A stretch of DNA of 64,000 nt from an uncultured Actinomycetota bacterium (GCA_963770565.1 CAVYQE010000001.1:1184001-1248000), one strand, 5' to 3'. Positions 1 to 64,000 are shown, numbered from the stretch's first letter. The notes: generated from the letters alone by a model not told the origin. Numbers and translations are program-made.

Positions 1-2521
1 CCGGGCCGGCCAGGGCAGCAGCATCGACATGACCGGGGCACCTGGGATCGGCAAGACCAGATTGCTCTCGGAGCTGACCGCGATCGCTGGTGACGCGACC
101 GTCCTCGCCGCGGCGGCCGAGCCATACCGCTCGTCCTCGCCGTACGCGTTGGTGCAGCCACTGGTAGTGCAGGCCCTCGGGCTGGACGACGCCGAGCCCA
201 CTGACGTCGTCGCGGCGCTGACCGCATGGTGTTGCGATCGGGCGCCGGACCTGGCGGCGCACCTTCCCCTGCTCGGGCCGCTGCTGGGTACGACGATCGA
301 GGAGACCCCGCAGACCCGCGATCTCGCTCCGGAGTTCCGCGCCGAGCGAATGCAGCAGCTCGTCGTGGATCTGCTCGAGCGGGCGTTGCCGGATCCGACC
401 GTCCTCGTCGTCGACGACATGCAGTTCGCCGACGAGGCGTCGGATGAGCTGCTGCGTCGGATCGCCCGCGCCGCAGTCGGACGGCCCTGGCTGGTTGTCC
501 TTGCCGGTCGCGAGGAGCCGGCCGACACCGATGCCCCGGCGGATCGGTCGCGAACGATCATGCTGGGGCCGTTGACGATCGAGGAGTCGATGGTGCTCAC
601 CGGTGCTGACACCGATGACGCACCGCTCCCGCCTCACGTCACCGACACCGTCGTCCGTCGAAGCGGCGGCAACCCGTCGTTCCTCCGGCAGCTCGCCGCG
701 GCCGCGCACACGGTCGCAGACGTCGACCAGCTGCCGGACTCGATCGAGAGCGTGGTTGCTGCACGGATCGACCGGCTGCGGCCGGTGGCGCGCGAGCTGC
801 TGCGGGCGATGGCGGTCGCCGGGATGGCGGTCGACACCGATCTGCTTGAGGAGCTGCTTGCCGACGAGTCGACCCGGCTGGCTGCGGTGATGGCCGAGCT
901 CTGGGAGTACATCGCAGCCGACGGGACCGAGCTGCGCTTCCGGCAGGCGGTGATCCGCGACACGGCCTATGAGGGGCTGTCATACCGGCGCCGCACCGCA
1001 CTGCACGCGCGGCTGGCTGCGCTCCTTGCCCGGCGCCATCGAAGCGACACCAGCCCGGTCGACGCCCTGTTGTCCGCGCACTATCTCCATGGCGCGCAGC
1101 ACCTCGAGGCTCTCCACGCGGCTCGCCGGGCCGCGGATCGGGCCGCGGCGGCGTACGCGAACGCCGATGCCGCGGTGCTGTATGCGCGGGCGTTGACCGC
1201 GGCCGGCCGACTTCCGGAGGCCGACCAGTTGCTGCGGTCGGAGCTGCTCGAGCGACTCGGCGACGTGCAGGTGCTGCTCGGCGAGTACCGCGAGAGCGAC
1301 GCCAGCTATGCGGCCGCGATCCGTCCTCGCCGGGGCGAGCCCGAGGTGGTCGCGCGGATCGGTTTGAAGCAGGCCCGCAGTGCCGCCGACCGGCGCGGTG
1401 CCTACGCGCTTGCGCTGCGCCGGCTTCGCCGGGTCGAGGACGTACTCGACGGCGTTGCCGGGCCGGATGCGGCGGACCTGCGGTTGTCGATCCGGGTCAG
1501 GACCGCATTCGCGCGGTTCCGCCAGGGCCAGCTGATCACCGCGCGCGACAACTGCCTCGAGGTCCTTGCGCACGGCGATGACGAGCGCACCCCCAATGTC
1601 GTGGCCGATGCACTGGCGCTGCTCGACGTCGTCGAGATCAGCCTGGGCGAGGCGGGCGACCTCGATCGGGCCCCGCGGGCACTCCGCCTCAACGAGCGAC
1701 TCGGCGACCTGGCCGGACAGGCCCGGGTGCACACCCAGATGGGATATCGGCAGTACTTCGACGGTCGCTGGGACGAGGCGGTCGCGTCGTACTCGACTGC
1801 CCGAGACCTGATCGAGCGGGTCGGCGACCTCCCGAACGCCGCCCTGGCGAGCGCGAACATCGCGGAGATCCTGCTCGACCAAGGGCGGCTCGACGAGGCC
1901 GAGGCGATGCTGCGCGAGTCGGTGCGGATCTCGCGGGCGTCCGGATCGGAGAACGACGCGGCGTTCGCGCATTCCCTGCTCGGCCGGACCCTGGCCCGGC
2001 AGGGCGAGTTCGACGAGGCGGAGCGGTTGTTGCGCCGAGCGCGCGCGAGCTTTGCCGAGCAGGGGGCGAAGAGCGAGATCGTCGACGCGGACGCCTACCT
2101 CGCGGAGCTGCTTCTCCTGCGCGGGCAGCCGGCGGCCGCATTGGCGCTCGCAGAGCAAACCCGCACGGCCGCGGGCCGGCTGTCGGAGCGGCCGGTGCAG
2201 GGCCCGCTGCTACAGCGCATCATCGCCGGCTGTCACGACGCGCTCGGTGACGTCGAGGCGGCTGAGACTGCTTACGATACGGCGCTGGGGCTGGCGCGGG
2301 CGCGCGGCGCCGACCACGAGATTGCGTTCACGATCGCGTCGATGGTTGCCCGCACCCGCCTCGGCGGGCGCCCGGTCGAGCCGGCGCTGGTCGCCGAGAG
2401 CCAGCAGCTCCGGCGGCGGCTCGGCCTCTTGCTCGACCTGTCGGCGGCCGAGCAGACCCAGGCGTCGCTCGAGCTCCCCCGGCAGGAGTCGGTCGCCGCG
2501 CCGGCAGCCGTCAGCCCATGA
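1..2521 (+). CDS. AAA-ATPase (STAND-like) + TPR-repeat signalling/regulatory protein, 5' end probably outside window
   Basis: Frame is open from the window edge (RAGQGSSIDMTGAPGIGKT). Walker A GAPGIGKT, Walker B LVVDD, GGNP motif and C-terminal helical TPR-like repeats. Confidence 0.8.
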   Translation, partial: RAGQGSSIDMTGAPGIGKTRLLSELTAIAGDATVLAAAAEPYRSSSPYALVQPLVVQALGLDDAEPTDVVAALTAWCCDRAPDLAAHLPLLGPLLGTTIEETPQTRDLAPEFRAERMQQLVVDLLERALPDPTVLVVDDMQFADEASDELLRRIARAAVGRPWLVVLAGREEPADTDAPADRSRTIMLGPLTIEESMVLTGADTDDAPLPPHVTDTVVRRSGGNPSFLRQLAAAAHTVADVDQLPDSIESVVAARIDRLRPVARELLRAMAVAGMAVDTDLLEELLADESTRLAAVMAELWEYIAADGTELRFRQAVIRDTAYEGLSYRRRTALHARLAALLARRHRSDTSPVDALLSAHYLHGAQHLEALHAARRAADRAAAAYANADAAVLYARALTAAGRLPEADQLLRSELLERLGDVQVLLGEYRESDASYAAAIRPRRGEPEVVARIGLKQARSAADRRGAYALALRRLRRVEDVLDGVAGPDAADLRLSIRVRTAFARFRQGQLITARDNCLEVLAHGDDERTPNVVADALALLDVVEISLGEAGDLDRAPRALRLNERLGDLAGQARVHTQMGYRQYFDGRWDEAVASYSTARDLIERVGDLPNAALASANIAEILLDQGRLDEAEAMLRESVRISRASGSENDAAFAHSLLGRTLARQGEFDEAERLLRRARASFAEQGAKSEIVDADAYLAELLLLRGQPAAALALAEQTRTAAGRLSERPVQGPLLQRIIAGCHDALGDVEAAETAYDTALGLARARGADHEIAFTIASMVARTRLGGRPVEPALVAESQQLRRRLGLLLDLSAAEQTQASLELPRQESVAAPAAVSP

Positions 2522-4709
2522 CGTGCGGGTCGGCGGCGTTGGTGTCGATGACCACCTTCTCCGAGGTCTTGGTGAGGGTGATCGACTTCACGCACGGCCC
2601 GGTGAACTTCGGCAGGCAGACGGGGAGCAGGCCCTCGTAGTCCTGGTTCACCTTGTTGAAGTACGTCGTCTTCTGGTACAGGACGTCGAGGAACGGAGTC
2701 GGCTGGCCGTAACAGAACAGCACCGCGGGAATCGGGTTCTTCGGAGTCGCCGTGAAGGTCAAGGTGATGACCTTCGCCCGGTCGCCGGTGAACGTGAGGA
2801 TGCTCTGCACCGAGCCGGTGCACGGATGGATGACCCCGACGTTGCCGCCATACGTGGCGGTGATGATCGCGTTGCCGGTCCCGGCTTGCGCCTGCACCAC
2901 CGCGGACTGCCCGGTGGTCGGGCTGCTGGTGTTGACGTTGCAGGTCTGGCCGGATGGGCAGCTCGTCGCCGCGGCGTCGACGTCGAACGAGGCCGTCGTC
3001 GCGGGTGTCAGCCCGGCCGCCGAGGCGGTCAGGGTGTAGCCGAAGCCGTCTGCGTTGATGACGATCGGGGCGAAGTCGGCGACGCCGTGCACCGCCGTCG
3101 CGGTGAGTGTGGAGGTTGAGGTTGGGCCTCCGCTGACCACGAACTGAGCGTTGCCCGGGTTGTTCGCGAACGACAGGGTGACCGGGCCGGAGTATGACGG
3201 GTCCGTCGTCTTGTCGGGCTTGATCGCGGCAACGGTGATGTGTGTCGTGGTGCCGTCGGCGTTCGTCATCGATGTGTTGACCTGGGCGTTGACCGGCTGG
3301 TTGACGATGCTCAGCGCGGTCGCGGTGGGTGCGGGCGAGTAGGTCTCGGTGTCGGTCGCGCTGCCCTGCACCGCGTCCGGCGAACCGACCGTCACCGGGT
3401 CGGCAAGGCTGACCGGTGACGACCCGGCGGGCACCGCGACCTGCACTGGCATGGCGACCGGCGGCAGCGCACCGATCGGAGCCGCCGGGTGGGTGCACGT
3501 CACGGTCTGGCCGACCGGTGCCGGGCACGTCCAGCCGGTGCCGCCGAGTCCGGTCGGCTGTGGCGTGAGGTCGGTCGGGAACGTGTCGGTCAGGGTGATC
3601 TTGCGGGTCTCGTCGGCGCTCGTCACCGAGGGAGTCGCGGTGTAGGTGACGGTCTGGCCGGTCGTCGCGGTGCCGCCGCTGTTGTCGGTGAGCCCCACAC
3701 CGAGTACGGGTGGGGTGCCGTTGAGTGTCTGGACCGCCACCTGGGAGATCGTGTGGTAATCGGTCGAGGCGCCGGTCGACGCGGACCAGCCGAAGCTGAG
3801 CTGCTGCGGGACGCCGTTGCCGTTGACCCAGCTCGAGTCCGGAGCGAATGCGGTGTCGTCCGGCAGCGCGCCTGACTCGGTGACCGGTGCTGCCGCGCCG
3901 ATGGGCTGCACCTGGACCACCCAGCTGTCGGCCGGGACGTTGAACCCGCCGGCCGCGGTCAGAGCACCGCTCGTCGGGTTGACCGCCACCTCGACCGGCA
4001 CGTTCTGTGCGGTCGAGCTGTCGAGCGCGGTCGCGCCCAGCTGGTTGGTCGTCAGCTCGCAATAGCCGGCCGTGCCGCTGCCGGGGCCGCGCACCGTGAT
4101 CGACTCGGGGCTCTGCGGAAGGCTGCTGTTGCAACCGCTCCCGTCGAACGCGGAGTTGGTGTAGTTGCCGTAGACGTCGAGGCCGATCCCGAGGTAACCG
4201 TTGGTCAGGCCGGCGGTGCCGGCCGACACGTCAGCCGAATACCCGAGGTGGCCACCCGCGGGACCGAGGGTGATCGGCGAGGCGCTCGCGTTGTTGGGGT
4301 CGGAGGCGGCCAGGAAGAAGACGATGCCGTCGGCTGCAGTGCCGTTGTACTGGTAGCTGTTGAACGAGACGTCCAGGCCCAGCGAGGACGGGACGCTGGA
4401 GCTGTAGGCGACGCCACCTTCCTGATCAAGGGCGTTCGTGGTCAGCTGCAGGCCGGGGCTCGCCGCAATACCGCTCGCACAGCCCGGCAACGGTGTCTGC
4501 GAGGTGTCGGTGGATGCGGTCAGGCACGCGTCGTTGGACTCGGACACCGAGGCGGACGGCAGGGTCCAGTTGGGGGAGTTGGTGGTCGCGGCCGTGAACG
4601 ACTCGCTGACCAGCGTCGCGGTTGCGGCGTACGCACCGGCCTCGCTGCCGACGACCGTCAGCACACCGAACAGGACAGCAGCGACAGCGATTGAGACGCG
4701 AGATCTCAA
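2511..4709 (-). CDS. Secreted Thr/Ser/Pro-rich protein with L-type (legume) lectin-like domain and Ig-like/DUF11-like domains
   Basis: N-terminal signal peptide. Lectin-fold motifs ADGIVFFL, LGIGLDVYGNY and FGWSASTG. WTC...VTCT module typical of DUF11. Confidence 0.7.
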   Translation of the reverse strand: MRSRVSIAVAAVLFGVLTVVGSEAGAYAATATLVSESFTAATTNSPNWTLPSASVSESNDACLTASTDTSQTPLPGCASGIAASPGLQLTTNALDQEGGVAYSSSVPSSLGLDVSFNSYQYNGTAADGIVFFLAASDPNNASASPITLGPAGGHLGYSADVSAGTAGLTNGYLGIGLDVYGNYTNSAFDGSGCNSSLPQSPESITVRGPGSGTAGYCELTTNQLGATALDSSTAQNVPVEVAVNPTSGALTAAGGFNVPADSWVVQVQPIGAAAPVTESGALPDDTAFAPDSSWVNGNGVPQQLSFGWSASTGASTDYHTISQVAVQTLNGTPPVLGVGLTDNSGGTATTGQTVTYTATPSVTSADETRKITLTDTFPTDLTPQPTGLGGTGWTCPAPVGQTVTCTHPAAPIGALPPVAMPVQVAVPAGSSPVSLADPVTVGSPDAVQGSATDTETYSPAPTATALSIVNQPVNAQVNTSMTNADGTTTHITVAAIKPDKTTDPSYSGPVTLSFANNPGNAQFVVSGGPTSTSTLTATAVHGVADFAPIVINADGFGYTLTASAAGLTPATTASFDVDAAATSCPSGQTCNVNTSSPTTGQSAVVQAQAGTGNAIITATYGGNVGVIHPCTGSVQSILTFTGDRAKVITLTFTATPKNPIPAVLFCYGQPTPFLDVLYQKTTYFNKVNQDYEGLLPVCLPKFTGPCVKSITLTKTSEKVVIDTNAADPHVMG

Positions 4710-5148
4710 GGTTCTCCCCTTACTTGCGACCGTGCCGAATCTCCCCGTGAGTGAGGCCTGACTTTACGCACAGAATCCGTTGCGCCGCAGGGATTCCGTG
4801 ACCTCGGATCGGCTGCTCATCCTTGGTGCCACACAACGCGCATTAGATGCTGAAATGCGGCTCAGATCACCGTCGCGGTAGCAGTGGGCGACTACGTTGA
4901 TCGACAGTTGAACGACGCGTGAACGCCAGCCGACGTCGGCCGGTTTGCTACTGCTCCGACATCCCTCGTCGGGTTCGAAGTGCTTACCAACGTCTACATC
5001 GAGCCCGACTTCGGCATCGTGGACCTGCGGACGGTGGGTGTCGGCGGGTAAGCCGGCAGATGAGATCCGTTCTGCGGGGCCAGCGCATCTTCATATCCGG
5101 TCGCTGGGTTGGCCCCGCAGAACGCTGCAGCGACTCATTCGCGAAGCG

Positions 5149-5856
5149 TCAGCCGCTCGGACCGAAGCTCTCGACCCGGATCGCCGACGGGGTCACGCCG
5201 ACCTCGCAGAGAAGATCGCTCGCCGACTCGGTGAACGCCGGCGACCCGCAGACGAAGTAGGTGGCGTCGGCGACCAGCATCGGTTGCAGATCAGTGGTGG
5301 TCAGCCGCCCCGCAGCCCGACCGCCATTGGTGGTCTCACGGGTCAGGACGACCACGTCGTGGTCCTGTTCGAGTTCCTCGGCAAAGAGAACGTCGCCGGC
5401 CGTTCGCGCGGACACCACGAGCCGGAAGAGGTCGACCTGCCCGAGACTCACCGCCAGGCGCTGCATGGCGATCAGCGGCACGATGCCCGAGCCGCCGGCC
5501 ACGCCAACGGCGGGCCGGTCCCCGGTCCAGACGAACCAGCCACCGATCGGACCACGGACGTCGAGCTCGTCACCTACGGCCGCGACGTCGGCGAGGTATG
5601 TCGACACCTCACCGTCCTCCAGTCGCTCGACATACAGCTCGACCAGCTCGTCGCCCGGCGCGGAGGCGACCGAATAGGACCGCTGCGCCGTATAGCCGTC
5701 CTCGGCCGTGAGTCGTACGACGTAGTGCTGGCCCGCCCAGTGGGCAATGCGGTCGCGCACCTCGATCCGTAGCGCAACGCCGTGCGACGTCGGATGCGTG
5801 ACGTCGCGGATGGTCGCCCGCTTCCATGCGCCGGTCGGTGCGCGCCGGTCAGTCAC
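5149..5856 (-). CDS. Ferredoxin reductase-like FAD/NAD(P)-binding oxidoreductase
   Basis: RSYSVAS, GEVSTYL, GGSGIVP and VCGSP motifs. GTG start at 5856 overlaps the 3' end of the upstream gene. Confidence 0.88.
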   Translation of the reverse strand: MTDRRAPTGAWKRATIRDVTHPTSHGVALRIEVRDRIAHWAGQHYVVRLTAEDGYTAQRSYSVASAPGDELVELYVERLEDGEVSTYLADVAAVGDELDVRGPIGGWFVWTGDRPAVGVAGGSGIVPLIAMQRLAVSLGQVDLFRLVVSARTAGDVLFAEELEQDHDVVVLTRETTNGGRAAGRLTTTDLQPMLVADATYFVCGSPAFTESASDLLCEVGVTPSAIRVESFGPSG

Positions 5857-6475
5857 CTTGGTACCGCTGCTCACGCCACGGGTCGCCGAGATCGTGATAG
5901 CCGTTGCGTTCCCAGAATCCCGGTTGATCGTGATCGAGCAGGGTCAGTTTCGTGACCCACTTCGCGCTTTTCCAGAAGTAAAGATGGGGGACCAGTAGCC
6001 GAACCGGTCCGCCGTGTTCGCGGGGCAATGGCTCGCCGTCATGCGACCAGACCACCCAGGCTTGGCCACCGCGGAGGTGCTCGAGCGGGAAGTTCGTCGT
6101 ATAACCGGTGGTCGAGGTGGCGAGGACGTGGGTGGCCTGCGCCATCGGCCCGACCTGGTCGAGCAGGACGTCGACGCTGACGCCGCCGAACGTCGTGTCG
6201 AACTTCGACCACGTGGTCACGCAGTGAATGTCGCCGTGGAACTCGGATTGCGGGAGCTCGTGCATCTCCCGCCAGGTCCAGCTTCGCCCTTCAAGAACCA
6301 GCCCGTCGACCGTCATCGTCCACTGTTCGGGGTCCAGCCTCGGAAGCACTTCTGCAGTCAGGACGGGGAAGCCGGCACCGACGTCGTACTGTCCTGGCGG
6401 CAGCCGGTCGCCATGCGCAGCCCTGCCCCTACCGATGAAGCCTCGACTGATTCCGGCCACTGCAAGCGCCTCCAT
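5849..6475 (-). CDS. Sulfite oxidase-like molybdopterin-dependent oxidoreductase
   Basis: LPPGQ, DIHCVTTWS (Moco Cys), HGGPVRLLVPHLYFWKSAKW and GFWERNGYH motifs. Confidence 0.9.
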   Translation of the reverse strand: MEALAVAGISRGFIGRGRAAHGDRLPPGQYDVGAGFPVLTAEVLPRLDPEQWTMTVDGLVLEGRSWTWREMHELPQSEFHGDIHCVTTWSKFDTTFGGVSVDVLLDQVGPMAQATHVLATSTTGYTTNFPLEHLRGGQAWVVWSHDGEPLPREHGGPVRLLVPHLYFWKSAKWVTKLTLLDHDQPGFWERNGYHDLGDPWREQRYQGD

Positions 6476-6563
6476 CCATGGAAGTAATGCATAAGGCTAG
6501 AGAGTCGTCGGTCGGCGAGCCAGTCAGAAGTCGATCCGCGGGCGCGACTTCACGCGACCGGGT

Positions 6564-8603
6564 GTGACAAGCCGACAAGGCATGGCAAACTCTGTTCTCG
6601 TGCTGCATCGGTCCCCGGCGCTCCGAACTGCGTGCCTTCCGCGCCGCGGCCGATGGTTCGCGGCGATCGCGCTCACACTCGCGGCCACCGGCCTGATTGT
6701 TGCCGCGCCGGCGGCGGCCGGGGTCAAGGTCCCGGTCGTGAACGGGGTCTCGCCGGCCGCCGGCAAGACCGCCGGCCACAACGTCGTCACCGTCACGGGA
6801 TCGTCCTTCGATCACGTGTCGAGAGTGCTGTTCGGCTCGAGTGCTGGGAGCAAGATCCACGTCATCTCGAGCACCAAACTCACGGTCGTGGCGCCGAGGC
6901 ACGCGGCCGGCGTGGTCGACGTACGAGTGGAGGTCATGTCAGGATCGACCTCGAAGCTCTCGGCCAAACGATCCGTCGACCGCTATCACTTCTACGCGCC
7001 CCCGATTGTGGCCGGTGTATCGCCGAGCAAGGGGTCGCTCAGCGGCGGTAACACGGTGACGGTCACAGGTAGCGGGTTTCGCAGTGTGACCAGGGTCGAG
7101 TTCGGTACCACTGCGGGAACGCACACCACCGTCAAGTCGACGACCCGGCTCACTGTCGTCGCACCGAAGCATGAGACTGGCACCGTCGATGTCATCGTCC
7201 TCGGCATGTACGGCAGGTCGGCGAAGACGAGCAAGGACCGCTACCGCTACTCGTCGTCGGCGCCAACTTGGCATGCGACCGAAGCGCCTCTGCCTGCGCA
7301 CGCCAAGGCCCCCGAGTCGGTCACAGATGGCGTGGCGTGTTCAACATCGAGCTCATGCGTCGCGGTGGGCAACTACCTGGACGCGTCGAGTCATCAGCAG
7401 GGTCTGATCGACATGATGTCGGGACAGTCGTGGACGGGAACGAAATCGCCCGTGCCGGCCGGGGCGGGTGCGGACCCGCACGTCAGCTTGACCTCCGCCG
7501 CCTGCGAGGCCTCGGGCAGCTGCGTCGCAGTGGGGTCCTACATCGACCACAACGGCCACTCCCAGGGGCTGCTCGAGGCGAGGAAGGGCAGCAAGTGGGC
7601 CGCTACCGAGGCACCCCTGCCATCCGACGCCAACAGCGCCGCTGAGGCGCAGCTGACGTCGGTCGCATGTGCGCCGACCACCACGTGCGTCGCGATCGGT
7701 TCCTACCCCGACACCAACAGCGAGGCGCAGGGGGTGTTCGAGAAACTCTCCGGAGGAACCTGGGGCGGCGACGTCGAAGTGCCGCTGCCCAGTGGCGCCG
7801 GCGCCGACGTGGACACCGCCCTCGATGCGATCAGCTGCCCGACCTCGGGCAACTGCGTCGCGGTCGGCTCATACCTCGACGGTGGCGAGGAGCAGCAGGG
7901 GCTTATCGAGGTGCTCTCGAGTGGCAGCTGGCATGCGGTTGCTGCTCCGCTCCCGAGCAACGCCAACAGCCCGTTCCAGAACGTGAACCTCTACTCGGTG
8001 TCGTGCGCGTCAGCCGGCGCGTGCGTCGCGGTCGGCAAGTACGTCGACAACAGTGGCGACCGGCCCGAAGCCTTGATCGAGACGATCTCTGGCCAGTCGG
8101 CAACTCCGCTCGAGGCACCGCTTCCGAGCAACAGCGACCCAACCCCTGACGCGGTGCTCGGCTCGGTGTCCTGCCTCTCCGGATCGCCTTGTGTCGCGGT
8201 CGGCAACTACCTCGACAAGACGGTGGTGGGGGAAGGTCTGCTCGAGTCGATCGCGAGTCCGGGGTCCGCAACAGCGAGCCAGGCGCCGGGGCCGGCGAGC
8301 AGTGCTGGCGGTGGCACGTTCAGTCTCGAGTCCGTCGCGTGCGAACCCGGCGCCTGCACGGCAACCGGCTTCTTCTCGGACCGCAAAGGCGCCTACCACG
8401 CTGTTATCGACTCGCTCGCGCATAGCAAGTGGACGGCCTTGCAGGCCCCGCTGCCGGCCAACAACTACCACGGCACCTCAGTCTCACCCGAGCTCACTGA
8501 CCTCACCGAAACCGTGTACGCCGGCGACGGGACCTACGTCGCGATCGGCGAGTACCCCGACAAGAGGACCGACACCGAAGGCCTGATCGACTCGTTCTCC
8601 TAG
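6564..8603 (+). CDS. Secreted protein with two IPT/TIG domains and ~8 Cys-containing repeats (probable beta-propeller)
   Basis: Signal peptide ending AAA-G. Two 'P.V.GVSP..G...G.N.VTVTGS.F..V.RV.FG' IPT units. Repeats of the form 'APLP...SVSC.....CVAVG.Y.D....QGLIE'. Start codon uncertain. Confidence 0.75.
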   Translation: MTSRQGMANSVLVLHRSPALRTACLPRRGRWFAAIALTLAATGLIVAAPAAAGVKVPVVNGVSPAAGKTAGHNVVTVTGSSFDHVSRVLFGSSAGSKIHVISSTKLTVVAPRHAAGVVDVRVEVMSGSTSKLSAKRSVDRYHFYAPPIVAGVSPSKGSLSGGNTVTVTGSGFRSVTRVEFGTTAGTHTTVKSTTRLTVVAPKHETGTVDVIVLGMYGRSAKTSKDRYRYSSSAPTWHATEAPLPAHAKAPESVTDGVACSTSSSCVAVGNYLDASSHQQGLIDMMSGQSWTGTKSPVPAGAGADPHVSLTSAACEASGSCVAVGSYIDHNGHSQGLLEARKGSKWAATEAPLPSDANSAAEAQLTSVACAPTTTCVAIGSYPDTNSEAQGVFEKLSGGTWGGDVEVPLPSGAGADVDTALDAISCPTSGNCVAVGSYLDGGEEQQGLIEVLSSGSWHAVAAPLPSNANSPFQNVNLYSVSCASAGACVAVGKYVDNSGDRPEALIETISGQSATPLEAPLPSNSDPTPDAVLGSVSCLSGSPCVAVGNYLDKTVVGEGLLESIASPGSATASQAPGPASSAGGGTFSLESVACEPGACTATGFFSDRKGAYHAVIDSLAHSKWTALQAPLPANNYHGTSVSPELTDLTETVYAGDGTYVAIGEYPDKRTDTEGLIDSFS

Positions 8604-8721
8604 CTGCCGCCGACCCGGTCTGCGTCTCGCCGCAACTGCGCAGCCAGAGCTGCCGCCGGGCGGACCCGGCTCGGCGATCACGTCGCGAGACCCGCGGTGG
8701 CACCATCGAACTGGAGGCCGG

Positions 8722-10554
8722 ATGACAACTGGATCCCCCACCTCTGCGATCGCGCCCGAGCGGAAGCCCGAGCTTTCTGAGTCGAGCGAGCCCGCCGCCG
8801 GGGCGGTCGGGGCCTTGTTGTCCGTCAACGTCGGCTTGCCGAAAGAGGTGTCTTGGCAAGGGCGGACGGTCTTCACCGGGGTCTTCAAAGAGTCCGTGTC
8901 CGGTCCCTGCCGGGTCGGCCGACTCAACATCGACGGTGATGGTCAGGGCGATCTGGCCGGGCACGGCGGCGAGCAGCGCGCGGTGTTCGTCTACCAGATC
9001 GACTCGTATCAGTACTGGGAGCGCGAGCTCGGACGAGACGACTTCGTCTACGGCCAGTTCGGCGAGAACTTCACCGTGGACGGACTAGCGGACGACGAGG
9101 TCTGCATCGGGGATCGCTACCGCATCGGCAGCGCGGTCTTCGAGGTGACGCAACCTCGGGTCACCTGCTATCGGGTGGGCATCCGGATGAATGATCCGCA
9201 GATCCCTGCGTTGCTGGTCTCCCATCACCGTCCGGGCTTCTACTTCCGGGTGCTCGAAGAGGGCGAGGTGCAAGCGGGGGACGCCATCGTCAAGCTTGCG
9301 TCGGGACCCGAGCAGATCACCGTCGCCGAGGTCGACGCGCTGCTCTACCTGCCGGGGCACACGCGCCAAGGGCTGCTCCGAGCGCTCCGGGTTCCGGCGC
9401 TGAGCCCGGGCTGGCAGACCTCATTCCGGGCGCTGCTGAACGAGGAACCCGGCGGGGGCAACGCCGGCCTCGTCGTCACGAGCCCGCCGCCTGCGTGGCC
9501 GGGCTTTCGCGCGTTGACCGTCGCCGCAATCACGCACGAAAGCGAGTCGGCGATCTCGATCCGACTCGAGGATCCCACCGGCGCTCCGCTACCGGCGCCC
9601 CGCCCGGGTCAGTACCTCACCTTGCGGGTCCGGCCCGACCAGAGTCAGCGGGCGGTGTTGCGCAACTACTCGCTGTCCGGCCCACCCGGGGCGGGCTACT
9701 ACCGGGTCACCGTCAAGCGGGAACGCGCCGGGGCCGCGAGCGGCTATCTGCACAGCCGGCTGGCGGTCGGCGACCGACTCGACGTCGGCGCACCACGCGG
9801 GACGTTCATGCTTGATGAGACGCCCACTCCGGTGCTGCTGATCAGCGCCGGGATCGGTGCCACTCCAGTTCTCGCCATGCTTCAGGCGCTGGCGCAGCAA
9901 CGCTCCGATCGAGAGGTCTGGTGGCTGTTCGCCGCACGCGACGGTCGCGAGCACCCGTTCGCCGCCGAGAGCCGCGCCCTCCTCGCCTCGCTGCCGAACG
10001 CCCGGGCTTACGTCTTTTACAGCCGCCCCGAACCGGGTGACGTTCAGGGCCGCGACTTCGATCGCGCGGGACGTCTCACTTCGGCATTGCTTGCCGAGTT
10101 GAATCCACCGGCCGGTGCCGAGGCATACCTGTGCGGTCCGGCCGGCTTCATGGACGACATCAGCGCGGGGCTGGCCGCCCTGGGCTCTGATGCGTCTCAC
10201 ATCCACACCGAAGTGTTCGGGCCGGAGGCGGGCGTGACGCCGGGGATCGCATCGACACCGACGCGGGCACCCCATCCGCCAGCCGGTGAGCCCGGGAGCG
10301 GACCGACGATCGCGTTCGCCCGCAGCGACCTCACGATCCCGTGGAGCGCGGAGTACGGCACGCTGCTCGAACTGGCCGAGTCCTGCGACGTACCGGTCCG
10401 GTGGTCGTGCCGAACCGGGGTCTGTCACACCTGCGAGACGGCCCTCATCGCCGGCGATGTCGACTACAGCCCCGACCCGGTGGAACCGCCCGCTCAGGGC
10501 AGCCTGCTCATCTGCTGCTCCCAGCCCCGCGACGACATCGTGCTGGATCTGTAA
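8722..10554 (+). CDS. MOSC (YiiM-like) + FAD/NAD-binding + 2Fe-2S ferredoxin fusion oxidoreductase
   Basis: GDGQGD..HGG, FGENFT and QPRVTC (MOSC). RNYSLS and AGIGATP (reductase). CRTGVCHTC...LICC (2Fe-2S). Confidence 0.92.
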   Translation: MTTGSPTSAIAPERKPELSESSEPAAGAVGALLSVNVGLPKEVSWQGRTVFTGVFKESVSGPCRVGRLNIDGDGQGDLAGHGGEQRAVFVYQIDSYQYWERELGRDDFVYGQFGENFTVDGLADDEVCIGDRYRIGSAVFEVTQPRVTCYRVGIRMNDPQIPALLVSHHRPGFYFRVLEEGEVQAGDAIVKLASGPEQITVAEVDALLYLPGHTRQGLLRALRVPALSPGWQTSFRALLNEEPGGGNAGLVVTSPPPAWPGFRALTVAAITHESESAISIRLEDPTGAPLPAPRPGQYLTLRVRPDQSQRAVLRNYSLSGPPGAGYYRVTVKRERAGAASGYLHSRLAVGDRLDVGAPRGTFMLDETPTPVLLISAGIGATPVLAMLQALAQQRSDREVWWLFAARDGREHPFAAESRALLASLPNARAYVFYSRPEPGDVQGRDFDRAGRLTSALLAELNPPAGAEAYLCGPAGFMDDISAGLAALGSDASHIHTEVFGPEAGVTPGIASTPTRAPHPPAGEPGSGPTIAFARSDLTIPWSAEYGTLLELAESCDVPVRWSCRTGVCHTCETALIAGDVDYSPDPVEPPAQGSLLICCSQPRDDIVLDL

Positions 10555-10794
10555 CCGCTCACCGCAAGGCGGCATCCGAACATGGGAGAGCTGTACTTCG
10601 TGCTCGAGGGTCCATGTGAGATCCAGGTCGGCGACCGGGTTGAGATGTGCGAGGCGGGCACCGCGATCTACACCCCGGCGGGGACGCCACACAGCATCCG
10701 CACGTTCGACAACGGTGCCGCGGTCATGGTCGCCTTTCCCGAAGGTGACTGGAATGCCATTCAAAAGGTCTGGCACGAAGAAGCCGACCACTAA
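10555..10794 (+). pseudogene. Cupin-domain protein, probably a 5'-truncated remnant
   Basis: ELYFVLEG...IYTPAGTPHS cupin motifs. The first-motif residues (RRHPN) lie upstream of the only ATG (10582), in frame directly after the MOSC gene TAA. Confidence 0.55.
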
Positions 10795-10818
10795 GCGTCT
10801 GATCCCGAGCTTCGGCGG

Positions 10819-10838
10819 TTGTAGAATTGTCGGCATTC
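10819..10838 (+). promoter_or_regulatory. Putative -10 (TAGAAT, 10822-10827) overlapped by degenerate TGT-N2-AC boxes; possible GntR autoregulatory site
   Basis: TTGTAGAATTGTCGGCAT about 45 nt upstream of the GntR start; resembles the other boxes in the cluster. Confidence 0.45.
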
Positions 10839-10878
10839 AGTCACCCGACAGATCGACACGTCGAGCAGAGGATGGACG

Positions 10879-11583
10879 ATGTCCCACCCGCCCGTGCCGG
10901 TGTCGACCGCCAGCCAGCTCCAGCCGCTTCAGCTACAGAGCACGCCTGAGCTGATCGCCGACCGGCTGCGCTCGGAGATCCTCGACGGCCGGTTCGCACC
11001 CGACGACCAGCTCTCCGAAGTCGAGATCTCCCGGCAGCTCAAGGTCAGCCGCGGCCCGATCCGCGAGGCGATGCAGCGGCTGATCCAGGAAGGTCTGCTG
11101 CGCGCGGAGCGCAACCGCGGGGTGTTCGTCGTCCAGCTGAACGCCGACGACATCCGCGACGTCTATCTGGCCCGCGCGGCCGTCGAGCGCGCCGCCGCAA
11201 GCGTCGTGGCCGAGCATCAGCCGGCCGGTGCGCTGGCGGCGCTCCAGCAGATCGTCAACGACCTCTCGGCATCGGTCGGCGGTGCATGGGGCGACCTGAT
11301 CTCCTACGACCTCTCCTTTCACCAGGCGCTGGTCGACGCCGCCGGCAGCCGCCGGTTGAGCCGGATGTTCTCCACCCTGAGTGCCGAGACCCGGCTGTGC
11401 CTCATGCGGCTTGAACCGTTCTACGAGCGGCCGGCCGAGGTCGTCGCCGAGCACCAGGCGATCGTGGATGCGCTCAAGGCCGGTGACGTGCAGAACGTCA
11501 CCCGGTTGATCCAGGCGCACATGGATGCCTCGGTGGTAAGGCTGGCGACCCAGCCGGTGGGCGCCGCGGACTCCTCCGCCTAG
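10879..11583 (+). CDS. GntR family (FCD domain) transcriptional regulator
   Basis: wHTH LSEVEISRQLKVSRGPIREAMQRL. FCD motifs DLSFHQAL and EHQAIVDAL...HM. Confidence 0.93.
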   Translation: MSHPPVPVSTASQLQPLQLQSTPELIADRLRSEILDGRFAPDDQLSEVEISRQLKVSRGPIREAMQRLIQEGLLRAERNRGVFVVQLNADDIRDVYLARAAVERAAASVVAEHQPAGALAALQQIVNDLSASVGGAWGDLISYDLSFHQALVDAAGSRRLSRMFSTLSAETRLCLMRLEPFYERPAEVVAEHQAIVDALKAGDVQNVTRLIQAHMDASVVRLATQPVGAADSSA

Positions 11584-11614
11584 CGCGGCGGCCTGCCTGC
11601 GTGCCTGCCTCGGC

Positions 11615-12655
11615 TCAGGCGAGGATGCAGGCGACCTCGTGGTCGGTCCCGGTCGCGCCGGTCGGCGGGCGCAGCTGCGGATCGATCTCGGCACAGCGAT
11701 CCTCGGCGATCGGGCAGCGCTGGCGGAACCGGCACCCGCTCGGCAGGTTGGTCGCGCTCGGAGTCTCACCCTTGAGCAGCTGGACGTTGCGGGTCTCCCG
11801 TGGGTCGCTGTTCGGGATGACCGACACCAGCGCCTTGGTGTAGGGATGCTTCGGGTTCTCGACGATCTCCCAGGCCGGGCCGCACTCGACGATCCGGCCG
11901 AGGTACATGACCGCGATCCGATCGGCGAAGTGCGCGGCCGTCGACAGGTCGTGGGTAATCATCAGGATCGCGCGCTGCTTGTCCCGTCGCAGCGTGTCCA
12001 GCAGCGAGAGGATGCCCGATCGCACCGAGACGTCGAGCATCGACACCGGTTCGTCGGCGAGCAGCAGCTCCGGCTCGAGCACGAGGCTGGTGGCGATCGC
12101 GACCCGCTGGCGCTGACCACCGGACAGCTCGTGCGGGAAGCGGTTGAGGAACAGGTCGGCGGGCGCGAGGCCGACCCGCTCGAGCGCCTGGTGGACCAGG
12201 TCGCGCCGGGCGCTTCTCGGGCCGCCGAGGTGGTGGATCAGCAAGGGCTCCTCGACGGCTTGCCGGACGTGGAAGCGCGGGTCGAGTGCGTCATACGGAT
12301 CCTGGAAGATCATCTGCAGGCGGCGACGCATCGAGCGCATCCGCCGGGCGGACAGGTGGCTGATGTCGACGCCGTCGAACACGATCGTGCCGGCGGTCGG
12401 CTCGAGCATCCGCAGGATGGTCTGGACCGTCGTCGTCTTCCCGCAGCCGGACTCGCCGACGAGCGCGAGCATCTCGCCGCGCTGGAGGTCGAAGGAAATG
12501 CCGTCGAGGGCCTTGATCCACTGCCGCGGCCGGCGCAGGAGCCGGTCTCGGACCCGCTGCCGGACCGGGTAGTACGTCGCGAGGTCCCGGACCGACAGCA
12601 GGCTAGATCCGGTCGACACCGACTCGGCTCCGGCGCTGGCCTCGATGATGCTCAC
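11615..12655 (-). CDS. Oligopeptide/dipeptide ABC transporter ATP-binding protein (OppF/AppF type)
   Basis: GESGCGKT, LSGGQRQR, DEPVSMLD and GCRFRQRCP motifs. GTG start overlaps the upstream TGA (GTGA). Confidence 0.92.
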   Translation of the reverse strand: MSIIEASAGAESVSTGSSLLSVRDLATYYPVRQRVRDRLLRRPRQWIKALDGISFDLQRGEMLALVGESGCGKTTTVQTILRMLEPTAGTIVFDGVDISHLSARRMRSMRRRLQMIFQDPYDALDPRFHVRQAVEEPLLIHHLGGPRSARRDLVHQALERVGLAPADLFLNRFPHELSGGQRQRVAIATSLVLEPELLLADEPVSMLDVSVRSGILSLLDTLRRDKQRAILMITHDLSTAAHFADRIAVMYLGRIVECGPAWEIVENPKHPYTKALVSVIPNSDPRETRNVQLLKGETPSATNLPSGCRFRQRCPIAEDRCAEIDPQLRPPTGATGTDHEVACILA

Positions 12656-13635
12656 GACGCCTCGCCGACCAGCAGCTTGTCGTCGTGGAAGCAGGCGGCA
12701 GCTCGGTCGGGCGCGATCTGCAGCAGCTCGGGTGCCTGCGTGGCGCATTGGTTGATCGCCCGGTCGCAGCGCGGCTGGAACGGGCAGCCCACGATGTCGC
12801 GGTCGAGGCGCGGCGGCGCGCCGGGAATCGACGCCACCTGAGTACGACGGTGCAGATCCGGCGTGGCGCGGAACAACATCCGGGTGTAGGGGTGGTGCGG
12901 GTCGTGGAAGAGCGCGTCGAGCGGCCCGACCTCGACGAACCGACCGGCGTACATCACTGCGGCGCGGTCACAGACCTGCGCGACGACCGGCAGGTCGTGG
13001 GTGACCAGGATGAGCGCGAGCCCCAGGTCGTCGGTCAGCCGGGTGAGCAGGTCGAGGATCTGGGCCTGCACCATGACGTCGAGCGCGGTCGTCGGCTCGT
13101 CGGCGAGCAGCACGCGCGGGTCGCAGGCCAGGGCCATCGCGATTGCGGCGCGCTGGCGCATCCCGCCGGAGAACTCGTGCGGATAGCGGCGCGCCGCCTC
13201 GGTCGGGATCCCGACCAGAGTCAGCAGGTGCTCGGCCTTGCGCCTCGCCTCCGGCCCGCTCGCAACGCCGTGCAGGAGCATCGGCTCGACGATCTGCCAA
13301 CCGACCGTCTTCACCGGGTTCAGCGCGTTCATCGCACCCTGGAAGACCATCGCGATGTCCGACCACCGCGCGGCGCGCGCGGTGTTCTCCCCGCCGGCGA
13401 GGATGTCGGTGCCGTCGAGCCGGACCTGCCCGGCCACCGACGCCGATGGTGGGAGCAAGCCCATCAGGGCGAGCAACGCGGTGGACTTCCCGCAGCCCGA
13501 CTCACCGACCAGGCCGAGCCGCTCGCCGGGGTTGAGGTCGAAGCTCACCCCTTGGACGGCGCGAAGCTCCCGGCCCTCGCGAATGTCGAACCACACCTGC
13601 AGGTCGCGGACCTCCATCAGGCTCATCGCGGCCAA
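12652..13635 (-). CDS. Oligopeptide/dipeptide ABC transporter ATP-binding protein (OppD type)
   Basis: GESGCGKS, FSGGMRQR, DEPTTALD and GCPFQPRC motifs. Confidence 0.92.
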   Translation of the reverse strand: MAAMSLMEVRDLQVWFDIREGRELRAVQGVSFDLNPGERLGLVGESGCGKSTALLALMGLLPPSASVAGQVRLDGTDILAGGENTARAARWSDIAMVFQGAMNALNPVKTVGWQIVEPMLLHGVASGPEARRKAEHLLTLVGIPTEAARRYPHEFSGGMRQRAAIAMALACDPRVLLADEPTTALDVMVQAQILDLLTRLTDDLGLALILVTHDLPVVAQVCDRAAVMYAGRFVEVGPLDALFHDPHHPYTRMLFRATPDLHRRTQVASIPGAPPRLDRDIVGCPFQPRCDRAINQCATQAPELLQIAPDRAAACFHDDKLLVGEAS

Positions 13636-13716
13636 CCGGTGGCGGGCAGGGAGGCGGCGGGACGCCGTCGGGAGTCGTCGATCGCATCCCCCTCTGAGGC
13701 AGTGGAAACGTCTAGA

Positions 13717-13756
13717 AAAGTACCGATGAGGGCCGAGGTGGTCAACAGTTTACAAT
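13717..13756 (-). promoter_or_regulatory. Sigma70-type promoter for oppDF (TTGACC-N17-TACTTT) with tandem TGT-N2-AC operator boxes
   Basis: Minus strand -35 TTGACC (13745-13740), 17-nt spacer, -10 TACTTT (13722-13717). Minus strand ATTGTAAACTGTTGAC overlaps the -35. Confidence 0.6.
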
Positions 13757-13824
13757 CGACTTGCAGACATCTTTGGGTCACCGGCCGGCGTACCGAGCTC
13801 GCGCACATAGATAAGGTGTGCGAC

Positions 13825-13921
13825 GGAGGTGTCCGGGCACCCGGTGGGCTCCGCCGCCTTCAAAGCGGTTGGTCGTGGCACTCACCACGACGGCGGGTTC
13901 GACTCCCGTCCGCCTCCGCCA
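13825..13921 (+). tRNA. selC: tRNA-Sec (anticodon UCA)
   Basis: 97 nt. Acceptor GGAGGTG/CGCCTCC + G + encoded CCA. CGGT D-loop. Anticodon loop CTTCAAA (TCA at 13860-13862). Long variable arm GTCGTGG/CCACGAC. T-arm GCGGG-TTCGACT-CCCGT. Confidence 0.97.
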
Positions 13922-13947
13922 TCGCGTAGCGGGGGACTGAGCGGTAG

Positions 13948-14757
13948 TCAGCGCTCGTCGGGAAGGGGCGGCGCGTCCCGTTCGTCGTACCAGGAACCGC
14001 CACCGAGCTCTCCGCCGTCGACGATGATGGTCTGCCCGGTGATCCACGCGGCTTCGTCCGAGGCGAGGAACAGCACCGCGGCCGCCTGGTCGGCCGGCGT
14101 GCCGACCCGGCGCAACGGGATCCGCCGGAGGTACTCGCGTTCGAGCCGGGCGGCGTCCGGGTCCACGGCAAGCTCCGCCTCGTTCTCCGGAGTGGTGGTC
14201 TGCCCCGGCGCTACACAGTTGGCGCGAACGTTGAGGTGGCCGAGCTCGTGCGACACCGCCTTGGTCAACGCGACGAGGGCCGCCTTCGAGGCGTTGTAGA
14301 CCGATTCCGGCGACTCGTTCTTGAACGCATTGGCCGACGCGATGTTGACGATCGCACCACCTCCGTGCTCGGCCATGTGTGCGCCGGCGACCTGCATCGT
14401 TGCCATCGGCGCGCGGGCGTTGACCGCGAAGGCCAGGTCGAAGGTCTCCTTGGTGACCTCCAGGAACGGACCGTCCGGCATCGTGCCGGCGCAGTTGACC
14501 AGCACATGCAGGCGACCGGCCGAAGCGATCACGTCGCGCGCCAGCCCGCGGGCTGCGTCGAAGTCGCTGAGGTCGACCGGGTGGACGCTTACCCGCTCAG
14601 GCGCCGACTGCTCGGCGCGCATCCGTTCGAGGCCGTCGGCCCGGATGTCCGCGGCGAAGACGTTCGCACCCTCGGCGAGGAATGCCTCGGCAATCCCGCG
14701 GCCGATCCCCTGTGCGGCACCGGTGACGAGAACGTTGCGATTGGTGAAACGGGGCAT
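13948..14757 (-). CDS. SDR family NAD(P)-dependent oxidoreductase
   Basis: TGAAQGIG, NCAG, YNASK and ITGQTIIVDGG motifs. ATG overlaps the upstream TGA. Confidence 0.92.
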   Translation of the reverse strand: MPRFTNRNVLVTGAAQGIGRGIAEAFLAEGANVFAADIRADGLERMRAEQSAPERVSVHPVDLSDFDAARGLARDVIASAGRLHVLVNCAGTMPDGPFLEVTKETFDLAFAVNARAPMATMQVAGAHMAEHGGGAIVNIASANAFKNESPESVYNASKAALVALTKAVSHELGHLNVRANCVAPGQTTTPENEAELAVDPDAARLEREYLRRIPLRRVGTPADQAAAVLFLASDEAAWITGQTIIVDGGELGGGSWYDERDAPPLPDER

Positions 14758-15596
14758 CACGGCACCTCGGGGTAGTGCAGCGGGTGCCCGGAGACACCGA
14801 CGTCTGCGATCGACAGATGATTGGCACCGACGTTGGCCACGACCGCCCGGTCGAGCGAGCTGCCGATCCACGCGATGTTGGTCGGCGCGTCGAAGTGCGA
14901 CGCGAGATGGTCGTCGACGACCGTCTCCACCGAGCCGTCCGGAGTGACCCGCAGCAGTCCGTCCGGCCGATAGAGGGTCACCCAGTAGCTCCCGTCGGCC
15001 GCCAGCCCGACGCCGTCGGCGTCGGTGTCCGGAAGCTCGGCGATCACCCGGGCCGGCCCGGCCGACCCATCAGAACGGATCGGGACAAGGACCAGCCGCT
15101 CGGCCTTGGCTTCGACGACGACGAGCGCGTCGCCGCCAGGGGTAACCAGGCAACCATTCGGGTACGCCGGAACCTCGGTCGTCCACGTCTCGGTGTGACC
15201 ACCGGGCGTGATCCGGACGACCTCCGGCCGGTCGTCCTCACCCGAGCAGGTGACGTAGGCCATGCCGTCGGGCCCGAACGCCATCACGTTCGGGGTGTCA
15301 AGGTCGATGCCGTCGACGCCGCGCGCGTAGACCGAGATCGCCCCGGTCTTCGGGTCGATCCGCGCGATCTCGCCGTGCTCGACGTCGCAGGCATACACCC
15401 GGCCGTTGCCGTCGACCGCGATGCCCAGCATCGACCCGCCGGTCGTACCGAGCAGCTCGACCGAGCCGTCGACCGATACGGCGTAGAACTCCCCGCCCTC
15501 GCCACCGGCATAGACGCGGCCGTCGAAGGGGTTCCACGCCACGCCCTCCGAGTGGTTGAGCCCGTCGGCGAAGACCGAGAAGACATCGATGTTCAC
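14757..15596 (-). CDS. SMP-30/gluconolactonase/LRE family protein
   Basis: SEGVAW, PNVMAF, YPNG, DADG and PTNIAW propeller motifs. Confidence 0.88.
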   Translation of the reverse strand: MNIDVFSVFADGLNHSEGVAWNPFDGRVYAGGEGGEFYAVSVDGSVELLGTTGGSMLGIAVDGNGRVYACDVEHGEIARIDPKTGAISVYARGVDGIDLDTPNVMAFGPDGMAYVTCSGEDDRPEVVRITPGGHTETWTTEVPAYPNGCLVTPGGDALVVVEAKAERLVLVPIRSDGSAGPARVIAELPDTDADGVGLAADGSYWVTLYRPDGLLRVTPDGSVETVVDDHLASHFDAPTNIAWIGSSLDRAVVANVGANHLSIADVGVSGHPLHYPEVP

Positions 15597-17182
15597 GATT
15601 TGCGCACCTCCCGTAGCACCTCACGTGCACAGTTACGCCCGTTCGCACCCGTGACCCCGCCGCCCGGATGCGTACCTGCGCCACACAGGTAGAGCCGGTC
15701 GATCGGCGTGCGGTAGTCGGCGTAGCCGCGAACCGGACGCATGAACAGCAACTGATCCGGCGACATGTCGCCGTGCAGGTGGTGCCCTCCGGTCAGCGCG
15801 AGCCGGCGCTCGAGGTCGAGCGGGGACAGGATCTCGCGATGAAGCACGGAGCCGGGCAGGTTGGGCATCGACTCCCCGAGGCGCGCGATGACGCGGTCGG
15901 CCACCTGCTCCTTGACGTCGTCCCACGCCGCGTCGTGCAACGTATAGGGCTGCGATCGCACCCCGATCGTCAGCACGTGCTTGCCTTCGGGCGCGAGTGC
16001 CGGGTCGTGCACGGTCGGGATGCAGAGCTCGGCGTGCGCAAGCTCCGCGGGACGACCCGATCGCGCGGCTTCCTGGTCGCGGTCGAGGTCCGCGAGCGGT
16101 TTGGTGAACTGCACGAGACCGCGGTGATACGGCTGCACTCCGGCGTCGCTCGACCCACGCAACCGCGGTAGCTCGGAAACAGCGAGGTTGAGCTTCATGC
16201 TCGCGCCCTCGCAGCGATATGCGCGGACCGCGCCGACGAACTCGCGTGGGAGCTCGGATTCGTGGACCAGGCTCAGGAAGGTTCGCTTCGGGTCGGCGTT
16301 GGACACCACCCGGGCGGCGCCGATCTCCTCGCCGTCCTCGAGCACCACCCCGGTCGCCCGCCCGCCGCGGACCACGATCCTCGCTACCGGAGCGCTGGTG
16401 CGGATCACGGCGCCGGCCTCGCGGGCAGCCTCGGCCATGAGTGCGGTCACGACGCCCATCCCGCCCGGGACGAAGCCCCACCCGAGTCCGCCGCCCGAGC
16501 CACCGGACGCGGCCTCGTGCAGCAGGTTGTACGCCGTACCGGGCGTGGACGGACCGGCGAGGGTGTTGCTGATCGACTCCCAGCCGAGCGCGGACTTGAG
16601 CATCTCGTTCTCGAAGTGCTCGTCGAGGTATCGCTTCGCCGACGTCGTGAACAGGTACGCGGCGTCGACCAGGTCCCGCCGGTGCCCGAAGCCGAGCCGG
16701 CCGTAGCGGGCGAGCGCGCGCAGGTCGTGCAGGGAACACGGTCGCAGGTTCGGCGGCGCCCAGTCGAAGACCGGCATCAGCGACTGCGCGATGCCGGTCA
16801 GCCGCTCCTCGTAGCCGACGAACGCGTCCGCGTCGGCCCGGGACAGCGAGCGGATCTCCTCGACCGTCCGGTGCCGCTCCCCGTGCAGGGTGAAGGTCTG
16901 CCCGTCGGGATAGACGTTCAGCGAAGGTCCCGCCTGGGCGATCCGCAGGCCGCGCTCGCGCAGCCGCAGGTCGGCCCAGACCGGCTCACGCAGCATCGAC
17001 AGGACGTAGGCGCCCGGCGAGGCGTGGAAGCCGGGCGCGAACTCCTCGGTCACGCAGGCCCCGCCGACGATCCCGCGGCGCTCGACCACCAGGGTGCGCA
17101 GCCCGCCGCGGGACAGGTAGAACGCGGCTACCAGGCCGTTGTGGCCGCCACCGACGATCACGGCGTCGAAGGAGGAGTCCAT
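15593..17182 (-). CDS. Phytoene desaturase-like (PYROXD2-like) FAD-dependent oxidoreductase
   Basis: VGGGHNGLVAA, GGACVTEE, GGMG and LYLCGAGTHPGGGVTGANGRNCA motifs. Confidence 0.9.
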   Translation of the reverse strand: MDSSFDAVIVGGGHNGLVAAFYLSRGGLRTLVVERRGIVGGACVTEEFAPGFHASPGAYVLSMLREPVWADLRLRERGLRIAQAGPSLNVYPDGQTFTLHGERHRTVEEIRSLSRADADAFVGYEERLTGIAQSLMPVFDWAPPNLRPCSLHDLRALARYGRLGFGHRRDLVDAAYLFTTSAKRYLDEHFENEMLKSALGWESISNTLAGPSTPGTAYNLLHEAASGGSGGGLGWGFVPGGMGVVTALMAEAAREAGAVIRTSAPVARIVVRGGRATGVVLEDGEEIGAARVVSNADPKRTFLSLVHESELPREFVGAVRAYRCEGASMKLNLAVSELPRLRGSSDAGVQPYHRGLVQFTKPLADLDRDQEAARSGRPAELAHAELCIPTVHDPALAPEGKHVLTIGVRSQPYTLHDAAWDDVKEQVADRVIARLGESMPNLPGSVLHREILSPLDLERRLALTGGHHLHGDMSPDQLLFMRPVRGYADYRTPIDRLYLCGAGTHPGGGVTGANGRNCAREVLREVRKS

Positions 17183-17254
17183 CAGCGCTGGCCGGTTGAC
17201 TCGGGGCTCATTTGCGGGTGGTCCTCCGCCACGTCGTCGGGGCGCGCGTGAGCG

Positions 17255-17290
17255 TTGACCCCCAATATTGTCAACTGTAGACTGTCAGAC
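17255..17290 (+). promoter_or_regulatory. Sigma70-type promoter of grd operon (TTGACC-N17-TAGACT) overlapped by three tandem TGT-N2/3-AC boxes
   Basis: -35 at 17255-17260 and -10 at 17278-17283. TGTCAAC-TGTAGAC-TGTCAGAC at 17269-17290. ATG at 17292 has no SD, so the mRNA is probably leaderless. Confidence 0.68.
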
Positions 17291-17291
17291 T

Positions 17292-18554
17292 ATGCGAGCG
17301 GAGTACAGTTCTGATCCGCTCGAACTGGCGACGTACGACGTCACGGGCGTCGAGGCCGGCGCCACCAGCACCTGGTCGGACGGCCGGCTGACCCTCGACC
17401 TCGCGGGCATCACCGAGCGCGCCCGGCACCTCGCACCTGCGGTCGCCGAGCTCGCCGTGCGGCTGGTGCATCCGGGGGAACCGGTCCGGATCGCCAACGT
17501 TCTCGATGTGATCGTGCCCGACGTGAAGGCGGCCGATCCCGATGCCACCTTTCCCGGCGTGCTCGGCGCGCTGCGACCGGCCGGACGCGGGCGCACCCAC
17601 CGGCTGGCCGGCCTGCGCGTGCTCACTGTCTGTGACTGGCGCAGCGCCGGGCTGACCACCGACGAGGAGTTTCCCGACTCCTACGTCGACATGGCCGGAC
17701 CCGGTCAGGCGATGACGGCGTGGGGCGCGCACCCGGTGCTGGTCGTGAGCGCCGTTCCGAAGCCGGACGCGGCACTCGGCGATGTCGACCGCTCGTTGCG
17801 CACGGCGGCGCTGAGCGTCGCCCGCGATGCGGCCGCCGCGACGCTGGGGCAACTGCCGAGCCGGGTCGAGTCCTTCGAGCTGCCCGCGGTCGCCGACACC
17901 GACCTGCCGCGGGTCGCGGCGATCCTTCAGGTCGCGTCCGAGGGTCCGCTCGTCGACACGTTCCTCTACGGCGGCGCGGTGTCGACCATCGACCCCACCC
18001 TGTTGGACCACCGCGAGATCCTCGACGGCGCGTTGACCAATGGCGCGTATGACTGGCCGGCGGTCCGCAACCTCACCGCGTCCTACCAGGACAGCGCGCT
18101 CGTCCGCTCGCTGGTCGCGCAACACGGTACGACCTTGCAGTTCGCCGGCGTTGTGCTCGCGCTCGGCTATCTCGACACGAGTATCGAGAAGGAGCACTCG
18201 GCGATGCAGTCGGCGCGACTGTGCCGTCTGCTCGGTGCCGAGGGGGTGGTCTGTACGACGTTCTCCTCCGGCAACTCGCACACTGACACCATGCTCACCG
18301 TGCGTGCCTGCGAGGCCGAAGGCATCCGGGCGGTGGCGATCATCTCCGAGTCCAACGGCGGCCTCACCGATCACGTGCCCGAGGCGGACGTACTCATCAG
18401 CACCGGCAACCACGACGAGCTGGTCGATCCGTGGTTGCCTGAGGAGGTGCTCGGAGCTCCGACTGCGATGGCTGGCGAGCCGGTGCCGTTGTGGTCGTAC
18501 GTCGGTGCGTGCGTGCAGACCGGTGACTTCGACCTGATGGCGGCGCCGGCATGA
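17292..18554 (+). CDS. grdE: Glycine/sarcosine/betaine reductase component B, GrdE/GrdG/GrdI-family subunit (no Cys at the processing site)
   Basis: Family motifs GRGRTHRL, VDMAGPG, LPRVA, DTFLYG, PTLL..EILDGAL, HG..LQFAGV, KE.S...A.L..LLG.EG and GN..TD. Directly upstream of the selenoprotein B gene (ATGA overlap). Symbol denotes the family only. Confidence 0.85.
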   Translation: MRAEYSSDPLELATYDVTGVEAGATSTWSDGRLTLDLAGITERARHLAPAVAELAVRLVHPGEPVRIANVLDVIVPDVKAADPDATFPGVLGALRPAGRGRTHRLAGLRVLTVCDWRSAGLTTDEEFPDSYVDMAGPGQAMTAWGAHPVLVVSAVPKPDAALGDVDRSLRTAALSVARDAAAATLGQLPSRVESFELPAVADTDLPRVAAILQVASEGPLVDTFLYGGAVSTIDPTLLDHREILDGALTNGAYDWPAVRNLTASYQDSALVRSLVAQHGTTLQFAGVVLALGYLDTSIEKEHSAMQSARLCRLLGAEGVVCTTFSSGNSHTDTMLTVRACEAEGIRAVAIISESNGGLTDHVPEADVLISTGNHDELVDPWLPEEVLGAPTAMAGEPVPLWSYVGACVQTGDFDLMAAPA

Positions 18555-19840
18555 CCATCGTCCACTTCCTGAACCAGTTCTTCGCCGGCCTCGGCGGCGA
18601 GGAGGCCGCCGACGTCGCGCCCAGCCGGATCCAGGGACCGGTCGGCCCCGGTCGCGGGCTGGAGGGTGCCGGCCTGCCGATCGACGTCACGATCAGCTGT
18701 GGCGACAACTACTTCGGCGAGCACGAGGCTGCGGCACTCGGCGTGATGCTCGACTGGCTCACCGAGCTCGCCCCTGATGTGCTCGTGTGCGGTCCGGCGT
18801 TCGGATCCGGTCGCTACGGCTACGTGTGCGGCTCGCTCGCCCGCGAGGCTGGCCGGCGCGGCATCCCGGTCGTCACCGGCATGACGCCCGAGAACCCTGG
18901 CGTACTGGCGGCCGACGGTTCGGCGTACATCGTCCCGACCGGACCCAACGTCGCGGGCATGCGGACCGCGCTTCCGGTGATGGCCGACCTCGCCCGGCGG
19001 CTCGCAGCCGGCGACCCGGTCGGTGGGCCGGCCGAGGAAGGCTATCTGCCACGTGGCGTCCGCAAGAACGTCCGCGCGCCAAAGGTCGCCGCCGTGCGGG
19101 CGATCTCCGCGCTGCTCGCCAAGCTCGCCGGCTCGGTGCAGACCGAGGTCGAGCCGGTCGGACGCCCGGTCCCGCCGCCGCCGGCCCTCGCCGATCTCGC
19201 GACCGCGACGATCGCGTTGGTCACCGAGGCGGGCTGCGTGCCGCAGGGCAACCCCGACCGCCTTCCGACCCGGCACTCCAACATCTGGCTGCGCTATCCG
19301 CTCGCCGGGGTCGCATCGCTCGGTGCCGACAGCTACGAGTCCGTCCACGCCGGCTTCGACACGACCGCAGCCAACGACGACCCGAATCGCCTGGTGCCGC
19401 TCGACGCGGCCCGGATCCTCGAGCACGAAGGCCGCTTCGGCCGGATCTACGACTTCTTCTACACCACCTCGGGCGTTGACACTCCCGACGCCACGGCCGC
19501 GAAGTTCGGCCAGGAGATCGCCGCGGAGCTCGTCGCTGCCGGGGTGCAAGGGGTGATTCTCACTGGCACTTGAGGCACCGGCACGCGTTGCGGGGCAACG
19601 CTCGGGAAAGAACTGGAGAGAGCGGGGATCGGCACGGTGTTCATCACGGCGCTTCCATCGATCGCGCAGATGGTCGGTGTGAACCGGATCCTGCGCGGCT
19701 CCGCGATCACCGCTCCGACCGGAGACGCGTCGCTCGCGGCCGCCGACGAGGCGTCGCTTCGGCGTCGGATCGTCGAGCGTGCGCTCGACATGCTGACGGT
19801 CGACGTCGAGCCTCTGACGGTCTGGGACGTGCCCTCTTGA
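18551..19840 (+). CDS. grdB: Glycine/sarcosine/betaine reductase selenoprotein B (GrdB/F/H family), Sec at codon 341 (TGA 19571-19573), 429 aa
   Basis: Starts MTIVHFLNQFFAGLGGEEAAD; contains CGDNYF and GPAFGSGRYG. Read-through gives VILTGT-U-GTGTRCGATLGKELERAGI...VGVNRI...RRRIVERAL, matching the GrdB C-terminus. selABCD are adjacent. Confidence 0.95.
19585..19601 (+). promoter_or_regulatory. SECIS-like hairpin of grdB
   Basis: Perfect 7-bp stem GCGTTGC-GGG-GCAACGC beginning after an 11-nt spacer from the UGA, with G-rich loop. Confidence 0.8.
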
Positions 19841-21147
19841 CCCGTCGCGCCGCGATCCTCAACGCCTCGCTCACTCTTCAGCACGTACCGGACCTCGTGC
19901 GGTACGGCTCGAAACCCAGCCGTGAGCAGGCCCGGATTCCCGACGTACTGAAAGCGCTGCGGTCCTACGACGATGCAGTGGGGTACGCACCGAACCAGGT
20001 GTTCATCGGCAACCTGCCGGTCGAGGAGCTGAACACCCTCGAGCGACCGTGGTGGGGCCGGCACACCGAGGGCAAGCCGGTCGGTCCGACTGGCGAGATC
20101 CTCGAGCAGTCGGCGTTCTACCGCCTGATGGCCGAGCTGGACCAGTTCGACCTGGTCAAGCTCGGCGAGTCGCCGGGTGCGGGCGAGCTTCCGCTCTTCG
20201 AGGGCGCGGAGGTCGTCGGCGCGTTCGCCGGCGCACACGAAGCCGATGAGTCGCTGTCCGCCCAGGTGCTGCTCGAGAACCTCGCCTGCAAGGCCGGCGC
20301 AGTGCATGCGACCCGGTTCATGCTCGCGCAGTCGGGCGTCCACCCGGACTCGGTCTCGTATGTGATGGGCAGCGGCGAGGAGGCGATCGGCGACCGCTAC
20401 CAGCGCGGTGGCGGAGGTCTTGGCAAGTCCGTTGCCGAGGCGGCCGGTCTCGGCCAGGCGAGCGGCAGCGACATCAAGGCGTTCTGCGCCGGGCCTCTGC
20501 ACGCGATGATCCTCGCCGGCGCACTGGTCGAGTCGGGGGTCTACGACCGGGTCGCGGTCGTCGCCGGAGGCGCGCTTGGCAAGCTGGGCATGAAGTTCGA
20601 GGGCCTGCTGTCGCACGGCAGCCCGATCCTCGAAGACGTGCTCGCCGGGATGGCGATCCTGATCGGGGTCGCGGAGGAGCCGGGCCAGCTCGTGCTGCGG
20701 ATGGACGCGGTCGGGCGGCACCGGGTCGCGGCCGGCTCATCACAACAAGCGCTGCTCGAGGACATCGTCGGCGCACCGCTGTCAGCCATGGGCCGGTCGG
20801 TGACCGACATCGAGGTCTACGCGACCGAGCTGCACAACCCGGAGATCACCGAGCCGGCGGGTGGCGGCGACGTACCGAACCGCAACTACCGGATGCTCGC
20901 CGGCCTCGGGATCCTTCGTGGCGAGCTCACGCGCGAAGACGCCGCGCAGTTCGTCGCGACCCACGGACTGCCCGGCTTCTCGCCCACCCAGGGACACATC
21001 GCGTCGGCGGTGCCGTGGATCCCGCACGCCGTCCGTCGGGCGGCGCAGGGCGAGCTCAGAACTACGATGCTGATGGCGAAGGGCAGCCTCTTCCTCGGTC
21101 GCATGACGCGGCTGTGGGACGGGGCTTCGCTCACCGTGGAGGCATGA
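19837..21147 (+). CDS. grdC: Glycine/sarcosine/betaine reductase component C subunit beta (GrdC, FabH/thiolase-like)
   Basis: HVPDLVRYGSKP, LLENLACKA, EEAIGDRYQRGGGG, DIKAFCAGP, KLGM, ELHNPEITEPAG.GDVP..NYRM, PGFSPTQGHI and KGSLFLGRMT motifs. TTG start overlaps the grdB stop (TTGA). Confidence 0.92.
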   Translation: MTRRAAILNASLTLQHVPDLVRYGSKPSREQARIPDVLKALRSYDDAVGYAPNQVFIGNLPVEELNTLERPWWGRHTEGKPVGPTGEILEQSAFYRLMAELDQFDLVKLGESPGAGELPLFEGAEVVGAFAGAHEADESLSAQVLLENLACKAGAVHATRFMLAQSGVHPDSVSYVMGSGEEAIGDRYQRGGGGLGKSVAEAAGLGQASGSDIKAFCAGPLHAMILAGALVESGVYDRVAVVAGGALGKLGMKFEGLLSHGSPILEDVLAGMAILIGVAEEPGQLVLRMDAVGRHRVAAGSSQQALLEDIVGAPLSAMGRSVTDIEVYATELHNPEITEPAGGGDVPNRNYRMLAGLGILRGELTREDAAQFVATHGLPGFSPTQGHIASAVPWIPHAVRRAAQGELRTTMLMAKGSLFLGRMTRLWDGASLTVEA

Positions 21148-21507
21148 ATGGCGATCGACGTGACGGAGGAGACTTTTCCGGCCCTCGTGGAGCGCGGGCA
21201 CGTGCTGCTGGACGTGTGGGGGCCCGACTGTGGTCCGTGCATCGCAATGATGCCGTACGTGCAGACGCTCGAAGAGGAGTACGCCGGCCGGGTCGCGGTG
21301 CTCAAGCTCGAGGCTCCCGAGCATCGCAAGCTCTGTCGCGAGCTGCGGGTCGCCGGCCTTCCGGCGTACATCACCATGCGTGACGGCGTCGAGGTCGAGC
21401 GCGTCACCAGCACCCAGGCGACCAGGGAGAACATCAAGGCCGCCGTCGAACGCCTGCTGGCCGGTGCACCGGCCAGAGGACTTCCCGTTCCCGAACATCT
21501 GCGCTGA
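21148..21507 (+). CDS. trxA: Thioredoxin (Grd-associated type, WGPDCGPC)
   Basis: LLDVWGPDCGPC and GLPAY (cis-Pro) motifs; lies between grdC and grdA. Confidence 0.9.
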   Translation: MAIDVTEETFPALVERGHVLLDVWGPDCGPCIAMMPYVQTLEEEYAGRVAVLKLEAPEHRKLCRELRVAGLPAYITMRDGVEVERVTSTQATRENIKAAVERLLAGAPARGLPVPEHLR

Positions 21508-21526
21508 GGAGGTGAAGAACAAAGCT

Positions 21527-21985
21527 ATGGACCTCAAAGGAAAGAAGGTCATTGCGCTCGGGGATCGCGACAGCGTTCCCGGTGAAGTGATCGCCGCGGT
21601 GGCGGAAGCCGCCGGTGCGGAAGTGGTGGCCCAACGAACGGAGTGCTTCGTTTGAACGGCTTCCGGCGCAATGGATCCGGAAAACCAGGCGTTGATCAAG
21701 CAGCTCGCAGCTGAGCTCGGCACCGAGGATCTTGTTGTCATCCTCGGAGCTGCCGACGCGGAGGCGGTCGAAGTGGCCGCCGAGACGGTGCGAGAGGGAG
21801 ATCCCGCGTACGTGGGTCCGTTGGCCGGAGTCCAGTTGGGACTCCAGGTTCTTCACATCTTCGAAGACTCGATCAAGGAGCAGGTCGAGGGGAGCGTCTA
21901 CGACGAGCAGGTCGGATTCTTCGAGCTGTCTTTCGACACCGAGGCGATCAACGAGGCGATGCGGCGGGCGCGCGGCGAGAGCTAG
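21527..21985 (+). CDS. grdA: Glycine/sarcosine/betaine reductase selenoprotein A (GrdA), Sec at codon 43 (TGA 21653-21655), 152 aa
   Basis: AGGAGGTG SD upstream. MDLKGKKVIALGDRDSVPG...TECFV-U-TASGAMDPENQ...GDPAYVGPLAGVQLGL is the classic GrdA CxxU context. Confidence 0.96.
21661..21682 (+). promoter_or_regulatory. SECIS-like hairpin of grdA
   Basis: TTCCGG-CGCAATGGAT-CCGGAA, a 6-bp stem starting 5 nt after the UGA. Confidence 0.6.
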
Positions 21986-22100
21986 CGGCCCGACGTGACT
22001 CGGGATCCGACCCGGGTTCGCGGTCGTGCGCTGTTCCCCCTGATCTGCTCGGCGGCGCGGTCTTCATCGCTGCTCGTTGACGAAAGACAGGGGAGATCAA

Positions 22101-23219
22101 GTGTTGGCGGATCAGGATCGACTTCGCAGTGTGATCGACGACGTCGTTCGGCCGCACGCGGCCGATATCGACGTGAACGGCAAGTTCCCGCGCGATGCGG
22201 TGACCGCATTGGGCGAGCAGGGCATCCTTGGCCTGACCATCCCGGCGGATCTGGGTGGAGGTGGCGGCTCCCTGGCGGACGCCGCCGACGTGGTCCGGCA
22301 ACTGGCTGAGGTCTGCGGCTCCACCGCGATGGTCGTGCTCATGCACTACGCGGGCACCGTGCTCATCGACAACCACGGACCCGAGGACGTCCGCCGGGCG
22401 ATCGGCGCGGGTCGGCACTTGACCACGCTGGCGTTCTCTGAGCGCGGGTCGCGCAGCCACTTCTGGGCTCCGCAGAGTATGGCGACCGCGGTCGACCCGG
22501 GCGTGCGTCTCGACGCGCACAAGAGCTGGGTCACCTCCGCAGGCGAGGCGGACAGCTACGTCTGGTCGAGTCGGCCGCTGTCCGCGGACGGCCCGATGTC
22601 GCTCTGGCTGGTCCCGTCCGAGCTGGCCGGACTGACCGTGGGTGGCAGCTTCGACGGGCTCGGACTGCGCGGGAACGGTTCGGTGCCGGTGGAGGCCGAC
22701 AACGTCGTGATCCCGGCGGGCGCCGCGCTCGGCGCGGACGGAGCGGGCTTGGATCTCGCGCTCGCCGAGGTGCTCCCGTGGTTCCTCGTCATGAGTGCGG
22801 CGTTCAGCGTCGGTCTCATGGGTGCGGTCGTGGCCGAGACCGGTGGCCACTTGGTGTCGACCAGGTTGGAGCATCTCGACCAGTCACTCGCCGAACAACC
22901 TCTGACCAGGGTCGATCACGCCCGGATGCGAATCGCGACCGACCAGGCGGCCGCGCTCGTCTCGGACACCCTGACCGCGCTGGCAACGGGTCGCGAGGAT
23001 GCGATGCTGCGGGTGCTGGAGGTCAAGGCCGCGGCCGGCGAGGCAGCAGTGACGGTGACGGACCTCGCGATGAAGATCTGTGGCGGCGCCGCGTTCCGCA
23101 AGGAGCTCGGCATCGAGCGCCGGTTCCGCGACGCGCGAGCGGCCCGGGTGATGGCGCCGACCACCGACGCGCTGCTCGACTTCGTCGGTCGCGCGATCAA
23201 CGGGCTTCCGCTGCTATGA
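22101..23219 (+). CDS. Acyl-CoA dehydrogenase-fold flavoprotein (atypical active site)
   Basis: IPADLGGGG, LAFSE.GS, KSWVTS, GLRGNGS and IERRFRDARA motifs. GGGGAG SD before GTG at 22101. Confidence 0.88.
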   Translation: MLADQDRLRSVIDDVVRPHAADIDVNGKFPRDAVTALGEQGILGLTIPADLGGGGGSLADAADVVRQLAEVCGSTAMVVLMHYAGTVLIDNHGPEDVRRAIGAGRHLTTLAFSERGSRSHFWAPQSMATAVDPGVRLDAHKSWVTSAGEADSYVWSSRPLSADGPMSLWLVPSELAGLTVGGSFDGLGLRGNGSVPVEADNVVIPAGAALGADGAGLDLALAEVLPWFLVMSAAFSVGLMGAVVAETGGHLVSTRLEHLDQSLAEQPLTRVDHARMRIATDQAAALVSDTLTALATGREDAMLRVLEVKAAAGEAAVTVTDLAMKICGGAAFRKELGIERRFRDARAARVMAPTTDALLDFVGRAINGLPLL

Positions 23220-23305
23220 GCGAGTACCGAAGCGAAGCGAAGGTGGCTCGCTCCAATGTGATCAGCGACTCCGCACCGGTGCGCCCGTCAAGGGTGCACC
23301 AGTGA
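23216..23305 (+). repeat. MIRU-like interspersed element carrying a translationally coupled 29-codon mini-ORF
   Basis: Its ATG overlaps the ACAD stop (ATGA) and its TGA overlaps the next GTG (GTGA). It contains CGAAGCGAAGCGAAG. TGAGCGAG occurs at both ends. Confidence 0.65.
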
Positions 23306-24123
23306 GCGAGGTCGTGCTTGGTGCAGTGGCGTACGACGCCAAGGTCGTGACCATCTGGGACGGCTTCCGGCGCTGGTTGCGCGACCATGAGCTGGACCTC
23401 GACTACGTCCTCTACTCGAACTACGAGCGACAGGTCGAGGACCTGGTGGGCGGACGGATCGACACGGCGTGGAACTCGCCGCTCGCCTGGGTCCGGGCCC
23501 GGCGAATGGCGCCGGACGCGCAGGCCGTGCTGATGCGTGACACCGACCAGGACCTGACGTCGGTCGTCGTTGTTCGCTCCGACTCGGATATCGAGTCGGT
23601 CGACCAGATCGAGGGGCGGGTCGTCGCCACCGGCGCGGTCGACTCGCCTCAGGGCACGTTGCTTCCGCTGCAGCTTCTCGGCGACCTCGCGGTCAAGGTC
23701 GACCGCAACGAGGTCGGGGTCGGCCTGCACGGCGACCACATCGGCGGCGAACGTGACGCCGCCCGTGCGCTCGCGGCCGGCGATGTCGATGCCGCCTGCA
23801 TGGTCGACGCCAACCATCTGCTGTTCACCCGGGAGGGCATCCTGCCGTCGAACGGCACCCGGATCATCGCTCGGACCGAGCCGTACGACCACTGCAACAT
23901 GACCGTCATCGGCGAGAGCTCTCCGGCGATGGTGCGGTTCGTCGACCTGCTGCTCGGGATGGACTATGCCGACCCGACCGTCCGCCCGCTGCTCGACCTC
24001 GAAGGCCTGACCCGCTGGCAGCCCGGGCGGGTCAGTGGCTACGCGCAGCTGGAGAACGCGGTCGACCGGCTCGGTTTCTACGACGGATCGGGGCGTGTCA
24101 TCGCTCGTGACTATCGACCGTGA
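23302..24123 (+). CDS. PhnD/SsuA-fold (phosphonate-binding family) protein without a signal peptide
   Basis: YSNYE..VE.L..G.ID.AWN.P, SVVVVRSDSDIES..Q.EG and GAVDSPQG motifs; also HGDHIGGE and YDHCN. No hydrophobic leader or lipobox. Confidence 0.8.
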   Translation: MSEVVLGAVAYDAKVVTIWDGFRRWLRDHELDLDYVLYSNYERQVEDLVGGRIDTAWNSPLAWVRARRMAPDAQAVLMRDTDQDLTSVVVVRSDSDIESVDQIEGRVVATGAVDSPQGTLLPLQLLGDLAVKVDRNEVGVGLHGDHIGGERDAARALAAGDVDAACMVDANHLLFTREGILPSNGTRIIARTEPYDHCNMTVIGESSPAMVRFVDLLLGMDYADPTVRPLLDLEGLTRWQPGRVSGYAQLENAVDRLGFYDGSGRVIARDYRP

Positions 24124-25279
24124 GGTGGATCTCGCCGCCCTCGGCCTCGACGGCGGCGGACATCTGATTCTCGACCGGGCGCTGGCCGGCATGGCGGCCG
24201 GTCAGCGTCTGCGGGTGCGCGGCCGCTCGCCGCACCTGCCGGTCCACCTTGCGGTATGGGCTCGCGCCCGGGGTCACCCGATGGCGGATCCGGACGTGGT
24301 GATTCGCGGCGACGTCGCCGACCGCCGGCTGGCCGGCGCCGAGCGGGCCGGCCAGGTCGACCACGTCGCGGACCGGGCCCCGCGCTCGTGGGGGCTGGCG
24401 GCTCGTGGTGCCCTGGTCGAGTTGGGCGGCCCTCCGCTCGCGCTCACCGACCTCGACACCCGCGACGAGGTGTGGACTGACCTCGCGCCCAAGCTCTACG
24501 CCCGCGCGGCCGCCTCGCAGTGGGACCCGGAGCGGGCCATCGACTGGACGCCGCCGGATCTGCCCGAGGACGTCGAGACCGCCGTCGTACAGCTCATGAC
24601 CTACCTGATCGAGAACGAGCAAGCCGCGCTGATCGTGCCCAGCCGATTCCTGGCCCGGATGCATCCGCACTACCGCGAGTCGATGCAGTTCCTGGCGACG
24701 CAGATCGCCGACGAGGCGCGGCACGTCGAGGTGTTCACCCGGCGCGCGCAGCTGACCGGCCACCCGCTCGGGGTGTCCGGGAGCGGCGGCCGGGCGTCAT
24801 TGCAGACCCTCCTCGACGAGCCCGAGTGGGCGACCGCGTCGTTCCTGCTGTCCGCGCTCGGCGAGGGCACCTTCCTCTCGCTGCTGACCTTCCTCGGCCG
24901 CTGGGCCCCGGACCCGTTGACCGCGCGGATTGCCGCCCTCGTAGTTCAGGACGAGTCTCGGCATGTGGCGTTCGCCCTCGGTCACCTCCGCGAGCACGTG
25001 CGTGCCGATCCCAATCTGCGCGACCGGCTGCGGCTTGCCGTCGAACGCCGGCATGACGCGCTCGCGCACACCGCCGGTCTCGCTCCGCATGTCCACGATG
25101 CGTTGGTCGTCATCGCCGCCGGGTCGTGGGAGCCCGACGCGATCGCCATCGGATGGGAACGGGTCCGCGGGCTCGAGGCGGAGATGGATGAAGGACGCCG
25201 ACGCCGGCTGGTCGGCCTCGGCTTCAGCGATGCGCAGGCGGCGGAGCTCTCTTCGTTGCACAGCCGGAACTTCATGTAG
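24107..25279 (+). CDS. Ferritin-like diiron-carboxylate protein with N-terminal TusA/SirA-like domain
   Basis: Diiron ligand pattern ENE...DEARH...GEG...DESRH. The N-terminus VDL..LG....L..AL..M..GQRLRV.......LAVWA..RGH resembles TusA. Start is 24107 or 24125. Confidence 0.8.
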   Translation: MTIDREVDLAALGLDGGGHLILDRALAGMAAGQRLRVRGRSPHLPVHLAVWARARGHPMADPDVVIRGDVADRRLAGAERAGQVDHVADRAPRSWGLAARGALVELGGPPLALTDLDTRDEVWTDLAPKLYARAAASQWDPERAIDWTPPDLPEDVETAVVQLMTYLIENEQAALIVPSRFLARMHPHYRESMQFLATQIADEARHVEVFTRRAQLTGHPLGVSGSGGRASLQTLLDEPEWATASFLLSALGEGTFLSLLTFLGRWAPDPLTARIAALVVQDESRHVAFALGHLREHVRADPNLRDRLRLAVERRHDALAHTAGLAPHVHDALVVIAAGSWEPDAIAIGWERVRGLEAEMDEGRRRRLVGLGFSDAQAAELSSLHSRNFM

Positions 25280-25287
25280 GCATTGGA

Positions 25288-27087
25288 GTGATGATCGAGG
25301 TCCGCGAACCCGGTACGACGACTGCTGCCGTGCGCGTCGTCGGGACGGCCGGGCATGTCGACCACGGCAAGTCCACTCTCGTGCGGTACCTCACCGGCAC
25401 CGACCCGGACCGCCTCGCCGAGGAGCGGCGGCGCGGCCTCACGATCGACCTCGGCTTCGCGTCGATGATGCTCCCGTCCGGTGTCGAGGTCGGTTTCGTC
25501 GATGTTCCCGGTCACGGCCGGTTCGTCAAGAACATGCTCGCCGGCGTCGGCGCGATCGACGCTTGCGTGTTCGTGGTCGCGGCGAACGAGGGCTGGATGC
25601 CGCAGTCCGAAGAGCACCTGCGGATCCTCGAGCTGCTCGGGATCGCGCACGGGCTGGTGTGCGTCACGAAGGTGGGTCTCGTTGATGACGACGATCTCCA
25701 GCTCGCGCGGATGGAGATCGCCGAGCGGGTAGCGGGGACGTTCCTCTCGGGCGCGGAGGTCGTCGCGGTCGATGTCGAGGCGGGCGTTGGTCTGGACGGC
25801 CCGGAGGGCCTGCGGGCCGCCCTCGAGCGTTTGATCGAGCACACGCCGGCCGCGCCCGACCACGACCGGCCGAGGCTGCACATCGACCGGTCGTTCGCGT
25901 TGGCCGGCGCGGGGACGGTCGTGACCGGCACGTTGACCGGCGGGTCGGTGCGGGTGGGCGACCGGCTCGTGATCGAGCCGGGCGGCACGGCGGTGCGCGT
26001 CCGCGGCCTGCACGGGCACGGCCGAGAGCTCGAGGTCGCGGCGCCTGGTCGCCGCCTCGCACTGAGCCTTTCGGGCGTCGCCCATCGCGACGTACATCGC
26101 GGCCAGGCCTTGGTCCGTGCGGGGCAGTGGCGGCCGACCAAGCGCGTCGACGCTTCGCTCGCGGTGCTGTCCGGCCTCGCGCATCCGGTGACCCGTCGCG
26201 GGGCTTACGTCGCGCACATCGGCGCGGGGGAGTACCCGGTGTCGTCGCTCTCGCTGCTCTCCGGCCGATCGGAGATCGAACCCGGAGACACCGGTCTGGT
26301 CCGGTTGCGCCTGCCGACCGCGCTGCCGCTCGTGCCGGGCGACCGGTACGTGCTGCGCGAGTCCGGTCGCGGCGAGACCGTCGGAGGCGGCGAGATCCTC
26401 GACATCGCTCCGATCCTGCCGCCGTCGAAGGCCGCGCCGAGCCGATCGGTCGAGCGGGTCGTGCGCGAGCGCGGTCACGTCGACGTGGACGAGCTCGAGC
26501 GGCTGACCGGCGTACGGCGAACGCCCAACCTCGGGCATTGGCTGGTCGACGACGCTGCGCTGGTCGCGGCGCGGCGCGCGGTTCGGGCCGCGGTCGACGA
26601 GGCAGAGCACGCGGGGGTCGACCTGGCGGCGCTGACCGAGGTCGAGCGGGCCGCGGTGCCATCGGTGGACGGCATCGTCGTGATCGGCAACACCGTCTAC
26701 TCCGCGGAGATCGCTGCGGCCGGGCCGAGTCATGGGCAGACGGCGTACCTGGCTGCTCTGGAGGCCGCTCCGTTCTCACCACCGCCGCCGGAACGCCTCG
26801 ATCGCTCGGAACTGCGTGCGCTCGAGCGCGACGGGCTGGTCGTGCACAGCGAGGACGTGTGGTTCGCGTCCTCCGCGATCGAGGAGGCGGCGGGCATCAT
26901 CGCCGGCCTTCTTCAGGACAACGACGACGGCTTGACCGTCTCGACCATTCGCGCGGCGCTCGGAACGACCCGCCGGTACGTCGTCCCGCTGCTCGCGCAC
27001 CTGGACTCGACCGGCGTCACCCGACGTCGTGAGGATCGCCGCTTCGCGGGTCCGCGACTGCCCGACCTCGAATCGGAGGCTGAATAG
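25288..27087 (+). CDS. selB: Selenocysteine-specific translation elongation factor SelB
   Basis: GTAGHVDHGKS, DRLAEERRRGLTIDLGF and DVPGH motifs. C-terminal winged helix TRRYVVPLL.HLD..GVTRR. Confidence 0.96.
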   Translation: MMIEVREPGTTTAAVRVVGTAGHVDHGKSTLVRYLTGTDPDRLAEERRRGLTIDLGFASMMLPSGVEVGFVDVPGHGRFVKNMLAGVGAIDACVFVVAANEGWMPQSEEHLRILELLGIAHGLVCVTKVGLVDDDDLQLARMEIAERVAGTFLSGAEVVAVDVEAGVGLDGPEGLRAALERLIEHTPAAPDHDRPRLHIDRSFALAGAGTVVTGTLTGGSVRVGDRLVIEPGGTAVRVRGLHGHGRELEVAAPGRRLALSLSGVAHRDVHRGQALVRAGQWRPTKRVDASLAVLSGLAHPVTRRGAYVAHIGAGEYPVSSLSLLSGRSEIEPGDTGLVRLRLPTALPLVPGDRYVLRESGRGETVGGGEILDIAPILPPSKAAPSRSVERVVRERGHVDVDELERLTGVRRTPNLGHWLVDDAALVAARRAVRAAVDEAEHAGVDLAALTEVERAAVPSVDGIVVIGNTVYSAEIAAAGPSHGQTAYLAALEAAPFSPPPPERLDRSELRALERDGLVVHSEDVWFASSAIEEAAGIIAGLLQDNDDGLTVSTIRAALGTTRRYVVPLLAHLDSTGVTRRREDRRFAGPRLPDLESEAE

Positions 27088-27088
27088 C

Positions 27089-28135
27089 ATGACGACCGTG
27101 TCGTCCCCGACCGCAGAGCCGTCGCTGGACCTGACTGATCTCAAGCTGACCGAGTGGACCGCGTGTGGCGGTTGTGCGGCGAAGTGGGGCGGCGCACCGC
27201 TGGCGGACCTGGTCCGCGGCCTGGCTAACGACGCCGAAACGCGCGACCTTCTGGTCGGCCTGGCGCCGTTCGACGATGCCGCGGTCTACCGGATCTCGGA
27301 CGATGTCGCGCTGGTGTCGACGACCGACTTCTTCCCGCCGCTCGTCGACGACCCGGCGGACTTCGGCGCGATCGCGGCGGCGAACGCCTGCAGCGACGTG
27401 TTCGCGATGGGCGGCCGGGTCATCCTCGCGCTCAACATCTCGGCATTCCCGGAGCAGCTGCCCGAGCCGGCGATCGCGGCGATCCTCTCCGCGGCGTCGG
27501 AGAAGGTGGTCGAAGCGGGCGGCGTCGTAGCGGGTGGCCACACGATCCGCTCGACCGAGCCGATCTTCGGCCTCGCCGTGCAGGGCATCGTCCACCCGGA
27601 CCGGATCCTGCGAAAGTCAGGCGCGCAGCCAGGCGATGTTCTCGGGCTGTCGAAGCCGCTCGGTACCGGCATTGTGCTGGCCGGCGGGTCGGCGGAGGAC
27701 AAGGCGGCCGCGACCACCGGGATGCGCGCGCTCAACCGCGCCGCCTCGGAAGCGCTGGCCGACCTGGGCCCGGTGGTGCATGCGCTCACCGATGTCACCG
27801 GCTACGGCTTGTTCGGGCACGCCTTCGAGATCGCCCAGCGGTCGGCGGTGGGCGTGGTGATCCAGGGTTCGGCGCTGCCGCTGTATCCGGGCGCCCGCGA
27901 GGTGGCCGCCGCGGGCGTGCGAACCGGCGGAGATCCGCGCAACCGCAGCTACCTCGCCGGCCACGTGACCTCGCGCGCCGACGAGGCGGTCGAGGCGCTG
28001 GCCTTCGACCCGCAGACCTCCGGTGGCCTGCTCTGCGCGGTGGCGCCAGGGGCAGCTGGCGACCTGGCCGCGATCGGGTTCGAGATCGTCGGCGAGATCG
28101 TCGCGGGACCCGCGATGGTCAGGCTCGAGCCGTGA
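27089..28135 (+). CDS. selD: Selenide, water dikinase (selenophosphate synthetase), Cys form
   Basis: CGGCAAK, DDAAVY, TTDFF.P.VDDP, NA.SDVFAMGG, GGHT, TDVTG.GL.GH and DPQTSGGLL motifs. Confidence 0.96.
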   Translation: MTTVSSPTAEPSLDLTDLKLTEWTACGGCAAKWGGAPLADLVRGLANDAETRDLLVGLAPFDDAAVYRISDDVALVSTTDFFPPLVDDPADFGAIAAANACSDVFAMGGRVILALNISAFPEQLPEPAIAAILSAASEKVVEAGGVVAGGHTIRSTEPIFGLAVQGIVHPDRILRKSGAQPGDVLGLSKPLGTGIVLAGGSAEDKAAATTGMRALNRAASEALADLGPVVHALTDVTGYGLFGHAFEIAQRSAVGVVIQGSALPLYPGAREVAAAGVRTGGDPRNRSYLAGHVTSRADEAVEALAFDPQTSGGLLCAVAPGAAGDLAAIGFEIVGEIVAGPAMVRLEP

Positions 28136-29412
28136 GGCCGCCGTCCGTCGACGCGCTCGCCCGGTCGATCACGGGGGTGGCGCTGCCGGATGCCCTGCTC
28201 GTCGAAGCCGCGCGCGAGGCGATCGCTGCCGGCGATCCCGACTCCGCCCAGCGGCGCGCCGAGGCGATCGCAACCGCGCTGTTGCAGCCGGTCATCAACG
28301 CGACCGGTGTCCTGTTGCACACCAACCTCGGCCGGGCGCCGCTCGCGGTCCGGCAGGAGGCGCGCTACACGAACCTCGAGCTCGACCTCGACTCCGGCCG
28401 GCGCGGCTCCCGGCACGCGCATGCGGCGCGGCTGGCCGCGACGGCGTGCGGTGCCGAGGCCGCGTTGATCGTCAACAACGGCGCCTCCGCCGTACTGCTC
28501 GCCCTCACCGCCCTCGCAGCCGGACGACGGGTGCTGGTGAGCCGCAGCGAGCTGGTCGAGATCGGCGGCGGCTTCCGGATCCCCGACGTGCTGCGCGCCT
28601 CGGGTGCCGAGCTGGTCGAGATCGGTACGACGAACCGCACCCGGAAGTCCGACTACGAGTCAGCCGCGGTCGGCGCAGACGTCGCGCTGATCCTGAAGGT
28701 GCACCAGTCCAACTTCCGGATCCAGGGCTTCACGGAGTCGGCGACCCTGGCTGAGCTGGCGACGCTCGGCCCGCCGGTCGTCTACGACATCGGGTCGGGA
28801 CTGCTGGATGCCGCGACGCCGTGGTTGCCTGGTGGGCCGCCGCCCTGGCTTGCGGATGAGCCGGCCGCGCGCCAGTCGCTCGCTGGGGGCGCCGCGCTCG
28901 TGACGTTCTCCGGCGACAAGCTGCTCGGCGGGCCGCAGGCCGGCGTGATCGCCGGCGATGCGGAGCTGATCGCGCGGTGCAGCCGGCATCCGCTTTACCG
29001 CGCGTTGCGGCCCGGACAGCTGGTCTTGTCCGCGCTGCAGGACGTGTTCCTCGCGTACCTGCGCCGTGACCCGGCCGCCATCCCGTTCTGGGCGATGGCG
29101 TCGCTGACCGCCGACGAGCTCCTCGAGCGGGCGCGCGCACTCGGCGTCGGCGAGCCGGTCCGGTGCGAGTCGGTCGCGGGCGGCGGATCTCTGCCTGGCT
29201 TGACGATTCCCTCGGCCGGCGTTGCGATCGACGGCGATCGAACTGCGGCGCTGCGGCACGGCGCAGTGCCGGTGATCGCCCGCGTCCACGCCGGGCGCAC
29301 CGTGTTGGACCTGCGGACGGTCGCCCCCGCGGACGACGTCGTCGTCAAGTCCGCGGTGGCGGCCGCTCTGCACTCCGACACCGACCCTGCCACTGACACT
29401 GGGGGAGCCTGA
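28132..29412 (+). CDS. selA: L-seryl-tRNA(Sec) selenium transferase
   Basis: VINATGVLLHTNLGRAP, NLELDL..G.RGSR, EIGGGFRIPD, GTTNRT and FSGDKLLGGPQAG (PLP Lys) motifs. Confidence 0.96.
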   Translation: MRPPSVDALARSITGVALPDALLVEAAREAIAAGDPDSAQRRAEAIATALLQPVINATGVLLHTNLGRAPLAVRQEARYTNLELDLDSGRRGSRHAHAARLAATACGAEAALIVNNGASAVLLALTALAAGRRVLVSRSELVEIGGGFRIPDVLRASGAELVEIGTTNRTRKSDYESAAVGADVALILKVHQSNFRIQGFTESATLAELATLGPPVVYDIGSGLLDAATPWLPGGPPPWLADEPAARQSLAGGAALVTFSGDKLLGGPQAGVIAGDAELIARCSRHPLYRALRPGQLVLSALQDVFLAYLRRDPAAIPFWAMASLTADELLERARALGVGEPVRCESVAGGGSLPGLTIPSAGVAIDGDRTAALRHGAVPVIARVHAGRTVLDLRTVAPADDVVVKSAVAAALHSDTDPATDTGGA

Positions 29413-30527
29413 TGGGACCGGTCGTTCGCGTCGAGGTCATGGCGGTCGGACCGTCGATGCCGCCGGTGCAATACACGGGTACTGCGCCGCCGGCGCTCGA
29501 CACGATGACGCTCGTCGTGCTGACCGACGAGGACGGCACGGTCGGCATGGCGAGCTACGACGCGGACAGTTACGACCATCACGACCTGGCCTCGATGGAG
29601 GCGCTGCGCGCGCCGGCCCGCGCAGTGCTCGGCCAGGATCCGCTCGACCGGTTGCGGATCGGCGCGGAGATCGCCGCGCTGCGACCGACGCCGGTGACCG
29701 CACCAGGGCCGGTGTCGGCGATCGAGACGGCATTGTGGGACCTCGCCGCCAAGGCGGCGAACCAGCCGCTGTCCCGTTACCTCGGCGGCGCCCGCGACCG
29801 CATCCCGGGGTATGCCTCGCTTCCGGTGTGCGACACCGTCGACGGCTGCCTCGAGCTGGTCGGCGAGGCGCAGGCAGCCGGTTTCGGTTGCGTGAAGCTG
29901 CACGTGTCCGGCGACCCGCGCGCGGACGCGGTCCTCGCCGAACGGGTGCGGGCCGCCTTTTCCGACCTCGAGGTCATGTGGGACGCCGAGGGCGTCTACG
30001 ACCGGCCGGGTGCGGCGTACGTCGCGGCCGCGCTGGACGCGATCGAAGCGCGTTGGTTCGAGGCGCCGCTGCCCGACCAGGACCTGTCCGGCTATCGGGA
30101 GCTTCGCCGGCGCTTCGGCGTGCCGCTGATTCCGGCCGGCGACTTCTTCTGGGACCTCCGCGCGCTCGGCGAGGTGCTCCGCGACCCGCCCTGGGATGCG
30201 ATCCGCTCCGAGGCCAGCGCGGGCGGCGGGATCGGCTACCTGGTCCGGCTCGCCGGGCTGGCCGAGGCCTTCGGCCTGCAGACCGAGCTCGCCACCTATG
30301 GCTTCGGGTTCACGCAGGCGGCCAACCTGCACGTGATGCTCGGCCTCGGCAGCGGAAGCTACTTCGAGCAGCCGTTCCCGGCCGAGCCGTGGACCTTCGG
30401 GCTGAGCGACCCGTATCCATTCGGGTACGGCGCTGAGTACCACGCGCCGGACGCGCCGGGCCTCGGCGTACCCGTAGATCTCGCGTTGATCGAGCCAGCG
30501 GTGGTGGCGAGGTTCGTCGTCCAATAG
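29412..30527 (+). CDS. Mandelate racemase/muconate lactonizing enzyme (enolase superfamily) protein
   Basis: IETALWDLAAK, LGG.RDRIP.YAS, VKLH, WDAE, WFEAP and PDAPGLG motifs. TGATG-coupled to selA. Confidence 0.88.
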   Translation: MGPVVRVEVMAVGPSMPPVQYTGTAPPALDTMTLVVLTDEDGTVGMASYDADSYDHHDLASMEALRAPARAVLGQDPLDRLRIGAEIAALRPTPVTAPGPVSAIETALWDLAAKAANQPLSRYLGGARDRIPGYASLPVCDTVDGCLELVGEAQAAGFGCVKLHVSGDPRADAVLAERVRAAFSDLEVMWDAEGVYDRPGAAYVAAALDAIEARWFEAPLPDQDLSGYRELRRRFGVPLIPAGDFFWDLRALGEVLRDPPWDAIRSEASAGGGIGYLVRLAGLAEAFGLQTELATYGFGFTQAANLHVMLGLGSGSYFEQPFPAEPWTFGLSDPYPFGYGAEYHAPDAPGLGVPVDLALIEPAVVARFVVQ

Positions 30528-30534
30528 CCGGCTA

Positions 30535-30618
30535 CCAAGCAATGTCACATTGCCTAGGGTTTCGCGGGGGTGATGTCACATTGCCCCACGAAGTGGGGGG
30601 TAATGTGACATCGCTTGG
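30535..30618. repeat. Palindromic intergenic element (REP-like / bidirectional terminator) between convergent genes
   Basis: ATGTCACATTGCC occurs twice plus an inverted AATGTGACATC. Hairpin GATGTCACATT.CCCCAC-GAA-GTGGGG..AATGTGACATC, with outer CCAAGC/GCTTGG. Confidence 0.65.
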
Positions 30619-30621
30619 CGA

Positions 30622-32313
30622 CTAGGTCGACGCGCATTGATGGATCTGTTCGAACGGATCCTTCGAGAAGTAGTTGGCGAAGCCGTCGGGCGAGGTCAGG
30701 ATGCCGCACCACTTCTTGCTCCAGCCCTCGAGCACGTTGACGTAGACGAGGACGAGGTACGGCCGGTCGGCCGCGACGATCTGCTGCATCTGGTAGACGA
30801 TCTGACGTCGTTTCGCGACGTCCGACGCCGATGCCTGCTCGTTGAACAGCCTGTCGTACTGAGGGTTGCAGTAGCCACTGTCGCTGAGGTTGTTGCGCTG
30901 CGTGCAGGTCAGCACGCTGAGGATGTAGTCCGGGTCGATGTAGGCGTCCCAGCCCCACATTGCGAGCTGGTAGTTGCGGTAGTGGTTGCCGTAGAGGTCG
31001 CTGTTCAGCTGGGTGTCGCCGACGACCGACAGGGTCAGCTTGATTCCGATCCGCTTGAAGTCGGTCACCATGATCTGGCCGGAGCGGATCCCGGCGCCGC
31101 CGTTGTCGGTGGAGATCAGGAACGTGTAGGCCATCGGATGGCCGTCGGCGACCCGGATCCCGTTCGACCCCATCTTGTAGCCGGCGGCGTTAAGCAGCTC
31201 GTTCGCTTTCGCGAGGTTGAACGGCAGCCCCTTGACACTCGGATCGGACCACGAGCCGGAAGCCGGCGGGACGATCGATCCACCGGGCTGCGCGAAGCCG
31301 AGGTAGGCGACCCTGGTAATCGTGGCGCGGTCGGTGGCGTACTCGATCGCCTCGCGGACCTTCGGGTTCAGCAGCTCACGATGCGCGACCATCGTCGACA
31401 CCGTGTTGATGATGATGTCCTGGAACGACGTGGCTTCGACGTTGACGATGTTGAATCCGGCCGCCTTGAGCGAGCTAATCGACGTCGCCGGCAATGAGGG
31501 GTCGCCGAGCGCGGCGTCGATCTGACCGGACTTCAACGCCTCGACCTCGGCGTCGCTATCGGCAAAGTACTGGTAGCCGAAGCCGGCGATCTTCGGCTTC
31601 GGGCCGTACCAGTCGGGGTTGCGCTTGAACAGCGCGATCTGACCGGAGACGTACTTCGTGAAAATGAAAGGACCGCCACTCACCACCGGGGTGGAGCCGC
31701 TCGGGAGGTTGGCAAACGTGCGCAGCTTGGCGCCGTTGCCGACGGCGTACTGCTTCCAGATGTGCTCAGGCAGGATCGGCAGCGACGACAGCGACGACAG
31801 CACGTTCGCCACCGTGCTGGAGTATGAGACCACCAGCGTGGTCGGCGATGTTGCCGTCGCGCTGACCATGTCGACGACGTTCGAGATGTCTTGCGCGGTC
31901 GGTCCGTTCTTGTACTTCAGGATGGTCTGGAGCGTCCAGGCGGCGTCGTTCGCAGTGAGTGGCGTGCCGTCCGACCACTTGGCGCCGGCCCTGGTGTGGA
32001 AGGTCCAGACCCGGTGATTGGCGGACTCGCTCCAACTGGTCGCGAACTCCGGCTCGATCTCCTTGGTGTTCAGGTTGTACTGCACGAGGTACGGGTAGAT
32101 GTTGACGAACGAGTCGTAGGCCAGCGTGCTCTGAGACACGAACGGGTTCATCGACTCCAACGGGGCGTGGGTGCCGAGCCGGAGAATCCCGCCATCGCCG
32201 CTTGACGACGAGCCGCCGGACGACCCGCCGCAGGAGGACGCAAGTAAGGCAACGGCCGCTGCGATCACGGCGGTGGCCCGCAGCGTTGGGCGTGCAGTTC
32301 GACTCGCGATCAT
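30622..32313 (-). CDS. Peptide-type (family 5, OppA-like) ABC substrate-binding lipoprotein
   Basis: Lipobox LASSC. Motifs WSDGTPLTANDA, SGGPF and NPKVREAI. Confidence 0.9.
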   Translation of the reverse strand: MIASRTARPTLRATAVIAAAVALLASSCGGSSGGSSSSGDGGILRLGTHAPLESMNPFVSQSTLAYDSFVNIYPYLVQYNLNTKEIEPEFATSWSESANHRVWTFHTRAGAKWSDGTPLTANDAAWTLQTILKYKNGPTAQDISNVVDMVSATATSPTTLVVSYSSTVANVLSSLSSLPILPEHIWKQYAVGNGAKLRTFANLPSGSTPVVSGGPFIFTKYVSGQIALFKRNPDWYGPKPKIAGFGYQYFADSDAEVEALKSGQIDAALGDPSLPATSISSLKAAGFNIVNVEATSFQDIIINTVSTMVAHRELLNPKVREAIEYATDRATITRVAYLGFAQPGGSIVPPASGSWSDPSVKGLPFNLAKANELLNAAGYKMGSNGIRVADGHPMAYTFLISTDNGGAGIRSGQIMVTDFKRIGIKLTLSVVGDTQLNSDLYGNHYRNYQLAMWGWDAYIDPDYILSVLTCTQRNNLSDSGYCNPQYDRLFNEQASASDVAKRRQIVYQMQQIVAADRPYLVLVYVNVLEGWSKKWCGILTSPDGFANYFSKDPFEQIHQCAST

Positions 32314-32347
32314 TCCTGATCCCTCCACCCGGTGGTGCCGTCGTTCG

Positions 32348-33316
32348 TCATGACTGGGACTTGGCGGCGGCTCGCCCGTCGCGCGCGGTGCGCAGTCGCC
32401 AATAGCGCGACGAGACGTGCGCGACCTTCAGCCGCGGGTTCAGGCCGTCTTCGAGCGCGTTGCCGACGAGGTAGCAGGCGACGATCACCAGCGCAATGCA
32501 CACGCCGGGCGGCACGAAGGCCCACCAGGCGCCGAAGCTGACCGCCGTACGGTCGTCCGCGTGCTCCAGCAGGGTGCCCCACGTGATTGACGAGGCCGAT
32601 CCCAGGCCTAGGAAGTCCAGCGTGGTCTCGTCGAAGATCGCGACCGCGATCATCAGAACCATGTTGGCGATCAGCAGCGGCGCCACGTGCGGCAGTACGT
32701 GCTTGAAGATAATCCGCCAGTTGGTGGCGCCGAGTGAGCGCGCGTGCGCGACGAAGCCGCGCTCTCGCACGCTCTTGACCTGCGCGCGGATGACCCGGGC
32801 CGTCGTGGTCCACAGCAACAGGCCGATCACGAAGATCACGTGAGTGATGCTCGGGCCCCACAGTGCCGCGACGACGATCATCAGCACCAGGTCGGGGATG
32901 ACCAGGAAGAAGTCGGTGATGCGCATGAGCACGGCCTCGGTGATCCCGCCGAAATAGCCGGACAGTACGCCGATGCCGCCGCCGATCACGAGCGACACCA
33001 GCGTGGCGGCTCCGCCGACGAGCAGTGAGATCCGTGCGCCCTGGACCGTCTCGCTGAACATGTCGATGCCGCCGTCGTCCAGACCGAACCAGTGATGGAC
33101 GGACGGATGCCCGAAGACCTTGCCGGTCTGCAGCGATGTGCTGTACGGCTCAAAGAACGGGCCGAACAGCGCGAGGAGGACGAAGAAGCCGAGAATTGCC
33201 AGGCCGGCCAGCGCGGCGGGGTGGCCCCGAAGGCTGCGTTGGATCTGGCGTCGCCGGCTGATGCCGCCTTCGGCGACGACGAGGTCCCCGCCCGCGCTGA
33301 TCGTGCTAGTGCTCAT
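32348..33316 (-). CDS. Peptide ABC transporter permease (OppC type)
   Basis: HWFGLDDGG, GARISL, EAA-loop ARSLGA....IFKHVLP and WG.LL motifs. Confidence 0.92.
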   Translation of the reverse strand: MSTSTISAGGDLVVAEGGISRRRQIQRSLRGHPAALAGLAILGFFVLLALFGPFFEPYSTSLQTGKVFGHPSVHHWFGLDDGGIDMFSETVQGARISLLVGGAATLVSLVIGGGIGVLSGYFGGITEAVLMRITDFFLVIPDLVLMIVVAALWGPSITHVIFVIGLLLWTTTARVIRAQVKSVRERGFVAHARSLGATNWRIIFKHVLPHVAPLLIANMVLMIAVAIFDETTLDFLGLGSASSITWGTLLEHADDRTAVSFGAWWAFVPPGVCIALVIVACYLVGNALEDGLNPRLKVAHVSSRYWRLRTARDGRAAAKSQS

Positions 33317-34274
33317 GCGAGATCCGCGGGTCGAGGCTGAAGTAGAGCGTCTCGGCGAGGAAGTTGAAGAAGATGACCGAGAACGCGATGACCAGGAAGC
33401 CGCCCTGCATCATCGGGTAGTCACGGGTGACGACCGCGTTGTAGAGGGCGGAGCCGATGCCCGGCCAGGTGAAGACGATCTCGACGAGGATCGCGCCGGC
33501 CACGATGTAGCCCAGCGAGAGCGCGATGAGGGTGACGATCGGCAGCATGGCGTTGCGCAACGCGTGTCGGCGCACGATCGACCGCTGGGTCAGCCCTTTC
33601 GCGCGCGCGGTCAGGATGAAGTCCTCGCCGAGGACCTCGAGCATCGCCGAGCGGATGATCAACGTCATGCTGCCGTAGATCGTGAGGACCAGCGTGATCC
33701 CGGGCAGGATCATGTGCTTGGCGATGTCCTCCATGTGCTGCCAGAACGGCGGGGTGGTGAACTCGAACGGACTGCTCATGCCGGCGGATGGCAGGTGGCC
33801 GCCGAGCAGGATGAGCAGCAACAGACCGATCCACTGGGTGGGCAGGGCGTAGAGCACGACCGCGGTGCCGGTGCTGATGTGGTCGACGAGCGTCCCGCGC
33901 CGGCGGGCGGAGATGATCCCGGTCCACAGCCCGAGGAGCAGCGCGATCAGGGTCGAGATGCCGACCAGCGGGATCGTGTTCTTCAGCGCGATATAGAGGT
34001 TGTGGCTCACCGGCTGCTGGTTGGTGAACGAGATCCCCAGGTTGCCGTGCAGGAGCTGCTTGACGTAGAGGAAGTACTGCGCCGTGGTGGACCGGTCTAA
34101 GCCGAACTCGCGCTTGAGCGCGGCTTGGAGCTGTGGCGAGGAGTTCGGGACGTGCGCCCAGTTGGTGATCGCGCTGCCGGGCAGGACCCGGAAGAGGAAG
34201 AAGTTGATCGTGACCGCGACAATCGCGGTCACCAGCGCGAAGACCGCGCGCTTGAGGATCCCGTACCGCAGCAT
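33306..34274 (-). CDS. Peptide ABC transporter permease (OppB type)
   Basis: FGLD, GNLG.SF, TARAKGL...RHALRNA, VE.VFTWPG.G and LDPRI motifs. Confidence 0.92.
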   Translation of the reverse strand: MLRYGILKRAVFALVTAIVAVTINFFLFRVLPGSAITNWAHVPNSSPQLQAALKREFGLDRSTTAQYFLYVKQLLHGNLGISFTNQQPVSHNLYIALKNTIPLVGISTLIALLLGLWTGIISARRRGTLVDHISTGTAVVLYALPTQWIGLLLLILLGGHLPSAGMSSPFEFTTPPFWQHMEDIAKHMILPGITLVLTIYGSMTLIIRSAMLEVLGEDFILTARAKGLTQRSIVRRHALRNAMLPIVTLIALSLGYIVAGAILVEIVFTWPGIGSALYNAVVTRDYPMMQGGFLVIAFSVIFFNFLAETLYFSLDPRISHEH

Positions 34275-34334
34275 CGCGGCCTCAGCCCCCGTCTCCGAAC
34301 GTCGTCAACACGCTCGCAGGCCTTCCTTCCGGCC

Positions 34335-34363
34335 GACTGTCAACGGTCGGAGTGTTGACAGTC
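34335..34363. promoter_or_regulatory. Perfect inverted repeat GACTGTCAAC-N9-GTTGACAGTC upstream of oppB; putative GntR operator
   Basis: Two 10-bp arms, each containing the TGTCAAC box seen at the other cluster promoters. Confidence 0.6.
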
Positions 34364-34384
34364 CGGTAAAACTACCATCGCCGG

Positions 34385-35512
34385 TCAACGGTTGTCCCGC
34401 CCGTTTGGTGCCGCCCGGGCGAAGTCCGCGATCACCGCGGCGAGCACCCGGGCGGCCTTGACGACCTCCCGGATGTCGATCTGTTCGCCGGGCCCGTGCG
34501 CGCTTCGAAGGAGGCCGGGTCCGAAGACGATCGTCTCGGCCCGCGAGACCGTGGCGAAGTTGTGCGCGTCCGTCCAGGCCGGCATGTACGTCGGCCCCCG
34601 GCTGTCACCGAGGACAGCCGCAGTCGCCGCCAGCGTCGCGCGCGGCAGCCAAGCATCGCTCGGTGTCTCGAACCCGGGAACCGAGTCCACGACCTGCAGT
34701 CGGGCCTGGTGGGCGCCGCACAGCTGGGTCAGCTCCGTGATGACTCGCTCGGGTGTGACCGGCGCGAAGAACTGGGACTCGAGGAAGAAACGGGCCCGGT
34801 CAGGGACCACGTTGAGTTCCTGGGGGCTCGAGAAGGCGTGCACGGATACCCGGTTGGGTGCGCCGAGCGGATGCTCGACCGTCGTAAAGGGTGCCTGCGT
34901 GCAGGCGTGGATCAGGCCGGCCGCGTTCTCGATCGCGTTGTCGCCGTCGCGGCCGAAGGAGTGGTGCGCGGTCACCCCTTCGACGTCGATCCACGAGTCG
35001 ACGTAGCCCGCCTCCGCGCTGGCGACTCTGAGGTCGGTCCCCTCAAGCGCGACGACGTACTCCGGTTGTGCCGCCGAGGCCATCTGAAGCGAGCCGGTTC
35101 CGCCGGACTCCTCGTCGACGCACAGCCCGAGGCCGACCGGTGTCCGGCCGAGGTCGACGCCGTCGTCGCGCGCCAGCATCAGCGCGAGCAGGCCGGTGAC
35201 GACGCCGCCCTTGTCGTCCTGCGCGCCCAATCCCCGGACGACGGTTCCGTCGACGCTCGCATCAGCGCATTCCCAACCGGGGGTGATCGTGTCGGTGTGC
35301 GCGGTCAGCAGGAGTGCGGGGCGGCTGGTCACGCCGACCACCAGGTTCGGCCCGCTGCCCTCGACCGGGTCCGGATGCACCGACCAGCCGCGCTCGCCGA
35401 GGCGGGTCGACAGATGTGCGACGAGCTCGGACTCCTCGTGGCTGTAGGAACGGATGTTGACGAGTTCGACCAGCTCGGTACGCGCCCACTCGAGGGCTTG
35501 CCGGTCGTTCAC
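34385..35512 (-). CDS. M20 family metallopeptidase/deacylase (ArgE/DapE-like)
   Basis: AHTDT, GLGAQDDKGG, DEESGG and FGPG....AH...E motifs. Confidence 0.9.
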   Translation of the reverse strand: MNDRQALEWARTELVELVNIRSYSHEESELVAHLSTRLGERGWSVHPDPVEGSGPNLVVGVTSRPALLLTAHTDTITPGWECADASVDGTVVRGLGAQDDKGGVVTGLLALMLARDDGVDLGRTPVGLGLCVDEESGGTGSLQMASAAQPEYVVALEGTDLRVASAEAGYVDSWIDVEGVTAHHSFGRDGDNAIENAAGLIHACTQAPFTTVEHPLGAPNRVSVHAFSSPQELNVVPDRARFFLESQFFAPVTPERVITELTQLCGAHQARLQVVDSVPGFETPSDAWLPRATLAATAAVLGDSRGPTYMPAWTDAHNFATVSRAETIVFGPGLLRSAHGPGEQIDIREVVKAARVLAAVIADFARAAPNGRDNR

Positions 35513-35539
35513 GGCCGCGGGCGGCCGGTCATCGTCTCG

Positions 35540-36694
35540 TCACGCGCCGATCGCGTAGGAATGCGGCGTGCTCCAGTGCAGCCAGACCTCGTCGCCTCGA
35601 GCGATCGGCTGCCTCGACGAGGCGGAGTTGAGTAGGTGGACCACCATCTCCTCGCCGGCCACGGTGGCCACCGAGAACGACGTCGACGTGCCGAGATAGA
35701 TCACTTCCCGCACGATCCCTTTGACTCGGCAGTCCGCACTTGTCGGCTCGTCGCCGGTCGTGATCGAGATCTTCTCGGGCCGAACGGTGAGATGCACCGA
35801 TGCGCCTTTGGTCACCCGGTCGTTCTGGCTGACCAGGACCCGGCCGGCCGCTCCGAACCGGATCACGCCGACGCCGTCGACGAGATCTGCGACCGAGCCG
35901 GTGAGGATGTTCGAGACGCCGATGAAGCCGGCGACGAAGCGGTTGGCCGGGAATTCGTAGACGTCGTGCGGCGTCCCGAGCTGCTCGACCCGCCCGGCGT
36001 TCATGATCGCGAGCCGGTCGCTCATGACCAGTGCTTCGGTCTGATCGTGCGTCACATAGACGAACGTGATCCCCACGTCACGCTGGATCCGCTTGAGCTC
36101 GGTCTGCATCGTCTGTCGGAGCTTGAGATCGAGCGCGCCGAGCGGCTCGTCGAGCAGCAGTGCTCCCGGTCGGTTGACGAGTGCGCGAGCCAAGGCGACG
36201 CGCTGCTGCTGACCCCCGGACAGGTCCCGGGAGCGCCGCGATCCGAGCCCACCGAGCTCGACCAGCTCGAGGATCTCGTTGACCCTTCGGGTCACCTCCT
36301 GCGACGGCACCTTCTTCCGTCGCAGCCCGTAAGCGATGTTGTTGAACACCGACATGTGGGGGAACAGCGCATAGTCCTGGAAGACCATGTTGACGTCGCG
36401 CCGGTTCGGCGGGACCCCGTCGGTGCGCTCGCCATGGAGCCGGATCTCACCGCTGTCCGGTTCGTCGAGTCCGGCGATCATCCGCAACGTGGTCGACTTG
36501 CCGCATCCGGACGGACCGAGCAGGGAGAAGAACTCCCCGGGCCGGATCGCGAGGTCGATGCCGTTCACCGCTTGGACGTTGCCGTCCTTGACGCCGAACC
36601 GCTTGACCACGTCGATCAGCTCGATCGCCGGGGTGTGGTCGTCGTACTGCGGGCTGGCCGCGACGACCGACGAGGGCTGGCCGACGGTGCTCAC
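35540..36694 (-). CDS. Spermidine/putrescine-type ABC ATP-binding protein (PotA-like)
   Basis: GPSGCGKS, VFQDYALFPHM, LSGGQQQR and DEPLGALD motifs; C-terminal TOBE-like region. Confidence 0.92.
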   Translation of the reverse strand: MSTVGQPSSVVAASPQYDDHTPAIELIDVVKRFGVKDGNVQAVNGIDLAIRPGEFFSLLGPSGCGKSTTLRMIAGLDEPDSGEIRLHGERTDGVPPNRRDVNMVFQDYALFPHMSVFNNIAYGLRRKKVPSQEVTRRVNEILELVELGGLGSRRSRDLSGGQQQRVALARALVNRPGALLLDEPLGALDLKLRQTMQTELKRIQRDVGITFVYVTHDQTEALVMSDRLAIMNAGRVEQLGTPHDVYEFPANRFVAGFIGVSNILTGSVADLVDGVGVIRFGAAGRVLVSQNDRVTKGASVHLTVRPEKISITTGDEPTSADCRVKGIVREVIYLGTSTSFSVATVAGEEMVVHLLNSASSRQPIARGDEVWLHWSTPHSYAIGA

Positions 36695-36767
36695 CGAGGC
36701 GTCAACCGACGACCGGGCCGGGCGGGCGGCACGTGCATGAGGCAGGGTAACCGCGCACTCCGGTAAG

Positions 36768-36866
36768 TTGTCAACACTCGACTTATCAGAGAATCCGCGA
36801 ATCCTCTTGACCTGGCGCGCTCCGGCCCCTAGGTTGTCCACAATTCGCGCGTACTCATGTCGACAA
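36768..36866. promoter_or_regulatory. Divergent promoter region: TTGACC-N17-TAGGTT (+) with three TGT-N2-ACA boxes
   Basis: -35 at 36807-36812 and -10 at 36830-36835. Boxes TTGTCAACA (36768), TTGTCCACAA (36834) and ATGTCGACAA (36857). Confidence 0.65.
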
Positions 36867-36933
36867 CGGCGTCGGGGCGGGACACGTCGGCACGGGCGGG
36901 TGACCTCGAGGAGTCGGTTCCGGGAGGCAGCGA

Positions 36934-37752
36934 ATGCGACGACGCTCACCGGGGTGGGGCGGCGGGCTCGGCCTGCTGAGCGGTGCTTACGTCGGCCTCT
37001 GCCTGCTCATCCTCTTCGCGCCGCTCATCGTCTTGCTGCTGTTCTCGTTCAACTCGGCCGGCACCATCAGTCTGCCGTTCACCGGCTTCAGTCTCGAGTG
37101 GTTCCGGGCGCTCGCACAGGAGCCCGACGCGGTCCAGGCGTTCAAGAGCTCGCTGGTGGTCGCCGGCGTCGTCACGCCGATCTGCATCCTCGCCGGTCTG
37201 ACCAGCGCGTACGCCGTCGCCCGGCTGAAGGGCGTGTGGAAGGGCCTCTGCCTGGGGTTCTTCAGCATCCCGCTCGTCGTGCCCTGGCTGGTCATCGGCG
37301 TCGCGGCGCTGCTGTTCTTCACCACGATCGGGGTGACGACCTCGACGCTGACCGTGGTCGTGATGCAGGTCGTGGTCACCTTCCCGCTGATCACCCTGAT
37401 TCTCTACGCCCGCCTCGCCGGGATGTCGCCATCGGTTGAGGAGGCGGCGTTCGACCTCGGCTCCGGGCGCCTCGGCGTGCTGTGCCGGATCGTCCTGCCG
37501 CAGCTCGTCACGCCGATCATCGTCAGCGGGCTGTTCGCGTTCATCTCGTCGTTGGGCAACTTCGTCGTGACGTTCTTCGTCAGTGGTTACAACGCCACCA
37601 TTCCGGTCTGGGCATACAGCTCGCTGCGGCATGCGCAGGACCTGCCGATCGTCAATGCGGCCTCGACGATCATGCTCGCCATCACGCTCGTCGTCTTCGG
37701 TTTGGTCTATGTCCTGACCCGTCGGGACGGTGATGACACCTCGTGGCTGTGA
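36934..37752 (+). CDS. Polyamine-type ABC permease (PotC-like)
   Basis: FSFN...GFSLEWF and EEAAFDLG motifs. Confidence 0.9.
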   Translation: MRRRSPGWGGGLGLLSGAYVGLCLLILFAPLIVLLLFSFNSAGTISLPFTGFSLEWFRALAQEPDAVQAFKSSLVVAGVVTPICILAGLTSAYAVARLKGVWKGLCLGFFSIPLVVPWLVIGVAALLFFTTIGVTTSTLTVVVMQVVVTFPLITLILYARLAGMSPSVEEAAFDLGSGRLGVLCRIVLPQLVTPIIVSGLFAFISSLGNFVVTFFVSGYNATIPVWAYSSLRHAQDLPIVNAASTIMLAITLVVFGLVYVLTRRDGDDTSWL

Positions 37753-38624
37753 CCGCAACGGTTGACACGGTTCGCCCCCGCCGCGGCGCGAACCGGATCC
37801 AGCGGGTGGCGTGGGCGATGACGCCGCTCGGCCTGTTGCTGCTCCTGCCGTTCTTCTACGTGCCGCTGTTCGCGCTGCTCGTTCGCAGCCTGCACCCCGG
37901 TCATGGCCTGCATTGGTGGAGCGCCTACCACCAGATCCTGTCCCAGGGCGACTTGCTGCCGATCCTCCGGCAGTCGTTCACAATTGCCGGCCTGACCTTC
38001 CTGATCATGTTGGTGATCGGCTATCCGCTCGCCTACATCATCACGTTCCGAATGAAGAAGTCGGCGCACCTTCCGATGCTTCTCATCCTGATCATCTCCG
38101 GCAGTGTCAGCGACATCGTGCGGATCTTTGCGTGGTTCACGCTGCTCGGCTACCACGGCATCCTCAACGAGGCGCTGCTCAAGCTGCACATCATCCACCA
38201 GCCGATCACGGTCATCCTGTTCAGCCGGCTTGCCGTGATTCTTGTCCTCGGGGCCGGCTGGCTGCCGTACGTCGTGATCCCGATCTACGCCGCCATGCGC
38301 ACGATCGACCGGAGCTGTCTTGAAGCGGCGAGTGACCTTTACTCGAGCCGGTTCGCGGTGATCCGCCATGTGATCGTGCCGATGTCGGCGCCAGGCATTC
38401 TCGGCGCATTCATCGTCGTCTTCGTTCCACTCCTCAGCGAGTTCGCGACGCCTCAGCTGGTCGGCGGCCCGAACTCTCTCATGGTCGGCAACCTCGTGAG
38501 CGACCAGCTGCTGGAGGTCGGCAACTGGCCGGCCGCGGCGGCCGGCGCCACGTTGTTGCTCGTGATCGCGGTCGTGCTGATCACGCTCGCGCAACGCGTG
38601 TCGAGGCGGGCCTATGGCAGCTGA
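37749..38624 (+). CDS. Polyamine-type ABC permease (PotB-like)
   Basis: GYPLAY, EAASDL, P.LVGG and NWP motifs; GTGA overlap with the upstream gene. Confidence 0.9.
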   Translation: MTATVDTVRPRRGANRIQRVAWAMTPLGLLLLLPFFYVPLFALLVRSLHPGHGLHWWSAYHQILSQGDLLPILRQSFTIAGLTFLIMLVIGYPLAYIITFRMKKSAHLPMLLILIISGSVSDIVRIFAWFTLLGYHGILNEALLKLHIIHQPITVILFSRLAVILVLGAGWLPYVVIPIYAAMRTIDRSCLEAASDLYSSRFAVIRHVIVPMSAPGILGAFIVVFVPLLSEFATPQLVGGPNSLMVGNLVSDQLLEVGNWPAAAAGATLLLVIAVVLITLAQRVSRRAYGS

Positions 38625-38679
38625 CCAGATATTGACCGACAACCACCCAGGACCGGCTTCACCACTCAAGGAGTGCACA

Positions 38680-39789
38680 GTGTCGTCACGGCTCAGAAAG
38701 CTTCGACTAGTAGCGATTGGCGCGGCGATGACAGTCGTCGCAGCCGCATGTTCATCGTCCGGCAGCTCGCCGGCCTCGAGCGGCGGTTCGTCGAGTCCCG
38801 GTGGCTCCACCGGCGCGTCGGGCCCGCTCACCGGAAGCCTGCGAATCTTCGCGTACGACGACGCGTTCGCGCCTGCCGTGTTCAACAGCTTCACCAAGCA
38901 GAACCCGGACCTGAAGGTGCAGAAGGCGGACATCGCAAGCGACGAGGGCGCGGTGGCAAAGTTGAAGGCCGGATTCCAAGCCGACATCGTGAACACGTGT
39001 GCGGGTCCGATCGACCAAGAGATCGGCAACGGCGACCTCCAGCCGATCGACACCTCCAGGATCAAGGACTGGAGCCAGATCTATCCGTTCTTCACGCAGA
39101 TCAAGGGCGTCAATGTCAATGGAAAGACCTACATGCTCCCGCTCGTCGGTGGCGCGTACGGCCTGGTCTACCGCCCGTCGGCCTTCCCGACCCCGCCGAC
39201 GTCGTGGATGGACCTGTTCACGACAAGCAAGCGAGTCACTGAGCCGGACGACCCGCTGACGAACATCATCGTGGCCGGCCTGGCGCTCGGCTATTTCCCG
39301 CCGCAGACGATGAACGCGACCCAGTTGGCGAACGTCAAGAAGCTTCTCATCCAGCAGAAGTCGCACGTCGTGACCTACTACCAGGGCTCGGCGCTCACCA
39401 ATCTTTGGGCGAACGACGAGGTCGACATCGTGCCGACCGACATCACCCTGGTCGACCAGATGAAGGGCAAGGACGTCGCGTTCGCTCCGATGAACCCGCC
39501 GCTCGCATGGACCTGCGGCTACTCGATCGGTGCGCATGCACAGAACCTGAACGCGGTGTATGCGTATCTCAACTACGCGCTCTCGCCGCTGGTCCAGGAC
39601 GTCCAGGCCAAGAGCTTCAGCTACCTGGTCTCCAACAAGGCGTCCGTCGCGTCGTTGTCGCCTGCCGTGCTCTCTCGGTCAGGGCAGAACAACGTCAGCA
39701 AGTACCACAGCGCGGCAACTTTCGGTACGCCGACGAACAACTCGGTGTGGACGCAGCTATGGCAGGACGTCAAGGCCTCAGGGGGTTGA
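38680..39789 (+). CDS. Polyamine-type ABC substrate-binding lipoprotein (PotD/PotF-like)
   Basis: AAGGAG SD, lipobox VAAAC, Ser/Gly linker, LQPIDTSRI and SWMDLF motifs. Confidence 0.88.
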   Translation: MSSRLRKLRLVAIGAAMTVVAAACSSSGSSPASSGGSSSPGGSTGASGPLTGSLRIFAYDDAFAPAVFNSFTKQNPDLKVQKADIASDEGAVAKLKAGFQADIVNTCAGPIDQEIGNGDLQPIDTSRIKDWSQIYPFFTQIKGVNVNGKTYMLPLVGGAYGLVYRPSAFPTPPTSWMDLFTTSKRVTEPDDPLTNIIVAGLALGYFPPQTMNATQLANVKKLLIQQKSHVVTYYQGSALTNLWANDEVDIVPTDITLVDQMKGKDVAFAPMNPPLAWTCGYSIGAHAQNLNAVYAYLNYALSPLVQDVQAKSFSYLVSNKASVASLSPAVLSRSGQNNVSKYHSAATFGTPTNNSVWTQLWQDVKASGG

Positions 39790-39873
39790 GGCGGATCGGC
39801 GCGCGCCCCTTCACCAGCAGTGGAGGTGGCGCGCGCCGTTCCCGTGGCTCGTCGTCGACCGAAGGGGCTGGCT

Positions 39874-41496
39874 GTGACCGCTGACCTGGTGCTCACCAAT
39901 GCGGTGCTGTGGGATCGCCCTCGTTCCTCCGCGCTGGCCGTGGCGGGCGAGCGGATCGTGGCAATCGGCCCGAGCGACGACCTCCGGGACCTCGTCGGCC
40001 CGTCGACCCGGGTGATCGACGTACGGGGGCGCAGCGTGCTTCCGAGCTTCCAGGACGCGCATGTCCACCCGCTGCCGGCCGGCCTGGCGATGACCCGCTG
40101 CAATCTCCACGGACTGAGCGGTCCTGACGCGCTGAGGGCGGGGGTCGCGGCGTACGCGGCTGCGCATCCGGCTGAGTCGTGGATCCTCGGCTTCGGGTGG
40201 GAGGAGGACCACGCCGCCGACTGGCTGGACAAGCGGTTGCTCGATGAGGTGGCGCCGGATCGCCCGGTCTTCCTCATGAGCGCCGGACTGCACGATGCGT
40301 GGCTCAACAGCGCGGCGTTGGCGGCCGCGGGGATCGACGCCGGTCGCGCCGATCCGCCCGACGGCCGGATCGGGAAGGACGCCCGGGGTGAGCCGAACGG
40401 ACTGTTGCACGAGGGCGCGGTTCGCTTCGCCGAGGCGGCGGCGCCGCCGGTCTCGGACGAGGTCAACGACGCAGCGATGCTGGCGGCCCAGGCGCACATG
40501 CACGCACTTGGCATCACCGCGTGGCAGGACGCCTGGACCACGCCGGAGGTGCTGGGCACCTACCAACGGCTCGCGCGGAGCGGCGCACTGACCGCGAGGG
40601 TTACCGCGGCTCTGTGGTGGGAGCGGCTACGCGGCGAGGAGCAGATCGAGGAGTTCGTCGCCAGCCGCACGGAGTCGTTCATCGGCCGGCTGAAGGCGAC
40701 CTCGGTCAAGATCATGGTGGACGGTACGACCGGGAACTACAGCGCGTCGGTGCTCGAGCCCTACCTCGACGGCGAGGGCCTCCCGACCTGCGGATGTGGC
40801 ACCGACTTCGTCCCGGCCGACAAGTTGACCAGTGCGGTGACGAAGCTCGACGCCGCGGGTTTCCAGGTCCACTTCCACGCGATCGGTGAGCGGGCCGTGC
40901 GCAACGCGCTCGACGCGGTCGAGGCCGCCCGCCTCGCCAACGGCTGGTCGGACCTTCGCCATCACATCGCGCACGTCTGCCTCGTACACCCGGATGACAT
41001 CCCGCGCTTTGCCACCCTCGACGTCACCGCAAACATCCAGCCGCTGTGGGCGGCGGCGAGCCCTGACATGATCCGGGAGAGCCGGATCCTCGGCGAACCG
41101 CGATCGACCTGGTGGTATCCCTTCGAGGGCATCCGGACCGGCGGCGGCCGCCTGGCCGGTGGAAGCGACTGGCCGGTGAGTACGGCTGACCCGTTCCAGG
41201 AGATGCACGTCGCGGTGAATCGAACCTTGCCGGGCGATGACGGTCCGTCGTTCCTGCCGGATGAGCGATTGTCCGTCGACGCGGCGGTGCGTTCGTTCAC
41301 GTCGGGTGCGGCGTACGTCAACCGGCTCGACGACCTGAGCGGTGACCTCACGGTGGGGAAGCTTGCCGACCTGATCGTGCTCGACCGCGACCTCATGGCC
41401 GCGGATCCCGCCGCGCTGTGCGAGGCGCGGGTCCTGCTCACGCTCGTCGGCGGCTCCGTCGTCGACGAGCACTCCGAGCTCGAGCCGGCCGGGTAA
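39874..41496 (+). CDS. Amidohydrolase family 3 protein (YtcJ/NfdA-like)
   Basis: DAHVH, HAIGERA, RHHIAH, GSDWPV and GKLADL motifs. Confidence 0.9.
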   Translation: MTADLVLTNAVLWDRPRSSALAVAGERIVAIGPSDDLRDLVGPSTRVIDVRGRSVLPSFQDAHVHPLPAGLAMTRCNLHGLSGPDALRAGVAAYAAAHPAESWILGFGWEEDHAADWLDKRLLDEVAPDRPVFLMSAGLHDAWLNSAALAAAGIDAGRADPPDGRIGKDARGEPNGLLHEGAVRFAEAAAPPVSDEVNDAAMLAAQAHMHALGITAWQDAWTTPEVLGTYQRLARSGALTARVTAALWWERLRGEEQIEEFVASRTESFIGRLKATSVKIMVDGTTGNYSASVLEPYLDGEGLPTCGCGTDFVPADKLTSAVTKLDAAGFQVHFHAIGERAVRNALDAVEAARLANGWSDLRHHIAHVCLVHPDDIPRFATLDVTANIQPLWAAASPDMIRESRILGEPRSTWWYPFEGIRTGGGRLAGGSDWPVSTADPFQEMHVAVNRTLPGDDGPSFLPDERLSVDAAVRSFTSGAAYVNRLDDLSGDLTVGKLADLIVLDRDLMAADPAALCEARVLLTLVGGSVVDEHSELEPAG

Positions 41497-41513
41497 CTCG
41501 AGCGGGTCGACGG

Positions 41514-42233
41514 TCAGGACCAGCGCGGGCGGATCGCTCCCCAGGTCGAGACGGCGGACTCGTTTCCGGTGATCGTGACCGCGGCCGGGCGGTGCCAGAG
41601 CCACAGGTAGAGCTGCGAAGCGGTCCCCGACACGGTTGCCTCGCTCGGACCTGCATCGCCGACCCGCGCCCCGGAGTCGTCGATCACGACCCGGATCGTC
41701 GGCCCGTCGCTCGGTGCGAGCAGGAGTGTCGAGGGCGTCATCCCCTTCTTCCGCCCGCCGAAGACGGTGACGATCTCATCGATGCCATCCAGGGCGAACG
41801 CGGTGTCGAACAGCGGCACGAGGCCAGCGGCAGTCTCCGCATCTGCGCGGTGGATCGCGGTCTCGTGGGCCTGTCGCCGGCACCAGAAGGCCACCGGCGG
41901 CAACGAGTCGGAGAACGCCGCGCAGACAAGGTCCGGCGGCGCGCTTCGCAGCGTCTCGACGAGAGCGCGGCGGCCCTCGGTGCACCACGCGGCCAGGTCG
42001 TCAGCGTCCGGCCCGGTTCCCACGGCGTCGCCTGCCACCGTCTCGAAGCTCTGCCGGGCCTCGCCCACGATGTCGGCGGCCCAGCGATGGATGCCACCGA
42101 TGTGGATCAGCAGGTCGCGCACGGCCCAGTCCGGGCAGGCCGGCACGGCCTCGTCAAAGCCGGCCGCCGTCGCGGCCTCGACCAGCTTTGTCCCCTCGGA
42201 CTCGACGTACGCGATGTGTTCCGCAGTCTGCAT
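41514..42233 (-). CDS. Maleylpyruvate isomerase family mycothiol-dependent enzyme (MDMPI)
   Basis: VPACPDW.VRDL..H, RRQAHETAIHR.D and DGIDE motifs. Confidence 0.9.
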   Translation of the reverse strand: MQTAEHIAYVESEGTKLVEAATAAGFDEAVPACPDWAVRDLLIHIGGIHRWAADIVGEARQSFETVAGDAVGTGPDADDLAAWCTEGRRALVETLRSAPPDLVCAAFSDSLPPVAFWCRRQAHETAIHRADAETAAGLVPLFDTAFALDGIDEIVTVFGGRKKGMTPSTLLLAPSDGPTIRVVIDDSGARVGDAGPSEATVSGTASQLYLWLWHRPAAVTITGNESAVSTWGAIRPRWS

Positions 42234-42247
42234 GGCCTCAGTGTTGC

Positions 42248-43189
42248 TCAGGCGTACGACGTTGCCGCGTAGGCCTCGACGTACGGCTCGAGCGCGGCAA
42301 GCACCGGCATTGCGACCCCGAGTTCCCTGCCCGTGGTGGTCACATCACGGTAGATCCGCGCGAGGTCGTCCCCGCCGGTGTGGCGCTCCATGATCAGCCG
42401 GGCGGCCCGGTCAACCTGGTACATGGTTCGGATGCCGGCAGCGACGTCACCCGCATCCGCGAGGAACATCTGCGCTTCTGGCCGCTGCCACGGATCGATG
42501 CCACGGGCTGCAACGACCGCAAGTCCCTCGCGTACGGCGAGCACTCCTTCGGTGAGCGCGTCGATATCGTCGAGGAAGGCCGCGACGTCGCCCGCCTTGA
42601 TCGCCGCGGCGATGATGCCCGCTTCGGTGGCGAAATGGACCCACAGCCACGCGAGCATGTCCGGTGGCCGCTCGACGCCCAAGTCGGATCCGGCGAATAG
42701 CTGCGCCACCCGTGCACTGCATGCGTCTGCCTGACGCTGGTCGCCGCTGACCACGACCTGATCGAGCAGCGCCGCATGGAGACGCGGTCCGGCGAACCCG
42801 CCGCCGGCAACCGGAAAGGCCCAGGTGTATCGACCGGCGAGGTGCGCCTCGACCGGTGCGAAGGTGTCCCACCAGTTGTTGAAAAGGGCTACGTCGCTCC
42901 CTGCAGCCGCCAGCGCCGGTAACAGATCCACGACCTGGTTGTGGTGGACGCTCGCCAGCACGAGCTCGAACCGGCCGGGCTCAAGGTGGTCAACTGTCGG
43001 CGGTCGGTAGGGGATCCGCCGCTCGCGAACCTGGCCCAGGCGGGCGTCGAGGAGCTCCACCTCGACTCCACCGTCCAGATGGCTCGCCCGACCCGAGCGG
43101 ACCAGGTGGGTGACCGCGGAGCCGGACTCGGCCAGCACTGCCCCGTAGATCGTCCCGATCACCCCGGTGCCCACGACGCAGATCTCCAT
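42248..43189 (-). CDS. Ketopantoate reductase (ApbA/PanE)-family protein
   Basis: N-terminal VVGTGVIG..YG..L Rossmann motif; WLWVH in the C-terminal domain. Confidence 0.75.
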   Translation of the reverse strand: MEICVVGTGVIGTIYGAVLAESGSAVTHLVRSGRASHLDGGVEVELLDARLGQVRERRIPYRPPTVDHLEPGRFELVLASVHHNQVVDLLPALAAAGSDVALFNNWWDTFAPVEAHLAGRYTWAFPVAGGGFAGPRLHAALLDQVVVSGDQRQADACSARVAQLFAGSDLGVERPPDMLAWLWVHFATEAGIIAAAIKAGDVAAFLDDIDALTEGVLAVREGLAVVAARGIDPWQRPEAQMFLADAGDVAAGIRTMYQVDRAARLIMERHTGGDDLARIYRDVTTTGRELGVAMPVLAALEPYVEAYAATSYA

Positions 43190-43315
43190 CGCTGACTCCC
43201 ATCAGGGCATCGCCGACTGCTGCTGCTTCCTCCCGACCACCGTGGCGCCACCGGCAAGAAGCGGCAAGTGCCAAAGGTCCCGTCCGTCAGTCGTGCGGGG
43301 CTCGTCGCAAGGCTT

Positions 43316-44278
43316 TCAGGGTCGACGCTCTAGCAGGGACTCGCAGAACTCGCAGAACCGCTCAGGTTCCTCGAAGTTGGGCAGATGGCCCGACTCCTCG
43401 AACCAGACGACGGCCTTGTGAGGAGCTCGGAGCAGGTCGGCGTACTCGGTGACCAGCTCGAACGGAACGGTGTAGTCCCTGCGGCCGCAGCAGAAATACA
43501 CCGGAACCTCCAGTTCTGGGATGTCACGGATGTGGTTGACGCCCATCTGCTGGTCCTCGAGGCTCGACAGGGAGAACATCGCTCCGGCGACGAACCTGAT
43601 GGGGTCGAGCGGACGGAGGTCGCGCAATGCAACGTTCTTCAGGATGGTGCCGGACATGGACCCCTGGTAGGTGGCTCCGTGGAATCTCGACAGCCATTTT
43701 CGCTGGACCCCGCCAGAGCGCAGCTTGGCGTACGGCGGTGGTCCGATCTGCTCCAGCTGCCGGATCGCCTTCTTGTTGGCCAGTCGCTTCGCTTCGCTCA
43801 GCGTGAACTCATACGACAACGTCTCGCCCCGCAGCATGTCGACCACTTGGCCGATCCCGACATACGCGGTGAGCAGTTCGGGCCTCTTTGCGGCCAGGCG
43901 CAGTCCGATGATGCTGCCCCACGAATGCCCCACGAGGATCAGTCCAGGCGAGCCGAAACGCTGCAGGAGCGTCTCCACCAATTGTTCGGCATCTTCGACG
44001 AAGCGCTCGATCGTCATGTCTTCCTTGCGGAGCGAGCGCGAGTAGGACCTGCCGGCGCCCCGCTGATCCCAGTTGACGACGAGGAACCTTCGCGCCAGCT
44101 CCTTCTGTGTCCTTCTGGAGAACGCGATCTGCGCAGTGCCGGGGCCTCCGTGCAGGAAGAGGATCGGTGGGCTGCCGACGTCGTCCGATCGCAGCGATAT
44201 CCATTGGGTGATGCCGCCAATCGTGAGGCCTTCGATCGTGTCGATCCCGGTGCCACTGTGCTCGCCGTGGTGCCTCAT
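43316..44278 (-). CDS. Alpha/beta hydrolase (proline iminopeptidase-like)
   Basis: LHGGPG, WDQRGAG, GHSWGS and SGH.P motifs. Confidence 0.88.
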   Translation of the reverse strand: MRHHGEHSGTGIDTIEGLTIGGITQWISLRSDDVGSPPILFLHGGPGTAQIAFSRRTQKELARRFLVVNWDQRGAGRSYSRSLRKEDMTIERFVEDAEQLVETLLQRFGSPGLILVGHSWGSIIGLRLAAKRPELLTAYVGIGQVVDMLRGETLSYEFTLSEAKRLANKKAIRQLEQIGPPPYAKLRSGGVQRKWLSRFHGATYQGSMSGTILKNVALRDLRPLDPIRFVAGAMFSLSSLEDQQMGVNHIRDIPELEVPVYFCCGRRDYTVPFELVTEYADLLRAPHKAVVWFEESGHLPNFEEPERFCEFCESLLERRP

Positions 44279-44314
44279 TGCGCGCCTCCAATGGCCGGAT
44301 TCGTCGGGTGGCGT

Positions 44315-45274
44315 CTACGGGACGATGACGGTGCGCTGGCCGGGAGGGCATTCGCTGGTCCAGGCTGCTTCGACGTCGCGGAGCGGGACAGGCCGAGGCA
44401 CCAGCCGGAAGCGGCCGGCGCTGATCTCGTCGATCAGCGCCGGCAGCTCGGCGAGGTATCCCGCGGTTGAGACCGCGCCTTGGCCGTTGCCTTGGATCCG
44501 CAGGTTCGCCGACCGGAGTACGACGGAGGGTAGTTGCAGGGTGCTGCCGGCCACCGCGCCGATCTCGATCCAGTCGATGGCCCGGCTGCGGTCGGCGCGC
44601 GCGGTGAGCAGGGCCATCATGGCGTGCTGAGTGGGCGCACCCCAGAGGTAGTCGATGACGATGTCGACGTCGGCTGCGACGCTGGCGAGCGCAGCCGCGG
44701 TGACCGCGTCGTCCTCCGTGAGTTGTACGACGTCGTCAGCGCCGAGCCCGATCAGCGCCGCCAGCCGATCCGGATCGCGGCCGGCGCCGATGACCCGGCC
44801 GGCGTGGAGATGTTTGGCGATCTGCACTGCCATCGTCCCTGCGTTGCCGGTCGCGCCGAGCACCAGCACGCTTTGCCCCGGCTGCAGCGGGACCCGCCGG
44901 CGGAGCGCGACCCATGCCGACATTGCGGGGTTCATGGCGGCTGCGATCAACTCGGCGTTCGCGGTTTCGGGCAGCACGACCGCGCGCCGCATGTCGATGA
45001 CGGTCTTCTCGGCCATCGGGCCCGGCATCTCGTCATCCGCGACGAAGTAGACCCGGCGCCCATCGCTGAGCCGGCCGACACCATCGACGCCTGGGATCAT
45101 CGGCAGCTTGCCCGTGCTCGTGTAGTGCTGGCCCGAGGCGTCGGTCCTGACCCGAGGGTGTAGGCCGACAGTCAGGACCTCCACCAGTTGCTGGTTCTCA
45201 TCCGTACAGGCCGGGACGTCGACCGGGAGGTAGTGCGGCGGCTCAGAGAAGGAGGTGACGACCGCGGCGTGCAT
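44315..45274 (-). CDS. Zinc-binding/MDR family oxidoreductase (quinone oxidoreductase-like)
   Basis: PGVDGVG, VLGATGNAG and DYLWG motifs. Confidence 0.88.
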   Translation of the reverse strand: MHAAVVTSFSEPPHYLPVDVPACTDENQQLVEVLTVGLHPRVRTDASGQHYTSTGKLPMIPGVDGVGRLSDGRRVYFVADDEMPGPMAEKTVIDMRRAVVLPETANAELIAAAMNPAMSAWVALRRRVPLQPGQSVLVLGATGNAGTMAVQIAKHLHAGRVIGAGRDPDRLAALIGLGADDVVQLTEDDAVTAAALASVAADVDIVIDYLWGAPTQHAMMALLTARADRSRAIDWIEIGAVAGSTLQLPSVVLRSANLRIQGNGQGAVSTAGYLAELPALIDEISAGRFRLVPRPVPLRDVEAAWTSECPPGQRTVIVP

Positions 45275-45421
45275 CTGTTCCAACAGAGGGCCCTTCTGCG
45301 ATTCGACGAGGACATCGCCGGTCATTGGTCAGTGTCGCCCATCAGTGGGCGGCTGCGATCCATCGCGTCGTCACGTTCGGCTCGGTGAACCAGGCACTGC
45401 GGTCCGTTCGTGAACAGCGGT

Positions 45422-46063
45422 ATGGAGCAGCTACTGAGCATTGAGGGTCTCAAGCTCCGGGCGCTCGTCGAGGACCACCATGAGTCGGCGCGGTCGCACC
45501 TCGCCGCACCGACCGGGCCAACCCTGTCGGGGGTGGTGTGGCTGTCGGCGCACCTCTCGGCGATCGAGCACGCGATCTACCACGCGTTGCCGCCCGGCAC
45601 ATCGTCCCGAACCGCCGTTGATGCCGACCAGGCGATCGCCCGTAGGCTCAAGCGTGGGCTTCGTCTCCTCGAGCGGCAACTGACGGGCGACTCGACAGCG
45701 CCCACCGGGTTCGCCGGCACCACCTTGATGACTGCACTCGACGCGCATGACCGCTCGGAGCTGAGCATGATCGAGGTGCTCGACCGGTCGCTGACGCCTG
45801 ACCAGATGCGTACTGTGCTCGACCGGTACCGCGACGCCTTGCAACACGGACCGACCCGCCCGCACCCCCACGGTCGGCACGCCGGAGCCATCGAACCCTT
45901 GATGTTCGCGCTCAACAGTGCCGCGGACCGGATCATGGACGCCCTCGACTCGCGGCCAAGCCCGCTGCCACGTACACCGAGGAGCCCGCGGCGTCTCGGC
46001 AAGTGGAGCCTCTACGTCCTCGGGGTCGGCTCGACCGGCACCGACGAGCCGCGGAGCCCCTAG
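45422..46063 (+). CDS. Hypothetical hemerythrin-like helical protein
   Basis: His-rich helical motifs and GPTRPHPH. Confidence 0.55.
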   Translation: MEQLLSIEGLKLRALVEDHHESARSHLAAPTGPTLSGVVWLSAHLSAIEHAIYHALPPGTSSRTAVDADQAIARRLKRGLRLLERQLTGDSTAPTGFAGTTLMTALDAHDRSELSMIEVLDRSLTPDQMRTVLDRYRDALQHGPTRPHPHGRHAGAIEPLMFALNSAADRIMDALDSRPSPLPRTPRSPRRLGKWSLYVLGVGSTGTDEPRSP

Positions 46064-46100
46064 ACGGGCATGGCGTCGTCGGTCGTTCCGCTCGCTAGGT

Positions 46101-46859
46101 TCAGTGCTTGTCGGACTGCAGAGCGTTGGCGAGGGTGCCTTGTGCGGCTTGCTCGCTGACCTTGTCGCCACCCGGCCCATGCAGGACAAACGCGATCCCG
46201 ACGGCCGCGACGACGCCGGCGAGCGGTCCCGCGACGTACACCCAGTAGCTGGTGAATGTCGTGGATGCAAGGTCCGGGCCGAAGGTGCGGGCCGGGTTCA
46301 TCGACGCGCCGGAGATCGGGCTGCCCCACAGCCCGGCCAAAGCGACATAGCCGCTGACGCCGAGAGCGCCGAAGATCCCGACGTTCTGGGCGCCGGAGGC
46401 GGTGCCCAGGATCACACTGACCAGCCCGACGGTGAGGATGAACTCCATCCAGAACGCCGCCCCGGCCGAGTAACCCGCTGCTGGAAAGTTCGATCCGTAA
46501 CTGGCGGAGACGTTGATCACAGCATGCAGGAACAGTGCCGCGAGGGTGGCCCCGACGAGCTGGACCAGGACGTAGCCCGGGACTCGCTGCCACGGGAAGT
46601 CACGTCGGAGCGCAAAGGCGATGCTGACTGCCGGGTTGAGATGGGCGCCGGAGATCTTGCCCATGAACAGGATGATCGCCATCACCATCAGGGCCGGTGC
46701 AACGACGGCGGCTTGGTGGCTGATGACTCCCGGGAAGGCGTGGCCCATCATGCCGGCGCCGGCCGCGACCAGCACCAGGAAGAAGGTGCCGAGCAGCTCG
46801 GCGAACAACCGCCGCCACTCTTGCCGTGGATCGTTGAAGTCGGCGATCCGCTTGAGCAC
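46101..46859 (-). CDS. MIP/aquaporin family channel
   Basis: AELLGTF, SGAHLNPAVS and GASMNPAR motifs. The N-terminus may extend upstream (see findings). Confidence 0.92.
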   Translation of the reverse strand: MLKRIADFNDPRQEWRRLFAELLGTFFLVLVAAGAGMMGHAFPGVISHQAAVVAPALMVMAIILFMGKISGAHLNPAVSIAFALRRDFPWQRVPGYVLVQLVGATLAALFLHAVINVSASYGSNFPAAGYSAGAAFWMEFILTVGLVSVILGTASGAQNVGIFGALGVSGYVALAGLWGSPISGASMNPARTFGPDLASTTFTSYWVYVAGPLAGVVAAVGIAFVLHGPGGDKVSEQAAQGTLANALQSDKH

Positions 46860-46923
46860 GGCCCGTTCGTAGTGGGCGAGCGGACCCGCTTGGACTCCGT
46901 CGCTGCTCGTGGGGTGCTCCGTC

Positions 46924-47226
46924 TCACGCCTCGTAACGGGTGGGCGGGAACGGGTGCTCCTCGGTCAGCGGGTAGAGCTCGCCCTCGGACGCTTGCCGAT
47001 CGATCTCAGCACCTTCCTCCAGGTATTCCTCGGTCTCGGTGACGTCGAACTCCTGGCCCTCATCAGTTGCTGCCGGGACATCCGCGGGGTCGTAGTCATC
47101 GAGTCCCGCCGCCACCCGCTCGCTCTCGGTCCGCTGGGCAAGCGCGTCATCATCGGGATGGGTGGGTGCGCCGCCGTGCTCGCGCCGGTCCCGGCGAATC
47201 TCTTGCCCCTCGTCATTCGTTGACAT
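46924..47226 (-). CDS. Small acidic hypothetical protein
   Basis: GGAGG SD before MSTNDEG; 100 aa, strongly Asp/Glu-rich. Confidence 0.65.
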   Translation of the reverse strand: MSTNDEGQEIRRDRREHGGAPTHPDDDALAQRTESERVAAGLDDYDPADVPAATDEGQEFDVTETEEYLEEGAEIDRQASEGELYPLTEEHPFPPTRYEA

Positions 47227-47492
47227 CGAACCTCCCAGATGTTCGGTCACTGCAACGATAGGTCTCGCATGCGGGTGGTCAGCGCGCGGCCAGGTGCCAG
47301 CGGTAAGGCACGACCAAGCGAGTGAGCGAGCGCTCCGGACGCCACGTGCCCGGTCGGTACGGCTCAACCGCCGGCGGACTCTCCAGCAGGCATGGGCAAA
47401 CCTCCCATCGCCGTTCGACCGGCTCCGATCGTCGATCACCGGGATGTAGCCGCGGCGTTCGTGCCGAACGCGGCCGGCCCTCAGCCGACTGG

Positions 47493-47825
47493 CTATGCCG
47501 GGTCGGCTTGATCCGGCGTCAAAGCGAATCCGTCGGCGTAGCACCAGCCCCACGTGTCGCCGGCGGACTGGTTGGCAATCACGGCGTGCCCGGTGTCGGT
47601 GAAGTGCGCAGTCGCATGGCGACGGGGCGAGGACTCACAGCAACCGGTATGGCCGCAGACCAAGCAGCGTCGGAGCTCAACCCAGGTGGTGCTGTCGTTC
47701 GGGCATTCCTTGCAGGCGTCCGGTGGATCTGCCGGGGCCGGTGGTACCGCGATCGTGTGGAGATGGCCGCAGATCACCGCCCGAGCTCCGGGCTGGTCGT
47801 CCCACAGCTCGTGCCATCCGTTCAT
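47493..47825 (-). CDS. UBP-type zinc finger domain protein
   Basis: C.EC...W..LR.CL.CGH.GCC.SSP.RHAT.HF...GH...W.WCY.D pattern. Confidence 0.85.
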   Translation of the reverse strand: MNGWHELWDDQPGARAVICGHLHTIAVPPAPADPPDACKECPNDSTTWVELRRCLVCGHTGCCESSPRRHATAHFTDTGHAVIANQSAGDTWGWCYADGFALTPDQADPA

Positions 47826-47984
47826 GGCTCCACCATCGCTCTGCCCACGGCTTCCCCTTTCGCTGCCCCCGGCCAGGCCATCATGCCGGTTCGCCAACGC
47901 ACGACGCCGCGACCGGTCGCTCAGGTCATCTGACCGCCGCTTTCGGGGCGGTCAGGACCGTGGGCGACCAGTCGCGGGCGCCGG

Positions 47985-48785
47985 TTACAGGTGGTGGTCG
48001 GCCATCCAGCCGAGGCACGCCTCAGCGACCCCCTGCCAGCCGTGATCGATGGTGAGGGAGTGTCCGCGGTCCTCGAACTCGAGCAGGTCGGTCTCGGCGT
48101 TCGAATGCCGGTACTGCTTCAGGGTGGACTTCGTGATCGCCTCGGGGACGGTGTGGTCCTGACCGCCCATGACCAGCAGCAGCGGACCGCGCTGCTGATT
48201 GTCGGTAGCAACCTTCGCGGGGGAGTGCAGGGAGAAGTTCGCACTCGCCGCTTCGAATAGTGGGAGCCCTGGTGCCGGGATCGCCCAGCGCTCGAAGAGC
48301 GTGTTCGACTCGTCTTCGGGGATGGCGTTTCCGAAGCTGTATCGGAACTGCTCGGCGGTGAGTGACACGGCCTTGTGCCTGTTGGTCGGGTTCTTGAACA
48401 CCGGCAGTGTCGAGTGCAGCGCAGACAGCGGAAGCGGGAGGACTCCCTTGATCTGCGCGGCGTCGATCCCGATCGCGGCCGCACCGTAGTTCTCGCCGAG
48501 CAGCTTCTGGGCGATCATGCCGCCGAAGGAGTGCCCGATGATCACTGGCAGCGCGGTGAGGTCCTCGATGATCTTGACGTAGTGCTCGGTGACCTCCTCG
48601 ATGCCACGGTTCGCGAGCGCGTCCGGGTTCTCGCGAGCGCCCGCAACTGTGCCGGGGTCGCCGGGCCAGCCAGGTGCGATCGGCGCGTAGCCGTTCTGCT
48701 CGAACAGTGCGATCCAGGGCTCCCAGGACGAAGCGTGGAGCCAGAGACCGTGGATGAACACGACTGGCGTGGGTTGCGTACTCAT
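47985..48785 (-). CDS. Alpha/beta hydrolase (non-heme haloperoxidase-like)
   Basis: FIHGLW, GHSFGG, DHTVP and RGHSL motifs; AAAGGAG SD. Confidence 0.88.
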   Translation of the reverse strand: MSTQPTPVVFIHGLWLHASSWEPWIALFEQNGYAPIAPGWPGDPGTVAGARENPDALANRGIEEVTEHYVKIIEDLTALPVIIGHSFGGMIAQKLLGENYGAAAIGIDAAQIKGVLPLPLSALHSTLPVFKNPTNRHKAVSLTAEQFRYSFGNAIPEDESNTLFERWAIPAPGLPLFEAASANFSLHSPAKVATDNQQRGPLLLVMGGQDHTVPEAITKSTLKQYRHSNAETDLLEFEDRGHSLTIDHGWQGVAEACLGWMADHHL

Positions 48786-49368
48786 GAGTCTCCTTTGCTG
48801 GTGGCTGAAGTGCTTCGGTAGCGGCTCACGTCGCGACAGCGGCCTTCTCGATATCGGCTTCGCGACCGCAGTCGGCGTGCTGACCATCGGAAGAGGCGAG
48901 GTCTTCCGCCTGGCGATGCGGCGCCGGCGTGATGCTCCATCGCCAGTTGGCGGACGACCCGTGGTCACCCTAATCAAGGGTCCCGATCTCGGCTCCCAGC
49001 GGGGTCGGTCGCCGGTGTGAATACCTACCGGGCGTACCGCGAGCCCTGCCTGCGTCACCCGGCCTCCACCACCGTTAAGCCAACCGGGCCGCGAGGGCCG
49101 TTCGAGTCGCCTGCAGTGTGCCGGCGTTCGAGCGGCCCTCGCGCATCTGTCGCGATGGTCCAGCACCGGCCAGGTGAACGGCCACGTACCGTTGGCGCCA
49201 CGGCGCAAGATCCGGAGATGGTGGCCTGATGCGTTGAGTGTGGGGGCGCGGACGTGCGGCTGCCCGTTACGACGGATCGTCCCCGAATGGTCCGGCGGCC
49301 CACTCCGGACCGACCTCTTCGCCGAGCAAGGCGGACAGAATGAACGTCGCGACCAGGAGGTAGCTGTC

Positions 49369-50442
49369 ATGGATACGACGACGACATTCGCCGCGGATGC
49401 TGGCCGGTACGACGCGATGGGCTACCGCCGGTCGGGGCGGAGCGGGGTCTTCCTGCCGCTGGTGTCGTTGGGGTTCTGGCAGAACTTCGGCGGTGACCGC
49501 CCGTTGGAGCTCCAGCGTTCGATTGTGCGTCGGGCGTTCGACCTCGGCATCACGCACTTCGACCTGGCGAACAACTACGGGCCGCCGTATGGCGTCGCGG
49601 AAGAGAACGTCGGGCGGCTGCTGGCCCAGGACTTCGCGGGCTACCGCGACGAGCTCATCATCAGCACAAAGGCGGGCTGGGATATGTGGCCCGGCCCGTA
49701 CGGCGATCACGGGTCGCGGAAGTATCTGTTGGCCAGCCTCGACCAGTCCTTGTCGCGGCTCGGCCTGGACCACGTCGACATCTTCTACTCGCATCGCCCG
49801 GATCCGGGGACGCCGTTGGAGGAGACGATGGGCGCCCTGCACACCGCGGTACAGCAGGGCAAGGCACTCTACGTCGGGATCTCTTCCTACGGTCGGGAGC
49901 GCACCCGGCAGGCCGCAGCGATCCTGCGCGACCTCGGCACGCCATTGCTGATCCACGAACCGTCGTACTCGATGCTCAACCGATGGGTCGAGCACGGCCT
50001 GCTCGACGTCCTCGAGGAGATCGGCGCCGGCGCGATCGCCTTCACGGCTCTTGCGCAGGGATTGCTCACGCCGAAATACCTCGACGGCATCCCGGGGGAC
50101 TCGCGGGCTGCAGCCCACAACTCCACCCTGTCCCAAGATGTGTTGACCTCACATCGGCAGCGCTTGCGTGAGCTCAACATGCTCGCGGCCGAGCGGGGGC
50201 AATCACTGCCACAGATGGCGCTGTCGTGGGTGCTGCGGGATCCGCGCGTCACCTCCGTCGTGGTGGGCGCCAGCTCGGTCCGGCAACTCGAGGACAACAT
50301 CGCGGCCACCGAACAACTCGAGTTCACCTCGGACGAGCTCGCGGCGATCGACGAAGTCGCCACGGACGACCCTCAGGTCGACCTGTGGCGAGACCAGTCC
50401 CAGATCGGCGTCGACCCGCGCGCCCCGCACAATCTGAGCTGA
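49369..50442 (+). CDS. mgrA: Aldo/keto reductase, L-glyceraldehyde 3-phosphate reductase (YghZ/Gpr type)
   Basis: FDLANNYGPPYG, STKAG.DMWPGPYG..GSRKYL and FYSHR.D motifs; AGGAGG SD. Confidence 0.9.
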   Translation: MDTTTTFAADAGRYDAMGYRRSGRSGVFLPLVSLGFWQNFGGDRPLELQRSIVRRAFDLGITHFDLANNYGPPYGVAEENVGRLLAQDFAGYRDELIISTKAGWDMWPGPYGDHGSRKYLLASLDQSLSRLGLDHVDIFYSHRPDPGTPLEETMGALHTAVQQGKALYVGISSYGRERTRQAAAILRDLGTPLLIHEPSYSMLNRWVEHGLLDVLEEIGAGAIAFTALAQGLLTPKYLDGIPGDSRAAAHNSTLSQDVLTSHRQRLRELNMLAAERGQSLPQMALSWVLRDPRVTSVVVGASSVRQLEDNIAATEQLEFTSDELAAIDEVATDDPQVDLWRDQSQIGVDPRAPHNLS

Positions 50443-50637
50443 CGCCGCCGACCGCCTGGTCAGCCGGGACGTGTACCAGGGCTTCCTACGGGCGCGACGG
50501 GCCGGCGTCAGAGCCACGCTGATCTCGACCCGACGGATGGAGGTCTCCTGGCTCCACTCTTGCCCTCGCGTCACCAAACCACTAGGCGATGTCGGTCGCG
50601 ACGCGGAGTGCTTGGATGGGTCGGCGAGGTGATTGAC

Positions 50638-51660
50638 GTGGTGGTATCACAGGACGTGTTGCCGCAGCGCGCAGGCGCGGCAATCTTCTTGGTGGCGACG
50701 GTGGAGGTTGGCGCCGAAACCGATGTTCGCCAGTTGCTGGCGGACCTGTCGGGGCTGACGAGGTCGGTGGGGTTCCGTCTTCCGGACCGCGACTTGAGTT
50801 GTGTGGTTGGGATTGGCGCTGCGTTGTGGGATCGCTTGTTCGCAGGTCCGCGTCCGGCGTCGCTGCATCCGTTTCAGGAGATTGTCGGCACGCGCCACAT
50901 CGCGGTGTCGACGGCGGGCGACCTGCTCTTTCACCTGCGGGCGCACCAGATCGATGTGTGCTTTGAACTGGCGCGCCAGTTGACCCTCCGCTTGGCTGGT
51001 CGGGCGCAGGTGGTCGACGAGGTCCATGGGTTCACGTACTTCGATCAGCGTGACCTGATGGGCTTTGTCGACGGCACCGAGAACCCGACCGGGGCGGCGG
51101 CCGAGGCCGCCGCATTCATCAACGCGAGCGATCCGGACTTTGCCGGGGGCAGCTACGTCATCGTGCAGAAGTATCTGCACGACCTCGACGCGTGGGACGC
51201 ATTGCCGGTTGAGCAGCAGGAGCGCGTTGTGGGACGTACCAAACTCAGCGACATCGAGCTGTCCGATGAAACCAAGCCCTCGAACTCGCACGTCGCGCTG
51301 AACACGATCGTTGGTGACGATGGCGTCGAACGCCAGATCGTCCGGGAGAACATGGCATTCGGCCGGCCCGGGGCCGGCGAGTTCGGCACCTACTTTATCG
51401 GTTACGCCGCGGATCCTGAGGTGACCGAACTGATGCTTCACAACATGTTCATCGGCAAGCCAATGGGGAACTACGACCGGATCCTCGACTTCTCGACGGC
51501 TGTGACCGGCGCGCTATTCTTCGTGCCGAGCGTTGACTTTCTCGACGATCTGCCCGGCCTGCCGACAGCTGCGCTGCCAGCAGCGAAATCCGGGCACGAC
51601 GACGATGTGCAATCGCTTGACCGATCCTTGCGAATCGGCAGTTTGAAGGGGACCGACTGA
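50638..51660 (+). CDS. DyP-type peroxidase with C-terminal encapsulin targeting peptide
   Basis: GFVDGTENP, QKYLH, NSHV and R.NM.FG motifs; C-terminus SLRIGSLKG. Start approximate. Confidence 0.92.
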   Translation: MVVSQDVLPQRAGAAIFLVATVEVGAETDVRQLLADLSGLTRSVGFRLPDRDLSCVVGIGAALWDRLFAGPRPASLHPFQEIVGTRHIAVSTAGDLLFHLRAHQIDVCFELARQLTLRLAGRAQVVDEVHGFTYFDQRDLMGFVDGTENPTGAAAEAAAFINASDPDFAGGSYVIVQKYLHDLDAWDALPVEQQERVVGRTKLSDIELSDETKPSNSHVALNTIVGDDGVERQIVRENMAFGRPGAGEFGTYFIGYAADPEVTELMLHNMFIGKPMGNYDRILDFSTAVTGALFFVPSVDFLDDLPGLPTAALPAAKSGHDDDVQSLDRSLRIGSLKGTD

Positions 51661-52466
51661 TGGACAACCTGAACCGTGAGCTCGCGCCGATCGCTGACGC
51701 AGCCTGGGCCGAGATCGAGGCAGAGGCCCATCGCACCTTCATCAGGCACGTCGCTGCGCGTCGAGTCGTCGACCTCGTTGGGCCGTCGGGTCCGACGTTG
51801 GCCGGCGTGGGCACGGGACATGCCCGAGACCTCGACCCACCAGCAGGCGGAGTGCTCGCACGATGCCGCGAGTTTGCGCCAGTAGTTGAGTTCCGGGTCC
51901 CGTTCACCATCGACCGGCGAGCGGTTGACGACGTGGAGCGTGGAGCCAAGGACTCCGACTGGCAACCGGTGAAGGACGCAGCCAAACAGATCGCGTACGC
52001 CGAGGATGGTGCGATCTTCGCCGGCTATGCCGCCGCCGGTATCGAGGGGATCAGTGCCAGCACCTCCAACCCGGCAGTGGCGCTCCCCTCCGACGTCCGC
52101 GAGTATCCGACCGCGGTGGCGCATGCGCTCAGTGGACTTCGGCTGGCCGGTGTCGGTGGTCCCTACAGCCTGTTGCTCCCTGCCGAGATCTATACCGAGA
52201 TCGCGGAGACCACCGATCACGGCTATCCGATCCGCGAGCACATCGCTCGCGTGATCGAGGGTGGCGACATCATCTGGGCGCCGGCTGCCGAGGAGGGTTT
52301 CCTGCTCTCGACCCGAGGCGGCGATTACGAGCTGCACCTCGGCCAGGACGTGTCGATCGGCTATCTCTCACACGACGCCGACCACATCACGTTGTACTTC
52401 CAGGAGTCACTGACCTTCATCGTCCAGACCAGCGAAGCGGGTGTCGTCCTCACCGGCGCCGGCTGA
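51660..52466 (+). CDS. Family 1 encapsulin shell protein (linocin M18/CFP29)
   Basis: MDNLNRELAPI...AW..IE, RRVVD, ERGA.D, RGGDY.L.LGQDVSIGY and ESLTF motifs. Confidence 0.95.
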   Translation: MDNLNRELAPIADAAWAEIEAEAHRTFIRHVAARRVVDLVGPSGPTLAGVGTGHARDLDPPAGGVLARCREFAPVVEFRVPFTIDRRAVDDVERGAKDSDWQPVKDAAKQIAYAEDGAIFAGYAAAGIEGISASTSNPAVALPSDVREYPTAVAHALSGLRLAGVGGPYSLLLPAEIYTEIAETTDHGYPIREHIARVIEGGDIIWAPAAEEGFLLSTRGGDYELHLGQDVSIGYLSHDADHITLYFQESLTFIVQTSEAGVVLTGAG

Positions 52467-52484
52467 CCGCCACCGTTCACTGCA

Positions 52485-53158
52485 TCAGGTCGGCAGTTCC
52501 CCGCCGGCCCGCTCCTGCACGATGAAGTCGGCGTACCAGTCGGGCCAGTCGGGGTCTGCGTGGCCGATCCGCACCTCGTGCTCACCGTGGGCCGCCGCCG
52601 CGCGGCGAAGGGCGCCCGCCAGGTCGGACGTGGACCCAAACTCGGTCTGCGCGGAGTCGATCCGCCCGGGCAGCCGCGTCGTGACCTCCTGCACCAGCCA
52701 GCCGTTGCCGTCGGGATCGTCGAACGACACGAACGAGCCGTAGCTCTTGTGATCGGCGGGGGGCCGCTGACCCGGCCGCTCGCGGCGGCCTGGAACCGCG
52801 CGCCGCGGGTGCCTTCGTGGAACACCTCGCTGGCCCGTACACCGCGGGCCGTGAGGTCGTCACGCGCGGCCTCGATGTCGGCCACGATCAGGTACAGGGC
52901 CTGGGCCGAACCTGGCGTTGCAGGCGTCAGGTTCTGGCCGAACTGGATGGAGCAGGACGAGCCGGGCGGCGTGAACTGGACCAGCCGGAAATCGTCACTG
53001 GCGACGTCGGCGTCGAGCCTCCAGTCGAGACGGCCGTAGAACTCCTTTGCGCGATCAATGTCCGAGACCGGGATGACGATCACTTCGAGCTTCATGTCGA
53101 CGTTCGTGACGCCGATCTTCCCGCTCGCGTCCTTGCTGAGAACATCCGTCGTGCTCAT
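52485..53158 (-). pseudogene. VOC/glyoxalase family protein with frameshift at a C6 run (52758-52763)
   Basis: The N-terminal part MKLEV...GRVSGP and the C-terminal part DHKSYGSFVSFDDPDGNGWLVQE lie in different frames. The intact paralog at 58873 has them contiguous. Confidence 0.8.
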
Positions 53159-53311
53159 GCCGCCTCCTCAAGTTGTCGAATGAGGTCAGACTCCCGCAAG
53201 GACGGCGGCGTCGAGCCAGGCAAACCCCCTGGCCTCCCCTGGCCACGGTGCGGGTCACGACCAGCTTCCGGCCGGCTGCCGGGTCGCGGCGGCGCGGGTT
53301 CGGCCAGCGCG

Positions 53312-54316
53312 TTATTGGGGGCTGACCGTGCAGGTCCTGCCGCCGGGGATGGGAGTGCAGGTGGTGTGACCCCTTGGAAGCCGCTGCGCGGACGCCACTG
53401 ACGACGCACCAGCCGAGTTGGGGCTGACGACGATCTTGAAGTTGTAAGTGTCCAGCGGGAAGGTCGACAGCGTCGGCAAGGTGGCGCTCGAGTCGATTTG
53501 GATGAAGTAGAACATCAGCACCACGTGCCCGGGACTCGCGACGTAGGTGAAGTTGTAGGTGTAGCCGAAGCTCGAGTCGAACTGGTAAGGCAGCGGCAGC
53601 CAGGCACCGGGGTTGTTGGCCGGCGCCGGCGTCATGAACACCTGCAGCGATCCGCTGTCGAGTACCGACTGGGTCAGCGCGGGCACCGATACGTCGTCGT
53701 AGCGGGTGAAGTACTCGGTGTACGAACCAGGGCTGGTCTCGAAGACGTAGTTGGAGTTCCAGAGAAAGTCCGCTGACGGTGGCGAGGTGACGTAGGTCGT
53801 CGGCTTATCCGGCGGTGCGTAGTAGCCGAGCACGCGGACGGTGACGGTCACTTTCCCGGTCCGGTTCAATAGCGCGATCTTGCCGCCTTGACCCACTCGG
53901 ATCGTGAGCTGCTGGAGCTCGGACTGTCCGACCTTCCAACGCAGCGAGGGCTGCGGGCTACCGGTCCCGTACGGATAGACGTCGAGCGTGCCGTTGGTGG
54001 TTCCTGCGGAGACGCTCACGCTCAGCAGGACGGACGTGGCCGAGATCGGCACGGTGGTCTTGCCACCGGCCACGACGGGTCGGGCCGTCCCGTTCGCCTT
54101 GATGACGCGGCTGCTGAGCACACTGACCGGATGGAGCGCCGTGTACACCGACGGCGCGGCCGGAGTCGAATGCGTGGCATTGGCCAACCCCGTTGTCGCG
54201 AGGCTGGCCGCGGCCGCGACACCAACAGCAGCCAGCACACGGCGGCGCTTGCCTCGCCAGCTGCTGACCGTCTGGTCCGACTCGGATCGTTCGATCCTGA
54301 TGCTGACAACGCGCAT
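53312..54316 (-). CDS. Secreted hypothetical protein
   Basis: Basic KRRR followed by a hydrophobic signal-like segment; beta-rich domain (VP.SATSVLLSVSV...DVYP...VRVLGYY). Confidence 0.65.
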   Translation of the reverse strand: MRVVSIRIERSESDQTVSSWRGKRRRVLAAVGVAAAASLATTGLANATHSTPAAPSVYTALHPVSVLSSRVIKANGTARPVVAGGKTTVPISATSVLLSVSVSAGTTNGTLDVYPYGTGSPQPSLRWKVGQSELQQLTIRVGQGGKIALLNRTGKVTVTVRVLGYYAPPDKPTTYVTSPPSADFLWNSNYVFETSPGSYTEYFTRYDDVSVPALTQSVLDSGSLQVFMTPAPANNPGAWLPLPYQFDSSFGYTYNFTYVASPGHVVLMFYFIQIDSSATLPTLSTFPLDTYNFKIVVSPNSAGASSVASAQRLPRGHTTCTPIPGGRTCTVSPQ

Positions 54317-54535
54317 GATGCCGGCCTCCCCCAGGTCGTCAAACTGGGGCAAATGCTAGGCCATCGCGACTTCTGGCGGGCGTTGCGTGGCCGAGTGTCG
54401 TGACGCCAAGTGGAGCGGGCTTCCTGACCCGGCCGGCTTGGTCGAGGGGTCCAAAGGACGTACCAAGAGCCTTGGTCGGGGCGCGTCAACACGGTTGCCA
54501 TGGCCACGGCCGACGCAGACCCTGACTCGCCGAGA

Positions 54536-55957
54536 TCAGGTCGTCGCGAGATGCCAGCGGTGCGGGGCGATCAGTCGAGTGAGCGACGGTTCGGGGCCCC
54601 AAGATCCTGGGCGGTAGGTCTCGACCGCGGGTGGGTTGTCGAGCAGAGGCGAGGAGATCTCCCATAGGCGCTCGACGCCGTCATCTCTGGTGAAGAGGGT
54701 CTGGTCGCCGAGCATCGCCTCAACGATGAGCCGCTCGTAGCCTTCGAGATCGTTGGCAGTGCAGAACGAGTCCTCGTACCGGAACTGCATGGTGGCAGCG
54801 CCCAGGATCATCTCCAGCCCTGGCTGCTTTGCCAAGAACCCGGTGCTGATCGACCCTGGGTCGGCGAAGTCGATGACAATCTCGTTCCCACGGTCGGTCG
54901 GCCCTTGCCGGTTCGAGGTGTGGAACATGCGAAGGGTCGGCCGGCGGAGACCGAGCGTGATCAGCTGCCGGCTGGCACCAAGTCGCTTTCCGCTGCGGAG
55001 AAAGAACGGCACCCCGGCCCACCGCCAGTTGTCGATCTCGACTCGCACCGCCGCCATCGTCTCGGTGGTGCTGTCGGGTGGCACGCCCAGCTCGTCGAGG
55101 TAGCCGTCGTACTGGCCGCGCACCACGTGGCGCACGTCGAGGGGCTTGACGGCGTCGAAGACCTTTGCTCGCTCATCGAGAAGGTGCTTGGCGTCCAGTG
55201 TTGTCGGGGGCTCCATGGCCACGAACCCCAGAACCTGGAACAGGTGGGTCACGATCATGTCGCGATAGGCGCCGGTGCCGTCGTAGAAGTCGGCCCGTCC
55301 TTCGATCGAGAGCGCCTCCGGGACGTCTATCTGCACGTAAGAGATGTGATCGCGGTTCCAGATCGGCTCGAACAGGCCGTTGGCGAACCGGAACGCCAGG
55401 ATGTTGTCCACCGCCTCCTTGCCGAGGAAGTGGTCGATCCGGAAGATCTGTAACTCGTCGAACGCCGTGTGCAGCTCCCGATCGAGATCCTGGGCGGAGC
55501 GAAGGTCAGTGCCGAACGGCTTCTCGACGATGATGCGGGCACCCTGCGCGAGGCCCGCCGCGACGAGCATGCCAACGGTCGGCTCGAATGCCGTCGGCGG
55601 GATCGCCAGGTGCAGCAGCCGGCGCGGAGCGCCGCCGACCTGGTCGGTGGCGCGCTGGACCGCGGCCTCCAGCGGCGCCGTGTCTCCGGGACTCGCGCGG
55701 CCGAAGGACAGCGTGCTCGCGAAGGCATCCCACGCGTCGCCGCTCGGCTTGCTGGCCCCGAACTCAGCCACCGCGTCTCGCGCGTGTTCGCGGAACTGCT
55801 CGTCGGTGCGGGCGCTTCGGGCCGTACCGACGATGCGAAATCTGGGCGGCAGAAGGCCGCGAATGGACAACTGGAACAGCCCCGGCAGCAGCTTGCGTTT
55901 CGCGAGGTCGCCCGTTGCACCGAACAGGACATACACGTGGTTGTCCGGGCCAGACAT
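54536..55957 (-). CDS. zwf: Glucose-6-phosphate 1-dehydrogenase
   Basis: FGATGDLAKRKL, EKPFG, RIDHFLGKE, RGQY and NWRW.GVPF motifs. Confidence 0.94.
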   Translation of the reverse strand: MSGPDNHVYVLFGATGDLAKRKLLPGLFQLSIRGLLPPRFRIVGTARSARTDEQFREHARDAVAEFGASKPSGDAWDAFASTLSFGRASPGDTAPLEAAVQRATDQVGGAPRRLLHLAIPPTAFEPTVGMLVAAGLAQGARIIVEKPFGTDLRSAQDLDRELHTAFDELQIFRIDHFLGKEAVDNILAFRFANGLFEPIWNRDHISYVQIDVPEALSIEGRADFYDGTGAYRDMIVTHLFQVLGFVAMEPPTTLDAKHLLDERAKVFDAVKPLDVRHVVRGQYDGYLDELGVPPDSTTETMAAVRVEIDNWRWAGVPFFLRSGKRLGASRQLITLGLRRPTLRMFHTSNRQGPTDRGNEIVIDFADPGSISTGFLAKQPGLEMILGAATMQFRYEDSFCTANDLEGYERLIVEAMLGDQTLFTRDDGVERLWEISSPLLDNPPAVETYRPGSWGPEPSLTRLIAPHRWHLATT

Positions 55958-55996
55958 AGGCAGTCCCTCCATCCCGTGCCCTGGGCAGGCTTCGGG

Positions 55997-57256
55997 CTAG
56001 CTGAAGATGCCGCGCGGGAACGTCATCGAGACGAGCCAGTTCGGCAAGTCGACGGTCTCACTGATCTTGAGGTCGCCGACAACGCTACAGAGCGTGTACG
56101 CCTCGTGCATGCTCAGCTCGTGATCGGTGACGAGCCAATCGATCATCTCCCGAACGGCATTCTTGGCGTTCTCCATCAGATCGGGGCCGACGCCGCTGGT
56201 GATGTAGTAGCCCTCATCTCGCATGTCGGCGGGCATCGCAAGCTGGGTGGGGTCGGCGGCCGGAACGATGGCGCGAGGCGAGGTGATCACGGAGTCCTTG
56301 ATCACGTTGAATCGCAGCGTTGCGGCCATCAGCGTCTCGATCGCAGTGCCGGTGATCTCGCCGTCGCCTTGGGCCATGTGACCGTCGCCGGCCGAGAACT
56401 TGGCGCCTTCGACATAGACCGGCAGCTGGAGACGGGAGCCCTTGACGAGCTGCCGGACATCGGTGTTGCCACCCATGCCGCCGCTGACGTTCGGCGGGAA
56501 GGTTCGATACATGCCTTTTCGCAATGGCGCGTTGCCGAGGATGCCCATGAACGGCGTGATCGGAATCCGTGCTTCGCGTCCGGTGTCGGAGCCGACGAAG
56601 GTCGCGAAGCCGGAGTTCTGGCCGCGCCCGAAGGTGAACAGCTGAACGCACGCCGCCCCGCTGTTGAACGGCTGGTCAGCCGGAATCGCTTGTGGCACTG
56701 CGCCGGGGCTCGGGTCGCTCAGCTGGGCGGCTTCGGTGTACGGCGCAAAGGCAGCGAGCGCCTCGGGCCGTAGCGTGCCGAAGATGCCAAGGGCAGGACT
56801 GATTGTGGTGTAGCCGAAGTCGACGATCGGGCTCACGTCGAGGATCTCCACCTCGAGGATGTCGCCGGGCTCGGCGCCCTCGATCTCGACCGGGCCGGTG
56901 AGCGGGTGAATTCTGCCGAGGTCGATCGTCATCGTGCCATCGGCGGTCATGGTCCGGGCCTGCTCGCCGATATCGAGCGCGTCACGGCACAGCAGCTGGA
57001 TCTCCTCGCCGGGCCGCACCGTCACCGCGGCCTGCAAGTCGCGGTTCCACCGGTTGTGCAGCACAGTCCGGTAGCCGTCGAGCACGCGGTCGCCGGATGG
57101 CGCGGCGATCGCTTCAGGTGTGCCCGATCCCGAGACGTTGACGGCGCCGAGACCGCCGCCGTCCGCGAGCCCGGCAAAGGCTTGGATTGCGGCGGAGGTC
57201 AGGCCCGCCTGGACGTGAAGCGACTCGCTGGCGGTCCCGGAGTGGGCGAAGCACAT
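55997..57256 (-). CDS. Acetamidase/formamidase family protein
   Basis: HNRW, HPLTGPV, GGNTD and GDGH.AQGDGE..GTAIE motifs. Confidence 0.9.
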   Translation of the reverse strand: MCFAHSGTASESLHVQAGLTSAAIQAFAGLADGGGLGAVNVSGSGTPEAIAAPSGDRVLDGYRTVLHNRWNRDLQAAVTVRPGEEIQLLCRDALDIGEQARTMTADGTMTIDLGRIHPLTGPVEIEGAEPGDILEVEILDVSPIVDFGYTTISPALGIFGTLRPEALAAFAPYTEAAQLSDPSPGAVPQAIPADQPFNSGAACVQLFTFGRGQNSGFATFVGSDTGREARIPITPFMGILGNAPLRKGMYRTFPPNVSGGMGGNTDVRQLVKGSRLQLPVYVEGAKFSAGDGHMAQGDGEITGTAIETLMAATLRFNVIKDSVITSPRAIVPAADPTQLAMPADMRDEGYYITSGVGPDLMENAKNAVREMIDWLVTDHELSMHEAYTLCSVVGDLKISETVDLPNWLVSMTFPRGIFS

Positions 57257-57376
57257 GCTGGTCTCCTCATTCGGTCTAGACGCGACGCCGTCGCGGGTCG
57301 TCGGAGGTCAGGATGCCGCTGCGTGACCTGAGTCGCGCCCGGGTGAGACCCGGGCCGGTCACTGGTCACTGCGGCA

Positions 57377-58129
57377 TCAGGGAATGAGGTGTTGCCCGCC
57401 GTCGATGTCGAACGTCGCACCGGTCACAGCAGTGTTGGTCATCAGATGGATCACGAGCGCGGCCACGTCGGCGGGTCCGACCACACGTCTGATCGGGAGG
57501 CTGGCCCGCAGCTCGTCGCGGCGACGTTCGATGTCATCGCCCAACAGGCGACTCGAGAGCGGCGTGTCAACGAAGCCGGCGGCGATGGCATTCGCCCGCA
57601 TCGGCGCGAGCTCGACCGCGATGTTTGCGACGATCGCCGGCACGGCCGCCGCCTCGATGGCCGCCGCGCTGAGCCCGATGCCCGGGCGTCGCGCGTAGGT
57701 TCCCGTGATCAGCGTGAGCGAACCGCCTGAGCGCACCCGCCCGGCGCACGCCTTCGCGATCCGCAGGGAACCGATCAGGTGCTCGTCGAGCGCGCGCCGG
57801 ACCTGGTCGAAATCGAGCTCGGTGATGGGGGTGTACGGCGGACCGCTGCCCGTGACGAACACGTGGTCGATCGTTGCTGGCAGGCCCGCAAAGAACCTGT
57901 CGAGCTGATCCGGGTGGTCGAGATCCAGCTCGCCGGTGCTCAGCGCCTCGACCTCCTTGCCGGCTTGTTCGAGCCGACCGGGGTCACGCCCGGTGAGGAT
58001 CAGGCTGGCACCGGCGTTCTTGGCTTGTCGGGCTGTCTCCAGCCCCATGCCCGAGCTGCCGCCGATGACAACTACCGTTTGCCCGGCCAGGCTTCCGGCT
58101 CGCTGGGTCTCCGTACCGGTGTCACTCAC
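57377..58129 (-). CDS. SDR family oxidoreductase (atypical, no YxxxK)
   Basis: GGSSGMG, ELAP.RAN and TGATFDIDGG motifs. Confidence 0.85.
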   Translation of the reverse strand: MSDTGTETQRAGSLAGQTVVVIGGSSGMGLETARQAKNAGASLILTGRDPGRLEQAGKEVEALSTGELDLDHPDQLDRFFAGLPATIDHVFVTGSGPPYTPITELDFDQVRRALDEHLIGSLRIAKACAGRVRSGGSLTLITGTYARRPGIGLSAAAIEAAAVPAIVANIAVELAPMRANAIAAGFVDTPLSSRLLGDDIERRRDELRASLPIRRVVGPADVAALVIHLMTNTAVTGATFDIDGGQHLIP

Positions 58130-58181
58130 GCCGTCTCCTCTTTGCCGGCGGTTGACCCCACGACCGCGCTGCCCCCGCTGG

Positions 58182-58655
58182 TCAATGGGTCGCCAGACGA
58201 AGCGCCTGCAGATGGGCAAGGATGGTGCCCCTGAGCTGCATCGCCGTGATTGTTCGGGACGTGACTATCAAGCAGGCGAGGGCGCAGATCGTCACCCGCA
58301 GTGTCGCGTTGTCTGCCGGGGCAGAGTGTTGCCGGTGGGTCTCGTCGACGGTCCCTGAACCAGCCGCCAGCTGATCAATTTCCTCGAGCGCCGCTTCGGC
58401 ATACATCGCCGCGCGGATGACCTGCAGGCGAAGCCTTGCCGCGCTGGGGCGCTCCACGCCCTCGGCCGCGCGTCGAACGCTGACCGAGTGTCGCAGTGAC
58501 TCGGCAAGAAACCACCAGGTAGCCAGTGGCACGTCATCGTCGAGCGGCTTGGCCAGCAGAACCGCAGCCAGCGCTGGATCCGTCGGGCGCACCGGGGTGA
58601 TCGCTCGGTACGTGGGCGAGTGCACTGGCATCACCCGGTGCGGCATTGCTGTCAT
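58182..58655 (-). CDS. Hypothetical protein
   Basis: 157-aa ORF filling a gap between genes; no recognisable motif. Confidence 0.35.
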   Translation of the reverse strand: MTAMPHRVMPVHSPTYRAITPVRPTDPALAAVLLAKPLDDDVPLATWWFLAESLRHSVSVRRAAEGVERPSAARLRLQVIRAAMYAEAALEEIDQLAAGSGTVDETHRQHSAPADNATLRVTICALACLIVTSRTITAMQLRGTILAHLQALRLATH

Positions 58656-58872
58656 TGGTCCGGTCTTCCGCTAGTTGGTGGAGATCCGAAGTGGGGCTTT
58701 CCGCTCCCCGATTGAGAGTGCCGAGCTGCCCGCCGGGTCGCGCCCGTGAAGATCCCTGGCGCCGCCCTGGTCGCCAATGCCAGGGCATGTCACGGGCGCG
58801 AGCCGAACACCTGCGGCGCAACTGTGACGACGGCAAGGGTGCCAGAGCTGAAGACAGCGGAGGAGTCAAGCC

Positions 58873-59316
58873 GTGGATACGAAACTCGAGGTAGTGCTGT
58901 TGCCCGTCTCCGATGTCGATCGGGCAAAGGCCTTCTACAAGACCCTGCAATGGCGGTTGGACGCGGACTTCGCGCCTCGCTCGGACTATCGGATCGTGCA
59001 GCTAACGCCGCCCGGCTCGGAGTGCTCGATCATCATGGGCACTGGGATCACCTCAGCCGCGCCTGGGTCGAGTGAGGGCCTGCAACTGACGGTGACCGAC
59101 ATCGACGCGGCCTGCGCCGAGCTGAGAAGTTACGGCGTCGACGTGGAAGGGCCGTTCCACGACGTCGACGACCTGTTTCACCGGATCGGCACTGACGGCC
59201 GAGTGCAGGGGCCGGATCCGGAGCATCGCAGCTACGTGTCCTTCGCGTCCTTCAGTGACCCGGACGGGAACGGCTGGCTGCTCCAGGAAGTCAAGCAGCG
59301 CGCCCCGGGTCGCTGA
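58873..59316 (+). CDS. VOC/glyoxalase family protein
   Basis: KLEVV..PVSDVDRAK.FY, TPPGS.CSI and DPDGNGWLLQE motifs; GGAGGAG SD. Confidence 0.9.
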   Translation: MDTKLEVVLLPVSDVDRAKAFYKTLQWRLDADFAPRSDYRIVQLTPPGSECSIIMGTGITSAAPGSSEGLQLTVTDIDAACAELRSYGVDVEGPFHDVDDLFHRIGTDGRVQGPDPEHRSYVSFASFSDPDGNGWLLQEVKQRAPGR

Positions 59317-59321
59317 TCATC

Positions 59322-59840
59322 ATGAACACGACGATGACCCCACTCGGTGCTGTCATTCGTGGTTTGGCCGCCGGTGTGGTTGGCACCGCGGCGATGGACG
59401 CGTTGCTGTTCGCCCGCTACCGACGTGGCGGCGGCGAGACGGGTTTCGCGACGTGGGAGTTCTCCACCGGGATCACGAGCTGGGATGACGCGCCCGCGCC
59501 GGCGCAAGTCGGCAAGCGCCTCGTCGAGGGTCTCTTCGAGCGCAAGCTCGAACCCGACCAGGCACCTCTGGTCAACAACGTCACCCACTGGGGCTACGGC
59601 GTGCTTGGCGCCGCGCAGTACGGCCTTGTGGCCGGATCGTTGCGCCGTCCGCGAATCGCGTACGGCCTGCCGTTCGGCGCGAGCGTCTGGGCCGCGAGCT
59701 ACGTGGTGCTGCCCGCCCTCAAGCTGTACAAGCCGATCTGGGACTACGACCGGGTCACCCTGGCAAAGGATCTGAGCGCCCACCTCGTCTACGGGCTCAC
59801 CACAGCCGCCGCATTCCGGCTGGTGTCGAAGGCGTCCTGA
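59322..59840 (+). CDS. Small membrane protein (DUF1440-like)
   Basis: GL.AG.VGT.AM, HWGYG and HLVYG motifs within hydrophobic helices. Confidence 0.7.
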   Translation: MNTTMTPLGAVIRGLAAGVVGTAAMDALLFARYRRGGGETGFATWEFSTGITSWDDAPAPAQVGKRLVEGLFERKLEPDQAPLVNNVTHWGYGVLGAAQYGLVAGSLRRPRIAYGLPFGASVWAASYVVLPALKLYKPIWDYDRVTLAKDLSAHLVYGLTTAAAFRLVSKAS

Positions 59841-59878
59841 CTCAACTCGTCATTTCGAGCGTCAGCCGCGGACGCGAC

Positions 59879-61384
59879 TCAGCGCGCTGAGGAGTCCCAC
59901 ACGATTGGAAGCGCGGCGGACAGGCAAGTGCCCATGGTCGAGCTGCTCTCGACCATGAAGTCGCCCCCGACCGCGTCGATCCGATCCTTGAGCCCACGAA
60001 GGCCGGTGCCACCGTCCCAATTCACTCCGCCTCGGCCGTTGTCTCGAAGCTCCACCAGGAGCCGACCTGCTTGCTCGCGGATCGATACCGCGGCGTACGA
60101 CGCGTTCGCGTGCTTCGCGATGTTCGTCAGGCCTTCGGCAACCAGGAAGTAGATGTCGGACTCGAGATGCGCTGGGTATCGCCCGGTCGGGACCTCCGCC
60201 CTGACCGGAACCGGGCTCTGTTCCGCAAGCGCCTCGATCGCTGCGCCGAGCCCATGATTGGTCAGGATGCTCGGGTGCAGGCCCGCGGCCAGATCGCGGA
60301 GTTCTCCCAGTCCTTGACGAACTCCGTCCAACGCCTGCCGCAGGCCGTCGCGCGCCGCCTCGCGGTCGAGGTCGAAGCGCTCGGAGGCGAGTTGGAGGTT
60401 CATCAACGAGACCACCAGTCGTTGCTGGGCACCATCGTGCAGGTCTCGCCCCAGCTTCCGTCGCGCGTCGTCGGCGGCGTGCACGAGTCGCCGGCGGGAC
60501 GTGATCAGCTCGTCCTTCGTTACGGCGTTCCCGATCGAGATCGCCACGATGTCGGCAAACAAGGCGACCCTGGTTTCGGTCTCGGCCGGGAATCCACCCG
60601 GAGTCGCAGACTCAGCCACCAGCGCTCCCCACCGCCGCCCGCTGAGAACGATCGGCGCTCCCACCTCCGACTTGACTCGGCGGCCTTCGAGGTGCTCCAA
60701 AGGGTCCGACGGTGCGTCCGCTCGCTCCGGGGCGCCGGTGTCGCGGATGAGTGCAGTGATCGGATGCTCGTCGAGTGCTGACATCGCCTCGAGGTCGATC
60801 GTGGCTCCGTCGGACCGCCAGCACGCCATCGCCCGCACGCCAGGACCCGCGCCGAACTGAACGAGGGTGACTTGCGCAGCATCGATGAGGCGCGCCGACT
60901 CGCTGCACACGGTGTCGAACACCTGATGGGCCTCGCTTCCTCGCGCGACCAGGATGGCGACCCGACGAAGTGCGGCTTGCTCGTCGGCGAGCCGGCGGAG
61001 GTCTGCTTCGGCCTGCTTCGCAGCCGTCAGGTCGCGCAGGGCGCCGAAGATCAAGAGGGGCTCGTGGTCGACCTGGCTCAACGCGAGCTCGACCGGGAAC
61101 TCGCTGCCGTCGGCGCGCATCCCGGTGACCTCGATCCGTTGGCCGAACAGCGTGGGCCGCCGGGTGTCGACGAAGTTGCGCAGTGCGTTGCGATGGCGAT
61201 CTCGCAGTGACGGAGGCACGATCAGGTCGGCGAGCGTGCGTCCGACCACATCAGCGCGCCGATAGCCGAATGTCCGCTCTGCGGCCGGGTTGAACTCAAC
61301 CACGAGGCCGTTGCTGTCGATCATGATCACGCAATCCAGGGCAGCCTCGAGATAGCCCTGCTGTCGGGCCTCGCTGGCGTCCAC
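59879..61384 (-). CDS. PAS/GAF sensor histidine kinase (HisKA_3)
   Basis: PAS (FNPAAERTFGY...DGSEFPVE), RDLHDGAQQRL, E.LTN..KHA and DNGRGG...GL.G motifs. Confidence 0.92.
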   Translation of the reverse strand: MDASEARQQGYLEAALDCVIMIDSNGLVVEFNPAAERTFGYRRADVVGRTLADLIVPPSLRDRHRNALRNFVDTRRPTLFGQRIEVTGMRADGSEFPVELALSQVDHEPLLIFGALRDLTAAKQAEADLRRLADEQAALRRVAILVARGSEAHQVFDTVCSESARLIDAAQVTLVQFGAGPGVRAMACWRSDGATIDLEAMSALDEHPITALIRDTGAPERADAPSDPLEHLEGRRVKSEVGAPIVLSGRRWGALVAESATPGGFPAETETRVALFADIVAISIGNAVTKDELITSRRRLVHAADDARRKLGRDLHDGAQQRLVVSLMNLQLASERFDLDREAARDGLRQALDGVRQGLGELRDLAAGLHPSILTNHGLGAAIEALAEQSPVPVRAEVPTGRYPAHLESDIYFLVAEGLTNIAKHANASYAAVSIREQAGRLLVELRDNGRGGVNWDGGTGLRGLKDRIDAVGGDFMVESSSTMGTCLSAALPIVWDSSAR

Positions 61385-61463
61385 ACCCTCTACCTATCCT
61401 GACCGAGGACGATTCGGCAAGATCACATTGCTGCGCCGCGCGTGGCCGCGTACGTTTACGCCT

Positions 61464-62153
61464 GTGGAGCCCCAGGCGCAGGCCGGCGCCGCGGCGAGCC
61501 AATCGCCGGTCCGAGTCGTGATCGGCGAGGACCACGCCCTAGTGCAGGCGGGCATCGTCCACGTGCTTGAACTCGCCGGATTCGATGTGGTCGGCGTTGC
61601 AGGTGACGCGGACGCGCTCGTGCAGATCACCCGCGTGCAGCAGCCCGATGTCGTCGTGACCGACATCCAGATGCCCCCGACGTCGACCGACGACGGCCTG
61701 AAGGCAGCGCAAGAGATTCGTGCCACCTGGCCCACGATCGGCGTCGTTGTCCTGTCCCAGTTCCTCGAGACTCGCTATGCGCTCGATCTCGTCGAGGCGG
61801 GTGCGGCAGGAGTCGGCTACCTGCTCAAGGACCGGCTCGGCGACCTGACGATGTTTACCGATTCGGTCCGGCGCGTGGCGGCCGGCGGCTCGGCGCTCGA
61901 CCCCGACGTCGTGCAACGGATGGTCAATCGCCCGCGCGAGACGGACCCGATCCAGCAACTGTCGCGACGAGAGCGCGAGGTTCTGGCGCTCATGGCCGAG
62001 GGATACTCCAACCATGGAATCGCCCAGCGGCTCACGGTGACGGTAGCGGCCGTTGAGCGGCACGTCACGAGCATCTTCATGAAGCTCGATCTTCAACACA
62101 CTCGCGAAGACCACCTACGCATCCTCGCGGTACTCCGCTACCTGCAGCGCTGA
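61464..62153 (+). CDS. NarL/FixJ-type response regulator (LuxR HTH)
   Basis: EDH, TDIQMPP, GYLLK and LS.REREVL.LMAEG.SN motifs. Start uncertain. Confidence 0.9.
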   Translation: MEPQAQAGAAASQSPVRVVIGEDHALVQAGIVHVLELAGFDVVGVAGDADALVQITRVQQPDVVVTDIQMPPTSTDDGLKAAQEIRATWPTIGVVVLSQFLETRYALDLVEAGAAGVGYLLKDRLGDLTMFTDSVRRVAAGGSALDPDVVQRMVNRPRETDPIQQLSRREREVLALMAEGYSNHGIAQRLTVTVAAVERHVTSIFMKLDLQHTREDHLRILAVLRYLQR

Positions 62154-62158
62154 TCGGG

Positions 62159-62515
62159 TTAGGTCGCGAACACGCGGTCGAGATCCGCTTCGGCGAGGTC
62201 TGCCTTAGAGACGAAGCCAACGGCACCGTGCTGCCGCGCCAGTTCCGAGGTCACCGCAGCGGAGTCCGACGACGTCAGCAACACCCGCGGCGGGTTCGGG
62301 AGACCGATCAGACTCGCGAGCGTGTCCATCACGTCGTCAGGGCCGAGGTGGACGTCGAGAAGTACCGCATCCGGCCGAAGCATCTCCACCCTGCTGATCG
62401 CGTCCACAGAGTTAGCGGCGGTGCCGACGACGTCGAAGCCCCGCGTGCGCAGCAGGTCGGCCGCGACGACCAGGAATGACGTCTGGTCATCGACGAGGAG
62501 GACCGAAACAGGCAC
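62159..62515 (-). CDS. Single-domain response regulator receiver
   Basis: LLVDD, LLDV.L, LTS and GFVSK motifs. Confidence 0.85.
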   Translation of the reverse strand: MPVSVLLVDDQTSFLVVAADLLRTRGFDVVGTAANSVDAISRVEMLRPDAVLLDVHLGPDDVMDTLASLIGLPNPPRVLLTSSDSAAVTSELARQHGAVGFVSKADLAEADLDRVFAT

Positions 62516-62725
62516 CCGTAGAGGCTGGCATCTACGCGCGTGCGCGGCAATAGGGCAAACCCGAGGTTCTGCCTTGCCGGCCGGGGCTAGCCCGAGGTCG
62601 GTGCTGGAGTCCGCCCGCGGCCATGAGTGGAGCCGCCTCCATAGGCAGGGCGAGAACGAACGGTGAGAATCCGAGGTGCATTTGCACAACGATCCCGGGG
62701 GCCGGCCAGATACGGAAGTACGCCG

Positions 62726-64000
62726 ATGACCATGACCATGACCGAGTCGGACCGAGCGACGCTTGACGGCAATGCGAGCAAGCCGCTGCGCGGCCGGACC
62801 GACGAGTGCGATGCCATCGATCGTCTAGTTGCGACGGTCCGAGCTGGACGTAGCCAGGTGCTGGTTCTTCGCGGTGAGGCCGGTATCGGCAAGACGGCCC
62901 TGTTGGACCACTTGGCGGCATCGGCGCGTGACCTGACGGTGGTGCGCGCGGCTGGTGTCGAGTCGGAGATGACGCTGGCGTTTGCCGCGCTCCATCAGCT
63001 GTGTGCGCCAATGCTCAGCTATCGCGGGAGCCTGCCCGCACCTCAACGCGAGGCGTTGGAGGTGGTATTCGGGCTCGCGCTGCCTACAACCGACCAGTTC
63101 CTGGTCGGCCTCGCCGTATTGAGCCTGCTGACCGAGGTCGCCGCCGAGGGCCCGCTGATCTGTGTGGTGGACGACGCCCAATGGCTGGACGACGCGTCCG
63201 CTCGGACGCTCGCCTTTGCCGCGCGCAGGCTGCGCGCCGAGCCGGTCGGGCTGGTGTTCGCGACGCGCGAGCCAGGCGCGGAGCTGCGCCATCTGCCGGA
63301 GCTGGCGGTGCGGGGTCTGCACAGCGAGGATGCCCACGCGCTGTTGAGTGGGACGGTCAGGTTCGGGCTCGATGAGCGGGTGCGGGCTCGAATCGTCGCC
63401 GAAACCAGGGGCAACCCGCTCGCCCTCCTCGAGTTGCCGCGCGGGATGACGGGTGCCCATCTGGCTGGCGGGTACGGCCTGCTCGACGTACAGCAACTGC
63501 CCGGCCGCATCGAAGAGAGCTATCGGGGACGGCTTAGTGAGCTGCCCGTCGAAACCCTGCGGCTGCTGCTCGTCGCAACCGCCGAGCCGGTCGGCGACCC
63601 CCTGTTGGTGTGGCGGGCCGCCGAGCGACTGGGCATCGATCTGGGGGCGGCGGCCCCGGCCGAGACCGCCGGCCTGCTCGCTATCGCCGATCGAGTGACC
63701 TTTGACCATCCGCTCGTCCGGTCTGCGGTGTATCAATCCGCGGCGCCCGCGGACCGCCGGGCCGCACACCTGGCGCTCGCGGAGGTCATGGATCCTGAGC
63801 ACGATCCCGACCATCGTGCCTGGCACCTCGCCGCTGCCGCCTTCGGGCCGGACGAGGACGTGGCCGAGGAGCTTGATCGTTGCGCCGACCGAGCGCAGGC
63901 CCGTGGCGGGCTCGCGGCCGCTGCCGCGTTCTTGTGCCGGTCGGTGGAGCTGACCGGCGACCCGGCCAAGCGGGTGAACCGGGCCCTTGCCGCAACGCAG
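62726..64000 (+). CDS. AAA-ATPase LAL/LuxR-type transcriptional regulator, runs off the 3' edge (absent from ORF track)
   Basis: Read directly: LRGR..EC, RGEAGIGKT, GVESE, VVDDAQWLD, GNPLAL, HPLVRSAVY and RAWHLA. Confidence 0.88.
   Translation, partial: MTMTMTESDRATLDGNASKPLRGRTDECDAIDRLVATVRAGRSQVLVLRGEAGIGKTALLDHLAASARDLTVVRAAGVESEMTLAFAALHQLCAPMLSYRGSLPAPQREALEVVFGLALPTTDQFLVGLAVLSLLTEVAAEGPLICVVDDAQWLDDASARTLAFAARRLRAEPVGLVFATREPGAELRHLPELAVRGLHSEDAHALLSGTVRFGLDERVRARIVAETRGNPLALLELPRGMTGAHLAGGYGLLDVQQLPGRIEESYRGRLSELPVETLRLLLVATAEPVGDPLLVWRAAERLGIDLGAAAPAETAGLLAIADRVTFDHPLVRSAVYQSAAPADRRAAHLALAEVMDPEHDPDHRAWHLAAAAFGPDEDVAEELDRCADRAQARGGLAAAAAFLCRSVELTGDPAKRVNRALAATQ

Follow-up and report, generated by a model that had tools for sequence, protein, structure and literature searches.

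A conserved ACAD, PhnD-fold and di-iron gene trio that co-occurs with bacterial selenium-utilisation genes

In the Dsz desulfurisation pathway, DszC has the ACAD fold and DszB a binding-protein fold with a catalytic Cys. The cleavage of C–P bonds is carried out either by the di-iron oxygenase PhnZ, of the HD-domain type, or by the radical SAM C–P lyase PhnJ, with PhnD as the binding protein, and ArsI acts on C–As bonds. In Mycobacterium tuberculosis and other Actinomycetes, Rv1679, Rv1680 and Rv1681 (families NF049984, NF049985 and NF049973) are an ACAD-like protein, a signal-less PhnD-fold protein and a radical-chemistry enzyme encoded in series. Here we describe a likewise composed trio, whose third gene encodes a TusA-like/di-iron protein, whereas that of the Rv1679–Rv1681 system encodes a radical SAM enzyme. 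It lies in a stretch of 64,000 nucleotides from an uncultured Actinomycetota bacterium (the window), and no published description of it was found in the literature searched.

The locus and its three proteins

The trio open reading frames found in a frame scan (22077/22101–23219, 23302–24123 and 24035–25279) are all on the plus strand, and their GC3 (0.86–0.88) resembles that of adjacent genes (Table 1). The likely starts are GTG codons at 22101, just preceded by GGGGAG, at 23302, and at 24107, the last in agreement with the N-termini of homologues. From there, gene 3 overlaps the end of gene 2, including its stop codon (24121–24123), by 17 nt, and only 8 nt (25280–25287) separate it from selB. 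The ACAD and SBP-like genes, however, are 82 nt apart, and therefore the tight coupling of all three genes into selB, as claimed in the preliminary description, applies to two of the three junctions only.

Table 1. Features of the trio and of the surrounding selenium island in the window.
Feature	Position	Strand	Basis
tRNA-Sec (selC), anticodon TCA	13825..13921	+	ARAGORN; belongs to the selenium island surrounding the trio
GrdE-like proprotein (glycine/sarcosine/betaine reductase component B)	17268..18554	+	Pfam Gly_reductase 232 bits; NCBIfam GrdG-like 149 bits, under cut-off
GrdB-type selenoprotein B	18551..19840	+	Pfam GRDB 367 bits; translation with TGA = U
GrdC (component C beta subunit)	19850..21147, start approximate	+	NF040746 504.8 bits, cut-off 450
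Thioredoxin	21148..21507	+	Pfam Thioredoxin
GrdA selenoprotein A	21527..21985	+	Pfam GRDA 121 bits; translation with TGA = U
Trio gene 1, ACAD-fold flavoprotein without catalytic glutamate	22101..23219	+	Three ACAD Pfam domains
Trio gene 2, predicted cytoplasmic PhnD-fold (SBP-like) protein	23302..24123	+	Pfam Phosphonate-bd 102 bits
Trio gene 3, TusA-like N-domain and ferritin-like di-iron domain	24107..25279	+	Pfam AurF, alignment, AF2 model, Foldseek, profile against PDB
selB	25288..27087	+	TIGR00475 291.9 bits, cut-off 242
selD	27089..28135	+	TIGR00476 334.5 bits, cut-off 125; start = first ATG past the selB stop
selA	28132..29412	+	TIGR00474 385 bits, cut-off 268

The product of gene 1 has the three-domain ACAD fold, with PF02771, PF02770 and PF00441 scoring 70.3, 42.4 and 61 bits, each above its cut-off, and its top sequence matches in the PDB were SCAD/BCAD (E about 1e-27). 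The preliminary description had noted VMAPT in place of IYEGT; alignment to a solved butyryl-CoA dehydrogenase indeed pairs YEGT with MAPT, so that the catalytic Glu is replaced by Ala. Residues around 231–236 presumably correspond to the alternative, IVD-type position of this Glu on helix G. Among 67 homologues, aligned by eye in this region, P234 and F236 were invariant, E231 was variable, and no conserved Glu was present. With no catalytic glutamate apparent at either position, gene 1 does not seem to encode a canonical acyl-CoA dehydrogenase. It is related to the Rv1679/FadE16 family but is not a member (NF049984, 393.4 bits, under the cut-off of 600). It scored higher against true acyl-CoA enzymes (AcrC, 109 bits; 3-sulfinopropanoyl-CoA desulfinase, 94.5 bits) than against S-oxygenases (SfnB, 70 bits; DszC, 45.9 bits), a ranking that counts against the selenium-supply reading set out below.

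The PhnD fold of gene 2, assigned by Pfam Phosphonate-bd (PF12974), was also seen in an AF2 model (pLDDT 94.9), for which the best Foldseek matches were PhnD, PtxB, HtxB, AioX and ArrX (for 7s6g, E 8e-22 and TM 0.68). Ligands of this fold family include phosphite, hypophosphite, methylphosphonate, arsenite and arsenate. The protein scored under the cut-offs of both the PhnD equivalog (TIGR03431, 43.6 against 261 bits) and the Rv1680 SBP-like family (NF049985, 204.6 against 400); the top named transporter subfamily, that of a putative selenate ABC transporter SBP (TIGR04553), stayed at 71.7 bits, far under its cut-off of 250. Both motifs reported earlier, HGDHIGGE and YDHCN, are present, and G141, H143, G144, D145, E150, H197 and C198 were invariant in alignments of 22 and of 75 homologues, the His/Asp/Glu/Cys set being located in the cleft region. 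Most of the invariant residues are acidic (D80, D82, D114, D145, E150 and E234), a composition more suited to a cationic or amine ligand than to an oxyanion, which likewise speaks against the supply reading.

The first β-strand of the model begins at residue 3, and all homologues begin there too, which agrees with the earlier claim that the protein has no signal peptide and suggests that it is cytoplasmic. The absence of a permease or ATPase partner, also claimed, extends beyond the window: no conserved PhnC/PhnE-type or other transporter gene was found near the trio in 80 loci, and ABC ATPase ORFs occurred at only 8 of them, in scattered positions.

Gene 3 encodes a TusA-like N-domain (residues 1–67), a conserved linker (70–130) and a ferritin-like di-iron domain (135–389). 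The last was assigned by Pfam AurF (PF11583), at 33.2 bits just above the cut-off of 29.6, and by two predicted E...(D/E)ExxH metal-ligand sets, with the fold backed by AF2 and Foldseek. The two DExRH motifs announced for this gene were found as E..DEARH and E..DESRH, both conserved in homologues; E168/E170, D201, E202, H205, E252, D281, E282 and H285 were invariant in 16 sequences. Foldseek matched the domain to R2lox, ADO and VlmB (E 3e-5 to 3e-4; best TM 0.54/0.64, for 6d9f_B). With R2lox, aldehyde-deformylating oxygenase, AurF and the azoxy synthase VlmB it shares the four-helix bundle and the two E...ExxH sets, but the identity is 15–21%, and the gene 3 protein has a unique TusA-like N-domain and a conserved linker. 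The fold permits no substrate inference. The linker contains R73, R79, A80, G81, W94, R99, G100 and P108 as invariant residues and had no confident fold in the AF2 model.

The TusA domain ascribed to this gene stood in part. The first 67 residues form a confident α/β domain in the AF2 model, PF01206 was recorded on some homologues only (P0041, P0052 and P0111), and 42% of the members of the Atlas cluster carry TusA, but Pfam did not match TusA in the window protein at E ≤ 0.01. Moreover, the loop reads LGLDGGGH, with G12, D14, G16 and H18 invariant and no Cys, and a Gly presumably takes the position of the persulfide-carrying Cys of TusA. Lacking this conserved Cys, which marks the TusA/SirA sulfur carriers, the domain does not count among the usual persulfide carriers.

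Conservation of the operon and co-occurrence with selenium genes

The di-iron protein was used to retrieve trio loci from 80 species-representative genomes, and sel genes were sought within 10 kb of each. The ACAD, SBP-like and di-iron genes occurred in the same order and on the same strand at 71/80 loci, and 5 of the 9 remaining loci were cut by a contig end. Beyond the trio, 12/80 loci was the highest count reached by any gene family; those that recurred were selA (12 loci), selB, selD, FdhA/B/C/E and a class-V aminotransferase. The trio is thus a self-contained conserved operon. The operon includes neither a reductase nor a gene for the import of an organoselenium substrate, which weighs against the supply reading.

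Sel genes lay within 10 kb at 16/80 loci, in several differing gene orders. In Variovorax and Rubrivivax the trio sits between selA and selB; the order selA-ACAD-SBP-diiron-selB was found at L075, L089 and L096, and selD-ACAD-SBP-diiron-selA at L034. The trio also adjoins sel genes in the window and in the genomes G004, G984, G1057 and G557, and at two loci (L048 and L060) a class-V aminotransferase of the NifS/Sec-lyase type directly follows the di-iron gene on its 3' side.

A selA gene above the cut-off was present in 71/80 carriers (46/50 and 25/30), or in 73 when two contig-end fragments are included; selD was present in 6/7 carriers without selA, so that 79/80 had selA or selD; these counts pool related, non-independent genomes, and the carriers include several incomplete MAGs. 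Two carriers, G114 and G247, showed neither selA nor a selD above the cut-off. In unbiased samples, from which the seed genomes were excluded, selA was present in 13/14 carriers when pooled: 4/5 in Streptomyces (against 31/195 non-carriers), 4/4 in a Burkholderiales family (against 45/196), 3/3 in the class Actinomycetes and 2/2 in Chloroflexota. The overall rate of selA was 18% in the Streptomyces sample and 25% in that of the Burkholderiales family, and the passages of PMC5029168 considered here give a published rate of 21.5% of bacteria for the Sec trait. Conversely, most selA-positive genomes were without the trio (26/29 in a sample of relatives, 31/36 in Streptomyces and 45/50 in the Burkholderiales family), which indicates that the trio is accessory and dispensable for Sec synthesis.

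Taken together, these results place the trio among accessory genes of selenium utilisation, which track selD/selA and recurrently adjoin sel genes in unrelated lineages. They bear out the link to selenium metabolism proposed in the preliminary description, and the sign of failure it had named, a trio found mostly in genomes without selenium genes, was looked for in the carrier genomes and was not seen. The trio is very probably functionally tied to selenium use. As it is conserved and almost confined to genomes with selenium-utilisation genes, it likely represents an unrecognised selenium-handling pathway.

It could be argued that the trio has no selenium-specific function. It would then be an ordinary module, catabolic and oxidative or concerned with a cofactor, that moves together with sel/fdh islands and serves, for instance, formate dehydrogenase or the provision of molybdenum cofactor. 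In favour of this, FdhA, FdhB, cytochrome b and FdhE recur beside it along with sel genes. Such an explanation seems very unlikely. The selenoproteins adjacent to the trio in the window are GrdA and GrdB, not a formate dehydrogenase, and only 1/165 selA-negative Streptomyces genomes had the trio. Moreover, 57 of the 64 carriers without a sel gene within 10 kb have selA elsewhere, and thus hitch-hiking on a single island fails to explain the profile.

The grd cluster of the window raised another possibility, namely that the trio replaces the GrdD subunit of glycine/sarcosine/betaine reductase. The cluster encodes GrdE, GrdB, GrdC, thioredoxin and GrdA. The in-frame TGA of GrdB (19571–19573), which lies in a UxxCxxC context, was translated as Sec (U341), and that of GrdA as U44 of the translated stretch, in a CxxU motif. 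GrdD (NF040747) was found neither downstream of GrdC nor anywhere else in the 94.9%-complete genome. However, grd genes were near the trio at 1/80 loci only (L073), and carriers such as Variovorax and Streptomyces have the trio with fdh/sel genes instead. Substitution for GrdD is thereby refuted as a general role and is exceedingly improbable as an explanation of the trio. The preliminary description had offered it beside two further options, mobilisation of selenium or sulfur for SelD and maturation or repair of selenoproteins; of this broad proposal, the tie to selenium gained support from the carrier genomes, while the general GrdD role fell.

The sister system and its radical SAM partner

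The window ACAD is 44–48% identical to Rv1679-type members, and the SBP-like proteins of both systems have Y11, W57, R79, D80, D82, D114, S115, H143, G144, D145, E150, H197, C198, E234, G235 and W239 as invariant residues. Nevertheless, the HGDHIGGE of the window type contrasts with HGDTGxSE in the Rv1680 type, and the window proteins remain under the sister-family cut-offs (393/600 for the ACAD and 204.6/400 for the SBP-like protein). In a quick ML tree, the window SBP-like protein fell into a deep clade separate from the Rv1680 family (SH-aLRT 100%), and NF049985 scores in the class sample split into two groups, of 420–495 and 225–243 bits.

Contrary to the trio, the sister system showed no selenium link in Actinomycetes, where only 3/10 genomes with it had selD. 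Since it has the same invariant SBP-like residues, the core chemistry need not be selenium-specific. The low selD count, like the historical name MoeX under which M. tuberculosis Rv1681 is listed, favours the ordinary-module explanation considered above. Running against the contrast between the systems, two Chloroflexota genomes with a pair of SBP-like and radical SAM genes both have selA.

The radical SAM enzyme is not restricted to one lineage of SBP-like proteins, as both partners, di-iron and radical SAM, occur in both deep clades of the quick ML tree. It was found fused to the SBP-like protein of the selenium-associated type in P0122 and seven other proteins, and at L145 an ACAD gene precedes such an SBP–radical SAM fusion. 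The SBP-like protein was also found fused to ACAD domains (P0129, P0135, P0138, P0139, P0141 and P0142). A further ACAD fusion, P0121, looks artefactual, the result of a deletion or of assembly. Among NCBIfam families, the radical SAM partner matched its own best, followed by the peptide/cofactor maturases WgkB, StsB, MftC and AhbD.

These fusions (eight with radical SAM and six with ACAD domains) and the maturase matches would suit a protein-directed chemistry. In it, the flavoprotein and the di-iron or radical SAM enzyme would modify or load the Cys198/His197 site of the SBP-like protein, which would act as their scaffold or substrate, and a protein-bound selenium carrier or cofactor for the Sec machinery or selenoproteins would result. 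The invariance of C198 would also agree with such a chemistry, as would the highly conserved di-iron linker (70–130), whose lack of a confident fold is what one expects where folding needs a partner. However, the fusions suit the channelling of a small-molecule substrate equally well, and at least one of the ACAD fusions (P0121) is apparently artefactual. We regard such a chemistry as quite unlikely.

A possible selenium pathway and its known counterparts

It is quite possible, if short of probable, that the trio is an O2-dependent cytoplasmic pathway that would release selenium from a small selenium compound or hand it over to SelD, by a chemistry that we infer from folds and conserved residues; its direction, supply or salvage for SelD, is proposed just as tentatively. 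In the cleft of the PhnD-fold protein, remodelled with the invariant H143, D145, E150, H197 and C198, a small ligand containing selenium would be bound. The ACAD-fold flavoprotein would then perform a non-canonical flavin reaction, as suggested by the absence of the proton-abstracting Glu, for example an oxygenation or a desulfinase-type elimination. The di-iron protein may perform an O2-dependent oxidative cleavage, a role that the radical SAM enzyme would take in the sister and fused forms; PhnZ and PhnJ on C–P bonds, and ArsI on C–As bonds, follow a parallel logic. Finally, the freed selenium would go to SelD, possibly through C198.

The trio could instead act downstream of or parallel to SelD, binding and oxidising or shielding selenide, selenophosphate or free selenocysteine in aerobic Sec users, as a detoxification or recycling system. 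Both of its redox proteins are of oxidising types (a di-iron oxidase/oxygenase fold and a flavoprotein without the dehydrogenase base), and the carriers, judged by their record titles, mostly belong to taxa known as aerobic (Streptomyces, Micromonospora, Variovorax, Paraburkholderia, Myxococcota and Acidobacteriota). Confinement to genomes with selD/selA would suit a substrate found in no other cells, and the SBP-like fold binds phosphite-like anions, of which selenophosphate may be one. On the other hand, selenium toxicity hits non-users too, and therefore a system for detoxification alone would hardly be expected to follow selA in its distribution; at three loci, co-transcription with selA and selB on either side suits a biosynthetic helper better. 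We consider this handling of reduced selenium unlikely.

The strongest form of the supply reading, in which no enzyme pathway before the trio was dedicated to cleaving or converting a small organic or oxyanionic selenium compound in the cell so as to feed SelD, and in which this pathway has an O2-dependent (TusA–di-iron) and an O2-independent (radical SAM) form, appears somewhat unlikely. If true, selenium-utilisation genes would gain a fourth class, present in aerobic species from soil and freshwater that number in the hundreds.

The passages of Lin et al. 2015 (PMC5322559) considered here name YedE, YedF and LysR_Se, as well as DUF3343, as selenium-metabolism candidates by co-occurrence; the paper contains neither "phosphonate" nor "ferritin", and none of the three uses of "dehydrogenase" in these passages concerns an acyl-CoA dehydrogenase. 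As described there, these families are, like the trio, accessory and detected by co-occurrence and clustering with selD/selA/selB, and YedF has a TusA/SirA-like fold as does the N-domain of gene 3. However, they are unrelated to the trio, whose TusA-like domain is without cysteine.

The resemblance to Dsz consists in a non-dehydrogenase ACAD-fold flavoprotein and a cytoplasmic binding-protein-fold partner with essential-looking Cys/His, and in chalcogen release from an organic compound. The homology is at the superfamily level only: the DszC model (NF043015), whose cut-off is 850 bits, gave 45.9 and covered only residues 44–223, DszB was absent among the listed Foldseek matches of gene 2, and a di-iron protein takes the place of a DszA-type partner, with no LLM-type gene among the conserved trio neighbours. 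Membership of the Dsz pathway was thus rejected, and the Dsz-like pair of the preliminary description is an analogy only.

In phosphonate systems, too, a ligand binder of the PhnD fold is joined, for a single bond that is hard to cleave, by an enzyme of either the O2-dependent di-iron or the radical SAM type. In contrast to gene 2, signal-less and far under the PhnD equivalog cut-off, PhnD works in the periplasm, where it supplies an ABC importer; PhnZ belongs to the HD-domain proteins, whereas the di-iron protein of the trio is ferritin-like; and it is sel genes rather than phn genes to which the trio is linked. Should the strongest form of the supply reading hold, the trio would be to selenium what the PhnZ/PhnJ and ArsI chemistries are to C–P and C–As bonds.

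Selenium Island and Anatomy of the Trio

The window has a GC content of about 0.69, and the nearest homologues of its proteins bear names from Acidimicrobiales. Within it, tRNA-Sec, a grd cluster, the three genes studied here (the trio) and selB-selD-selA make up a selenium island of roughly 16 kb (see the table). The ACAD-fold gene is followed after 82 nt by the SBP-like gene, whose stop codon is overlapped by 17 nt by the di-iron gene, and the latter ends 8 nt before selB. The start of the di-iron gene was set at its GTG because homologues open with M-x-T-D-x-E-V-D-L. GC3 is 0.86-0.88 in all three genes. A scan of 13.5-31 kb found a single promoter-like and a single terminator-like site, neither of which exceeded shuffle expectation, and is uninformative on operon limits. 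The enolase-superfamily (MR_MLE) gene behind selA may share a transcript with the sel genes; among the 80 loci analysed below, the trio does not have it as a conserved neighbour.

Features of the selenium island in the window
Feature	Position	Strand	Remark
tRNA-Sec	13825-13921	+	precedes the grd cluster by about 3.3 kb
grd cluster	17268-21985	+	GrdE, GrdB (Sec), GrdC, thioredoxin, GrdA (Sec); without GrdD
grdE-like	17268-18554	+	
grdB	18551-19840	+	in-frame TGA at codon 341, Sec
grdC	end 21147	+	
thioredoxin	21148-21507	+	
grdA	end 21985 (cluster end)	+	CxxU with Sec codon
trio	22101-25279	+	between grdA and selB
ACAD-fold gene	22101-23219	+	GTG start, GGGGAG ahead of it
PhnD-fold (SBP-like) gene	23302-24123	+	
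di-iron gene	24107-25279	+	GTG start, 390 residues
selB	25288-27087	+	
selD	end 28135	+	
selA	28132-29412	+	
MR_MLE gene	29412-30527	+	begins at the selA stop codon

The sequence motifs claimed for the trio in the preliminary description were recovered. In the ACAD-fold protein, VMAPT aligns with IYEGT of a solved butyryl-CoA dehydrogenase, with the catalytic glutamate changed to alanine, and no conserved glutamate was seen in 67 homologues, aligned by eye, at what we take to be the alternative, IVD-type position. The SBP-like protein contains both HGDHIGGE and YDHCN, and its residues G141, H143, G144, D145, E150, H197 and C198 are invariant (22 and 75 homologues); its model (pLDDT 94.9) matches the structures of PhnD, PtxB, HtxB, AioX (arsenite) and ArrX (arsenate). 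In the di-iron protein, DEARH and DESRH each form the second half of an E...ExxH ligand set, and the two sets are invariant in 16 sequences.

The N-terminal 67 residues of the di-iron protein are confidently predicted to form a small alpha/beta domain. In some homologues this TusA-like domain is matched by Pfam TusA; its loop LGLDGGGH lacks a cysteine. Residues 70-130 are strongly conserved, yet modelled with a pLDDT below 50, and the remainder is predicted to be a ferritin-like bundle, which at 15-21% identity comes closest in structure to R2lox, aldehyde-deformylating oxygenase and VlmB-type azoxy synthase. No model of NCBIfam release 20.0 was reached by this protein, and the ESM Atlas gave only clusters named 'hypothetical protein', carrying AurF or TusA. 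A paralogous ferritin-like protein (93769-94161 on contig C2 of the window's own genome), about 34% identical over di-iron residues 165-300, is encoded in most relatives and in almost all genomes of the family, with or without selA, and forms a protein family of its own.

Selenoprotein forms of the trio were considered and rejected, as no in-frame stop occurred in the alignments of 67, 75 and 71 homologues. The single TGA flagged in the SBP-like match of a Chloroflexota genome (G763) lies outside aligned residues 4-259; in that match, the position of the conserved cysteine is occupied by a cysteine.

Conservation of the Operon and Its Co-Occurrence with Selenium Genes

An alignment of the di-iron protein was scanned against one genome per species, which gave at least 569 stretches encoding relatives; the best 80 loci were analysed with 10 kb flanks. 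Judged by record title, they span Actinomycetota, Acidobacteriota, Chloroflexota, Myxococcota, Planctomycetota, Bdellovibrionota and Latescibacterota as well as alpha-, beta- and gamma-proteobacteria. Among the carriers are Streptomyces, Micromonospora, Variovorax and Paraburkholderia, genera that can be cultured and are genetically tractable. Identity was at least 64% for the best 120 homologues from metagenomes. The ACAD-fold, SBP-like and di-iron genes occur in the same order on one strand in most loci (71/80). The SBP-like and di-iron genes alone were found in 4/80 loci, one of them (L058) cut by a contig end and three (L063, L073, L086) with no ACAD match upstream. The di-iron gene stood alone in 5/80 loci, four times at a contig start and once (L107) genuinely without partners. 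When the 5,481 flanking ORFs of the 80 loci were clustered all-against-all, no further family exceeded 12 loci once antisense shadows of the trio were set aside. The next commonest neighbours were selA (12 loci), FdhA (in two pieces), FdhB, selD, selB, cytochrome b and FdhE; a class-V aminotransferase and, at scattered positions, generic ABC ATPases also recurred. The trio is a conserved, self-contained operon. One Chloroflexota locus (L144, G763:C29:259000-270000) has the order SBP-like, di-iron, ACAD and a more divergent di-iron protein (37% identity); selA is present in that genome.

The preliminary description had proposed the trio as a cytoplasmic selenium or sulfur module, and its profile against selA and selD bears out a tie to selenium: one or the other is present in 79/80 carriers. 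The selA model TIGR00474 was matched over its cut-off in 46/50 and 25/30 carrier genomes, the two sets that make up the 80, and contig-end fragments of selA occur in G067 and G135 as well. Seven carriers lack selA; selD exceeds its cut-off in six of these, and the remaining one (G114) has neither gene. Among 61 relatives of the window genome, selA was found at E ≤ 1e-30 in 29, and a true di-iron orthologue in three only (G000, the window's own genome, G004 and G026), all with selA; the remaining matches belong to the paralogous family. The di-iron gene was found in 6 and selA in 36 of 201 Streptomyces genomes (seed carrier G069), with selA in 5/6 carriers; the sixth, G247, has a selD match of 87 bits, below cut-off. 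In a Burkholderiales family (201 genomes, seed G104), selA is present in 50 genomes and in all 5 carriers. Further complete trios in the Actinomycetes class sample (G481, G398, G557) and further carriers in the Chloroflexota sample (G873, G745) were likewise accompanied by selA (3/3 and 2/2). With the samples pooled and the seeds left out, 13/14 carriers have selA, a count in which related genomes are non-independent and several carriers are MAGs. The Sec trait is put at 21.5% of bacteria in PMC5029168. The association with selA recurs across separate phyla and under different gene orders; taken together, the trio is near-exclusive to genomes with selA or selD. The converse does not hold, as the trio is absent from most selA genomes, and it is therefore accessory to selenium use rather than part of the core machinery.

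The trio is also linked physically to sel genes. At least one of selA, selB and selD lies within 10 kb in 16/80 loci, against about 1% expected, by our rough estimate, for three genes and a randomly chosen gene in a genome of several Mb. The arrangements differ: the trio stands between selA and selB in two Variovorax species and a Rubrivivax MAG (L075, L096, L089), between selD and selA in Microtetraspora (L034), downstream of sel genes in Parafrankia and two Streptomyces loci (L044, L056, L067), and directly ahead of a class-V aminotransferase, itself followed by a split FdhA, FdhB, selA and selB, in two other Streptomyces loci (L048, L060). Later samples added sel-adjacent cases (G004, G984, G1057, G557). 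In the same-genus genome G004 (L003, G004:C3:205136-207600), the di-iron orthologue directly adjoins selA and is split over three frames (61%, 51% and 61% identity), being either a decaying gene or the product of indel errors in a 55%-complete assembly. The fdh neighbours would fit a selenium-independent module that travels with fdh and sel islands, which we regard as quite unlikely; selA is present elsewhere in the genome in 57 of the 64 carriers without a sel gene within 10 kb. The trio is very probably tied to selenium in its function.

A substitute for GrdD, as also proposed in the preliminary description, would suit the window, where the grd cluster adjoins the trio and the GrdD model NF040747 had no match in the whole genome (94.9% complete). 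However, grd genes lie near the trio in 1/80 loci, so that this proposal fails as a general role and is extremely improbable. Component C in the window genome would have to work without its alpha subunit. The single locus with nearby grd genes among the 80 lies in an Actinomycetota MAG (L073:3825-15830); it has grdA, thioredoxin and grdB divergent upstream of the SBP-like and di-iron genes, no detectable ACAD, and then selD, selA and selB.

Possible Role of the Trio

To our knowledge, how reduced selenium is acquired and safely delivered to selenophosphate synthetase in bacteria, especially aerobes, is still unsettled. Reading the anatomy of the genes and proteins, we tentatively favour supply of selenium to SelD, although this direction is possible rather than probable. 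The SBP-like protein would offer a cleft typical of a fold family whose ligands are phosphite-, arsenite- and arsenate-type anions, refitted with His, Asp, Glu and Cys; the ACAD-fold protein would be a flavoprotein for which the standard dehydrogenase role is excluded; and the third protein would use a di-metal site to activate O2, a step in which a radical SAM enzyme could replace it. Such an oxidative route would convert a small selenium compound and pass the selenium to SelD, a context suggested by restriction to selD/selA genomes, presumed joint transcription with sel genes and, in some Streptomyces loci, an adjacent NifS-type gene. Against supply, the operon has neither an importer nor a reductase, the ACAD-fold protein is nearer to true acyl-CoA enzymes than to S-oxygenases, and the invariant pocket residues are mostly acidic. 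Oxidation or shielding of selenium that is already reduced is a doubtful alternative, for which the same proteins would serve. Chemistry directed at the SBP-like protein itself, whose invariant residues include C198, appears unlikely. The trio is widespread, and its near-exclusive co-occurrence with selA or selD yields a directly testable hypothesis, with three soluble proteins to assay.

Comparison with the Rv1679-Rv1681 System

In the Rv1679-Rv1681 system (M. tuberculosis names), for which NCBIfam models exist, ACAD-fold and SBP-like proteins are accompanied by a radical SAM enzyme in place of the di-iron protein. The window proteins score below the Rv1679 and Rv1680 cut-offs, and the SBP-like model, applied to a class sample of 251 genomes, separated two score classes (420-495 and 225-243 bits); nine genomes exceeded its cut-off, counting G370, which is flagged as unpublished and was left out of the later analysis. 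Four sister loci had the ACAD-fold, SBP-like and radical SAM genes in this order and no di-iron gene within about 6 kb. The invariant SBP-like residues are common to both systems, whereas H146 is specific to the window type. In Actinomycetes, selD accompanies the sister system in 3/10 genomes, indicating no selenium link there, which speaks against the supply of selenium to SelD by the trio. However, both Chloroflexota genomes with an SBP-like and radical SAM pair have selA, so the contrast between trio and sister system seen in Actinomycetes may not extend beyond them.

Eight fusions of an SBP-like protein with an Rv1681-like radical SAM enzyme were found, the SBP part being 53-57% identical to that of the window, as well as several ACAD-SBP fusions, of which one (P0121) is apparently an artefact. 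In a quick maximum-likelihood tree of 89 SBP-like sequences, the radical SAM fusions nest within the di-iron-linked clade, and the di-iron-linked L109, L110 and L144, all from genomes with selA, group with the Rv1680 clade. These placements indicate that the third partner was exchanged between di-iron protein and radical SAM enzyme more than once, a pattern to be expected if O2-dependent and O2-independent enzymes do the same step. A metagenome scan for the fused form detected no sel gene in 42 loci at the thresholds set, and many of the radical SAM homologues in it stand alone. Such lone genes (L132-L143, L147-L185; 57-73% identical to the fused form, with no ACAD or SBP-like neighbours) occur in many Chloroflexota genomes and metagenome contigs, so that this radical SAM family has other contexts too.

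Two observations concern sugar-related genes. A 513-residue protein (P0132) joins a window-type SBP-like part to a domain like the TIGR04282 arsenosugar-biosynthesis glycosyltransferase (166 bits, cut-off 134). A metagenome contig (L158:660-7149) carries a variant cluster with an rSAM/SPASM protein, an ACAD of the selenium-associated type (55% identical), a protein of the DinB_2 family where the SBP-like one would stand, an Rv1681-like radical SAM enzyme, NUDIX and DoxD-like proteins, DUF2064 (TIGR04282-type, a name taken from arsenosugar biosynthesis) and a GT2 glycosyltransferase; its spacing of ACAD, gap and radical SAM gene recurs in L146, L151 and L163. This cluster hints at a connection with organo-metalloid sugar chemistry.

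The literature on the sister proteins consisted of proteomic and annotation listings for Rv1679 and Rv1680 and, among the matches listed, of biomarker papers for Rv1681/MoeX; on the basis of structure matching, PMC8562490 describes Rv1680 as a putative component of a phosphonate transporter. We found no description of the trio in connection with selenium, including in the available parts of two comparative-genomics papers (PMC5322559, PMC5029168), of a review on soil selenium (PMC11422209) and of two preprints, on selenoneine (bioRxiv 10.1101/2022.04.13.486033) and on selenoprotein families (bioRxiv 10.1101/2022.07.06.499078); the supplements of these five may list selD neighbours. The known accessory candidates YedE, YedF, DUF3343 and LysR_Se came from the same sort of comparative evidence (PMC5322559). 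The trio also provides a first clue to function for the uncharacterised Rv1679-Rv1681 system of Mycobacterium tuberculosis, which has the same invariant site.
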